Shown one piece after another: positions 1 through 64,000 of a stretch of 64,000 nucleotides of DNA (within the stretch, counting starts at the first letter, position 1; every line of letters begins with the position of its first letter). Below the pieces are notes generated by a model. That model had not been told where the DNA came from. It made no database searches and was given only the letters and a program-made list of their open reading frames with translations. The DNA comes from Psilocybe cubensis (Eukaryota). Position numbers and translations under genes: made by a program. The DNA lies in the NCBI GenBank assembly GCA_017499595.2, contig CM039006.1, positions 1,364,001-1,428,000 of the forward strand. Direction: 5' to 3'.

Positions 1-2452
1 ATCACCGAGCGTGGAGCATGTCAATTGCTGTCTGAAAGCAACTTAGTTTCTTATTTCTACACAGAATACGTCCTGCCGAGACAGAGAAGGCTCATTAACG
101 TTTCTCTGAATGAATGGATGGTTGAATAAAGGTCACACCAACGGATGACGCTTTCTATCGAGCTTCTGGACTGTTCTGTGGGTCCAAATCTGACCCGGGA
201 AACACATTCTCCCCCATAGCCGCTCAATCCACGCACCCCCTTGAGCAACTCTTGAACCTCTTGGCCTCCTCGAGCAATCTGGGTCTCTGAGGTCATCGTT
301 CATTAAGAGATGTAAATCAACAGCTACCCGTCACCGTCGGCTTCAATTGCGAGCTTGGCGTATACAGTCTAAGTAATAAACTTTCAACAAGGTTACTTTG
401 GTCTCTCGTACGCTGTCTCTGGTCTCGTGGAGTTAGAAGCGTGCGATATCATATCCATTCTTTGCAGTGCTCGGAATGAATCTCACAGTGGTCACATACC
501 CCAACGGTAGTTCCGCAACGTCTCATGACACCAGGCGTCCGGTTATCCGCTGCTATTACACCGAATGGTGTGTGACCATAAACACGAGTTGTAGCTAATC
601 CTAGGTTAAAGCGCATCGTCTACTAATTGTCTAGTGAGAACAGCTATGCGTATCAAAGTTCAACGCTTGGTTGATGTAACTTGATGTGCCTTTAAGTTTA
701 ACATACCGGTATGTTAGGCAAAGATATTCTCATATAATTCAAGGTGAATTGTTCAATTCAAATCGTTGAACTGGATTGTGAAAATGCTTTACATAAGTAT
801 TAAATCCAAATGTACTGAAGTCACCTCACCATGGCTAGATACTCACAATTAAAGTCCTTAGCATATGCTTGGGTTGAGTAACGGTCATTACTTCAAGATT
901 CTTATACTAAACACAACGTGAGTAGATCAGCGAGGTGATCCTCGCCAAGTACTCTACCTCTGAACAACTGACATTCCAGTCCACAATGACCTTCGAGTGG
1001 TCAATTGAACGTCTCGTCATCTTGAATTCATAATTTCAATTACACCTTGTCCTGTATAAAGTATAAGGAACACGTCCCAAACGCGGATGACATGTGGAAA
1101 TGTTGTCGTAATAATCAAATAATCCGGGAAGCCATACCCATGAAAACAAATTTTCGGCCCATAAGCGGAAGATTTCTAGGACTAGAAGCAGGCCGTTATT
1201 CAATCTCCCGGTGATGGTGGGGTAAATTTTTATATCCCATGACAAAGGTTTGAACGTTGGTATATAGGTAGCAGAGAATCACGTCTACAACATTGATTGA
1301 AGTAGGACAACACAGCGCCCAACAGTTTGAACCAAATACTCACCCAACAGAGAGAAAACCACGGGCATTGGATATCGTGAGGCATAATTCGAGGAAGTAA
1401 GCTCATAGACAATTCAATGCGGAGGCACAATGCAGCGCGCATCGAGGTTTCTGACATGTTACTTCTCGAAATGACCTCGCTCAATGAGCTCGTAGTCATA
1501 TAAACTCTGTGGAAGAACAGTCAAGACACTCATGGCAGAGAGACAGAGTTGCCAGTGCAATATCAGAAGCAAAAATAGTCATTGTTCCGCTGAGGTGCAT
1601 AGAGTCTAGACATATAAGCTTCTGGACCAGGTTCTTTTTCAGCTGGCTGCAAGAGAGCGGTAGTTTGAGTTCCCAAAGACGAGAGAGGAGCGAAGGGGTT
1701 TCAGCCTTTGATCCCAAGTTCGAGATACAGCAGATGGAGGTACATTTGTTGAGCGGTGACACGGACTGAAATCGTTTAACATTCAAATATTCGGCCTACT
1801 TTCCGCATGTCGCATTGATGTTTGTGATGATTTCGTCGGTGAAGAAAGAACGTGCAGCGGGACGGGAATAGCACTTTTTTCGGAGAATAAATATTTAGGA
1901 GGAGCTGTAACCATCTGATTTGCCGTGATGCCATCAGCAGGTCCATATGCAGGCATGACGCGTTTCACGGGGGACTTTGTCTTCCAATCACATTTGGTGA
2001 TTCTGCCCAGTAAAACCGATTCTTGGCGACTCTGTGGCGACTCTCCACTTGGGCTTTTGTTCGTAAAGTTCTGGCCGGACAGAATGGCGTTACAATGGGA
2101 AAGATTATCCTTCTAGGATCTTTTCGACTTCAATGTCCTATTTGGCTCGAAATCTTAATTTTGACATTGTTTGGTAAAACCATACAACTCGTGGACCTTG
2201 CATGTTGTGCAAGTCGATATTTCCGCCCAAGCGTAAACAAGGGGCTGCGACGACAATCTCGGTCTTCAAGTTCTTGTCTGGTTCGTCTTGGAACTGCTAC
2301 CGTGTTGTTCCCATAGTTCTTCCTTTCCCTCTTCACTACGGCCCTCTGAACTTGCTTGTTTCTCTTTCCAAGTCCGTCCCTCATACCTGCTTCGTCTGAT
2401 TTCGCTTCGACCCACACTCTTTACACCTACCCATTCTCTACCTTTCGAGAAC

Positions 2453-3798
2453 ATGGTCAATCTCGATATCGTCCCAGCTATCAGCCTTATCGCAGCATCG
2501 GTCTCTGAATTCAACGCCTTCCCCTTATCCCCAGGATTCGACATCAAGAAAGTCGCCGCGCAAGCACTAGCTTTACCTACACACTCATGGGAGTATGGAA
2601 CAGCTTCAGAGGCGCTCTTGGAGCTATACAATCCCCACCTCACAGTGTTTGGTGCGACTCCATTCCCAGTGCCTGCTCTCAATGTTAGTGCAGTCGTAGG
2701 ACTCGACTACGCTGCCCAAAAGGTTCGATTTGGAACGGGATACAGCGCTCTATTCAAGGATGATGGTGCAGCGGGGGATCCCGCCAGCTTAGGGGTAAGC
2801 GCGGTCATGTTGGGTAAAGTCAACTCCACATTCGCGTGGGCAGCCAACCAAACCGTCACTGGTCTCCTGGCCGATGTTCCTCGATACTCCAATGGTGCAA
2901 TTTCGCACCGCTTTAGCGTTGCTGAGCTTTGGTACATCCTGTTTTCTACCATCGCCACGTTGATATTTACCAATTTTCCAGGGCTGACAATGTATACATG
3001 GTCCCTCCATTCCTCGCGTACTATGCGGCTGACAAAGGCGACAACGCGCTTCTCCAAGAAGCAGTTCGTCAACTTTCGCTCTACCGTCAAGTTCTGCAGC
3101 CCAACGCAACGACTGGTCCAAACGGACTCTGGATGCACATTATCGGACCGGAAAGCCAGGATACAGGATACTGGGCAACTGGAAACGCTTGGGCAGCTGC
3201 TGGGATATCCAGAGTTCTCGCCACCGTCATCAAAGCGCCGGGAGTCACGAACGAAGTCTGGCGTCAGCAGGCTATTACTCAACTCACCGCATACATTAAG
3301 GAAATTATCGACGCCGCCATGGTTGCTCCCCTCGATAATGGGTTGATCCGCAATTATGTGGGCGATGTCAGCGGAGGTGGTAATGGGTTCGGCGAAATTT
3401 CTGGAACCAGTTTGCTTGCAGCTACCGTCTACCGTATGGCCGTCATGCAATCCACCATCTTCACTCGACGATATATCACCTGGGCTGACAACCTCCGCGC
3501 CGCTATTGCCGGCAGAGATGTTAACGAAAACCCTCATATCACCAGCACTGGCATTGCGACTCCCGCCGTAAACCCCTTGTGGTGGAAGGACACCAATCCA
3601 TTCACAAAGGGCAGTCCAGAGGGACAAGCGTTTGTTGTCATGATGTATGCTGGATGGAGGGACTGTATTAAAGCTGGCAGGTGCACCGTCGACGGTTCGA
3701 CTGAACCAGATGCCATCATCTCGAAACGTAGTGTTCAAGGACGGGCCTTGCACTCAGGCTCGCTACGCCGCCAACTCGTCCATCCCGGAAGCAACTAA
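2453..3798 (+). CDS. Secreted six-hairpin glycosidase, GH88/GH105-like (2 exons; intron 2932-2981)
   Basis: Removing the 50-bp GT..AG intron joins ORFs 2288..3346 and 2929..3798 into ...GAISHR..ELWADNVYMVPPFLAYY...GLWMHI...WATGNAWAAAG...SPEGQAFVVMM, motifs I recognise from fungal GH88/GH105-like (alpha/alpha)6 proteins. The N-terminus is hydrophobic. Confidence 0.8.
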
Positions 3799-4382
3799 CC
3801 AACTTCTTTTGTTCACGCATAAATACCCACATTTGCCGGTAGAAGTCCGTTGGAATTGACGAGTCCCTTTGAACTTGTCCACTTATTTATTTATTTGACT
3901 TATACTTATTGTTTTATTAGAGTATTCTTTCGTAAACGACAAAAGGCGAGCTTGCTCTCCAGATCCAAGTTGATCTATACGACTACCGGCCACACTCATT
4001 CTATCGACTTTGTTAATACTTTCTTATGGTTGTTAGAATTCTTGTACCAGCCCACATTTTTCACTTTGTCATCTGCGATGACAATGTCTTCTTGTTCACT
4101 TTAGGCATCGGATTTGCAACCGCATCGTATGACGCTTTGTGTCATCATGCCATAGGACCGGCTATCCTTCCTGCTGTGTTACCATATACCTTCGTCCTGT
4201 ATATTATTCTCTCATTGTGCATCAGCAAACCCTTTTGTTTAACCTTGCCTTTATATTACAATGAAAATGTAATCGAAGTAACACGTAAAATATAGCGCGT
4301 TAAATTGGATAAACGTGATATGCTCTAGAATTTCAAACGATAAATAGATTTTCGTACAATGTTTCTCTCAAATCATTATACG

Positions 4383-6610
4383 CTACGCTACCAACGCACT
4401 TGCGAATATGATCAAGCTGTATGCTACTATAGAATACCTTGTAAGCCCCATGCGATCAACGGAACCACTGGTTTTTGTTTGGCTCTGTGCTGCCTTTTGA
4501 ACTGGGGCTTTAATGCTATCAGGGATAGTAGTGGCCTGTACAAGCTGTGCATAGTTAACATTTGTTGGGAGTTGGCCATTCTGTGAGAAATACGACACAA
4601 TCTTTGGAACGTCAAATGTAGGCACCGCCAAAGCTGCCTCCATCAATGTCCCTGTTGGGGCTGGAGTCTGTAAAGCACCATTTTTTGATGTTGCAGTAGT
4701 AGTGTTGCCGTCATCTACAACCACAAAGCAAGGCTTGTCACCGCTTGACCCTGTGTGATTGAATAATTGGATGTCGCCATGCTCGAAGACGTCGTTGCAA
4801 TCAGGCAAGTCGTTGGCGAGTGTCCCCACTATGCCAACGTGCGTCGCGAACTTTAAATCTCCGGTTACCTGATATGCTGTGCCAAATGATTCGAAGTCAT
4901 TGGAACCTACTGGCTCGCATTGCCTATTCACGGCGGCGGTCATGTTGGAGGCAAAAACGATGGCCGGACCTTCTTGGGAGATACGGACTTCAACAAGAGG
5001 TTCGTCCGTGTTTACGGGCAGCGTGATGCCAATCCCAATAAACGGAGAGATGTTAGCCGACAGAGATGCGTTCAGTTGACCACCTTCGACTCTCAATGGA
5101 ATGGGTTGGAGTTGGAAAGAATCCCTAATGATACCAATCTATCACGATCTGACGGCGCTAAAACCTGGATATGACATACCATCCTTCGTCTGACTCAGTT
5201 GTAGTCAAGAAATCAAACGACGCAAAAGCACCCGGCTCGATCTGCAGTATTCATGTCACCCGTTAACATGTATATAATATAAGAGGAAATTTTGATCAGA
5301 CCGACTTACCGTAGCTTTAGCGCCCAGAGAGAACTGCGCCGACGCCGATATATCGAGGTCGATTCCGGCCGAAATCCCAACCTCGGGTCCAATGTTAAAG
5401 AGATCCCTGATCTTGAGGTACAGTGAGGGTTGGGATTTAACCTTAATGGTCTTGTATAAGCGTACCTCGAGGGGTGCGAGCGGCAAATTGAACATGTCCA
5501 GCTCGTGAGAAAACGTTAGTGGTCCTACACCCAGCGATAAGCCAAGAAGGATGGCTTGATTGAAGCTGTTGACTGTTGTCGACACGGATAACGCTGTGAT
5601 ATTGTGGTCGGAGACACTAGCGTTAACGTCTACTGTAAAATCGAATTCAAAGGTGCATTGTGTGCATGTTAAGTCGAGCTTCGCGTTGGCGATTTTGCTA
5701 GCAAAAGAAAGGCCAGAGTCAGAATAGCCATTGCTTTATCGAAAAACTGGCGACAAGGTATTAATCTCTTACCTTCCTAGGTCATCAGGCAAATTTGCAG
5801 AGTCTAAAGACAGAATTTGTGTTCCGCTGAGATCTTTACTCAGGGTGGGTTCGAACGTTTTTCGGCGGTCGTATCTTCCGTAACTTGACGTTTGAGGGCG
5901 CCAACCTGACGATAACTCATGGCCAACGATCGAAACATCGTACGACCCCAGTTGGTGTAGTGCAATCCTTTCCGCAAACAGATTGACGCCGTTGTCGCCG
6001 TTACTGATCTCCATGGTATGAACCCTGCAAAATGTTAACAAAATCCTCATAGACAAATACTAACATAAATACATTACCTCCAAGCTCCCAGTGCATCCTC
6101 TGAGTTACAACCATTGTGAGAAGTGACCAAATGGAAGCGATGGTACGAATCCCATGTTTGTGAGGCAACAGCAGCAGCCTCTTTAGAGATAAATTTCAGG
6201 CTAATTGTAGTATCAAGCTCTTCAACTGTGTCGCAATGAATCGAAGAGAGGAGGTCGTCGAAGGAGGGGACAGAGACAATGGGATATGTCTTTGACGAAT
6301 CAAACGACACGGTAGCCGAGGAGGTGGAATGTACACCTAAAGCAATACATATAGCAGGCTTAGAGAACACAGCAAGAAAGATTATGTTATACTGGCTTGA
6401 AGACATACCATGACCATATTCGAAGACGGCTGTTCTCTTGGGTAGGAATACATCGTGATCATCAAAATCACGACGAGCGCTAATAATTCTGCTGTTGATT
6501 GGCCTTCGAGGAATCAACACCTCTGCTTTACGAGAGGAAGAGATTGACGCTACTGGCTTTACTGGGAACGCCAGAACCAACAAAGCTGCTACAGACGCTG
6601 CTAGCTTCAT
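4383..6610 (-). CDS. Secreted, probably GPI-anchored hypothetical protein (multi-exon; resembles fungal DUF7029/DUF7223-type proteins)
   Basis: Signal-peptide-like start MKLAASVAALLVLAFP at 6610. Successive minus-strand ORFs (6074..6682, 5769..6056, 5256..5585, 4383..5096) are separated by short GT..AG introns. Contains the motif FHLVTSHNGCN. The C-terminus has small residues followed by a hydrophobic tail (SGSVDR..YSIVAYSLIIFASALVA). The family name is from memory only. Confidence 0.65.
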
Positions 6611-8483
6611 GAAAGGTATAGGAGCCGTTGTGAGCCTTGATATGAGTCCAGCAAGGAGGTAATATGTCAATAAATTAGTCAAATGTGAGAAACAGCGGGA
6701 GTATAGGCAATGAATGAGAATACGTCGGAAGAATCAGAGAAGCTGTATAAATATTCCCGCTCATTTTTCCATAGACGCCCATTATTCCGCGTTAGGACAA
6801 CCAAGGGTTGCAAGGCGTCCAGGAGACGTGATGGCAATTGATTTTGTTAAAAATACATTTGCGAGGGCGATGATGCCCTGTCATCCATGAGACTTATTGG
6901 TGTCCAGGGTAAATGTGATACACCGGTTGGTTGGTATGAAGCAGGAGGCAAACTGAGGAAAGTTCTTGCACTTTCGTACACCATTAATACTGCAAAGGCT
7001 GATAGGACCCTTTCCAAATATAAGATGATTAATTTACCTGGAAAAGAACTCTAGAGGTCAACGAATGCATATGGTAAACCTCGCGACAGAAACGAGAGCA
7101 TGTCGCTGGCAGGTTAATTATACAACACTGGTACGTAATTTCAGTAAAAGTGTGCTCAAGCTCGTATCAAACCTAAAGTATCCCTTCATTAGCTCAGAAA
7201 GCGACTTCACGTAAAGAGCAAGCAATGTTGAAGGCAGCCAATAGTTTTTGAAACCTAGCTGGCCGGAAGAGGCGCTTATGAGCCGTGTGAATGATGGATG
7301 ATGAGCGCACAGCCAAATAGCAGTGATTTGGAGTCAGGCCCAAGTTTGGAGGTATTTTAGGATACACAACCTAGTCGATAGAAAATGTGGCATTTGGAGT
7401 CATCGCGTGAGGTTTACAAGTCCGTGATGCCCTGCGCATATCTATGTAGCTGGGCTCGGTACTTTGTTGGTGAGTTGTTACCTACGTTAGAAGCACCTGT
7501 AAAACTCTGAGTGCCGCAGCATTGCTTCTAAGTCAAAGCCATGATTATGATTCCGGGTGATCTAAAGATAGACCAATGATTTTGCCGTCCTGCGCCGTGC
7601 AACAGTCAAGATCAGCGCAGACCTACAAATGTGACTGTGCTGAGATTAGAGCTTGTGGCCAGAAACTAAACTGAACTAAGTGTACTTCAATCCGGCTACA
7701 TTGGCATATATCCCAAGCATCAATGAAATGCTAAGGATGAGCGGCAAGACCAGAGGTAATAAACCCCCTGTCGAGTTGTTCCAAGATCAAGCTTGAGGCC
7801 AAGGATTGGAGAAGAACACTTGGTTAAGATGACAGAAATTATCGGTTAGTCTTCATGCTTTTATCTGTACCTTGCACACAGGATTCACAGCTCCTCTTCA
7901 TGAGATCACAGTCGACGCCATGTGCCATGACTAGTTTTAGAATGCAGACACCGAGACTTACCGAACGCATGAGGATTGGCTAGCGAGTCTGCAGTGTGTG
8001 AGAATCATTTGACAAGGCTTCTGTGCCCAAGAGATCCATATTAGACCCCCGTGAGATTCTAGAACGCGCAAAGTTGTTGTCGACTCTTAGATTATGGAGA
8101 GTTTGTGGAAATGAACAGAAAGGGTAGAATGCGACTGCCTAGTTGAACCTAGTCTTGACACTTGCGGGCTAATCAAACTGCATGGCGGAAGCCGAAAAGA
8201 GGCGAGATTGGGTAGACACAGATGTAAAGAAGAACATGAAAAAACATTGCTGATGCGAAGAAGAGAACTAAATTGAAGACTGAGGGGGATAAGGATGAAC
8301 AGTGGCCGCGATTTTGAGACCGTTCTGGCTTGCAAGTGTGACCGAGTTTGGTTGTCAAAGTGCTCTATATATATACACTTTGCACTGTTCCTGGTCTTTC
8401 CTTTCTTTCCTCCACTTCCTCCACCATCTAACACTCTTCTCGTTGCTCCCTGCTGCTCCCGGCGACGACGAGCACCCTTCATT

Positions 8484-9823
8484 ATGTCTGCGACCAATAC
8501 TTCCGAATCGGGACCCGCTGTTGGTAGCGAGGTTTCCCCCTCATCACCGCTGGAAGCACCGGCTCCTGCTTTCGCTGCTCCAGCTGTTGGTCAAGATTTA
8601 CCCCCGTCCTCGACGCGGACATCGTTTACGCGTGTTGACCACGAGGAAGAGCAGCGGCAGCGCACGCAACCATCGTCATCGCTGGCACACGACCCATTAA
8701 CACAACCCGCTGTTCCCACACAACCAGACCCAATGAGCGAGGATACCTTGGGAGACGACAAAGCTCCACCTCTGACATCGCCGCCTTCCCAGGACCAGCA
8801 GGACCTCAAAGTGGATAGCGATTCTCCGGCTTTACCAGAACTCACAATGGACGAACAACCCGTGCCGCAGACACCTCAGACATATCTCACATTTCTGCTC
8901 ATTTCTGGAAAGCGGCGGACGATGTCTTTTGAGCCTGAAACGGCGGTTGGCAGGGTCAAAGAGCTTGTGTGGAACTCATGGCCAGCGGGTGAGTACTAAC
9001 TCTCTACTTCTGTCCTCGCCCAACATCTATCAACACTTCCACTGACAGTCGTTAATGCGACCCTTGCCATCCATCTTTCCCTTGACGTTTCGCTTTTTCT
9101 TAAAATGTAACTATAGATTGGCAAGACGACAGACCACCAGCGCCATCATATCTCCGTGTTCTATACCTTGGGCGGATGCTGCAAGATGACGAGAGCCTGG
9201 CAAGTAAGTCATTTTCCACCCACCAATTCGCATTTTCCCTTCTTAGAAACGTGTTTCTGGCCTTATCATTCTCTGTATACGTTTTTTCCCTATCCTTGTG
9301 TTATTATGACATCTACTCCTGAAAATTTTTCTATTAATTAAAGGGTTGCGACTAGACGATACGGTTTTTATGCTATTTTGAGCCTCACGGGACCTCTCTG
9401 GTTTCGATTTTAATTCTTCTACGTTAACCTCTCCCCTTCATAATATTCTTTCTCTATACTTGTTTGCCACGTCTTTGTTTGCAATCAGCCGTACTGATTT
9501 GAATTGTGACAAACCAAAATAGATCTAAAGCTGCCTACTTACACGCCCCAACAACCATCTTCCTCTTCATCTCCTTCAGCAGCTGCACCGATACCAACGA
9601 TTATGCACTTATCTATTCGACCTTACGCACCGCCAAATGATGGCGATGGGCTCAAGAAAAAGAAAAGAAGGGGTCAAGATGGTCTGTTTTGACATCTCAT
9701 TCTTCTGATTGTTCCGATTCTGATAGTTTATCGAATTATTTTGGAATAGCAGACACTTCAGCGGAAGGAAATACGGCGGACGAAGTCGAAGACGCAGGCT
9801 GTTGCCGATGCATCATTTGCTGA
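8484..9823 (+). CDS. UBL3: Membrane-anchored ubiquitin-fold protein (UBL3/MUB-like) with C-terminal CaaX; exons 8484-8988, 9117-9203, 9523-9681, 9750-9823
   Basis: The spliced product reads YLTFLLISGKRRTMSFEPETAVGRVKELVWNSWPADWQDDRPPAPSYLRVLYLGRMLQDDESL...PTIMHLSIRP...KKKKRR...GCCRCIIC*. This is a ubiquitin-like fold, a basic patch and a palmitoylation/prenylation tail. All introns are GT..AG. Confidence 0.85.
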
Positions 9824-10741
9824 GATCTTCTATGCTTCCTTACTTCCGCCAGGGGCCATCTGAGTCTCTTTCCCATTCTGGCACCATACCGACACGTACC
9901 GACCACTACCACACTCTACTTCTTCCGAGCCACACTTAGAAAGCCTACTTCATCCGCAGAAAGACTTTCACAGCGCAGGGCAACCCTTTCGGTCGTCCAA
10001 CTTGATAATATCATTCAGTAACGACGAAACTCTCTAGTCCATCCCTCTGTCTCTCTACGCTCCCGCTTTGTTATAGTCTTATAACATTTCATGGATCTCC
10101 ACTATACGTACTTGTGGTTTGACATATCTCCTCCCCTCTCATCCTCCCTCACTTCATTATATGCGACATCATTCACACCTTCGGAGATGTATGTGCTCAA
10201 CGATACTGGGCTCCTCCCACCCCACTTGTTTTTTGCCCACTTCGAGATATCACCCTCGCACCTCCTTTTTCGTAACATCATGATCACGATCTGGATTTTC
10301 CCTTCTTTCGCATTCATGTACTATCAATGCACAAGTTGTTCCCATGATCTTTCAATCGTCACTCCGGCATGTCTCTCTCCTCGTCGGCTCCAGCAATCAC
10401 CCTTCCATCCATGTGCATTTTTGCTGACAATCAAAATTGCAACAGACAAGATAAATGTGAAGGAGGGAAGTGGTCCAAAATTGATTTGATCATCATAATA
10501 GTGATCATTGAATCCTGACCGCCACTCACCAGTCAGGGCTTTCACAACGTTGCCGTCTGTTTTCTTTCTTTTTTTTGGAACACTTTTTCGTCTTTTTTTG
10601 GTCCTTGTCCTTTCTAATCATATGGATCGGGATTATTGAACCATAGATGTTCCAAAGCCGCAGAATTGAGTTGGGGGTCAACATTGTCCTTGTTGACAAG
10701 GTCCATTAGCGTTGGAGCGGAGAATGTAGAGGGAGCTGAAT

Positions 10742-13222
10742 TCATAGGAAATTCGGATATTGTGGAAAGATGAACACGAGCACTATGCTTGAATCCCTTT
10801 TCACTGAATCCATTGACATAGTAGTCGTAAAGCTTCGCGGAGCTGATAAGATGCTCTGGAGTAATAGAGCTGCGACGTGCAGCATTGAACCAGCCGAGAC
10901 GAGAGGCTGTTCTTTCATCACAAATCTCTGAAGGAGAGATGGAAAATATTTTGATTGCAACTCGCTATAAGATAGGTCAGCTAAATGTGGCACAAAAATC
11001 ACAAAAATAAAGCTCACTGCAAGCAAATTACTGTTTGAATCTTGTGCAAATTGGTTCCGCCATTTAAGAGGTTTTGTATTGCGTGTTAGGGGAGCTTGTT
11101 GGAACAGAGTCTGATTATAAGCATAGGCAATTAACTGGCAGATTAGAATGGGGACAACTTCCATTCCTGAATCTTGTGTGCGTAGTTGTTTGCCTTGGAA
11201 AATACAGAGAACAGATGTGAGAAGCAGCTTAAAAAGAGTGGGATAATTTTCTTTGGTCAACGCTTGGTCCTTTGAAAGTGGCGGCATGACAAGTTGTATT
11301 CCTTCATATTGATGAAATACTGAAGAATAGTTAGATATTAATTGGTACAAATCAGTTTTTTCAGGACATACATGGATGAAGATAATATGCAAGAAAATAT
11401 ATGTGGTGAGACGACTCTTTCATCATCTGATTGAATTGATGATTGTAGATGTTGACAACTTCACTTTGAAGATTTCCAACTCCAATAACAGGAGATGCAA
11501 GAACTTGCTCCAAGTCGTATGCAATGCAGATCCAGCTATAGAAAACGTCGGCACAGGTAGTATTCTGACCTTCAAGTGTAAGAATTGCCTTTGCTCCAGA
11601 TGACAAAAGCGAGATAAAGCCATTCATAGAAGCCATAAACAAGTAGTGTTGAGCACCATCTCAAATATATGGTAGAAGCTTCTTTGTCTGACAATAAAAC
11701 TGTTAGAAATGCTAGTAAAATATGGGCATAAATATGTACTAGTGGAGTATCAAACTTTAGAACGTTAGATTTAATACACTTCTTGATCAAGGGCATGCAA
11801 GTGTAGACAGAAACAACTTGTGTATAGCTTGACAAAAACCATGTGTCAGAATGTGATTTGATTCCTTGTGCCACTCCATCAACTTTGCGCTGAATATCCA
11901 GATGGAATGTACCATAGTTTGACTTTCCAAAATAGTTTGCAAGTGCAGATGAAATTGACAAAGTCTACATGTATCAAATATTTCAACATCATAAAATTAA
12001 CAAAAGTATTGATTACATACGTCTTTAAAAAGCTTCCCGAGATCTTTCATGAAGAGGTTCAAATTATAACATGGATTGTAAATGTTGAGAATCCATGGAT
12101 ATTGCTTGTTGATTTTAATTCGAGCTGCTCAAACATTTGATCCACCATCACCTGCTACTGCACTAAAACATTTTATGCCATATAGATTGAGAATCTAAAC
12201 ACAAACTTGAATCAGTATAAGTATAGAAAAAATTGGTTCAAAACTCACCCGTAAAGCAGCATCAACAAGAATTTTACCTGTTACAGAAATTCCATTGAAG
12301 ACTCTTCCATCCGTAAAGAAAGATCTTTGTTTCGGAGTTGTTGTATGAAAAGTATAGATCTCATCATTGGATCCCAATAACGACAAGTGCCAGGTGATTG
12401 AGATGGGACGTGCGCTGCAGACAGAGGTTGTTGTAATGAGCGAGGCCTGCGAGGATGAGGTGGATGATGGTGCTGGGGGTTGGGTGGAGGGTGATAACGA
12501 CGACGACAACAAGGGTGTGGATTTACATGCACACTCAATGCGGGGGTATAGTGCTGGTACTGTACTTACAAATTGTATATTGAAAAATGTTAATGATTCT
12601 ATTATTACTTGACTACAAAGTCAGGTTGAGTAATTTGCGCTGCGCATTATATAATGATACCTTTCGGGCCGCGACAGTTCAAACTGAGATTGAAAGCTGA
12701 GTACATATGACTCACTTTGTTTTCCATTGCAGAACAACAAGTTCTGCACCAAAAATTTTGAAAATTTCTGCATTAAAAGTTCAGTTCAAACCAGTTCGAA
12801 CCCGGTTCTGCCAGGGAGGCTCCATGCCCAAACCGAGAACCAAACCAACAGAGACGTTGGCCAAACCAGAACTGGACCAAACCAGAACCGTCGGTTTGGT
12901 TCGGCCGGTTCTTGGTTCTTGCATCAGTTCGGAACCGAACTTTGGCATCCCTAATCGTGAACTCCAGCCATTGAAAGATAGTGTAAGATGTGTCTTGCTT
13001 TCAATAAACTGTAAAAAGCTTTCACTCCAAGCAGAAACCTCTTGAGCAAGATGTTTTGGAAAGAATGAGGAACAATCCGGAATGGTAAAATTCGGAGCTA
13101 AAGCAAAGCAAAAATTGACAAAGAACTCACTGTCCATTGTTGCCCAGGGAAGTGCACAGCATATAAACATACAAAACATATGCAGCTCAATATTGAGTCG
13201 CTGCTGCTCGGTGATCTTTCAC
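10742..13222 (-). pseudogene. Decayed hAT-family transposase, interrupted and 5'-truncated
   Basis: Fragments ALPWATMDSEFF..LAPNF, LTLSFNGWSSR|SNDEIYTFHT (first catalytic D appears as N), NPCYNLNLFMKD (CxxH-like), SDTWF (TRF/W-like) and YFLAYYLHP. Many stops. The downstream (low-coordinate) boundary is uncertain. Confidence 0.7.
12371..12953 (-). mobile_element. One-ended hAT-like terminal fragment inserted in the hAT transposase
   Basis: On the minus strand it starts TAGGGATGCC (Ac-like hAT terminus) followed by dense GAACC/GGTTC subterminal repeats (12785-12940). Removing 12371-12953 rejoins tgg agt tca cga t|cc aat gat gag (WSSRSNDE). I found no second TIR and no 8-bp TSD. Confidence 0.65.
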
Positions 13223-14999
13223 ATAAGACAGTTTATTTACGGTAGATTTACTCCCGCTACCTAATTAGGAGATTAGCGTGATGTACGTGTGATTTATCCT
13301 GGCAAATTATAGTATACATGATGTGCCATTTAGCACTAAATGGAGCCGCTGGGTGGCCTGCGGGATCCGCGTTATCATACCCCAATCCTGATTGGAGATG
13401 AGATGTTCATTTTGGATCTATACACAACGCCCTCAACCCAAGCAGTCATTCTTTCCATAAGTCATCCACACATCTTATCTTATCAATACTCGTCACATGG
13501 GAGCCACATTATTCCGGATCATGTCACTTTGTTGGATCATCAAGGCTATGCGACGGATCAGTCAACCATTCAACTGCACAGCTTTCTACACTGCCTTGCA
13601 CAGCCGGACTGTCAACTCTATTTTTATCAACTCAATGGTTTTACTCAGCGTCAGGCTGCGGATTACTCATTCCAACTTATTTTTGGTTTGTCTTACTCAT
13701 TCTTTTGTATTTATTTATATCTTTTCTATTGTCTGTTGCGCTTTTATTGTCTTTGTCTTACCAATCTTCTATGCTTTCTGACTCATCCTTGCTTCTTTTA
13801 TCTAATCTGTATTACCATTCACCTTCGTCGTACACTTCTTTCTTACTCATCCTATTTATTTCTTATCTGTTGTTGTGTTGATATTGACATGTCTTATTGT
13901 TCTTGCTTATTGTTACACTTGCGTAGCCTCATTCTTGACACTTTGTACAGTATATGACTCGGTTTTCAGTATCTCAGATTGGTATTTTGTTCATGTAGCT
14001 TTTAGTATAAAAGCTGTAGTAGAATTACATGAAATGACAGGAAAGTTACACCCAGTCCCCACTTTCTTCAAAACAAGTCAATTTTCATCCAAGTCAAGTC
14101 AATTTCAAGTCAATCCACATTGATTCATTTTAATTCCAAGCTCAAGTTCAAGCCAAGCCCAAACCCAAGTCCAATTCAGTCATCAGTTCCACCCTCCATC
14201 AAGACCAAGTTTACTTCCATTCATCCGAAGTCATCTTACTTTCCATTAAGAGAGGATTTCATCCAAGACCAGTCCTCCTTTTTCTTCAACGCCTCTTCTT
14301 CCCAGCATTGAATATCCAACTTCTATCCAGACATCTAATACTCCCTACTTCCTCTCCTCCATCCAATCCGTCACCGCTCCTACTCCTTCTACACCTTCCA
14401 ACCATTGCCGTTAGGAGTGTATCCAAGACATTCTTTCCCTCCGTCAACTCATCTGGAGCAATTTCATTTGAGACAGACTTAGTCTTTCATCCTCGATTCA
14501 GTCGATACTCCCGCGACATATAGCTTCATTCCAAGCATCAGAAAGATTGTCAATTTAAGGATACTTTCACCATCCCCAAGATTCAGCCCTTCAACGACGT
14601 TCCAACTCCCAGTCATCTCCTCATTTCCTCTCGAAACCTTCCCCACTCACTTCCGACCACCCCTCTAAGATTCACATTTATTGATTTCTCATACGCATTC
14701 TACGCACCTTCTTCACGCTTTCCATATACACCCGCCATCCAATTTCACGGTTCCATCCTATTTTCGGAAGGCTTATTTACCATCGTACCCAGACGACCCG
14801 GTTATCCTCTTCTTACCATTTCACTTTCTTTACCCTTCACAATCCACACCATCCTAATCTACTTAAATCCTAGGCAGCGTCCTCCCTTAAGAAACTTAGG
14901 AGAAGGTTTTGTCCTATCCAGTCTGGACCACTCTTTCCCTGGGATTTGTGTTTGTTGGATTACATATAGTTTATAACCAATCACAAACTTCGATCTTCA
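13223..14999 (+). repeat. Non-coding LTR-like segment (possible long solo LTR)
   Basis: It truncates the hAT frame abruptly. It has T-rich and then C/T-rich composition with a TATA-like GTATAAAAGCTGTAG near 14006, similar in style to the solo LTR at 18481. Clean TG..CA ends and a TSD were not found. Confidence 0.3.
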
Positions 15000-15012
15000 G
15001 CATGTCGGGCTG

Positions 15013-15131
15013 CACGGGAAAAACACGGGCCGCAAATGAACCGGACGGGTCCATCTACATTGCGTGTATTGCAAGCAGACGGATCCGTTTTGACCTGTGT
15101 TGTGCTGTCAGACGGACCCATTTGACCCGTG
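15013..15131. repeat. Imperfect hairpin / short repeat cluster (CACGGG...CCCGTG), candidate transposon terminus; second copy at 25729-25847
   Basis: cacgggccgcaaatg (15024) pairs imperfectly with catttgacccgtg (ends 15131). Internal direct repeats agacggatccgttttgacctgtg / agacggacccatttgacccgtg. Confidence 0.5.
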
Positions 15132-15200
15132 TCTTCTCAGAGAGGGAGGGTTATTTATGGGGTATTGCAAATCAATGAGCACAAGGGCTCTAAAAATAAT

Positions 15201-16417
15201 TTATTCATCTCTACCGGTATACAAATGCTTTTCCAAACTCAATTCAATCCCTGCCAGCCCAGAGTCAATTTCCTCCAGCGCATTATAAGTCAGAATCTCT
15301 GACTGCAGCTGATGCAGCCAGAGGTTCTTGAACATTGTGACCTTTCCGTCATAACTACTGTCGCCGACGGAACTGTCAATTATTTGGTTGTATATTGCCC
15401 GTAGCTGCTGCTTGGTATAATTCTAAAATAGTCGTCAGTATCTAGTGCTTGGTAATATCTGAGTACATACATATAGAAAAGGAGGGTTAAAATACACCGT
15501 CTGATCTGTCACATCCTTGAACTCAATGTCAGACTGGGTGGGAGGTGAACTGGGGTAGCCGCCCATGGGATCAAACCTGCCATAGGTTCAAAAATAAGGG
15601 TTTTGAAGGAGCAGGTGGCATGCTTCAGGGGGTGGAGAATAGCGACCTTGCCTCCTCTCAGAGGAAATAGCTGGACAAGAGTCCATAATGATTTTGTCGA
15701 CGACAGACGTGTATAAAATATGTGCTGCCATCAACGGCGGAGCCGCATCATCCCAGATGACAGGCATAGGTGGAGGATCTAGGGTATCTGGAATAACAGG
15801 CATAGAGGGAGGAGCCAGGTTATCTGGAATGATTGGCATTGGCGGCGGAGCCAGGTCTTTCCGGATGACAGGCATAGGTGGAGGATCTAGGTTAGCTGGA
15901 ATAACAGGCATAGGGGGTGGAGCCAGGTTAGTTGGAATAACAGGCATAGGGGGAGGAGCCAGGTTAGCTGGAATAACAGGCATAGGGGGTGGAGCCAGGT
16001 TAGTTGGAATAACAGGCATAGGGGGAGGAGCCAGGTTAGCTGGAATAATAGGCATAGGGGGTAGAGCCAGGTTATCTGGAATGACTGGTATTGGCGGCGG
16101 AGCCAGGTCATCCGGCCTTGCTGTGCATTTGCTTTCCTTAGAGTTGCTAATATTTGAAGACATTGCTGATGCTCAGAAATCAATTAAAATTTACTTGAAT
16201 TAATGCAATTAGTCTTACATTTTATAGATTTTACGGGAGGAGGTTCCTTCAGTTTTTCAAGAGGCCTGGTAAGATTGTTGAGACTGGTGTAGTCAATGGG
16301 GGAACTTTTGCTAGAGGTGGGAATAAAGTTGTAGGAGAACATACAGTCCAGAAAGTGCAACTGGATGGGCTTGTTTATATATCTCATGGAATACAATACT
16401 ATCCGAGGATTTTCCAT
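15201..16417 (-). pseudogene. Transposon cargo gene A, unknown protein with a 10-aa Pro-rich repeat (introns 16166-16218 and 15423-15470; one premature stop)
   Basis: Splicing keeps frame: ...VKSIKSMSSNIS...(PPPMPVIPANL)n...LQNPYF*TYGRFDPMGGYP...NPPFLY|NYTKQQL...EKHLYTGRDE*. The start codon is tentative. Confidence 0.55.
15740..16110 (-). repeat. 30-bp coding minisatellite, about 12 units (copy at ~26456-26826)
   Basis: Plus-strand unit GGAATAACAGGCATAGGGGGAGGAGCCAGGTTAG(C/T)T-type repeats, translating on the minus strand as repeated LAPPPMPVIPxN. Confidence 0.9.
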
Positions 16418-16649
16418 GACACGCAAATAGATTCACCTGTGTATTGAACTTAGCAACTTTTGCACAAATTGGATCTGGTGAAGAAATCACATGACTCAGA
16501 TTGTACATGTTTGTGTATGGTTTTGTTTTGCGGGACCGCTTTTTTTTAGACTTTTTTTAGACTAACTCTAACCACGATCACCACCCCTACGTTCTACCGT
16601 GCCTCACCCATTAACGCATCTTCCCCCCCAAAAAAAAAATGCTTTCCCA

Positions 16650-19600
16650 ATGGCCTCTTCATCTTCCACCACTGCCACCTTCGCCCAACGCCTTGCTGAC
16701 TGGGAAAAAACCTTCACAGAGTGCTACCGCAATGGCGAAAGCGCGTTCAATGCTCAGTTGGAGCAGCTCTACAGGGACTTGGTGAGTAATCGATATTCCT
16801 TGAGCATAAGACTTACTGAACAAAAAAAATTCATCCAATAGGTTCCACTGTGTCAAGAACATGTCAGAAACGTGGCCAACTTCCGCCTCGTGGATTATAT
16901 TGCAAGCCCTATCGTGTATTCATACAAGACCAGCCAGGGCAAGGACGGCAAGCAGGTAGCAAGGTTTGAGGTCGACTGGGCGACTTTGCATCATCAAGTC
17001 GCAAATTTCAAGGCATACCAGGAAGGCCAGGAGGCACAGAGGAAGAGGAGGGAGGAGGAGGAGCAAGAGAAGAGGAGGGAGAAGGAGGAGCAAGAGGAGG
17101 AGAGGCAGAGGGTGGAGAAGAGGGGGAAAAGGGAGGTAAGGAGGAAGAGGGAGGAGAAGAAAAAGAGGGAGGAGGAGAGGCAGAGGGAGGAGAAGGAGGA
17201 GAGGCAGAGGGAGGAGGAGAGGAGGAAGAGGGAGGAAGAGAAGCAGAAGGTGGAGGAGAGGAGAAAGGAGGAGAGGGGGAAGAGGGAGCAGGAGAGGAAG
17301 ACCAGGGAGCAGGAGAGGCAGAAGGCAGAGGAGAGGAGAAAGAGGGAGCAGGAGCAGGAGCAAGAGACAGACAAGGAGAGGAACAAGGAGGAGACGGAGA
17401 AGAGACGGGCCAAGAAGGGCAAGGGCAAGACAGTCAAACCCCCGGTGGAAGACGGACCCATAACAGACGCCCACAAAGACAAGGGCAAACGGAAAGCGGC
17501 GGACCCCGTAGAGTCCATTCAGTTGGCTCCAGCGGACTACAGGGGCCCACAGACAAGGAAGGGGGAAATCATTCTCCACATCACCGCCTCCAACATGCCT
17601 GGTCACCCAGCGTACAGGGAGAAGCTGGAAAGATTGGCAAAGTCCAAGCAGGGGAAATACAAGAGCAAAGGGATGATAGAAAGCCATACGGACAAAGACG
17701 CGGACGCCGACGTCAACAAGGACAACAAAGGCAATGACCAAGAGGCCCCGCCTACCACCCCCACCCGGAAGATGCTCACCCAGTCTGCAAAGAAGGACAC
17801 CAACCAGGACGATATCCCCCCCATCAGGAAGGCGCGGTTAAGATCCAAAAAAGCGCGCCAGGTGCCGGAGGGGATGGTGGATATGGTGGAAAGGTGCATG
17901 GGATGCACCAAATTCAAGGTGCCGTGCCATGTCAAGGGGGAGACAGGCACTGAGCCTCTCGTCCCCGTAAAGCACCAATCTTGCAAGTCTTGCAAGTCTC
18001 GCAAGATTTACTGCAGTTTCTACCCGGGACATTTCTATCCGGGACGCAACACCGTCGCCGGGCAATTCAACCTCTTGACGCCGCTGGGAAGTTACAGGAA
18101 GGTGTTGAAGTTGGAGGAGGGGGAGGATGTTTCGGCGAAGGAGAAGGCCGGAGAAGGGTCGTTCCCCGAGGATGTGGCAGAGCTGCTTGTGCAGCTATTT
18201 GAGCAACAAGGCTGACTGATAGAACGGATGGATGGCCTTTCCGCGTCCATGACGGCAATAAACGCACGGATTGCAACATTTGCCAAGACAAACTTGGCGG
18301 TGGAGAAGAGGATGAAGACCGTCAAGGACAGCTTTCAAGAGCTGAAGGCCGAGTGGACCACGGCAAAAAAACAAGTGGCAGGAAACACTTCGCTTTCCGT
18401 CACAATGTTCAACAACATCAAGCAGGCAATCCAGGACATTCAGTATGTGGTCGGGGTTTTGCTGGAGTAGGATGAACAAATGTCAGGGTTTCTCCAGTTT
18501 CCCCTCTTTATCTTCACAGAATTATCTTATCCTTTCATTATCTTATCAATTATCTGATTAGATAGTTTATTTCTTTCATCACAGCCTTTTTGCTCCACTT
18601 CTTTCTATTAAATTCTATATGATTCCTAGTCTTACTCATCCTTTTTCTATATGATGTCACTTATATTCTTTAACCTTCCTTTATGATGTAATATAGGGAA
18701 TATTCTAGAATAGCTGTAGAGTATAAATACTGGACTTGTAGGTAGCTGTAGCTTCAGCTTCAATCTCTTAGGATATCCACTATCATTGGTGTGATCTCTT
18801 AGAATCATTGAGTCTCCCTCACTCTCTTATTTTCTTTCTGCTCTCTTACTCTTCCTCTGCTCTCTCTCTCTCTGCTTGATCTTTGTTGGTGGCCTTGTCA
18901 CACTGATTATAGTGTTGCCCTGACAACAAAGGAATCCCGCCCCCAAACAGGTAGCAGGACCCTCCAAGATGGAGGTCAAACAAGAATCGGGTCCGTCGCA
19001 GACCCGTGAACCCACCTCTGCGCCACAATCCCCAAGCCCACCACCACCGCCAGCACCCCTACCTTCCCCACCTCCACCTCCAGCAGCACCCATTCTCCCT
19101 TCCCCTCCTCCACCACCGCCAGCACCTGTCCTCCCTTCCCCACCCCTACCTCCACCCGCACCCGTCCTCCCTGCCGTGTCTGCGCCACCAACAGCGCTAT
19201 TCTTGCCCGGTTCGACTCCAAAAGTGCCTTCGCCCCCCCCAGTTGGCCGACCCTCGCTCCCACCGGTACCGCCCATCCTTTCCCTATCTCCACCACCCCC
19301 TCTCCCAGCTCCACATTCTCAAAGTTTGATGTCAAAGGCCGCACCGTTGTCAAAGGATGCACCATCGTCAAAGGCCACACCATTGTCAAAGGCTGGCCCA
19401 TCCTCAAAGGCTAAGCCATTGTCAAAGGCTAAACCATCCTCCAAGGCTGGGCCATCCGGGAATGGACACTCATCGGAGTTGTCTAATCCCTTGGACAGCG
19501 ACAAGGTTGAAATTGTGGAGGAGGATGTTGAGATTGTGGCGTCCACGCTGCCCGCGTCAAACATAGCCACAAAGACAAGGGCTGGACGGAAGCGAAAGGC

Positions 19601-19661
19601 GGAAACGACTCTGGCTGAAGCATCGCGCTCGCCCAAAAAACCCAAGGCCCCAAAAAAGTAG
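16650..19661 (+). pseudogene. Transposon cargo gene B: E/R/K coiled coil + Zn2Cys6-like cluster + coiled coil + poly-Pro tail with NLS-like end; split by a solo LTR
   Basis: ATG 16650; intron 16782-16841. Contains CMGCTKFKVPC...SCKSCKSRKIYC. The ORFs at 16872, 18228 and 18969 join in frame after reading through TGA (18213) and TAG (18468) and removing the solo LTR. Ends RAGRKRK..PKKPKAPKK*. Confidence 0.7.
18481..18925. mobile_element. Solo LTR (445 bp)
   Basis: Termini TGTCAGGG...CCCTGACA (8-bp inverted). 5-bp TSD ACAAA at 18476-18480 and 18926-18930. Internal GTATAAATA. Confidence 0.9.
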
Positions 19662-19959
19662 TATATTTCAATTCTTTGTAACTTTTTTTTGGTCTCCTTT
19701 TTTGCCTTGTCTCATAGATTGCATTGTACAATTTTTAATATTTGGACTGTATATAGTTTTTACTCTCATGTGCTCATCTGTTTTATATCTCTCCCAAAAA
19801 GTAGCACTTGATGATTTTTAATGAACCCGCTTTCTGTTTTGATTTTGTGTGAAAACATGTTTAAGAAACATCAAGATAAGAATGAAAAGCATCACATTCA
19901 ATAGGTATCATGAATCTACTTCAATAGCTAGGCTTTCAAAGTTTTTTTCTTTGTCTTTT

Positions 19960-22900
19960 TGTTGGAATCATAGTCGGCGAGCGACTTCATCGCTAAGTCA
20001 TTATCTTTCTGTTGTAGTTATCTTATCACGTTTTTTCTAGATTATTCTACTATAGGTTCCGTAGTTACTGTAGGTACAACCGTGTAGCTACGTCGTGAAC
20101 ACACACCTTTTACCACCACTGCGCACTATCCTTACAACAGGTTATGAGCCCTGAGAGGTCATAACTCAAGCTTGCGTTATCTAAATTTTGTTTTAAACTC
20201 GTTCTATTCTTATCGATCTATATCTAAACTCGCACTCGACGTCAAATGGCCAACTTGACAACCGCGGAAGTCAACATCGGCGGATATTGCATCGACACAC
20301 TGAAGGCCCACAATTGGATGCCGTGGAAGCGGCGCATGCTAGCAGTACTGGTGGACCTCGGACTGGAGAAATACATGGACGGCACGTCACTTCGACCAGG
20401 ATCAGCAAAACCAAACGCACCCACGGCGGAAGAAATCGCAGCTCAGACAGCGTGGGATAAGGGAGATGCGAAAGCGCGATGCAGGATCGAACTCGCGTTA
20501 AGCGATGCGGAAATGGTACACGTCCTGGGAGCGCGCACAGCGCGCGAGATGTGGATGCAGTTGTGCACGGTGAAGGAATCCAAGGGACGATCGGTGTTTT
20601 GGCAACACGACAAGCACTTTTCCGGGCAACCGCAGAGGAGGGATGCAACATGGCAGAGCATATCGCAAAGCTACGTCAATTTCAGGAGGAGCTGCACATC
20701 ATGGGCAGCATTGTTTCGGACGAAGATTTTGTCATGATCTTGCTCACCTCGCTGCCGGAATCTTGGGAGAACTATGTGTCATCTTTCTTGGGCTCGAGTG
20801 GGAACCGACCTACTCTCACTTCGCAGGAGCTTGTTGGTGTTCTTCTTGAAGAAGCTCGTCGTCGGAAGGAGCGTGGAGGTGATGGTGCCGGAGGGACTAC
20901 GCTTCAAGTTCGTGGAGGTCAAGGGTCGTCGGATGGAAAGGGTAATGGTTCGAGGGATGGCAGCAGCGGGAAGAAGTGCTATAATTGCCACAAGATGGGG
21001 CACATTTCGAAAATGCTGGGCGAAGGGCGGAGGTCGTGAAGGAAAGGGTCCGAGGGGGCGGAAGACGAAGAATAAAGGGCGGACGAATCAGGCTCGGGAG
21101 GACGTCAACACTACGCTCAACGATGAGGTTGCGTACCACACGTACTCGACGTCGAACTTCTCTCGTTACGACTGGCTTTACGATTCTGCAACCACCAGTC
21201 ACGTTTGTCCCGTCCGTGAAGCCTTCATCGAGTATACGCCACTCGTTAATTCCTCCGTTTGTGGTGTTGGAAAGAGTCCAGCTATCATTGCAGGCCGCGG
21301 AACAGTCATCGTCAACTTCGATGTCGACGGGCAGACGATTACTCATCGTTTGAAAGACGTTTTACACATCCCTGAAGCCGAAAATGCTTTGATGTCGCTC
21401 GGAAGGTTTGAGAGGGATGGGAGGAGTTCGTCGTTTAAGAATGGGAAGGTTTTTTTGATGGATGCGAAGGATAAGGTTATTGGAAAAGGGTCGAAACGCG
21501 GTCAGATGTATATTCTTCACGCTCGCGCTCAGCTTAATTCAGGGGAACAGGTCAACTACGTCTCGCCTAAACTCACCTGGGATCAATGGCATCGTCGTTT
21601 TGGCCATATCTCAGTGTCGTCGTTGCAGAAACTCGTCCGGAACGATCTCGTCGTTGGTCTTTCCGTGGACGAAATGTCTATTCCATCCCCATCGTGCGAG
21701 GCGTGCATCCAAGCGAAGCAGACGCATAAACCTTTCCCTGGAGAAGCAGAAAATCGATCCACAGTTCCTAGAGAGCGAACCATGAGTGACGTATGGGGTC
21801 CTATCGGAACACGCTCGGTAAATGGATTTTATTACTACATTACGTTTATGGACGACGCAAAGCGATACAACGGTGTGGTTTTCTTGAAGGACAAGAAGGA
21901 GGCGGCGAAGGCGATTGAGAATCATGGGGAGCGAGTGAAGAGGAGGTTTGGGCAGTATCCAAGGTACATTCGCATGGACAATGGCAAGGAACTCGTGAAC
22001 GAGCGGATTAAGAAGTGGGCGGCGGAGAGAGGCATTGAAATCGAGACGACGGCGCCATATTCCCCATCTCAGAACGGCGTCGCAGAGCGCTACAATCGTA
22101 CGCTGTTGGAGCTAGCACGTGCGATGATTATTGCGAAGAATTTACCTCTCTTTTTCTGGGACAAGGCGGTCAATTATGCGAATTATTTACGCAACCGCGC
22201 GCCTACTCAAGCACTCGATGACAAGACACCATATGAAGGCTGGCACAACAAGAAACCGGATGTTTCTCACCTTCGGGAGTTCGGATGCGATGTATGGGTG
22301 TTAGACGAGACGAAGGGGCTTTTGAAGCTCAAGCCACGGTCAAAGAAGAAGGTATTCGTTGGTTTTAACAAAGGCTCAAAATCTGTGCGTTATTACGATC
22401 CCAAATCGCGCACAGTGAAGTCATCGCGAAACGTATCGTTTAACAAAAACGAAACGCCGCAGAACGTCGAAATTCCTGGATTATCGTCTGAGGGGGAGCG
22501 TAACAAATCGACAGACGTTAAATCCAGCAAAAACGAGCCAGAAACCGTCAAGAACGAACCTATTTCGTCTACAGCATCGATTCCACAGCCCAGCATACGT
22601 TGATCAGCTCGTGAAATTAACGTTACAGAAGGCAACATCGAATGCTAGTTTACGACTACACGATCCCAAACGACTCCAACGCACCACAAATTGCTACAAA
22701 ATCGACGAGAGCGCAAGTACAGCAACGGAGCAAGCAAACATTGTCAAAGAACAGCTGTGGGGCGCGATTTTAGACGATTCGGAATGTGTCTTTGCCATGC
22801 GCAAATCAGACGTACCTCGGACACTTGAAGAAGCTTTGGAAAGCTGTGAGGCAGCTGCGTGGAAGGCAGCTATGGACGAAGAAATCGAGACGCTTTTACG

Positions 22901-24576
22901 GATGGGTACTTGGGAGATGATGAAGATTCCGGATGGAAGGAAACTGGTTGGATGCCGTTGGGTCTACGCAAAGAAACGGGACAAAAACGGGAACGTCATC
23001 AAGTACAAGGCCCGACTAGTCGTTCAGGGATGCTCTCAGAGACCTGGTACAGACTACAGCGAGGACGAAACATTCGCACCAGTCATGCGATTCGACACGC
23101 TACGCTCGCTACTCGCATATTCGGCCGTACACAATCTCAAAATGCGTCAATTCGATATAAAGGGTGCATATTTGCACGGTTACATCTCGGAGGAGATTTA
23201 TATGGTCCAACCACCCGGTTATGATGATGGCACTGGTCAGGCATGCCGTCTCATTCGTTCGCTTTACGGTCTCAAGCAGGCAGGAAACGTATGGAACCAT
23301 GAACTCGATAACGCTCTCACTTCATTCGGTTTTACAAAACTCAAGAGCGATTACTGCTGCTACATCCGTCGAGCTGAAAACAGCGATTTTACGATTTTGG
23401 TTACCTGGGTGGACGACATAATCAGTTTTTCACAAACGACTCGCTCAACGACCAGCTGGAGCAAGAATTAGGCTCGAAATTCGACGTTAAATCAATGGGT
23501 CAGCCCTCAATAATGCTAGGATTCAAGCTCGAGCAAAAGGACCATTACATTTCGCTCTCGCAAGCACACTACATCGACAAACTCCTTGAGAAGTTTGGTT
23601 TACAAGACGCAAACCCCGTTTCGACGCCTATGGATCCGAACGTGCGATTGGATAAGGATGAAGGTGTTCGGGAGGATGGAGACGGTCAGGGGGAGGTTAA
23701 TTCGCGTTTAGGATTCAGTTATGCAACGGTCATCGGCTCGCTCATGTATCTGGCACTCGGAACTCGTCCAGACATCGCGTTTGCGGTATACAAACTCGCG
23801 CAATTCACCAGCAAGCCGAAATCGACTCATTGGACCGCTGTCAAACGTATATTTCGCTATCTGAAGGGCACGCGCAATCACAAACTCACTTACGGCGGCG
23901 ATTCGCAAGTTTTTGGACGTAAATCTCAATGTTTATTGCGACGCCGATTGGGCTGAAAATTATGATCGGAAATCAACTAGCGGATACGTGGTTACGATAG
24001 CAGGCGGCGCTGTGGCATGGAGCTCGAAGAAACAGAATACGGTTGCACTTTCAACCGCTGAAGCCGAATACGTTTCCACAACACATGCGGCGAAGCAAGT
24101 CTTATGGCACCGCTCACTCTTCACGGAGCTTGGTTTCCACATTCCGTCGATGTCAACCATCTTTACCAACAATACGGCAGCCATTTCGATTGCGCATCAT
24201 CCAGAATTCCATGCCCGTACGAAGCACATTGACATTGCATTTCATTTCCTACGCGACTTGGTGGAAAAGAAGATGCTCGACACGGTTTACATCAACACTT
24301 CAAACAATTTGGCGGGCATTTTTCACAAAGGCTTTACCTCGCGTTGCACACGATGGTTTCACGTTGCAGTTGGGAGTTTTGGCCGACTAAGGGGAGTGTT
24401 GGAATCATAGTCGGCGAGCGACTTCATTGCTAAGTCATTATCTTTCTGTTGTAGTTATCTTATCACGTTTTTTCTAGATTATTCTACTATAGGTTCCGTA
24501 GTTACTATAGGTACAACCTTGTAGCTACGTCGTGAACACACACCTTTTACCACCACTGCGCACTATCCTTACAACA
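19960..24576 (+). mobile_element. Full-length Ty1/Copia LTR retrotransposon, copy 1 (defective gag-pol)
   Basis: 180-bp LTRs at 19960-20139 and 24397-24576 (TGTTG..CAACA), TSD CTTTT, PBS GGTTATGAGCCC and a purine tract before the 3' LTR. Domain order is gag zinc knuckle (CYNCHKMGH), protease (WLYDSATTSH), GAG-pre-integrase (WHRRFGH..CEAC), integrase (SDVWGP, RMDNGKE, QNGVAER), RT (KARLVVQG, LYGLKQAG, WVDD) and RNase H (YCDADWA). Confidence 0.97.
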
Positions 24577-24662
24577 CTTTTACCTGCTACAACAAGCAGA
24601 CTTGCTTCCTGAAGTGCTAAGGGATCCGAAGTCACATTCCTGTGGGCCCATGTTTCATCCGT

Positions 24663-24762
24663 NNNNNNNNNNNNNNNNNNNNNNNNNNNNNNNNNNNNNN
24701 NNNNNNNNNNNNNNNNNNNNNNNNNNNNNNNNNNNNNNNNNNNNNNNNNNNNNNNNNNNNNN
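24663..24762. other. Assembly gap (100 N)
   Basis: A run of 100 n exactly between the two duplicated blocks. Confidence 0.99.
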
Positions 24763-25916
24763 TACACCCAGTCCCCACTTTCTTCAAAACAAGTCAATTT
24801 TCATCCAAGTCAAGTCAATTTCAAGTCAATCCACATTGATTCATTTTAATTCCAAGCTCAAGTTCAAGCCAAGCCCAAACCCAAGTCCAATTCAGTCATC
24901 AGTTCCACCCTCCATCAAGACCAAGTTTACTTCCATTCATCCGAAGTCATCTTACTTTCCATTAAGAGAGGATTTCATCCAAGACCAGTCCTCCTTTTTC
25001 TTCAACGCCTCTTCTTCCCAGCATTGAATATCCAACTTCTATCCAGACATCTAATACTCCCTACTTCCTCTCCTCCATCCAATCCGTCACCGCTCCTACT
25101 CCTTCTACACCTTCCAACCATTGCCGTTAGGAGTGTATCCAAGACATTCTTTCCCTCCGTCAACTCATCTGGAGCAATTTCATTTGAGACAGACTTAGTC
25201 TTTCATCCTCGATTCAGTCGATACTCCCGCGACATATAGCTTCATTCCAAGCATCAGAAAGATTGTCAATTTAAGGATACTTTCACCATCCCCAAGATTC
25301 AGCCCTTCAACGACGTTCCAACTCCCAGTCATCTCCTCATTTCCTCTCGAAACCTTCCCCACTCACTTCCGACCACCCCTCTAAGATTCACATTTATTGA
25401 TTTCTCATACGCATTCTACGCACCTTCTTCACGCTTTCCATATACACCCGCCATCCAATTTCACGGTTCCATCCTATTTTCGGAAGGCTTATTTACCATC
25501 GTACCCAGACGACCCGGTTATCCTCTTCTTACCATTTCACTTTCTTTACCCTTCACAATCCACACCATCCTAATCTACTTAAATCCTAGGCAGCGTCCTC
25601 CCTTAAGAAACTTAGGAGAAGGTTTTGTCCTATCCAGTCTGGACCACTCTTTCCCTGGGATTTGTGTTTGTTGGATTACATATAGTTTATAACCAATCAC
25701 AAACTTCGATCTTCAGCATGTCGGGCTGCACGGGAAAAACACGGGCCGCAAATGAACCGGACGGGTCCATCTACATTGCGTGTATTGCAAGCAGACGGAT
25801 CCGTTTTGACCTGTGTTGTGCTGTCAGACGGACCCATTTGACCCGTGTCTTCTCAGAGAGGGAGGGTTATTTATGGGGTATTGCAAATCAATGAGCACAA
25901 GGGCTCTAAAAATAAT

Positions 25917-27133
25917 TTATTCATCTCTACCGGTATACAAATGCTTTTCCAAACTCAATTCAATCCCTGCCAGCCCAGAGTCAATTTCCTCCAGCGCATT
26001 ATAAGTCAGAATCTCTGACTGCAGCTGATGCAGCCAGAGGTTCTTGAACATTGTGACCTTTCCGTCATAACTACTGTCGCCGACGGAACTGTCAATTATT
26101 TGGTTGTATATTGCCCGTAGCTGCTGCTTGGTATAATTCTAAAATAGTCGTCAGTATCTAGTGCTTGGTAATATCTGAGTACATACATATAGAAAAGGAG
26201 GGTTAAAATACACCGTCTGATCTGTCACATCCTTGAACTCAATGTCAGACTGGGTGGGAGGTGAACTGGGGTAGCCGCCCATGGGATCAAACCTGCCATA
26301 GGTTCAAAAATAAGGGTTTTGAAGGAGCAGGTGGCATGCTTCAGGGGGTGGAGAATAGCGACCTTGCCTCCTCTCAGAGGAAATAGCTGGACAAGAGTCC
26401 ATAATGATTTTGTCGACGACAGACGTGTATAAAATATGTGCTGCCATCAACGGCGGAGCCGCATCATCCCAGATGACAGGCATAGGTGGAGGATCTAGGG
26501 TATCTGGAATAACAGGCATAGAGGGAGGAGCCAGGTTATCTGGAATGATTGGCATTGGCGGCGGAGCCAGGTCTTTCCGGATGACAGGCATAGGTGGAGG
26601 ATCTAGGTTAGCTGGAATAACAGGCATAGGGGGTGGAGCCAGGTTAGTTGGAATAACAGGCATAGGGGGAGGAGCCAGGTTAGCTGGAATAACAGGCATA
26701 GGGGGTGGAGCCAGGTTAGTTGGAATAACAGGCATAGGGGGAGGAGCCAGGTTAGCTGGAATAATAGGCATAGGGGGTAGAGCCAGGTTATCTGGAATGA
26801 CTGGTATTGGCGGCGGAGCCAGGTCATCCGGCCTTGCTGTGCATTTGCTTTCCTTAGAGTTGCTAATATTTGAAGACATTGCTGATGCTCAGAAATCAAT
26901 TAAAATTTACTTGAATTAATGCAATTAGTCTTACATTTTATAGATTTTACGGGAGGAGGTTCCTTCAGTTTTTCAAGAGGCCTGGTAAGATTGTTGAGAC
27001 TGGTGTAGTCAATGGGGGAACTTTTGCTAGAGGTGGGAATAAAGTTGTAGGAGAACATACAGTCCAGAAAGTGCAACTGGATGGGCTTGTTTATATATCT
27101 CATGGAATACAATACTATCCGAGGATTTTCCAT
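25917..27133 (-). pseudogene. Cargo gene A, copy 2
   Basis: ORF translations are identical to those in 15201-16417. Confidence 0.55.
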
Positions 27134-27365
27134 GACACGCAAATAGATTCACCTGTGTATTGAACTTAGCAACTTTTGCACAAATTGGATCTGGTGAAGA
27201 AATCACATGACTCAGATTGTACATGTTTGTGTATGGTTTTGTTTTGCGGGACCGCTTTTTTTTAGACTTTTTTTAGACTAACTCTAACCACGATCACCAC
27301 CCCTACGTTCTACCGTGCCTCACCCATTAACGCATCTTCCCCCCCAAAAAAAAAATGCTTTCCCA

Positions 27366-30300
27366 ATGGCCTCTTCATCTTCCACCACTGCCACCTTCGC
27401 CCAACGCCTTGCTGACTGGGAAAAAACCTTCACAGAGTGCTACCGCAATGGCGAAAGCGCGTTCAATGCTCAGTTGGAGCAGCTCTACAGGGACTTGGTG
27501 AGTAATCGATATTCCTTGAGCATAAGACTTACTGAACAAAAAAAATTCATCCAATAGGTTCCACTGTGTCAAGAACATGTCAGAAACGTGGCCAACTTCC
27601 GCCTCGTGGATTATATTGCAAGCCCTATCGTGTATTCATACAAGACCAGCCAGGGCAAGGACGGCAAGCAGGTAGCAAGGTTTGAGGTCGACTGGGCGAC
27701 TTTGCATCATCAAGTCGCAAATTTCAAGGCATACCAGGAAGGCCAGGAGGCACAGAGGAAGAGGAGGGAGGAGGAGGAGCAAGAGAAGAGGAGGGAGAAG
27801 GAGGAGCAAGAGGAGGAGAGGCAGAGGGTGGAGAAGAGGGGGAAAAGGGAGGTAAGGAGGAAGAGGGAGGAGAAGAAAAAGAGGGAGGAGGAAGAGGAGA
27901 GGCAGAGGGAGGAGAAGGAGGAGAGGCAGAGGGAGGAGGAGAGGAGGAAGAGGGAGGAAGAGAAGCAGAAGGTGGAGGAGAGGAGAAAGGAGGAGAGGGG
28001 GAAGAGGGAGCAGGAGAGGAAGACCAGGGAGCAGGAGAGGCAGAAGGCAGAGGAGAGGAGAAAGAGGGAGCAGGAGCAGGAGCAAGAGACAGACAAGGAG
28101 AGGAACAAGGAGGAGACGGAGAAGAGACGGGCCAAGAAGGGCAAGGGCAAGACAGTCAAACCCCCGGTGGAAGACGGACCCATAACAGACGCCCACAAAG
28201 ACAAGGGCAAACGGAAAGCGGCGGACCCCGTAGAGTCCATTCAGTTGGCTCCAGCGGACTACAGGGGCCCACAGACAAGGAAGGGGGAAATCATTCTCCA
28301 CATCACCGCCTCCAACATGCCTGGTCACCCAGCGTACAGGGAGAAGCTGGAAAGATTGGCAAAGTCCAAGCAGGGGAAATACAAGAGCAAAGGGATGATA
28401 GAAAGCCATACGGACAAAGACGCGGACGCCGACGTCAACAAGGACAACAAAGGCAATGACCAAGAGGCCCCGCCTACCACCCCCACCCGGAAGATGCTCA
28501 CCCAGTCTGCAAAGAAGGACACCAACCAGGACGATATCCCCCCCATCAGGAAGGCGCGGTTAAGATCCAAAAAAGCGCGCCAGGTGCCGGAGGGGATGGT
28601 GGATATGGTGGAAAGGTGCATGGGATGCACCAAATTCAAGGTGCCGTGCCATGTCAAGGGGGAGACAGGCACTGAGCCTCTCGTCCCCGTAAAGCACCAA
28701 TCTTGCAAGTCTTGCAAGTCTCGCAAGATTTACTGCAGTTTCTACCCGGGACATTTCTATCCGGGACGCAACACCGTCGCCGGGCAATTCAACCTCTTGA
28801 CGCCGCTGGGAAGTTACAGGAAGGTGTTGAAGTTGGAGGAGGGGGAGGATGTTTCGGCGAAGGAGAAGGCCGGAGAAGGGTCGTTCCCCGAGGATGTGGC
28901 AGAGCTGCTTGTGCAGCTATTTGAGCAACAAGGCTGACTGATAGAACGGATGGATGGCCTTTCCGCGTCCATGACGGCAATAAACGCACGGATTGCAACA
29001 TTTGCCAAGACAAACTTGGCGGTGGAGAAGAGGATGAAGACCGTCAAGGACAGCTTTCAAGAGCTGAAGGCCGAGTGGACCACGGCAAAAAAACAAGTGG
29101 CAGGAAACACTTCGCTTTCCGTCACAATGTTCAACAACATCAAGCAGGCAATCCAGGACATTCAGTATGTGGTCGGGGTTTTGCTGGAGTAGGATGAACA
29201 AATGTCAGGGTTTCTCCAGTTTCCCCTCTTTATCTTCACAGAATTATCTTATCCTTTCATTATCTTATCAATTATCTGATTAGATAGTTTATTTCTTTCA
29301 TCACAGCCTTTTTGCTCCACTTCTTTCTATTAAATTCTATATGATTCCTAGTCTTACTCATCCTTTTTCTATATGATGTCACTTATATTCTTTAACCTTC
29401 CTTTATGATGTAATATAGGGAATATTCTAGAATAGCTGTAGAGTATAAATACTGGACTTGTAGGTAGCTGTAGCTTCAGCTTCAATCTCTTAGGATATCC
29501 ACTATCATTGGTGTGATCTCTTAGAATCATTGAGTCTCCCTCACTCTCTTATTTTCTTTCTGCTCTCTTACTCTTCCTCTGCTCTCTCTCTCTCTTGCTT
29601 GATCTTTGTTGGTGGCCTTGTCACACTGATTATAGTGTTGCCCTGACAACAAAGGAATCCCGCCCCCAAACAGGTAGCAGGACCCTCCAAGATGGAGGTC
29701 AAACAAGAATCGGGTCCGTCGCAGACCCGTGAACCCACCTCTGCGCCACAATCCCCAAGCCCACCACCACCGCCAGCACCCCTACCTTCCCCACCTCCAC
29801 CTCCAGCAGCACCCATTCTCCCTTCCCCTCCTCCACCACCGCCAGCACCTGTCCTCCCTTCCCCACCCCTACCTCCACCCGCACCCGTCCTCCCTGCCGT
29901 GTCTGCGCCACCAACAGCGCTATTCTTGCCCGGTTCGACTCCAAAAGTGCCTTCGCCCCCCCCAGTTGGCCGACCCTCGCTCCCACCGGTACCGCCCATC
30001 CTTTCCCTATCTCCACCACCCCCTCTCCCAGCTCCACATTCTCAAAGTTTGATGTCAAAGGCCGCACCGTTGTCAAAGGATGCACCATCGTCAAAGGCCA
30101 CACCATTGTCAAAGGCTGGCCCATCCTCAAAGGCTAAGCCATTGTCAAAGGCTAAACCATCCTCCAAGGCTGGGCCATCCGGGAATGGACACTCATCGGA
30201 GTTGTCTAATCCCTTGGACAGCGACAAGGTTGAAATTGTGGAGGAGGATGTTGAGATTGTGGCGTCCACGCTGCCCGCGTCAAACATAGCCACAAAGACA

Positions 30301-30384
30301 AGGGCTGGACGGAAGCGAAAGGCGGAAACGACTCTGGCTGAAGCATCGCGCTCGCCCAAAAAACCCAAGGCCCCAAAAAAGTAG
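27366..30384 (+). pseudogene. Cargo gene B, copy 2
   Basis: Same as 16650-19661, with two extra Glu codons in the coiled coil (449 vs 447 aa ORF). Confidence 0.7.
29203..29648. mobile_element. Solo LTR, copy 2
   Basis: TGTCAGGG...CCCTGACA with ACAAA TSD. Confidence 0.9.
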
Positions 30385-30682
30385 TATATTTCAATTCTTT
30401 GTAACTTTTTTTTGGTCTCCTTTTTTGCCTTGTCTCATAGATTGCATTGTACAATTTTTAATATTTGGACTGTATATAGTTTTTACTCTCATGTGCTCAT
30501 CTGTTTTATATCTCTCCCAAAAAGTAGCACTTGATGATTTTTAATGAACCCGCTTTCTGTTTTGATTTTGTGTGAAAACATGTTTAAGAAACATCAAGAT
30601 AAGAATGAAAAGCATCACATTCAATAGGTATCATGAATCTACTTCAATAGCTAGGCTTTCAAAGTTTTTTTCTTTGTCTTTT

Positions 30683-33600
30683 TGTTGGAATCATAGTCGG
30701 CGAGCGACTTCATCGCTAAGTCATTATCTTTCTGTTGTAGTTATCTTATCACGTTTTTTCTAGATTATTCTACTATAGGTTCCGTAGTTACTGTAGGTAC
30801 AACCGTGTAGCTACGTCGTGAACACACACCTTTTACCACCACTGCGCACTATCCTTACAACAGGTTATGAGCCCTGAGAGGTCATAACTCAAGCTTGCGT
30901 TATCTAAATTTTGTTTTAAACTCGTTCTATTCTTATCGATCTATATCTAAACTCGCACTCGACGTCAAATGGCCAACTTGACAACCGCGGAAGTCAACAT
31001 CGGCGGATATTGCATCGACACACTGAAGGCCCACAATTGGATGCCGTGGAAGCGGCGCATGCTAGCAGTACTGGTGGACCTCGGACTGGAGAAATACATG
31101 GACGGCACGTCACTTCGACCAGGATCAGCAAAACCAAACGCACCCACGGCGGAAGAAATCGCAGCTCAGACAGCGTGGGATAAGGGAGATGCGAAAGCGC
31201 GATGCAGGATCGAACTCGCGTTAAGCGATGCGGAAATGGTACACGTCCTGGGAGCGCGCACAGCGCGCGAGATGTGGATGCAGTTGTGCACGGTGAAGGA
31301 ATCCAAGGGACGATCGGTGTTTTGGCAACACGACAAGCACTTTTCCGGGCAACCGCAGAGGAGGGATGCAACATGGCAGAGCATATCGCAAAGCTACGTC
31401 AATTTCAGGAGGAGCTGCACATCATGGGCAGCATTGTTTCGGACGAAGATTTTGTCATGATCTTGCTCACCTCGCTGCCGGAATCTTGGGAGAACTATGT
31501 GTCATCTTTCTTGGGCTCGAGTGGGAACCGACCTACTCTCACTTCGCAGGAGCTTGTTGGTGTTCTTCTTGAAGAAGCTCGTCGTCGGAAGGAGCGTGGA
31601 GGTGATGGTGCCGGAGGGACTACGCTTCAAGTTCGTGGAGGTCAAGGGTCGTCGGATGGAAAGGGTAATGGTTCGAGGGATGGCAGCAGCGGGAAGAAGT
31701 GCTATAATTGCCACAAGATGGGGCACATTTCGAAAATGCTGGGCGAAGGGCGGAGGTCGTGAAGGAAAGGGTCCGAGGGGGCGGAAGACGAAGAATAAAG
31801 GGCGGACGAATCAGGCTCGGGAGGACGTCAACACTACGCTCAACGATGAGGTTGCGTACCACACGTACTCGACGTCGAACTTCTCTCGTTACGACTGGCT
31901 TTACGATTCTGCAACCACCAGTCACGTTTGTCCCGTCCGTGAAGCCTTCATCGAGTATACGCCACTCGTTAATTCCTCCGTTTGTGGTGTTGGAAAGAGT
32001 CCAGCTATCATTGCAGGCCGCGGAACAGTCATCGTCAACTTCGATGTCGACGGGCAGACGATTACTCATCGTTTGAAAGACGTTTTACACATCCCTGAAG
32101 CCGAAAATGCTTTGATGTCGCTCGGAAGGTTTGAGAGGGATGGGAGGAGTTCGTCGTTTAAGAATGGGAAGGTTTTTTTGATGGATGCGAAGGATAAGGT
32201 TATTGGAAAAGGGTCGAAACGCGGTCAGATGTATATTCTTCACGCTCGCGCTCAGCTTAATTCAGGGGAACAGGTCAACTACGTCTCGCCTAAACTCACC
32301 TGGGATCAATGGCATCGTCGTTTTGGCCATATCTCAGTGTCGTCGTTGCAGAAACTCGTCCGGAACGATCTCGTCGTTGGTCTTTCCGTGGACGAAATGT
32401 CTATTCCATCCCCATCGTGCGAGGCGTGCATCCAAGCGAAGCAGACGCATAAACCTTTCCCTGGAGAAGCAGAAAATCGATCCACAGTTCCTAGAGAGCG
32501 AACCATGAGTGACGTATGGGGTCCTATCGGAACACGCTCGGTAAATGGATTTTATTACTACATTACGTTTATGGACGACGCAAAGCGATACAACGGTGTG
32601 GTTTTCTTGAAGGACAAGAAGGAGGCGGCGAAGGCGATTGAGAATCATGGGGAGCGAGTGAAGAGGAGGTTTGGGCAGTATCCAAGGTACATTCGCATGG
32701 ACAATGGCAAGGAACTCGTGAACGAGCGGATTAAGAAGTGGGCGGCGGAGAGAGGCATTGAAATCGAGACGACGGCGCCATATTCCCCATCTCAGAACGG
32801 CGTCGCAGAGCGCTACAATCGTACGCTGTTGGAGCTAGCACGTGCGATGATTATTGCGAAGAATTTACCTCTCTTTTTCTGGGACAAGGCGGTCAATTAT
32901 GCGAATTATTTACGCAACCGCGCGCCTACTCAAGCACTCGATGACAAGACACCATATGAAGGCTGGCACAACAAGAAACCGGATGTTTCTCACCTTCGGG
33001 AGTTCGGATGCGATGTATGGGTGTTAGACGAGACGAAGGGGCTTTTGAAGCTCAAGCCACGGTCAAAGAAGAAGGTATTCGTTGGTTTTAACAAAGGCTC
33101 AAAATCTGTGCGTTATTACGATCCCAAATCGCGCACAGTGAAGTCATCGCGAAACGTATCGTTTAACAAAAACGAAACGCCGCAGAACGTCGAAATTCCT
33201 GGATTATCGTCTGAGGGGGAGCGTAACAAATCGACAGACGTTAAATCCAGCAAAAACGAGCCAGAAACCGTCAAGAACGAACCTATTTCGTCTACAGCAT
33301 CGATTCCACAGCCCAGCATACGTTGATCAGCTCGTGAACACAATTTCATCGATTACAAGAAGGCAAACAATCCGAATGCTCGTTTACCGACTACACGATC
33401 CCAAACGACTCCAAACGCACCACAAATTGCTACAAAATCGACCGAGACCTCGAGCGCAAAGTCTACAGCAACGGAGCAAGCAAACATTGTCAAAGAACAG
33501 CTGTGGGGCGCGATTTTAGACGATTCGGAATGTGTCTTTGCCATGCGCAAATCAGACGTACCTCGGACACTTGAAGAAGCTTTGGAAAGCTGTGAGGCAG

Positions 33601-35322
33601 CTGCGTGGAAGGCAGCTATGGACGAAGAAATCGAGACGCTTTTACGGATGGGTACTTGGGAGATGATGAAGATTCCGGATGGAAGGAAACTGGTTGGATG
33701 CCGTTGGGTCTACGCAAAGAAACGGGACAAAAACGGGAACGTCATCAAGTACAAGGCCCGACTAGTCGTTCAGGGATGCTCTCAGAGACCTGGTACAGAC
33801 TACAGCGAGGACGAAACATTCGCACCAGTCATGCGATTCGACACGCTACGCTCGCTACTCGCATATTCGGCCGTACACAATCTCAAAATGCGTCAATTCG
33901 ATATAAAGGGTGCATATTTGCACGGTTACATCTCGGAGGAGATTTATATGGTCCAACCACCCGGTTATGATGATGGCACTGGTCAGGCATGCCGTCTCAT
34001 TCGTTCGCTTTACGGTCTCAAGCAGGCAGGAAACGTATGGAACCATGAACTCGATAACGCTCTCACTTCATTCGGTTTTACAAAACTCAAGAGCGATTAC
34101 TGCTGCTACATCCGTCGAGCTGAAAACAGCGATTTTACGATTTTGGTTACCTGGGTGGACGACATAATCAGTTTTTCAACAAACGACTCGCTCAACGACC
34201 AGCTGGAGCAAGAATTAGGCTCGAAATTCGACGTTAAATCAATGGGTCAGCCCTCAATAATGCTAGGATTCAAGCTCGAGCAAAAGGACCATTACATTTC
34301 GCTCTCGCAAGCACACTACATCGACAAACTCCTTGAGAAGTTTGGTTTACAAGACGCAAACCCCGTTTCGACGCCTATGGATCCGAACGTGCGATTGGAT
34401 AAGGATGAAGGTGTTCGGGAGGATGGAGACGGTCAGGGGGAGGTTAATTCGCGTTTAGGATTCAGTTATGCAACGGTCATCGGCTCGCTCATGTATCTGG
34501 CACTCGGAACTCGTCCAGACATCGCGTTTGCGGTATACAAACTCGCGCAATTCACCAGCAAGCCGAAATCGACTCATTGGACCGCTGTCAAACGTATATT
34601 TCGCTATCTGAAGGGCACGCGCAATCACAAACTCACTTACGGCGGCGATTCGCAAGTTTTGGACGTAAATCTCAATGTTTATTGCGACGCCGATTGGGCT
34701 GAAAATTATGATCGGAAATCAACTAGCGGATACGTGGTTACGATAGCAGGCGGCGCTGTGGCATGGAGCTCGAAGAAACAGAATACGGTTGCACTTTCAA
34801 CCGCTGAAGCCGAATACGTTTCCACAACACATGCGGCGAAGCAAGTCTTATGGCACCGCTCACTCTTCACGGAGCTTGGTTTCCACATTCCGTCGATGTC
34901 AACCATCTTTACCAACAATACGGCAGCCATTTCGATTGCGCATCATCCAGAATTCCATGCCCGTACGAAGCACATTGACATTGCATTTCATTTCCTACGC
35001 GACTTGGTGGAAAAGAAGATGCTCGACACGGTTTACATCAACACTTCAAACAATTTGGCGGGCATTTTCACAAAGGCTTTACCTCGCGTTGCACACGATG
35101 GTTTCACGTTGCAGTTGGGAGTTTTGGCCGACTAAGGGGGAGTGTTGGAATCATAGTCGGCGAGCGACTTCATTGCTAAGTCATTATCTTTCTGTTGTAG
35201 TTATCTTATCACGTTTTTTCTAGATTATTCTACTATAGGTTCCGTAGTTACTATAGGTACAACCTTGTAGCTACGTCGTGAACACACACCTTTTACCACC
35301 ACTGCGCACTATCCTTACAACA
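30683..35322 (+). mobile_element. Full-length Ty1/Copia LTR retrotransposon, copy 2
   Basis: LTRs 30683-30862 and 35143-35322, TSD CTTTT, PBS and PPT present. RT-RNase H is one uninterrupted 530-aa ORF (33543..35135). It shares the two gag frameshifts and the TGA after integrase with copy 1. Confidence 0.97.
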
Positions 35323-37552
35323 CTTTTACCTGCTACAACAAGCAGACTTGCTTCCTGAAGTGCTAAGGGATCCGAAGTCACATTCCTGTGGGCCCATGTT
35401 TCATCCGTATCTGGACTTGTTACTGTCTCCACGAAGGCATCACAAGTCACGTCCCTGCCGGCCCGTGTATTATCCGTGTCTTGGGTTGTTCCTATCTGAA
35501 CTCCATTTTCTTCCACTGTGTCAAGTGGATCTGAGTAGGGCTTAGTTCTTTTCCTAGGTTGAATTCTTCTAGTTGGTTTTGGCTTAACTGGGGGGGTTCA
35601 GAACTCTCTTCATTGGGTCCGTCCATTTCCGCTGTTCCGACATATGGCTTTGTTCTTTTTCTTGGCATAATCTTTCTAGCTGGCTTGGAAGGCGCCTCCT
35701 CAACCTCTGGAGTTGGGCTGGATGATGGATTGACAATTGTTGGGCTGGATCTACTTGGTAGAGAGGGTGGCTTGCTAGATCTTGAAGGTGCGTCGGTAGG
35801 AGTCTCATCCGTCTCTGGCGTGACAAATCTGGCAGTAGTGCGTGGCATCGTGGATGCCAGACTGCCCCGTCCATTATCAAACTCTGACAAATTGGATGAC
35901 TCAGAGTCGCTTGAAGATTGGGTTTGAAGTCGTATAGCTTTTTGCCTCAGACGATGTTTGGTTATGGCTATAGGAGGTGGAGGTATTGGTATCGGGTGGG
36001 CTTCTAGGCGGTCAAACAAGTTGGACGGATAGAGAGGTTCCATAATGTTGTATCTATTTCCAAAAACCTTTGAAAATTTAAAGGAGATGTCTCCTTGGGC
36101 TTGACGGTCCCTCCATAGCTTGAGAATTGTAGAAGTTTACTCCAGGCGGAGCCGGCTCAGATCCGTCACGGGGATTAAACTTGGCCAATACTCTGGATCA
36201 ATTATTTCTGCAGAACACCTTTCAAGAGCATCCCAAGGAACACTTGAACCAGGCCTGTCCTTGGCTAAAGCTGTATACATAGTTAGCAAGTTTGTTGAGG
36301 ACATAGACAAATTACACACCATAAACCTTGTTCATGTAAATTCTAATAATTGACTTTTGTGCATAAGCAACTTCTCTCCCAGTAGAACCGTAGATAGGAC
36401 TAGGTATTATTGGAAATCCATTGCTGCTGAACTTGAGTGATTTTTCATGAAACAATGCTTCTGGCAGTGCTAGATTGGACACACCCTTCTCTATTTCTGA
36501 AATGTGGATGAGATATTGAACAAACGCTTTGTGGAAAGCGTTCAACTTGGATGGAAAGAGTTGCCCAAAGGAAGGAATTCTGACATCGTCGAGTGATAGA
36601 TCGCTTGTCTGGGTTCTTCAAATGCCCACCAGTCAACATTAATATGGGCCAAATTATTCCACCGTGAATGCTTACAGCGGAACTTGTTCATGCCGTGTTT
36701 AACACTTACATTGAGTATTTGATTTTACCCTCAATATCATAATGCCCCTCAAAGGTAATGGACCTCATACCCATTCTCTGCCACTTAAGTTTTTCCATTT
36801 GTTGAAGTATTTTTCTGCCTTGCCTGGCAGCAGTCCTGCAGATGTCAGATGTCAGATTGATGGTGGAAACAAGTTCTACCAACTCACTTTGCCTTTATTG
36901 ATTTTGAAACACCTTTCTTATTCCATTCTTCAAGGATCTCCATGAACCTGTCCCACTCCTCCTGAGTCAATCTGGCCTCAACCTGCTTACGTCCTTGTTG
37001 ATAAAACTTCATCCAATCTTTACTTCCTCGAGCAGCATTCCCTGATAGAAGCGCAACCTTGGAGTCAATCTCTGCCGACTTCTCCTCACAAAATACCGTC
37101 TGAAAGGTTATACGGGAGTTCAATCCTTCCAGTTTTATACCAATTCAATTTGACGCATGGTTTCTAAACCAGTTAAATATTTGCTATTGTGATGGTTTAT
37201 GTGTGTAATAAAATTTTCAAAGAAACAACAAGCTCACATGCTTTTTCACCTTCCACTCTTTGTGTAGTTGCTTATCTTCCTTCCTAGCACGTCTAGAGTA
37301 TCTGTGATCCCATGTAGCTTGCAGCTCAGGTATGACAGTGTTCTGTATGTAGTCTGCTTTGGATGACTTTGATGTATCTTTGTAGGGCTGTACATGCTTT
37401 TTCAACACGTGCATTTCCTTTGTTGTCCAAATATTTAATTCTTCCGGCGGAAAGTCACCCTCCGCCGTCTGTCCGTTTCTGGGTCCGTTGTGGGTTGTGG
37501 CATTTGCAGTAGAAGGAAGCGGATCCGCGTCGGGGGATGCATTGGTGGGCAT
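35323..37552 (-). pseudogene. KDZ-associated cargo gene C (helical 'NWFRNH' protein, multi-exon); its last codons lie beyond the Copia at ~30659-30682
   Basis: ATG 37552 MPTNASPD..IWTTKEMHVL..EWKVKKH|intron|QIFNWFRNHA..DWMKFYQQGRK..EEWNKKG, followed by further exons and a Ser/Pro-rich tail. Removing the Copia restores ..VVAGKRQRKKL*. Several stops and frameshifts. Confidence 0.6.
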
Positions 37553-40270
37553 AATTGCAGTGATGTAACAAGTAGCTTATCAATGAGTATCTGTGTGATC
37601 TGGTCAAATCTCACGTCATACGGAGATAAAATAAGCTTCCGATCATACTAAATAAATGATGTGATGTCATATTTTCCCCAATCAGGTAATCCCGCTTCAT
37701 CGTCAGCCACGATGATCAAAGCATGCTGGTAGCTGTCACATACATTGACCTCATGATTTTGCAATAGTTCTCTCTGCACTCAATCAATAAACATGAAATT
37801 TTGTAAACATTTAGCGCTTTATATAAAGATAATTTTACAAGGTTTTAAATTCTTGTCAGATGGCTGTAAAGATACAGAAACACAAAATTCAAATTCACGT
37901 CTTCTCACCCAAAACTTGTGAAACCCAAAATGGCAGTCATTTCAGAGACCATGAGAGGTATTCAAATGCATAATTTTTTTCAAAAAATATAATGATCCCA
38001 GTGAGCTCATTTTGACACATTTTCTAGTATATTGAGAATATCTCCTTAAATACAAGGATTCACATTCTACAAAAAATGTCATTCGGTAGCTATTAAAAAT
38101 ATCTTTCATATAATATATGCCGGAGGAATGAGGGGCCAGCCAGTGAAAAGATATGTATTTCAAAAACACTCCAAGGTGTGGTTCTGAAAGGGTCGTTCTG
38201 CATCATATTGTACATTTATGATGGGATCACGTCCATTTTGTGCATCTCTGAATCAAGTTTTGTTCATAGCATTTCACTCACTCATTCAAATATGCTGCAA
38301 AATAGGTCATATGAAAGCTATTTTTCCCTTCTTTATAACGGCATAATTGAGGGAAATTTATCTACAGAAATAAACATGTTATACTACATTTAGATCTGCG
38401 CTCACAGGCTGTCAGACTCTTTGTTTCCAACATCCATGGGCTTCAAGAAAGTACCTGATAGGGGATCGGATGAGGAGTTTCCCAATGTTCGGGAGGCCTC
38501 CTGGTCTAGTGGGGCCAAGAAACAAAAGAGAGGGCGGCCGAGGATCCACAAACTTCCTGCAGAATCATCATCAACAAACCTCCCTCAAACAACGACTTAC
38601 TCTTTCCAAAACCATGAACACAACATTCTGGAAGAAGAAATACCTCATTATCCGGGAGATCTAACTGATCAGCAGGTACTTGATAACCTGAGACAGCTAG
38701 ATGACGACAGAACGGGAGGAAAGGTATGTTTTAACATGTTTTCAGTAGAATGATCAGGATGACTTTACCTATCCAGTCTCAAAATGATTACCTGAGGGAA
38801 TGGCTCCCGAAACGAGAGGTGTATCTTGGAACAATGATTGGAGGAGAAGCCCCGGATCCGGATCTGAATGGACGGTGTCAGCAATGTCAAGGAATGTCTG
38901 GAGTGTGGAGATGTTGCCAATGCTTTGGCTCTAGAATTTTGTGTTCTGAATGCCTGCGAAGAAACCATCAATTTACACCTTTCCACCGTGTTGAGAAGTG
39001 GACGGGTCTATATTTCCGTCCGGGAGCTCTGTGGGAAGTGGGTGTCAAGTTGTATTTGGGTCATAATGGGAAGTGGTGTCCTTATCCCACGGATCCGAGC
39101 CATCTAGGATGCGACAGCGGAAACAATTCATCCAGGAGTCATGGGCACGGTGGAAACAATTTGCCCATCTTTGAGGATGAACACGGATTGGACCTGGATC
39201 CGCTTCCTGCAAGCAATAACCAAGAATCCTTTACAGCTCAGCTTCTGGCGGACCCGGAGGTACCCCATTTGGTTGAGCTGGACAATGGAGATGATGAAGA
39301 CAATGATCTATTTGAAGAAGTCGATACAACCTATCTGGACCAACCTCGTCCAAAGGCAGCAGACAACAATGGAATTCCTTTCAAGGCAATTGTGCACACC
39401 TCCGGAGTCCATTATCTACCCGTGCAAACATGCATATGCCGGTCCGTCCGCCTTCCGTCTATCAATTTACAGTATCTAGAGATGGGATTATTTGCAGCCA
39501 GCTTTGAAAACATTCAAACTGTGTTTACAGTTGAGGTCCTTGAGGACTTTTGGATGGACAACCTCGAGTGCAAAATGTCGGCTTATCAGTATTACCAAAA
39601 GTTGCAAAGACTGACTTCGCCAGCGTTTCCAAAAAAGGTGCTGAACCGCTATTGTGAATTGAGAAGGCTTAGTAGAGAATACAGGGACCTCGTCCTGAGA
39701 CGACATTATGGAGAAGGGCATACAAGAGAAGCGGTGGTTTCTTACTATCGTCATTGCTATGATTCATCACCAGCAAGGATGGGTATTAATGTATTTGATC
39801 CGATCAATGGCAGATCTGATAGTCCGTCTCAGGAACTCGGTATGTCAACGGACCCGTCACCGGGACACGGCGGATTAGATGGTCCGCCTGCACCACAAAT
39901 GACGCGGACCAAGGATTATCCCAAAGTTGAAGATAGGAGAGGGAAGTTGGCCTTATTCTGCCCCGCCTGTCCACAGCCTGGAATAAACCTACCAGATACC
40001 TGGATTGATGATGCTGACAGGTGAGTTTTGGTTACTTGTTAAGGCTCACTGCAATTGAGAGCAAATAGCAATCTGTACATACATAGTTATGTTGCAGATG
40101 GTAATTTCAAAGCAGATCACCTCAATCAGAAAAACGAGGGAGACGATGTTTGGTTAAGCATTGGAGAAGGATACATGACTGCTCTGGGCCCATACAAGGA
40201 GCACATCAAGGAAGCAATTTCTCTTGCTCCACGTTATAAACTGGTGCGTTATCTACCATGATTTATCTTT

Positions 40271-40368
40271 CACGGCGGATGCTTACTTTCCGTGTCAAAA
40301 TCTTCCATGGCGGATGCTTCCCTTCCGTGTCAAAAAAATCTTCCACAGCGGATGGCTTATCCTCCGTG
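40271..40368. repeat. Three tandem mini-hairpin units inside a KDZ1 intron (intron 40244-40382)
   Basis: cacggcggatgcttactttccgtg, catggcggatgcttcccttccgtg and cacagcggatggcttatcctccgtg, separated by tcaaaa(aaa)tcttc spacers. Confidence 0.8.
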
Positions 40369-41353
40369 TAAAAAAATATCAGGAACAAACATGTCATAAC
40401 TACCACGCCCAGAAAGCTGAAAACAGAGTCAGCCCGGGTAAGAGAGTACGTGGAATTGGGGCACACGCTTGTGCTAGGCACGGATGCTTCTGTCCATCCA
40501 GCGTTGTTGATTTTGACAAAGGCAAAAAGCAAATGCACATGGATTGGTCTTTGACTCAGGCCAGGGAAACTACCAACACACAGGGAATCACAAAACATTT
40601 GGAAATCTACAATATAAACTGTCAATATTGCGTTAACTTGGCAAGGCGTCTCTCTGAGTCCACAAAAATGCATTGGCCACCTTCTGTTAAAATGATTTTT
40701 GCAATTGGTTTATTTCACGTCCACGGGCACAAGACGGAATGTCTTTACAACTACGCATCCACCTATGTCCCGGGTGTGGGAATCATTGATGGAGAAATCC
40801 TGGAGCCGTTGTGGTCTGTGTTAAATGACACATCCCGGAGTACACGTTCCGCTACCACTGCCCATCAAGCAGAGGTTTTGGACGACCACATGTGGGATTC
40901 CAACTGGAAGAAGAACATTAATATGGCTGCAACAATTGCTGCAAAGTTCAAACGGGCACGGGAACAGTCCGGAATCACAGACCAATTTTATAGGGGTATC
41001 ACGGATCAACAAGATTCCGGGCTCATCAACACTTGGGAAGATAAAATTTCAAAAGCAGAAGCGGACCAAGAACAAGGTGTGGCCGACACTGTTGGCAAGG
41101 TAATGGCAAGCAAAGTGAAAACGGCTGCTGGATGCCAAGAAATTGAATTGCATCTTTCAAATATGGAACTTACATCTAATGGTGCTACTGGAAAGGCAGC
41201 ATGGATATCATCCGGCTTAAAACTGGAGCAAGTGCAGTACCATTATTTCAATTGCATCCTACAGAATTTAACATGTTTTTAGATTGGAGCTCAGGGACCA
41301 TGTCAGAAAGCTCGGAAAGTGTCCTTCTACCGCGCAGAAACTTGACTTGGTCA

Positions 41354-41896
41354 CACGGCGGGCAAAAGTGCTGACTAGTCAGCCTGGGAGTTGGTCTGAC
41401 CAGTCACCTGACCAGTGTGCTGACTAGTCACCTGACTAGTCATGTAGCTGTCACGCATTTATTGTCACGCTGCTAAGTTTCTGTAATTCCGCTCATTGAT
41501 TGTAGAACAGAGGATTTCTTTTCTATGCCCCAGACTTACACAGGGCGGGTGTCGTGTATCTTCTAAACAACGTCGGGTGACCGTGCAAAAGTACTCTAAA
41601 AACATGATTAGTTATCCATTTGTTTGAATAATGACCGAATTTCAACCAAACACAAGAAATATCCAATTCCAAGTCATTCATTGCTTTTCCTCAGTGACAG
41701 TGCTTTGGAAGACAATGGTTTATTCCCATTTAATCTTATGTTACTGAACTTATTTACCAATACTAACCAGCGTGACAACATTTGTGTGACCTCTCCTGAC
41801 TGGTCAGTTGATTCGTCACGGAACGCGTCACGATATGGTCACGTGACTGGTCAGACCAACTCCCAGGCTGACTAGTCAGCACTTTTGCCCGCCGTA
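41354..41896. mobile_element. Non-autonomous TIR element (MITE, 543 bp) with CACGG termini and 3-bp TSD, CACTA/CMC-like
   Basis: About 60-bp TIR cacggcgggcaaaagtgctgactagtcagcctgggagttggtctgaccagtcac.., mirrored at 41836-41896. TSD TCA at 41351-41353 and 41897-41899. Excision restores the KDZ frame LDLVNKHRSMQTRVEAF. Confidence 0.9.
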
Positions 41897-42949
41897 TCAA
41901 TAAACATCGCTCCATGCAGACCCGCGTTGAAGCCTTCTGTTGATCCGCTATGACCTTCATGGGCAAAGATGTCTTGGAGGATATTCAAGGGGACATCACT
42001 CCCATACTTGACTATGAAGTCAGTGACAACAACAATCCTGATCTTGGAAATGTCAACATTACCCGCGCGGATCCGGAACAACAGCCGCTTCCGTTTCCCT
42101 CCGCCGTCAAACAAGATTTCTTTGACGGCCTTGACGCGGGAACAAACCTCATTTTAAAGGGGCTTCACAAACTTGAACTTCAAATAAGACATGGCCACGC
42201 AGAGGACTGTCTGGAAGCTGTCCGGTCAGCCTTGATCCAGCTTTCTTGGCAGTATAAATATCAGGTTTGGACCGCCGACTCCATCTATATGGGGACTTGT
42301 GCTTGGGATGGTGTCAAGCTTTTGAATGCTTCCTGGAAATTGCACCGGCAACTCTACAACACAAACCGTCAGAAGATGATCTATTTATCTGCTGGCGTGT
42401 GAGACGAGGATAATATTCGGAAACAATATCCCATTCTGCAAGTCCATGATTGCAAGTATAGTAATGCTGTGTCGGATCCAAACATTTGCAGAGGAAGCTC
42501 GGACTGTCTAAGTTGGATTTGGAGATCCCGTCAGGGACTGGACAATGATAATCAATTATATGTTAATGAGTGTGAGTATTGCTATTTGTATTTCTAATTT
42601 TTTTCTCAAGGGTTTCTTAGTCTTCAGGCTAAACTGGCTTCGCGCGCAAGCTCAGAGGAATAGATGGCAAGAAGGAGCTGACCTTGACAAAAAAGAAAAT
42701 GGAATGGACTGTCAGATTTTATGTGTATATGGCAAAGACATGGCGTGCATGGCATGATTTTGTTCCTAACAGGTTAGTTGGTTACAGAGCAAATGCTCAA
42801 AAGCAGATTGCCATGTGGAATGATCTGGGGCGGGCCGCAGATAAGGTCTTCTGTCAAATTAACCCGGAGTATCCGTCCGTGTAGAGATTTATAATTACAG
42901 ATTAACCAGTTCTTTGAACATTCTTGTTGTATCCCATCTCGTTGAATTC

Positions 42950-43619
42950 ATGCACTTACCGCGGCTTTTTAAACCTCCTGTCGAGGACAAACATCATCTC
43001 CTTACCTATGATGAGCGACATGCTCTGGCCAAAGTTCATGTCCATATTTGTGGTGCACGGATCCGTGCCGGATACCATTTGTTCATTGCAAACGGAGACT
43101 CTGTTTCCTCCGTGCATTGCCAAAAATGGATGTATTTGCTTGACCTGGAGGTGGTAAGACAGTAATTTTGAACCATTATATCTTGCATTGAGAACTGGTC
43201 GATAGGCTATACTGCTGAGAGTACTCAGATACTGCTATGTCAATGGATTCCAAGTTGATATTCCATTTTTTATATCAGAAATTCTCAATCAGAGCGTACA
43301 TACCATTTTGAACCAAACTCCCCACCATTGAGCTGTTCTATTTGAATCTCTAAATCAAAGCTGGTCAGCATGGGAAGATGATGAAATAATCAGACCAAGA
43401 GCTGGGGATATTGGTGGAAGGACGGATTTGCTGAAGGCAATGAGTGGCAAGTTGCCTTTATTACCGTTGAATTGCAAGCAAGAGAATTTTGGAACAAGGT
43501 ATGTTTTTTTATTGCTGTGGATTATATCTGATTTGCGTGCTTCCCACCAGGTGGTTCTGCCTGAATACCAACAAGAGGTACTCCGGCTAAATAATCAGAC
43601 TCTGCTACCAGATCATTAG
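42950..43619 (+). pseudogene. Possible small cargo gene D downstream of KDZ1 (unknown function)
   Basis: ATG 42950 MHLPRLFKPPVEDKHHLLTYDERHALAKVHVHICGARIRAGY.. followed by GTAAG..TAG intron-like breaks. No recognisable domain. Confidence 0.3.
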
Positions 43620-43970
43620 ACCTCTTGTAGCTTATAAAGTAGTAGGAAATTCTAAATCAATCATTTACTGTAACCCACCATACTATGCTACCAGATCATC
43701 AGGGCTCTTGTAGCTTATAGAACAGTAGGTAATTCTAGATCAATCATTTACTGTAACCCACCATACTGTGCTACCAGATCATCAGGGCTCTTGTAGCCTA
43801 TAGAACAGTAGGTAATTTTAGATCAATTATTTATTGTAGCCTACAGAACAGTAGGACATTATGTTTCAATCACCTACTGTAGCCTACCATACCTTGCTAC
43901 CAGATCTTTAGGGTTCTTGTAACTTATGGAACAGTAGGGAATAATCAATCAATTATTCACTGTAGCTTAC
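43603..43970. repeat. ~83-bp tandem repeat, about 4.5 units
   Basis: tgctaccagatcatcagggctcttgtagcttatagaacagtaggtaattctagatcaatcatttactgtaacccaccatac recurs at 43603, 43686, 43769 and 43895, plus a partial unit. Confidence 0.9.
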
Positions 43971-45178
43971 CGCATCCCCGAACCGTGAACTTATTGGATT
44001 TACGTTCCGATTCGGCCAATACCAAAATGTTGCTAATATAATATAGCTCAGGCCAACAACACCACTATACTTAAAATATAATACAACCAAATATTGACAA
44101 AATCAATTGTCAAAATCAAAATCTTCCAATCGATCATCCTCCTCGCCGTCGTCTCCTTCTCCATCGTAGCCCTCGCCATCATACTCATCGTCAGAATCAC
44201 TTCCTTCACTCAGCGGATCTCCCGGACTTTCCTGCTCTACAATCTCGATCTCGTCAGTAACGCTCGCGGCCGCCTGTACCCCATTTCTCCTCATTTTTGG
44301 TTTTGGCAGGTTTGGGAACATTGACACCCACTTGGGCTCAACGCCAAATTCTTGCATGAGTGGAATCCAATCGATGGCACATCATCTGGCCATCTGACAA
44401 AGGATGTAAGCTTGCTTATTTGCGTAAGCTTCCAGTCCTTTTTGAATCGTCCTTTCGGCTGATGACCTCAGGCATCGCTGTTCTTCCCACCATGTCGCCT
44501 TCTATTCCCACCAAACCAAGACCCTTCTCATCTCTTCCTCAACCAGAAGCGCCTCTTCCCTCCATCTCAACAAACGTGCCCTCGACTTTGCCCACTCGAC
44601 GCGCATGTCCGTATTGAACTTGTCATCCTCTTCCTTACCACTGGTACCACTCCATTGGACACACCAAATCCAGGATTTGACGTATTTCTTGCTAGTGGAT
44701 CTGTTGTCAAGGGGGTCCTTTCCAGGGCCTCTGATATCCTCCTATCACAAATCTTGCAAGTCTTTTCTCCACAATCCGTTGGGATCAAGCACAACGAGGG
44801 CCACACGTGCTTTTCGGTACTTGTGGGCCGCACGCTCAATCTTATAGTAGAGTCGATTGTAAACGGTGAGCATTTGTGTATTAGGTCAATTTCCAGTACC
44901 ATTCACATTGATCTTCTTGTACTTCCACAGCTTGGTAACGTTGCGGCGGCTTCTGCGAATTTCGGAAAGTGCGTCGTAGGCGGCTGCCTCACAGAGGCTC
45001 GCTTCCATGTTGCAAATATGTACCATCTCGGACCCTGAAGCACAAATGTGGGCAGGGAGAGCTGAAGGCATGAATAAAGGTGTGTTTTCCACTGTTTCAA
45101 TTCTCGGCATGCCATTCTCATCTGCTGTTGTGCTCGTAGCTATTAGATTTGCTACATGCGGGGTATATATCAGTTGTA

Positions 45179-46783
45179 CAGTGGTCAAAAAAAACGTTCG
45201 AGTATTGGTCACGTATGAAAAGATTAATTTATAACTTTGAAATTAAAAATGTTAAAAATATGAGATTATTCACAGGTATACTAGAGGGTATTAGCTAAAG
45301 GATGGCACACTGATCATGTGATTTTTCCAAGAATTGACCAAACAGGAGCATATACAGTTTGCTAAGTCATTCGAACAGTTTTTTTGCTAAACACTTGAGT
45401 ATCAATAAATCATATCTACTAGTACTTTGTATGTCCACCTTTGGCCTTAATCACTGCTGCACACCTTCTAGGCATGCTAACAATCAAATTCTGCACCACT
45501 TCCTTGGGTATTCCATTCTATTCCTTCTCAACCCTCTCCCAAAGTTCATGGATACCCTTTGGTGGGACTTCATGTTCATTAAGTCTTTTTTTGAGGTATT
45601 CCCATAGATGTTCAATGGGGTTGAGATCTGGAGATTGTGCAGGCCATATGAGGACCCTAAAATTCTGCTCTTCAAACCATTTCTTGGCCAATTTTGAGGT
45701 GTGCTTGGGGTCATTGTCTTGCTGTAAGTGGATATCTTCTACCTGTTGACCATACCACTCCAAGGATTTTAGGAGCTCATCACCTAGGATCTCAGTGTAT
45801 AACTGAGCATTCATCTTCTCATCAATTCTAGTGGCAAATCCAATTCCTTCCCATCCCATACAATCCCACATCATCAAGTTTCCTCCTCCAAACTTCACAG
45901 TTTGCTTGATCCTCCTGGGGTCCTGTCTGTTTTCCTTGTCTATCCACACCTGATCTCTGCCATCTGAACCCAATCTGTTGATTTTGGTCTCATCTGACCA
46001 CCAGACTCTTGCTCAGTCATCCACAGTCTACTCCAAGTGCCTTTCTGCAAACTCCAATCTAGCCCTCCTATGCTTTTTTGATAACAAAGGCTTCTTTTGT
46101 TTTGCTACTGAGACCATGCCAGTTGATTTGAGTGCATTCCTAACTGTTTGAGGACTGATATTCTGGCCATTAATAGTAGCCAGAGACTTGGCAGCTTGCA
46201 CAGCATTCTTGATTTGTCCAGTTCGAATTCCACGCTTGGTATAGGTGATATTGGCACCAGTCAGCTTCTTTGGGCGTCCTCCATGGGAAAACACTGCCTC
46301 AGGACAGTAGTCTTGGCGAATCTTGGTGATAGAACCAGCACTAGCTCCAGTCTGGGCCTTGATAGAGGCATAGGAGTGACCAGAAGTAAGAAGAGAGACA
46401 ATAGTAGCAATGGTTGCTTTAGAGAGGGGTTTCATGCTTGATTGGGGGGATAAAGAGGTTGGTTGTAGCTATTATATACCTATTCAACATGTAGTCACAT
46501 GATTTTATTGATAGTTGTTTGGTATATCAACAAAGTCATGTAATAATACATAGTTTATAGCATTTAAATTACTAGCAAAAAAACTGTTCGAATGACTTAG
46601 CAAATTGTGTATGCTGCTGTTTGGTCAATTCTTGGACAAATCACATGATCAGTGTGTCATCCTTTAGCTAACACCATATAGTATATCTGTGAATAATCTC
46701 ATATTTTTAACATTTTTAATTTCAAAGTTATAAATTAATCTTTTCATACGTGACCAATACTCGAACAGTTTTTTTGCCCACTG
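45179..46783 (-). mobile_element. Tc1/mariner DNA transposon (DD34E) with ~210-bp TIRs
   Basis: TA|CAGTGG...CCACTG|TA. TIRs at ~45179-45389 and ~46573-46783. Removal restores the KDZ2 frame WRQVQLIYTPHV. Confidence 0.95.
45419..46435 (-). pseudogene. Tc1-family transposase with premature stops
   Basis: HTH region with GRPKKLT, WSDETKIN, QQDNDPKH and SPDLNPIEHLW (34 residues between D and E), C-terminus SMPRRCAAVIKAKGGHTKY*. Three in-frame stops fall at positions where Trp is expected. Confidence 0.92.
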
Positions 46784-49700
46784 TACCTGTCTCCAGTTGT
46801 TGATTTGTCAAAGGAGCGCCACTCATTTCTCATGAATATCACCCTGCTTTTTTGTTGTTTTGACCGTTTGGCTTGCAATCTCCATAGTAAGTTTGTACCT
46901 AACAAGTTGATTTATTACAATGTATTAGGAAATGCATAGAAATGATGTAACTCAACTGGTGGTCCTCTAACTCCAGACCAGTAACAAGGAAGCCCGTCAT
47001 TGTGACTTTGTGGGCTGGGAGTTTCCCTGTGGCTGCCATCACAGCTTCCTCTTTTTGCAACTCATGTCGTGTGTCTTGAAGCGTAATGGCTAAGACAGAA
47101 TCAATAAACAATACAAAAAGTAAGTTTAAAACACATACTGTTTGTTGATTCCTTGTACGGGTTTGGTTTTTTGGGATTTTCCTCCCATTGCTTGATTTTG
47201 GCTGTCCACTGTTTGATGACATCAACAGTGAAAGTTGAAGAGAATTGTTTAAACGATTCCTTGTATTTCTTTTGCATCTTATGAGCCTTCTTGAATTTCC
47301 TCGCAAGGCTAGTCCCTAGAGTACAAGTTGAGAACCTCGACTACAGACAGATAGTAAAAACTCACTAAACCCAATAAGCTTGCGAAAGTTCCAGCCATTC
47401 CAATGGTCATTAAGGGTGTCTCGGCGAGCAGACGGCGCCATTTCACGTACACTTCCTGCAAGTGGGTTTGTATGAGACCAATTTGTCTCCACTTCCTTGC
47501 CGCACGTCTTCCCAACACCCTTTGTATAGCCAACATTGTAATTATTGCAACAATCGGGGCCATGGCCATTGATGTGCCAACTGGGAATGGCGGTCTGGAT
47601 TTGTGTTCCTTTGGCAATTCTCATTTTTTCTGGGAATTCAATGATCCGTTTGAAAAGGTTCTTTGTCCACTGGCAGGCAATGTCATATGTAATGAAGATA
47701 CAGGCAAGTGTAACTCCCATTACTGCAGAAAGGACAATAAAGTCCATATTACAATATCTGGATTCATAATATCAGTACCCGGAGTATCTCAAAGCTGCAC
47801 ATCATCAAGCATATCACCTACCACTCACCCTTCTGCAAGTCACCAACCCCATTCTTGTGAACTAAAGCATGTCTGGAGCACAAAACCAAACCAACCCCAC
47901 TGACAGCGTATCCGGGGGTATTACGAATGCTCGCCCTGACGATTGCATCATTCTCTAAGCGACATGTATTCATCTGATCATATAATGTATGTGTAAAGCA
48001 ACAAATATATCAACAAACCATGAACAGGCTTACCTCGGGTTGCTCAACATAGTTACCAATGTGCTCACAATAAGCAGCCTGGTCGACAAATACTCCGGTT
48101 CCAGGCACCAAGTCTACATCACCCAATTTCCGCTCCTTGCCTTTGAGTTTGAAATTGGCATCGACCGCAATGAATAAAGTATATAGAAACCTGGAGAAAC
48201 AGCATCTCAGACATCCTTGTTTGATCAGAACGTAGATGAAAACATACAGAAGAGGCCCAGAATCTTGCCAATTATCAGGCAAATTGCGCCCCGGATGTGG
48301 GCAAGCCGGACATTCTACAATCAAACCTCCAGGCTCGGTGCCATCAATTCCGGAAGGGTCATGGCCTCAACCTGCGCGCTTCCACAACATCATGTTTCTC
48401 CACAGGCGAAAAGCTCGATGCATCTCTGGAAAGCAGTACTTGATATTTATAAATAGGTTAGTAGACCATCATTTTCAGCAGCTCGCTGTTGAAACTCACA
48501 ATTGTTGGTTTAAGTCCTGCATTATCTGTCTTCCTTAACAGGGTGTTGTAGAAGTCATACAGATTTCCCTTTCCCTGCAATGTATGTTCATGAAATGTGT
48601 CAAGGATGTTAAATGTAAAGGCGGTATGAGGATTAGCAGTGGTGGCCGGAAACCATGGCATACGCAAAAGTTGGGTGAAACAATCAGGCGGATGATCAAC
48701 TTTACATCCACAGTAATCTAAATTTACAGTGTGCGCACCTGAGATATCTATAACAAGAAAACCACAAGGTCCAGGTTTTGGGCAAGGACAAACACGTCCA
48801 TCATGGCCTAGCTGAACGCGTAGTCTAAGTTTTGACAGCAAAGTGCGCTCAAAAAAATTTCCGTTCCATTGCTGGCCATGATGAATGAATTAGGTCGAGA
48901 AATTTTGTAAGAAATTGACCCCTACCTCGACATAATGCAGTGGCAGATCAGCATGATTTGATAACAAGCAGCCTTGGCACATTGGGGCAGTGCCATGCCC
49001 ACAATCCGTGCACTTGAAAATGGTGGCTGTTATCCCACAACCACAGCATTTTTTGTCATTAAATGATCCTAGGCTATCGTGACAAAGAATCTCATCGAGT
49101 GTGTGGTCTCAAAAGTTGAGCCACTTCATCAATTTTGACTAGAGGATAACGAGTAAGTACTGATATTCAAAAACTCTTGGATCATGCCAAACAGACACAC
49201 CTTCGCAGTATTATCACGCTTCCGTTTTGTCCCCTTAGTACTAGGTTCTGCCACTGCTGTGGCTGAGCCCATCATCCCATTATCATCCATAGCAGCCTCG
49301 ACACTAGCACTGCTACAGCCAGCCTCAACATTGGCACTGCTGCAGCCAGCCTTAGGATCACCGACTTCGGATGGACTGGTGTTGCATATAATAACCGGTT
49401 CTTGGAAGTGACAAGTATGGGCCCGAGTGACTGTTGCAATGTATAACCTTGTGGCCTTGGTGTTGTTATCGAGCAGCGGAGCATTAGCCTTTTGATGAGA
49501 CGGATGCAGGGCAGGCAGTCGACGGCTCTTCTTAGATGGACGCAGGTCCACTTTGTGACTTGAGGTATGCAATGCATCATCAGAGGGGGGCATTGTACAA
49601 TGTGCGAGTGAGTAAGAGCAAAAATATTTATTACAGTGTGTGTCACCCGCTGAGATTGAAGGCAAAATACATGTTACCGTATGATTGCAATGAAATTGCT

Positions 49701-50069
49701 TGGTATCAGTGATGCTGTTTGGGCGCCTAAAAATAACCTCATGGTTATCTTATCATACCAACAATGAATTTTTGCGCATCAATGAGTTTTGAGTTTTTTC
49801 ACATTCTGTCAAAGAGTTTTACTTTGAAAGATGAGTGGTGGGTACACATCTGTGTTAATCTGGAGCTCTTTGAAATTCCGTAAGTTTCACCGTCGAGTTT
49901 ACATTTGACGTGGTCATCTTTTGGTTCACAGGGTGCTATTCTTCTACTTCCAATCTACTTTGATGTAAAGCCATCTGTTATAAATGAATTCAGTGCCATT
50001 ACAAGATTATGATAACATGGTATATGTCTGTGTTTACTGGGAGTTTTGTGAGACTTTTGATCTACCGTT

Positions 50070-50401
50070 GAGTTCACATTTACTGTGAATTTGGTCTAGC
50101 ACAGGATGTCTGAGTTCTTCGACATTCAAGTTGAGGAGTAGCTATCCGAGTAAACCAGGAATTCAGCAATGGTTCGCCATTCCCTCAGTTCTACAGTCAT
50201 TGGGATTCAAATTTAATACAAACGCTGCTTTAGATTTCTCATCTAATGTTGAGTTCACATTTAATGTGAACTTGGTCAGGCACAGGATGCAGTTCTTTGA
50301 CATTCAAGTTGACGAGCACCTATCCGAGTTAACCAGAAATTCAGCAATGGCTCTCCATTCTCTCAGTTATACAGTTATGGAGATTCAAATTCAATACGAA
50401 C
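50070..50401. repeat. Diverged ~181-bp direct repeat (2 units, partial third near 49895) between KDZ2 and cargo gene E
   Basis: gagttcacattt..gtgaa..ttggtc..cacaggatg..gacattcaagttga..ctatccgagt.aaccag.aattcagcaatgg begins at 50070 and again at 50251. Confidence 0.75.
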
Positions 50402-50996
50402 ATTACTTTGGTTCACGGGATAGAAGTCACTTATAGTAGTACAATAACATGATGTGCGTTGAATAATATGACCATATAACAGTATCCACTGTGAATTTGT
50501 TGCGCAACCTGGGAAGCTTTCTGCACCAATAGTTACGGGTCATTGACTCGGATTCCAATTGTAAAACTATGTTTGGCTGGATTTGTCCTACAAAACTCAA
50601 TGCAACTCGACCAAGCACGTTGGCATTAGAAACTTATTTAGTCAGATGTTCTCAATGACACTCGGCCTACTTACGCTTACTGACTAGGTATTTGGTTACA
50701 TCAAGACTACAAACTTCTGTACTACACAAGCCTCTACACAAGTCTCCCTCACCCCAAGGTTGACAAGGAATTTGGGTAGCAGGAATGAAGCGCCCCTGGT
50801 GACTTTCGAGTTTTTTTTTTGCGAATTTTGGGTAGGGTCAAGCAGCCTCCACCTTTTTATAGTCTTCCTTGTCTTGTTGCTTTTCTGTATCAACACAACA
50901 TTCTAGACAGCAAACCGGGAAGTAGATTGGACCTGCAATATCTACTACATGCACTGTACAACAAAATGTATAACTATGTTTGTAGGTAAACTACAA

Positions 50997-52111
50997 TTAC
51001 TTTGCCTGACCTTTACTACCACGTGCTAGTATATTTTCAGCAAACTCACGAGGCCCAAAGATAGTGTCATCATCATAAGGTTCTCTATGAACGCGAACAA
51101 GACTGAGGGTGCGGCTTCTAAAATAGTCCTCGGCAGCCTCATCATAATTAGAAAACCCTTTCCACGAACACTTATTTTCAATGCCTTCAATCAGCGAGCT
51201 AGCAAGATTCCTAAAAGAACCATCAATACAATGTCTACCTTTGAATAAAGAGCCATTGCTTACCAACTGGAATAGAAGCCAACACGCCGTCTAACCCGGA
51301 CAGTATAGTGAGGAACATTAAGTTTGGTAGACACGGGGGCCCACTCTAGGAGAGTCTGAAGGGATGGTGTAGAGGACATAGCAGTGAATGGAGTGCGTAA
51401 GATCTGAGCATCATAACAAAGGGTTGACGAAGACTGACTAGGCTGGGTAGAAGACAATGGGGTATATGACAGGGCCTTGACGTGCACCGACTTCTTGGGA
51501 GTCTGCGGAGTAAGGGATGTGGAGATGGGAAAGAGACTGTAGCTCGGGGGTTGACCAGAGGGAGGTGGAGACTTGAACGGAGATCCAAGCTGGAGATGAG
51601 GTTTGGAGCACTGAGCTTTGCCTTTGCCCGATGCTGAAGGGCAGGGTGTACTTTGAGCAGCCTGAATGTATGCCGAGTGGTTGTTACAAACAGGGGTAGA
51701 GGGGACACTTGACAAAGAACAATATTCCAAAGCAGGTGATGAGCTGGCAGTCACGGAATTGTTGTTGTTGTCGTCATACTCGTACTTTGCCTCTTCAATT
51801 TGCTAGCAAACCTGAGAGTAGTATTTGTGAAGCCTAGAGAGAACCTCCATACTCCCCCTGACTTGAAGTTCTGCTAAAGTAAGGGAGGGGTATACGTGGC
51901 GCAGGACATCTGGAACAGTGAAGCTTTCATCAAAGACCCGTTCGTACTTCAAACGCGCGGTGCGCAGCTCTTCCTCGGCAAGAGCAATATCACCTTCCTC
52001 CTGCAAAAAGATGGTTTCTAAACTCGAGACAGCCTGAGAGGATGGCTTTCTGCGCATCTGCTTTAGAGACAGGAAAAATGAGAATGGCCTCACCCGTAAC
52101 ATCAGACACAA
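50997..52111 (-). pseudogene. KDZ2 cargo gene E: helical N-terminus, Ser/Pro-rich linker, C-terminal RNase H1 N-terminal (hybrid-binding / Cauli_VI-like) domain
   Basis: ORFs 51803..52111 and 51260..51754 are in the same frame across one TAG. The intron 51211-51263 gives HYTVRVRRRVGFYSSWNLASSLIEGIENKCSWKGFSNYDEAAEDYF. The start is uncertain. Confidence 0.65.
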
Positions 52112-52407
52112 TACTTACTATTGCGTGTAAACTTGAGTTGACAAACAATGGTTTGTGGTTATCATAGGTGTAAGCTTTGGGGCAGTCAAGTGGGGAGGGT
52201 GAAGTGGCTTACTGGGTGAGTCAGAGGAAAAAGGACGATGGAAGAAAGGAAAAAAGACGTGTGCAGTGCGGCGTCAGGGTTTTTAACAAAATTGAGAAAA
52301 CCATCTGACTCTGCAAAACAAATAGAATTGGTAAGTACGGTAAGTACCCTGCCACGTTTTTTGGAACATTATACAACATCTTTATATACCACGTAGCTCG
52401 CTCAACA

Positions 52408-53150
52408 ATGCCTCGTAAAAGCTGGACATCAAATGACCAGGCAGCCTGGCTCAATGGGCGCTTCACTGACTTTTGACAAGCCAAAATTAACGGCAAACAG
52501 AAGGAATTTTACAAAGAGACCTACCTTGAATGGCAAAAACTCTGGCCCAACCGCGTGCCCACCGAGCAAGAGATTGCAAATTCTGGGTCCAAGGAACAAG
52601 CTATTGTGGACATATATGTTGCTCAGGAAGAGGTCAGTTGACATATCTTCTTTTCTTTAGTGGGGGTATTTACCTCGTCTGCCAGAAACTAAAGAATTGG
52701 TTCCGCAACCACAAGCGACCAAAATTGGCAGAAAAATCAGACAAGAAAGGGACATCAGCGGCTACATCTTCCGTCCTCAAGCTGAAGAAGAAGCGCATGA
52801 GTCAAGCATGGCAGGCATATTCCGATTTGACATACAAGACATAGTAGAAGTCCATAGTGGACAAGGAATGGCAAAACTATGTCAAAGACTGGAAGGAGCG
52901 TAACCCCGGCACCGAGGTTGACACCTCCATGTTCGCTTTCAGGAACAAATTCATGCAAGAAAAGTACAAGGAGCAGTCCCAGGAGGTCAAGGACCAAGTG
53001 GATCAGCATCGCAGAAAGGCTTTCGAAGAAGCACAGGAAGATGACAATGATATATTTCAAATGTTAGTATCCTCATCTCTTAGACAGCAATGCATGCACT
53101 CACAGATACAACAGAAACATTGAAAAATTGCCGCGAACAATGGCAGAGTT
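52408..53150 (+). pseudogene. KDZ2 cargo gene F ('NWFRNH' helical protein), truncated by a LINE insertion
   Basis: MPRKSWTSNDQAAWLNGRF..EFYKETYLEWQKLWP..QEE|intron|KLKNWFRNHKRP..QAWQAYSDLTY..FRNKFMQEKYKEQSQEVKDQV..|intron 53063-53105|YNRNIEKLPRTM. Contains premature stops. Confidence 0.65.
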
Positions 53151-56100
53151 GACGTCAGAGACGTCTCTTGATCCGCTACCACCACCAGCCCAAATCTTCC
53201 CACGGTCAATAGGCCAGGACGACAGGGCGAAAGTAGCGAATCAAGTAGATAATACACACTTAATCCTACACTATACATCTTTAATCGAGACAAGGCAAGA
53301 TTCGCATGACATTGAAACCATCCCCACAAAGAAAACAAGCAAAAGAATTAGCGAGCAAAACCCAGCAGTACAAGAGGACTACGAGAAACAGCGGCAAAAA
53401 AGCAGCACCGACAGCGGCTAAGAAGATGGAACCAATACAAAGTGCAGAATCGGGAAGGAAATGGCTTAACGAAAGGGGACTGACGGAGGAAGGGGAGGTG
53501 CTAGGAGCGATAGCGATGGTGAAGGTACTCCGGCAGATGTCCAAATGGGAGAAGACACCCCAAGAAATGTGGAGAGACGCGCTGCTAGCGGTGGCACACA
53601 TTATAGAGGACACACACGGAGAAGACCGCATTGAGATGGTAGCAAACGCAGCGAAGGGTGAGATCGAGAGGGTGGCACGAGAAGCCGTGAAGAGTATGGA
53701 GAAGGCAAGGGAGGAAATGGAAAGGGGGAGAGGTCAGACCAAGAGGACAGATGTGAGGGGAGCAAGGAGATCATGGGACGAGGAGGTGGAGGAGCTATTA
53801 GCGAACGCCCAGGACGTACAGGGAAGAGACGAACCAGCGACCCAAACCCAGGAGAGACGGAGATTGAGCAGGGAAAGGAACTCAGGAAAGACAGAGGAGA
53901 GGAGGATGTACGCTCAAGCAACCACATCGGAAAGAAGGAGCTCCCCGCGACAGGACTGCGACATTAGTATGGACAAGAGGCTGCAGAAGGAGATTAGGGC
54001 GAGAGAAGCGAAGAAGGAGATCCAGGTGCTGATCGACGGACTCCAAACCAAAGAAAATGGGAAGGATCTCACACCAAAGGACATCGTGGACAAGCTCAAC
54101 ATTGCATGGGACATGGCAAGCACAGACGCGGAGGTCACCTACACGGACAGCCAAGGGAACGAGAAGATCATTGCGATCGAGGAAAGCCCGATCAGAACAG
54201 CTAGGGTGCTGAGAAACGGGGGGGTGGTGATGGAGTTCAAGGACGGTGCCAGCGCATGGCCTCTGACCAGAGACAAGGAATTCAGGCGACAGTTCGAGGG
54301 AGCGCTGGGGATAACGGTGAAGGAGAGGGCCTACACGCTCATAGTGGAATTCGTATCCACGTCTCTGCGGGACGGACTACTGGGGATCAAGGACAAGCTG
54401 GACGAGGTGAACGGACTGAAAAGCAGCACTATCAAATGACTGCGCTGGATGCACGATCCGGAGAAGAGCTGGAGCAGCAGACAGAGCTACGCGCACGTCA
54501 TGCTCTCACTGTCTGACAAGGACATTGCGAACAGATTGCTAAAGGAGGGAGTGATAGTCCAGGCATCCCGACACAGAGCTCGGAAATTTGAGGACAAACC
54601 ACGCAGATGCTACAACTGCCAGGTTCTTGGAGTGGAACACATGGCGGCCACATGCAAAGAGGCAGAGGTCTGCGCAAATTGCTGCTCAAAAGACCACATG
54701 ACGGCAAAGTGTGAGTACACAACTAACAGCAGCAGATCCGCGTGTGCAAGTTGCAAGAAAGCCAAGCTCGAGGACACCAACCACCCCTCATGGAGCAGAC
54801 TCTGCCCAATCTACATTTACCATCGCAAGAAACTACGGGACAGACAGCCAGAAAATCACTACAGATACTACCCCTGCGAATACGACCGGAGCACTTGGGC
54901 GAGGAAGCAAGACAGTTACAACGACGAGCTATTCGTGGAAAGGTGGAAGGGAGGCGACTACGACGAGAGGAGGAAAGCGAGTCTAGAGGAGAGCGCAAGG
55001 ATGGTGCAAAGTCAAATGAGAGGTAGCAAACCGGTTGACGAGTGGTGGAAGGACAAGACCCCATGCCCAAGAAGCAGAGCCAACACCGAGGCATCCATTG
55101 CCTCGTCGAGATCGAGGGCAGCCAGTACAGCAAGCAAGGGCAAGAGTGCGGAGAGAGGGAGGAGAACATCGAGAGCGGAAACGAGCACCACGGGAGGAGG
55201 AGCAAAGACAGCCACGCAACAGACCCTACAGCAAGCATGGAAAGGCACTCAAACCAGCATGCAAGCCAGCAACAGCACGCAGAATGCCCGAAAGGGCGCG
55301 ACCCGTTAAGATGGAAAACAGGCCAGTAGAGAAGGAGATGAGAGAACTTACGATATGGCAACAGAATACGAGGAAGTCCAACGAGGCACAGCTAGCCACA
55401 ATACACGCAGCGGGAGAGAACACACACCTGATATGTGTGCAGGAGCCATACATTGACACCAGAGGCAACTCGAGAGCGACAAGAGGATGGCACACAATAT
55501 ACCCCACAACACACTACAAGGACGGAGCGCCGAGATCGAGGGCCCTAATACTGGTCAACTCCAAACTGTCCACGAACAACTGGACGCAGATGGATGTCAA
55601 CTCCCCAGACGTGGTAGCAATCCAGATAAGAGGCGACGGCAAGAAAATCAACGTCTACAACATGTACGTCAACGGAGAGCACGATGAGGCGTTAGAGGCG
55701 CTGCGGAGGCACAAGAGCGAGGTAGAAAAGGAGGAAGAAAGGAGAGGGAGGGACGGAGGCAGGCGACGGGAGGAGGAGCAAGAGGAGGTGGACGTGTGGG
55801 TGGGGGACTTCAATCGACATCATCCAATGTGGGAGAGCAACGCCAACGACAGGCTGTTCACGGCGGAGAACTTATGCAAAGCAGAAGGCTTGTTGCAGCT
55901 ACTAGCGGACTACGGAATGGACCAGGCATTAGCAAAAGGCATACCAATGATCATCAACTCGCACGGAAACTATACCAGGCCAGACAACGTATTCATCACC
56001 GGGGACAAGGGAGAATGGATAATGGGATGCAACACCAGAGAAGAAGACATGCCAGCGGCGGACGACCACATGCCCATCGTGACCACGATAGAACTCACGG

Positions 56101-57058
56101 TGGCGACTAAAGAAATTAAGGCAAGGAGGAACTACAGAAGGACAGACTGGACCGCGTTCAGGAAGGAATTAGAGAGGGGGCTAGCCGAAACACGGGGACA
56201 GGGTGAGATAACAAGCGCAGAGGAGTTGGACAAGGAGGTGGAGAAGTTAGAAAGGATGATTGTGGAAGTGATGGACAAGTGTATCCCTACGACGAAACCC
56301 TCGATCTATATGAAGAGGTGGTGGACGAAAGAACTCGACGAGGCGAAGAAGCAGGCAAGGACAGCAAAAGGGCGGGCTAGCAGAAGGAAACACATACCGG
56401 ACCACCCAGCGCATGAGGACGCGAGACAAGCGAGGAACCACTACTCAAATCTCATCAAGAGAACGAAAACTCAGCACTGGGAAGAATGGCTGGACAACCT
56501 GAACAGCAAGACCATGTGGGACGCACATAAATTCGTGAAAGCAGCGCCATCGGACGGAGGGAGGACGAGGATACCAGCACTGAAGGAGATAGGAGAGGGG
56601 GGGTGGTGAGGGAAGTGAAGGACAACGAGACGAAGAGCAAGATGCTCCACCGAGCCTTCTTCTACAACCCGCCGGATGACCCAAAGATAGACCAGAATTT
56701 TGAGTACCCAGAACCGGCCTTCGACTTTGAGCATGTCACTCAGCGGCAGATAATCAGAATCGCAAAGTTGCTGAACCCGTACAAAGCGCCTGGAATGAAT
56801 GAAATACCAAATGCAGTCCTAGTACACTGCGCAGAGGCACTCGCACCACACCTAGAGAGGATCTACAGGGCCACATTCAGCGTAGACCACTACCCAAAGA
56901 GATGGAAAAGATATACCACCGTGGTACTTCGGAAACAGGACAAACCGGACTACAAACTAGCGAGCACATACAGGCCAATAGCGCTACTAGATGTGATGGC
57001 AAAGCTATTGTCGGCGTGCGTGAAGGAGAACCTGGAGCACCACATCAAGAGGCACTAG
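53151..57058 (+). mobile_element. Non-LTR retrotransposon (LINE, Tad1-like), 3'-truncated
   Basis: ORF1 53306-55309 (one TGA at 54437) has zinc knuckles CYNCQVLGVEHMAATC, CANCCSKDHMTAKC and CASC..NHPSWSRLCP. ORF2 from 55311 has the APE endonuclease (IWQQN, CVQEP, GDFNRHHPMW, DDHMPI) and the start of RT (KAPG..IPN, YRPIALLDVMAKLL). There is a frameshift in a G run at ~56600 and an abrupt end. The 5' boundary is approximate. Confidence 0.92.
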
Positions 57059-57147
57059 TAGCTTCAATTTTATATCATTATATCTAGACAACTGTCTACA
57101 GGCAAACTGAACTGTTACCCAGTAATTCATATCATTGTTTATCTAGA

Positions 57148-57365
57148 GATTTCATTACTATTGGGCATTTCATTCCTAGACAAAAATATGATATCAAACC
57201 AATTGATTTCATTACTTGTTGGCTTGATTTCATTTCAATTGAAGGCTGTTTCATTCCACTATTATCAATGATTTCATTGCGATTTCATTTCTATCTTGAA
57301 GTATTTCATTAATATTTAGAATTGATTTCATTAGCTGTAGAGGTGATTTCATTATGATTTCATAT
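57148..57365. repeat. Cluster of about 11 (G)ATTTCATT motifs
   Basis: gatttcatt / atttcatt recurs every ~10-40 bp, all on the same strand, in AT-rich DNA just past the LINE break. Confidence 0.75.
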
Positions 57366-58985
57366 CTAATCTTATGATTATCTAGGCTTGATAATCCTGT
57401 ACCAGATTGATTAGTGCATGCTATTTTTGGCCCAGGAACTCGGACTAAATATATTAGAATTAGGGCTGACAGCCATCACATCAGGGCCCTGTCCCTGCCC
57501 CTTCCCTTGGCTCCTGGCTCTATAAATAACACTCATCCTATGCTACTTTTGTGCATTGCTGGCAATGGATTGGGCGCTTTTGGGGGCATTTCTGGACCGT
57601 TTCCCTTGGTGTTTTTTAATAGACATATAGTTTTAAAGTGTCCCAATCCGAATATGAAATCAGAATTGCAATATCTTTACTCATTATTGTGCAATTAAGC
57701 GTACGATGTTTTGATCAAAAAGCGCACCTTGAATAGCACCATCCAGGGGCTGGTATGCACCATTTTGACTATGCAATTATTTTTCATTTATAATAGACGG
57801 AGTACATGCCAAGTTTCAGATCAATTGGAGCAGTGGAACCTATTGAACTAGGATGTACACCCTACCCCTCCTCCTACCCCTTGTACAAATGCCTTCCTGA
57901 TCAGATAAATTCAGGCCCAACCAGGGATGGGGAGGCGTTTATTATACCAATTTTTAGGGCCCAAAATCTTGGTGCAATTCTAAGATTTAAGGGTACTGCC
58001 CCCCACTCCCTCCAGAACTTGTGTATTTTATTATACCATAGGATGGGCTCTCAGACCATTAAAAAACATGTAGATCTACTAGTAACAGTACATAGAGTCC
58101 AAAATTTACCCTTAAATACCCTCTGCAGCAAGGGAACATACTGATTCAAGGGGGGATATGAGGACAGGTATGGTAGGTTATTGATCAGGCCATATCTCTA
58201 CAAATACTTCGTCATAAATCATACTCTTGACATCCACGGATACCTATTGATGCCCCCTAAATATCATTTGCAGCACCTAAAGAGATCCGTCCATTAGATG
58301 AGATGCTGCAGAAGGAATACCATTCTTCATCAAAATGCATAGTATTTTCGCATTTACCATATATAAAAGATTATGATCAGAGAATATAAAAGCAGGATAG
58401 TATAGCCCCAGACTGTAGCTTTCCAGAACATCATCAACTAAATAGGCAGTAGATTACAATGCTATGTAAACCAATACAATAAATTTTTGGTCTTACAAAT
58501 GCACCCAAATTTCGGGGCCCGGTTTACAATGTTAAGTAATATTTTTATTAGCTTTACAATATCCAAACAATTATTTGTTTTACCCTGCAAAATCAAGTAA
58601 GAATTTTTGTATGTTTACGACAAGTCCGGTTGACCGGCCATTACATAAGCGGGCGACATAGGGGCCGTATGTCTTGGCCCGGCGCGTGTGTTAAATATAA
58701 CATACGATTGCTCAAACGAAGTTCCAATCACGGTAAGCGTTATATTTCTCTACGTATACATGTAATAACTACATTAATCCGTTCAAAATTTGTCGATATT
58801 GAGCTCATCGTCGACGACGATGACCAAAACGGGCGTGGAAAAGCGCGCCGCAGTCGTCAACGATGGCGGCGCGTGCTTCTTTTCAACTACCACCACCACC
58901 ACCACCACCACCAAACCCGCCACAGCGCGCCAGCGAGTCACCACTGCATTCTAACGGCATAACAAGAGTTAACGGAAGACGACAA

Positions 58986-59372
58986 ATGGATGAGCAAGGT
59001 GAGTCTTCAATATTCAAAGTAAGTACTCACTGTTAATTTTTTTTTGCACCCCAAGGAGTACAATTCGGCCTCGCGATCGATCGCGACGGCCTCAGGCTCA
59101 ACGTCGCCGTCGATGGCCGCAACGGGCACGCAAAAATCGGCGTCAACGTCGATACCGACAACAAGGTCGAGATCGTTGTCAGCGTAGAAGAGCCCGCGAC
59201 CGGGCGAGTCGACACCGAACCCGTCGTTTCAACCCACGGCGAAATTCGAGAGCGGGAGGAACAGGTTGTCGCAGTCAAAAATCGTATCGAGGACTCGGGG
59301 ACCGTCGAAGACAGCGACGTCAAGATGCGCGATGGGGAGGGGGATGATCAGGACGTTGAGATGATGGAATAA
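58986..59372 (+). CDS. Small intact two-exon acidic protein (~109 aa), probable Plavaka cargo (intron 58999-59055)
   Basis: ATG GAT GAG CAA G|gtgagt...ccaag|GA GTA CAA gives MDEQGVQFGLAIDRDGLRLNVAVDGRNGHAKIGVNVDTDNKVEIVVSVEEPATG...DDQDVEMME*. No internal stops and strong third-position C/G bias. Confidence 0.6.
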
Positions 59373-59504
59373 AGGGCCCGTTTGACAGGCACTCTGAGTT
59401 TACCGTGACGCGTGTACAATGAAATCAAGTTTTATTTTTCAAAACACATCCATGTATACCCCTCCCTCCCCGTATCGACGCCTCTTTGTATCTGGACGAA
59501 CACG

Positions 59505-59849
59505 CACACGCGTGGCGCGCGCATACGCAACACACGCGTGGCGCGCGCATACGCAACACACGTGTGGCGCGCGCATACGCAACACACGCGTGGCGCGCGC
59601 ATACGCAACACACGCGTGGCGCGCGCATCACACGCGTGGTGCGCGCATCAAACGCGTGGCGCGCGCATACGCAGCACACGCGTGGCGCGCGCAATACGCA
59701 TCACACGCGTGGCGCGCGCATATGCAACACACGCGTGGCGCGCGCATACGCAGCACACGCGTGGCGCACGCATACGCAGCACACGCGTGGCGCACGCATA
59801 CGCCTCAAACGCGTGGCGCACGCATACGCAGCACACGCGTGGCGCGCGC
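59505..59849. repeat. 26-bp CpG-rich minisatellite, about 14 units
   Basis: Unit cacacgcgtggcgcgcgcatacgcaa, with a few shortened units. It contains the palindromes CACGCGTG and GCGCGCGC. Confidence 0.95.
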
Positions 59850-60214
59850 CAGGCACGTCCAGGTCGAAATAGGCTGCGGAACTGGGTTGGGGGCGATGCT
59901 CGGTGCTGTCCTTATCGCTGAAATATAAGGGCGGTATCGTGTCGGGCTGCAGCTAAGGTGGTGTATGAGGGTTGATGTGAGGGGGGTAAGGCACACATAC
60001 GTAGTTGCACAATGAGAGAGTAGAGCCCAAAGGGCGTACAGCGATGTATAGGGATGTTACAATAAAATTTCAGTTAAATATCAATACATTTCCTTACCGA
60101 ATCACGCGAAAATCAAGAAAAGTATTGTGTATTACTCGCCAAGACAAGGATACATCTAAAAAGATGTTAGTAGAGGTACAAGAGAATCAACGACAGACTC
60201 ACATAAAGCTACAG

Positions 60215-63200
60215 TTAGTATTCAGCAAACCCGAGTTCATCGAGGTCACCCCGGTTCTCATCCTTGTCGCTTTCCTCCTCCTCCTCCTCCTCCTCTTCAG
60301 AATCGGTATGCTGGTCGCTGTTGTCTTCATTGTCATCAGAATCGGCGCTGTTTTCAGGTGCCACTTCAGCCTGGTCCTGAGCGTCTTGCTCCTGGTCTGA
60401 GGCCCCATCTGGTTCCAGATCAGGATCGGGTGCTTCATGTGCCTCGCGGCGTTTTTTGCGAGAGGCAATGTCATCTGCACGTCGGTCTTGCCTAAGAGAA
60501 TCGGTAGCGGCTCGCGTGCTAGCGTGGCCAACTCCACCCCCTCTGTACAGCATGACCATGTCGCGATCCACAAAACTGTAAAAAATTAGTAAAGGGTAAG
60601 AAGTGACTAAATGTACTCACAAATTGACATAATATCTCTCCCATTCTTCCCCTTCATTATTTTCTTTGCTTCTATAAGCTACAGATGGGCCGAGAGTCGG
60701 TATTTTTCCAAGAATGAAGCGAGGGATCAAATGGGTTGCACGAATTACGAGGGATGGGTCCACAAAACCAAATGACGCAGAGTCATTGATATCACCAAAC
60801 GCCAACTGTGGAAGCCTTCTATATTTCCAACCGTAATGGCAATCTTCACAAACACCCAGCCATCGGACATGAAGAAAATCCACTTTGTGCTTGGAAGCAC
60901 GGTAGTAATCATCAGGGGTAGATATTACCACATTGGCGTGGTAGATTCCAATGATACGGGCATACCAATAAGGATGAACCTGCTGATCTGCACCTTTGTT
61001 GCTAGCGAGTACCATGATGTCACATCGGGAAGAGTTTGGCTTCAAGGTATCTTGTATTCGACGCATATCATACGAAGTATAGTTGATGCGTAGAACCTGA
61101 TGTTCGTAAATTCGGTCACCGAGTATTGTGATTTGGAGTCGCTCATGGGTACCAATGCTATCACTGAATTCGTTTACCCCTGATAAGCGGGCATAAAGGT
61201 GAGTTTTGAGACGAAGCATAAAGTCCTAAATACAACATTGAGTATATAGAAACAAGCGAAAAATCCGGCTTACCCTTGTCGCCGGATCGTTTTGGTTTTG
61301 TGACATCCAGGGTAGTATATCTAACTTTCGACGCACGTCTGATGAGATGTGATAATGTAAATCAGGAGGAGTGGGCTCCAGTAACTCCCTGTCCTCACGC
61401 AGCAGCTTGCGTATCTCGACACGGTTAGTGCGGTGTACCACACGTTCTCGGTAGATGTGTTTGGCGATACCTCGAATATGATCACCTTTCTTGACCCGTT
61501 TGTAGAAGAGTTTCGCTCTCTTGTGCTCGCTTTCGCCCATCTGAGTGCTCGTGCCGTCAGTGGTGCCAAATTGGCGAATGGAATCGACATAATCGGGAAG
61601 GGAATGCAATTTGTACGTTTGCATATTGAACGTGCGGGTCTTGGGTTCATTGGGTTGAGTCGGAGGTACTGGCAGACCCGCACTCGCTGCCTTTTTGGCC
61701 TTGGCTGCCTGTCTTCTTCCTCTTGCGGCTGTTTCTGATGGAAGCTCGCGAATGGCGTACTGACTACAAACCTCCTTTTGGAACTGACGAAGGAGATCAC
61801 ATAACCGAGTACACAAATTCCCCAACTCGTCCAGAGTGGTATTGGTGTGAAGTCGAAGCTTGGCTAGGGCGTGCCATGTTGCCATTTCAAACAAGAGGTT
61901 TTGAATAATTTTATTGTGTGCAGGTTCTGGCAACAAGCCCTCAAAGACTGGTATAGAGCACTATTATGGAATCATTAATAATTAAAATCAAACATCACAC
62001 GCAATTGAGGCCTACCTGAAGGAGATCTTCAAAATCCCGTGCTGCCAGTTTCTTCATATCTGAAGCATTCCTAGCAAAACGTCGGATAGTTGTGAGGCCG
62101 AAAGGGGAGACTTGGCGGTATCTAAATCTATAGTTAGTTTGAGTAAGAATCGAGATATCACGACAATACCTTTCGTTCAGAGTTGCAATGGCGTTCTGGT
62201 TGCTAGAGGTATAAAGAATCCGGAGTAGGTGACTAAATAGGGCCTTCCAGACACCCAGTTCCACTTCGTGCATGAAGTCGACAGTAAACATCCGATAAAA
62301 GTTGAAGCCATATTCAAATAAAGCCTTGGAAAAAGCGTTCTATGTAATATTCTTAGACAAAATACGTAGATATGAGGAAATAAAAATATACCCGAGTTGG
62401 AAAAGCAGAGGTCTGTTGCAGCAAGCCATTAACCACCTTGCTGTTAACCTTTTTCCCCAAGAACAATGCTTTACGGGCAGTTTTGATGTCAAATTGACAA
62501 GTTTCGCTGTCAACGCGAGCTAGCTTGAGCCGGTTTCGCATATCCATCTTTGATCCAACCTTTGGGACATTCATAGTCTGAATTAAACAACGTGGACACA
62601 AGCAAGTGCCGCGACACTTGCAGCAGGACTGCAGCATTCTGCTTGTACATTAGTTATCAATCGAAATAGCGAGTAGATGTTGACTTACTTTTTGGGGTAG
62701 TCATTTGAACTAAAAATAAAACGGAGATACATAGCTCGACATACTCTGTCGGCCAGTTCTACGGCCTCTCCTTCAGCATACGCTCGTTTGACATCCTCAT
62801 CAAGTAATAGCCCCCAGACGCCTGTATTGACCTCGCGTCTCATATGGGTGAGCATTTCAGATGTCGCAGCTTTGCCAAACTGTCGCTGATGCCAATCTTG
62901 AAAACTGTCTGTGAGCTATGACCCAAACGTTAATATGAATAGTACATGCCAGTCAATACAAACTTACTTTAGGGATATACGCAATATGGTGCGCAGCGAA
63001 TTCTTTAGGTTTCCCTCTGGTGTATTTTGACTGGTTGAGGATATACATAAGGATCGGCCATATAGAAGCATCGCCAAAACTGGTCAGGTGGGTAGAATCT
63101 GAAAAAATCCCGATACCAACGACAAAGGGCTCCAGGTGTCTGTGGGGACCTGTGCGTGGCTCTGACTTGATCTTTTCATACTCTTCATTGAAAATGTCCG

Positions 63201-64000
63201 CCACGTAGGACTCTGAGAATAAGCGTTCGGGTGGTTCGTCGGGTGAGGGACGCCAAAATTCTCTGTACGGTATGGTCGTATACGTCTCAGAGGTGCATTC
63301 TGCAAAGGCCTGTTTGATAACTTCTAGAGGTTTTCGATACATGACGTTTTCAACAACAAATTGAGGAACCTCCTCTTCCGAATCGAATATGAAACCGTCG
63401 CATGGCACTGGTATTGAAAAGCTGCCCTTGATCCACCCAGCTTCCGGTCGACACACTTCTGACAAAGTAGGATCTGTAGAATTTTTTTGGGTGGAGATTT
63501 CGTCCAGACGCACTGCCTCTCGAGCAGTAGAAAAGGAGGAATCAAAGTCCTTGGGGTCAAAATCCGGGTCCAGTACGACTTGGTGAATCAATTTGTCAGT
63601 ATCAGCGTAGGATTTAGTACCGTGGCCGTTGTAAAACCAAGACATGATAAGTTGAGTAGAACGATTTTTGAATAGCAAGCTCTTGTCGTCTTTTGGCTCA
63701 GAATCCAAGGACCAATCCGAAGGTAGGGCCATTGGTGTTCCCTCTGACGCCTTTCTCAAAGAGTCGGCTGGGTCTTTGGCAATATTTGGAGAATTGGACA
63801 CTGATGACAGTGTGAAATGTTCGTCAGGAGTAATAGAAGGGGGACCATAGGTATACTCTCGAAATATCCCATAGCCATTCATTGGTGTTCGATACAGACT
63901 CTCCACAGATGGAGGTTCCTGAGGCTGAGGTGGTTCCTCCTCCACGACTGGTGGTATAATTAGAGGAGGTTCGGGTGGGACCTCGTCTCGAAAGCGCTGT
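60215..64000 (-). CDS. Plavaka-family transposase (multi-exon; 5' end beyond the window)
   Basis: IFSDSTHLTSFGDASIWPILMYILNQSKYTRGKP..AHHIAYIP; CLCPRCL; FTVDFMHEVELGVWKALFSHL; KKLAARDFEDLLQ; WHALAKLRLHT; YKLHSLPDY..FGTTDGTSTQMGESEH; RINYTSYDMRR.QD; PYWYARIIGIYHANV; FGFVDPSLVIRATHLIPRF; DRDMVMLYRGGGVGH. ORF breaks coincide with short introns. Confidence 0.9.

Follow-up and report, generated by a model that had tools for sequence, protein, structure and literature searches.

Harbinger/PIF transposons encode a Myb/SANT partner, a separate DNA-binding protein, beside their transposase. Mushroom-forming fungi are rich in KDZ elements, whose mode of transposition has been little studied. KDZ transposons reportedly carry a divergent HMG-domain accessory gene (the gene of Iyer et al. 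2014, PNAS) and, to our knowledge, parts resembling a homeodomain, MADS/NRF1 or GTF2I have not been mentioned for it. In Cryptococcus, KDZ elements are mobile (10.1101/2024.08.15.608186). PMC12730594 (Kojima 2025) deals with TET+ Kyakuja elements and describes two L. bicolor families without terminal inverted repeats; its main text contains neither 'HMG' nor 'homeo' (0 occurrences each).

We analyzed a 64,000-nucleotide stretch of Psilocybe cubensis contig CM039006.1 (the window), in which the initial annotation had described two diverged KDZ elements, each with an NWFRNH-encoding gene (C and F) directed away from its transposase. Both points are borne out: the two transposases have CxC2 and KDZ domains by Pfam and cores that are 30% identical across 120 aa, and the coordinates, taken together with the Pfam transposase calls, show C and F each leading away from its own transposase. 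The elements and their insertions are:

13220..43599, strand not assigned: window copy of element 1 (putatively TET+ Kyakuja-type), C-side terminal repeat from near 13220
30683..35322, plus strand: Copia-type LTR retrotransposon in the last codons of gene C, 180-nt LTRs 98% alike
38437..42884, plus strand: KDZ1 transposase gene (CxC2 + KDZ, Pfam), head-to-head with C, about 0.9 kb between the two starts
41355..41895, strand not assigned: small non-autonomous element inside KDZ1, 60-nt inverted ends
44100..49600, minus strand: KDZ2 transposase gene (CxC2 + KDZ, Pfam), broken, ends approximate
45176..46786, minus strand: Tc1/mariner element inside KDZ2, 214-nt inverted ends

The element 1 transposase matches CxC2 with E 2e-20 and KDZ with E 1.5e-34, and CxC and KDZ were the only domains in the transposase pieces scanned in Pfam. 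At full length, element 1 measures 15.7 kb and carries a TET/JBP gene (Tet_JBP E 9.5e-19 in a full copy); it has 23 close copies, with gene C lying between terminal repeats of about 319 bp (93-99%), compared to about 255 bp in a sister family. Both exact end motifs (CA..TG) were present in five of the seven fetched copies and 7-bp target duplications in 5/5, while the sister family had end motifs and 7-bp target duplications in 4/4 copies. Intact copies of the family gene sit inside a recently mobile element. Judged by its CxC and KDZ domains, 7-bp duplications, CA..TG ends and TET/JBP gene, element 1 is probably a Kyakuja-type KDZ transposon. Its homology ends at 43599 in the window, so the TET/JBP end is missing from this copy. 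Most differences between the window copy and public contigs are transitions (in each of three runs, A>G at 92-97 places and T>C at 94-96), the pattern expected of methylation decay. The small element in KDZ1 was found neither in the other copies nor in public contigs. The ends of element 2 were not found.

Gene C starts with an ATG at 37552 on the minus strand; its first exon ends ...KVKKH at 37238 and is followed by a predicted GT..AG intron (37237-37184), after which exon 2 opens QIFNWFRNH. Gene F starts with an ATG at 52408 on the plus strand, with exon 1 ending ...AQEE at 52632, a predicted intron at 52633-52685 and an exon 2 that opens KLKNWFRNH. In both genes, intron 1 is predicted to be in phase 0, three residues ahead of the motif. 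The parts of the two genes read as follows:

37238..37552, minus strand: gene C exon 1, WT motif and first homeodomain-like helices, with a long insert (27 matches in this genome; model helices)
37184..37237, minus strand: gene C intron 1, predicted, phase 0, GT..AG, 54 nt (splice as in annotated P0004)
36888..37183, minus strand: gene C exon 2, coding for the NWFRNH helix and an HMG-like box and interrupted by one in-frame stop (profile and structure searches)
36836..36887, minus strand: gene C intron 2, predicted, phase 2, in the register of F intron 2 (manual reading)
36710..36835, minus strand: gene C exon 3, helix-G-beta-hairpin, MADS/NRF1-dimerisation-like, phase-2 intron at its end (model, SRF Z 4.8)
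35323..36709, minus strand: remainder of gene C, GTF2I-repeat-like/NRF1-DBD-like domain and S/P-rich tail, degenerate (VPW..YWP..DPS motif)
52408..52632, plus strand: gene F exon 1, one in-frame stop
52633..52685, plus strand: gene F intron 1, predicted, phase 0, 53 nt (splice as in P0002)
52686..53062, plus strand: gene F exon 2, coding for the NWFRNH helix and an HMG-like box, with two TAG stops and a phase-2 intron at its end
53115..53150, plus strand: start of gene F exon 3 (NIEKLPRT..), alternative acceptor 9 nt upstream possible, then LINE-like element

Both window copies are broken, gene C by the stop in exon 2 and by the Copia LTR in its last codons, an insertion not present in other fetched copies, and gene F by its three in-frame stops and the LINE-like element from about 53150 on.

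The common position of the phase-0 intron had been read from the sequence, and database gene models agree with it for both types (C type, P0004; F, P0002); P0003, the database model of the window C copy, omits the first-intron region. Four sequence runs compared with these genes, all of them contigs, have no joint at the predicted introns, which bears neither on expression nor on splicing. NWFRNH-type motifs occur only in C and F in the window's six frames, and the pattern of a splice acceptor plus the motif has two matches in the window compared to 0.17 expected, a number reached by none of 100 shuffles. The second predicted intron is in register between C and F, a third is common to C and the closest relative of F, and all three are also present in one metagenome contig. 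Profile similarity beyond the hexapeptide, on which the initial annotation had made the relationship depend, was found: hhalign aligned the C and F families across 187 columns (94.1%, E 1.2e-7, F itself being one of the four rows in the profile giving 94%), and exon 2 alone across 80 columns (E 7.5e-5). Small profiles (3 vs. 5 rows) aligned across 17 columns only, and direct BLASTP of C against F gave a weak match around the hexapeptide (E 0.016). Two of the top three Atlas clusters are common to C and F. Membership of C and F in one family is thus supported at the sequence level, with a common core of about 230 aa to which C-type proteins add a GTF2I-repeat-like domain. Direct Pfam scans of the C and F exons gave no match, nor did Rfam; word-based homologue searches returned same-label proteins and one JGI protein, nothing more. 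A metagenome scan with the F-side alignment found no match, and one with P0010 found five contigs of 1.5-2.9 kb, shorter than the linkage distances need.

In this genome we identified 38 family genes, none of them more than 10 kb from a KDZ core; homologues here are thus not mostly unlinked, the outcome that had been named as contrary to a KDZ partner. Thirty are head-to-head with the core and eight downstream in tandem; divergence is therefore not general, and as a rule it is ruled out by the eight downstream genes, which are on the same strand as the transposase and 5.5-6.5 kb from it. A KDZ core lies head-to-head at 2.5-2.9 kb in 26 of the 27 C-type matches and at 9.2 kb in the 27th; near one C-type 3′ fragment, no KDZ match is listed. 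Genome-wide, 36/39 pattern matches had a KDZ core at a distance of 10 kb or less (0 in the control). Three matches (C1:1842039, C1:2161599 and C2:306136), judged by matched string and distance alone, are probable chance matches, as are the looser matches L067, antisense to a long unrelated ORF, and L079/L104, inside the KDZ core. With the strict pattern, a partner was seen beside 1/34 upstream and 4/20 downstream KDZ stretches, the latter four having been preselected for it; many KDZ loci may be without a partner gene, though the strict pattern is insensitive.

A structure model of the sister-family protein P0009 (pLDDT 94.6) shows four predicted modules: a homeodomain-like helical domain, an HMG box, a MADS/NRF1-like helix-hairpin and a GTF2I-repeat-like domain. 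All structural Z-scores are <8, a level called common by the search tool, and Foldseek gave no match at E <= 0.001 with this or the N-terminal model. The NWFRNH motif ends model helix 59-79, in the W48-F49-x-N51 position of a homeodomain, and its W and N are kept in the family consensus. An arginine is conserved at homeodomain position 53; this residue is replaced by A in C, K in F and G in the tandem group. Homeodomains account for 13 of the top 50 structure rows (Z 4.4-5.0, 49-72 residues aligned), with unrelated bundles reaching 5.7, and a profile match to HMBOX1 was obtained at E 0.07. The homeodomain reading in the initial annotation draws support from WFxN in the last helix and is weakened by the missing R53 and by the fold scores; a homeodomain-like N-terminal domain is tentatively favoured. 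For the charged helical segment that had been noted after NWFRNH, Pfam, PDB sequence and structure searches now lead us to read an HMG-like box. HMG_box_2 matched 8/78 family members (best E 2.7e-5) and HMG_box 3/8 (best E 0.009), both below the curated cut-offs, as expected for a divergent box. The top PDB sequence match for the box was Abf2 (E 0.029), and HMG boxes align with model residues 93-161 at Z 4.5-5.4 (2.4-2.8 A for the best).

The modules resembling MADS/NRF1 and GTF2I, as modelled, would be additions to the earlier picture. The former consists of a helix (164-190) and two strands (195-201 and 207-213), and tentatively matches SRF (Z 4.8, 68 residues, 2.8 A), MEF2A (4.4) and NRF1 (4.5-5.1). 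For the latter, GTF2I I-repeats took ranks 1-2 of 48,161 (Z 7.3 and 7.1, 87-94 residues aligned, rmsd 3.8-4.2; first unrelated row at 5.4), and in a second structure search the first ten ranks were all I-repeat entries (ten). I-repeats were also matched by sequence, in PDB hmmsearch (E 0.0026 and 0.0033) and in Pfam, where the GTF2I repeat (PF02946) was found in 6/78 members (best E 0.013, below cut-off). Myb/SANT, Nrf1_DNA-bind and Homeodomain were not among the Pfam matches listed (25 of 44 families). We found no account of the partner's architecture or of a fungal GTF2I-transposon link in a literature survey that stopped short of the Iyer 2009/2014 texts, which may bear on novelty.

With moderate confidence, we propose that agaricomycete KDZ transposons of the CxC2 type have a standing accessory gene, the reported divergent HMG gene, of which C and F are decayed copies, and that its protein is an end-binding, bending helper. 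The partner would dimerise via its hairpin module, its WFxN helix and GTF2I-like domain would recognise sequences within the long repeats at the element's termini, and its HMG box would bend the DNA; the ends could then be brought together and the transposase loaded, by analogy with the Myb/SANT partner of Harbinger.

It is possible, though rather unlikely, that the protein is instead an element-specific anti-silencing or transcription factor, which binds its own element and recruits TET/JBP or activates a shared promoter, outside the cutting complex. The TET/JBP enzyme encoded by element 1 would be in keeping with such a function, as would the transcription-factor-domain-like character of every module, the low-complexity tail and the transition-rich window copy, as from methylation decay; element-borne TET is proposed to counter silencing in PMC12730594. 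The tandem group, however, lies downstream and has no promoter in common with the transposase. An improbable third role is the reading of target DNA or chromatin to steer insertion, rather than the holding of element ends: folds of the HMG-like and homeodomain-like kind might recognise DNA that is bent or modified, but no obvious common motif was seen by eye in the nine 7-bp target duplications read. Lastly, despite their weak direct similarity and the differences in orientation and C-terminal halves between groups, it is very improbable that C and F have no relationship, or are host genes simply carried along, with a coincidental hexapeptide and intron, an idea largely refuted already by the shared second and third introns, the 187-column match, the shared Atlas clusters and the lack, among the matches examined, of a host version that is single-copy and unlinked.

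A helper with modelled domains opens the way to tests of module binding to the 319-bp ends, of dimerisation, and of service to the transposase vs. TET, for which the many near-identical intact copies in this genome could be used. An origin for the I-repeat of TFII-I proteins, a repeat known chiefly from vertebrates, can be tested with the GTF2I-like domain; the partner family, at least 299 protein clusters without annotation so far, also acquires a domain assignment.

Compared to known domains, the N-terminal module resembles the atypical homeodomains of HMBOX1/HNF1 in having WFxN in the last helix and a long insert between helices 2 and 3 (Z 4.5-5.0), but it lacks the arginine at position 53 and unrelated helical bundles score equally or higher. 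Model residues 162-248 align with the SRF/MEF2 MADS box, and residues 163-369 follow the order of NRF1 (MADS-like dimerisation plus DNA-binding domain); in both cases, however, Z is low (4.4-5.1) with 9-12% identity and no sequence-profile match, and the two-domain match has a large rmsd. The GTF2I I-repeat PF02946 and the last module share the pattern Y..A.G...VP[WY].....+...LP.G..+.DP/P, aligned across about 65 residues, along with the top structure matches, but here the domain is single rather than tandem, 14-21% identical, fungal and transposon-borne. Tentatively, and with more doubt than conviction, we suggest that the KDZ partner is a reservoir of transcription-factor modules carried by transposons, that true homology links its GTF2I-like domain to the TFII-I I-repeat and its hairpin-plus-domain pair to the NRF1 module, and that the animal domains share an ancestor with KDZ-type helper genes, from which they may have been domesticated.

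At the level of the element, the 7-bp target duplication, CA..TG ends, a terminus near that of Kyakuja-1_LB and the TET/JBP gene are all shared with TET+ Kyakuja, as described in PMC12730594. The repeats of about 319 bp in element 1 and about 255 bp in the sister family distinguish them from the two L. bicolor Kyakuja families described there, in which the absence of such repeats is not clearly a defining trait. The KDZ partner would be analogous to the Myb/SANT partner of Harbinger/PIF in being a second, separately encoded protein of DNA-binding type beside the transposase, but it is larger and multi-module, with no Myb/SANT family match. The suggestion of a conserved second KDZ component stands insofar as C and F form one KDZ-linked family in this genome with folds of DNA-binding type, but the component is very probably not newly found. 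Given the HMG-like box that follows NWFRNH, the family is, on sequence and model, very probably the divergent HMG partner of Iyer et al. 2014: both are separate genes in a KDZ element with TET/JBP and both have an HMG-like box, which here would be one of four modules.

The two window genes carrying the NWFRNH motif, C (ATG at 37552, minus strand) and F (ATG at 52408, plus strand), each have a predicted phase-0 GT..AG intron whose following exon starts 3 residues before the motif, as the initial annotation had proposed; the window holds two instances of the acceptor-plus-motif pattern, against an expectation of 0.17. Both genes point away from their own CxC2+KDZ transposase, and the KDZ cores are 30% identical to each other, as described for two diverged elements. 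Both window copies are dead: exon 2 of C is interrupted by a stop and its last codons are hit by a Copia element, and F has three stops before its reading passes into a LINE-like element. The annotated proteins nearest to C and F carry the source label Psilocybe cubensis.

Direct BLASTP of C vs. F gave a weak match (E 0.016), and tiny profiles of the two aligned at the motif only. With an intact C-type protein, phmmer returned 299 clusters at E <= 0.001; the C-type profile comprised the query and 77 of the 150 clusters listed, picked mainly for long coverage. This profile matched a four-row profile of F and a third group of partner genes over 187 columns (94.1%, E 1.2e-7), and an exon-2 profile headed by F over 80 columns (E 7.5e-5), F being a minority row in both and its pooling with the third group our own choice. 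The anticipated similarity beyond the hexapeptide was thus found. Two of the top three Atlas clusters are common to C and F. A second intron (phase 2, same register) was read by hand in both genes and at each of the eight further loci inspected, and a third in C, L002 (a relative of F), L026, L074 (one more diverged C-type gene) and one metagenome contig, though not in the third group; both are predicted.

Genome-wide, the pattern matched 39 times vs. 0 in the control: 27 C-type genes, F, eight third-group genes and three KDZ-unlinked matches, the last set aside as chance. A KDZ core lies head-to-head with the C-type gene at 2.5-2.9 kb in 26 of 27 cases and at 9.2 kb in one (read by hand). Divergence, noted initially for C and F, is not a rule, because third-group genes lie 5.5-6.5 kb downstream of the KDZ core on the same strand:

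G000 (the searched genome) C4:1317700, C7:277330, C9:2627589, C9:3005122 and copies (proteins P0005-P0007): tandem-group partners

The expected linkage itself held in this genome, all 38 identified genes (L002 and L074 included) having a KDZ core at <=10 kb; the arrangement is head-to-head for 30 of them and tandem for 8. They are mostly copies and represent roughly six to nine independent families of one genome. One C-type 3′ fragment had no KDZ match nearby. In the KDZ-to-partner direction, a strict pattern, insensitive enough to miss known members such as L002, found a partner in 1/34 upstream and 4/20 downstream KDZ stretches.

A search of G000 with C exon 1 gave 27 matches, of which 23 are at 94-100% and 4 at 44-47%. 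Element 1, the transposon around C, measures 15.7 kb in its other copies, has ~319-bp terminal inverted repeats and encodes a TET/JBP enzyme (E 9.5e-19); the window copy is missing the end of the element that carries TET. Of seven copies examined, five keep both end motifs exactly, and each of these five shows a 7-bp target duplication; the same is true of 4/4 copies of a sister family. For element 2, around F, termini were looked for and not found; a single relative of it occurs in the genome, at 48% in exon 2, and has the same head-to-head arrangement with a KDZ2-like gene. Other features observed were:

Window 14047-24662 and 24763-35408: 10.6-kb direct duplication (99.6% identity) spanning a 100-N run, probably an assembly artefact
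Window ~26450-30400, C side of element 1: two additional genes, one a 793-aa ORF (charged coiled coil, CxxC..C..CxxC..C motif resembling a zinc cluster), the other an ORF of 12-residue proline-rich repeats
Window 35300-43600: compared with three public DNA contig sets, this copy differs mostly by A>G and T>C, a pattern compatible with its decay through methylation
L036 (an element 1 locus) 2163-3341, minus, window remnant ~42870-43600: further gene of element 1 following directly on the transposase, made up of a 393-aa ORF and exons upstream of it, no match in a Pfam scan
L036 2027-2295: internal inverted repeat of element 1, ~124 bp (87%), located between TET and the gene that follows it
Window 43542-43971: 83-126-nt unit in four tandem-like copies, starting where element 1 homology ends (43599), a possible marker of the boundary to element 2
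Window 51000-52111, minus, between KDZ2 and F: ORF remnants, no match in a Pfam scan, perhaps from a further gene carried as cargo by element 2
L067 (just upstream of the window) 3562-6537, minus: 991-aa ORF of tandem helical repeats, presumably resembling TPR/CHAT-type fungal proteins

The predicted structure of the intact C type (residues 36-426, pLDDT 94.6, pTM 0.69) suggests several modules. In model numbering, residues 93-161 resemble HMG boxes (rmsd 2.4-2.8, Z reaching 5.4), a likeness that Pfam and PDB sequence matches back. For residues 261-391, GTF2I repeats took ranks 1-2 of 48,161 chains (Z 7.3 and 7.1) and 9 of the first 14 Foldseek ranks, none at E <= 0.001, and were found by profile search (E 0.0026 and 0.0033). 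It should be noted that sequence and structure evidence share alignments and are not fully independent. Residues 162-248 resemble the MADS box of SRF (Z 4.8); residues 163-369 resemble NRF1, with domain order kept (Z 4.7-5.1, large rmsd), and the dimerisation domain of NRF1 is in turn similar to SRF (PMC10810270). The homeodomain reading is tentative: for residues 1-87, a profile search pointed to HMBOX1 (E 0.07), and homeodomains fill 13 of the top 50 rows (Z 4.4-5.0) for a domain-only model of the sister protein, but unrelated bundles score higher (5.7) and Arg53 is absent. F is cut off ahead of any C-terminal domain. The C-terminal half of the third group differs from the C type and gave no match when GTF2I was looked for; a conserved domain rich in tryptophan (..WW..QP.WR..KGGPNGL..), without a match in a Pfam scan, replaces the GTF2I-like one at its end.

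The analysis shows homology, linkage and predicted folds, and each step of the mechanism is inferred. There is perhaps an even chance that the partner is a helper that would act as a dimer, bind the long ends of the element, bend them and load the transposase. The main rival, in which the protein would serve anti-silencing or transcription in connection with TET and the promoter shared with the transposase, seems to us rather unlikely.

The family of KDZ-linked genes, for which we favour the helper role, is real and of a known kind. KDZ elements reportedly carry an HMG-domain accessory gene (Iyer et al. 2014); the HMG evidence makes identity with that gene likely, and the partner itself is therefore probably already known. 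As far as could be checked, the architecture is richer than reported; the literature searched, with most subscription papers outside its coverage, described neither the four modules nor any fungal transposon bearing a domain like GTF2I. Among the new points, this domain, predicted from model and profiles, has the best support. Element 1 agrees with TET+ Kyakuja in the 7-bp duplications and CA..TG ends given in PMC12730594, but its terminal repeats depart from Kyakuja as described there.
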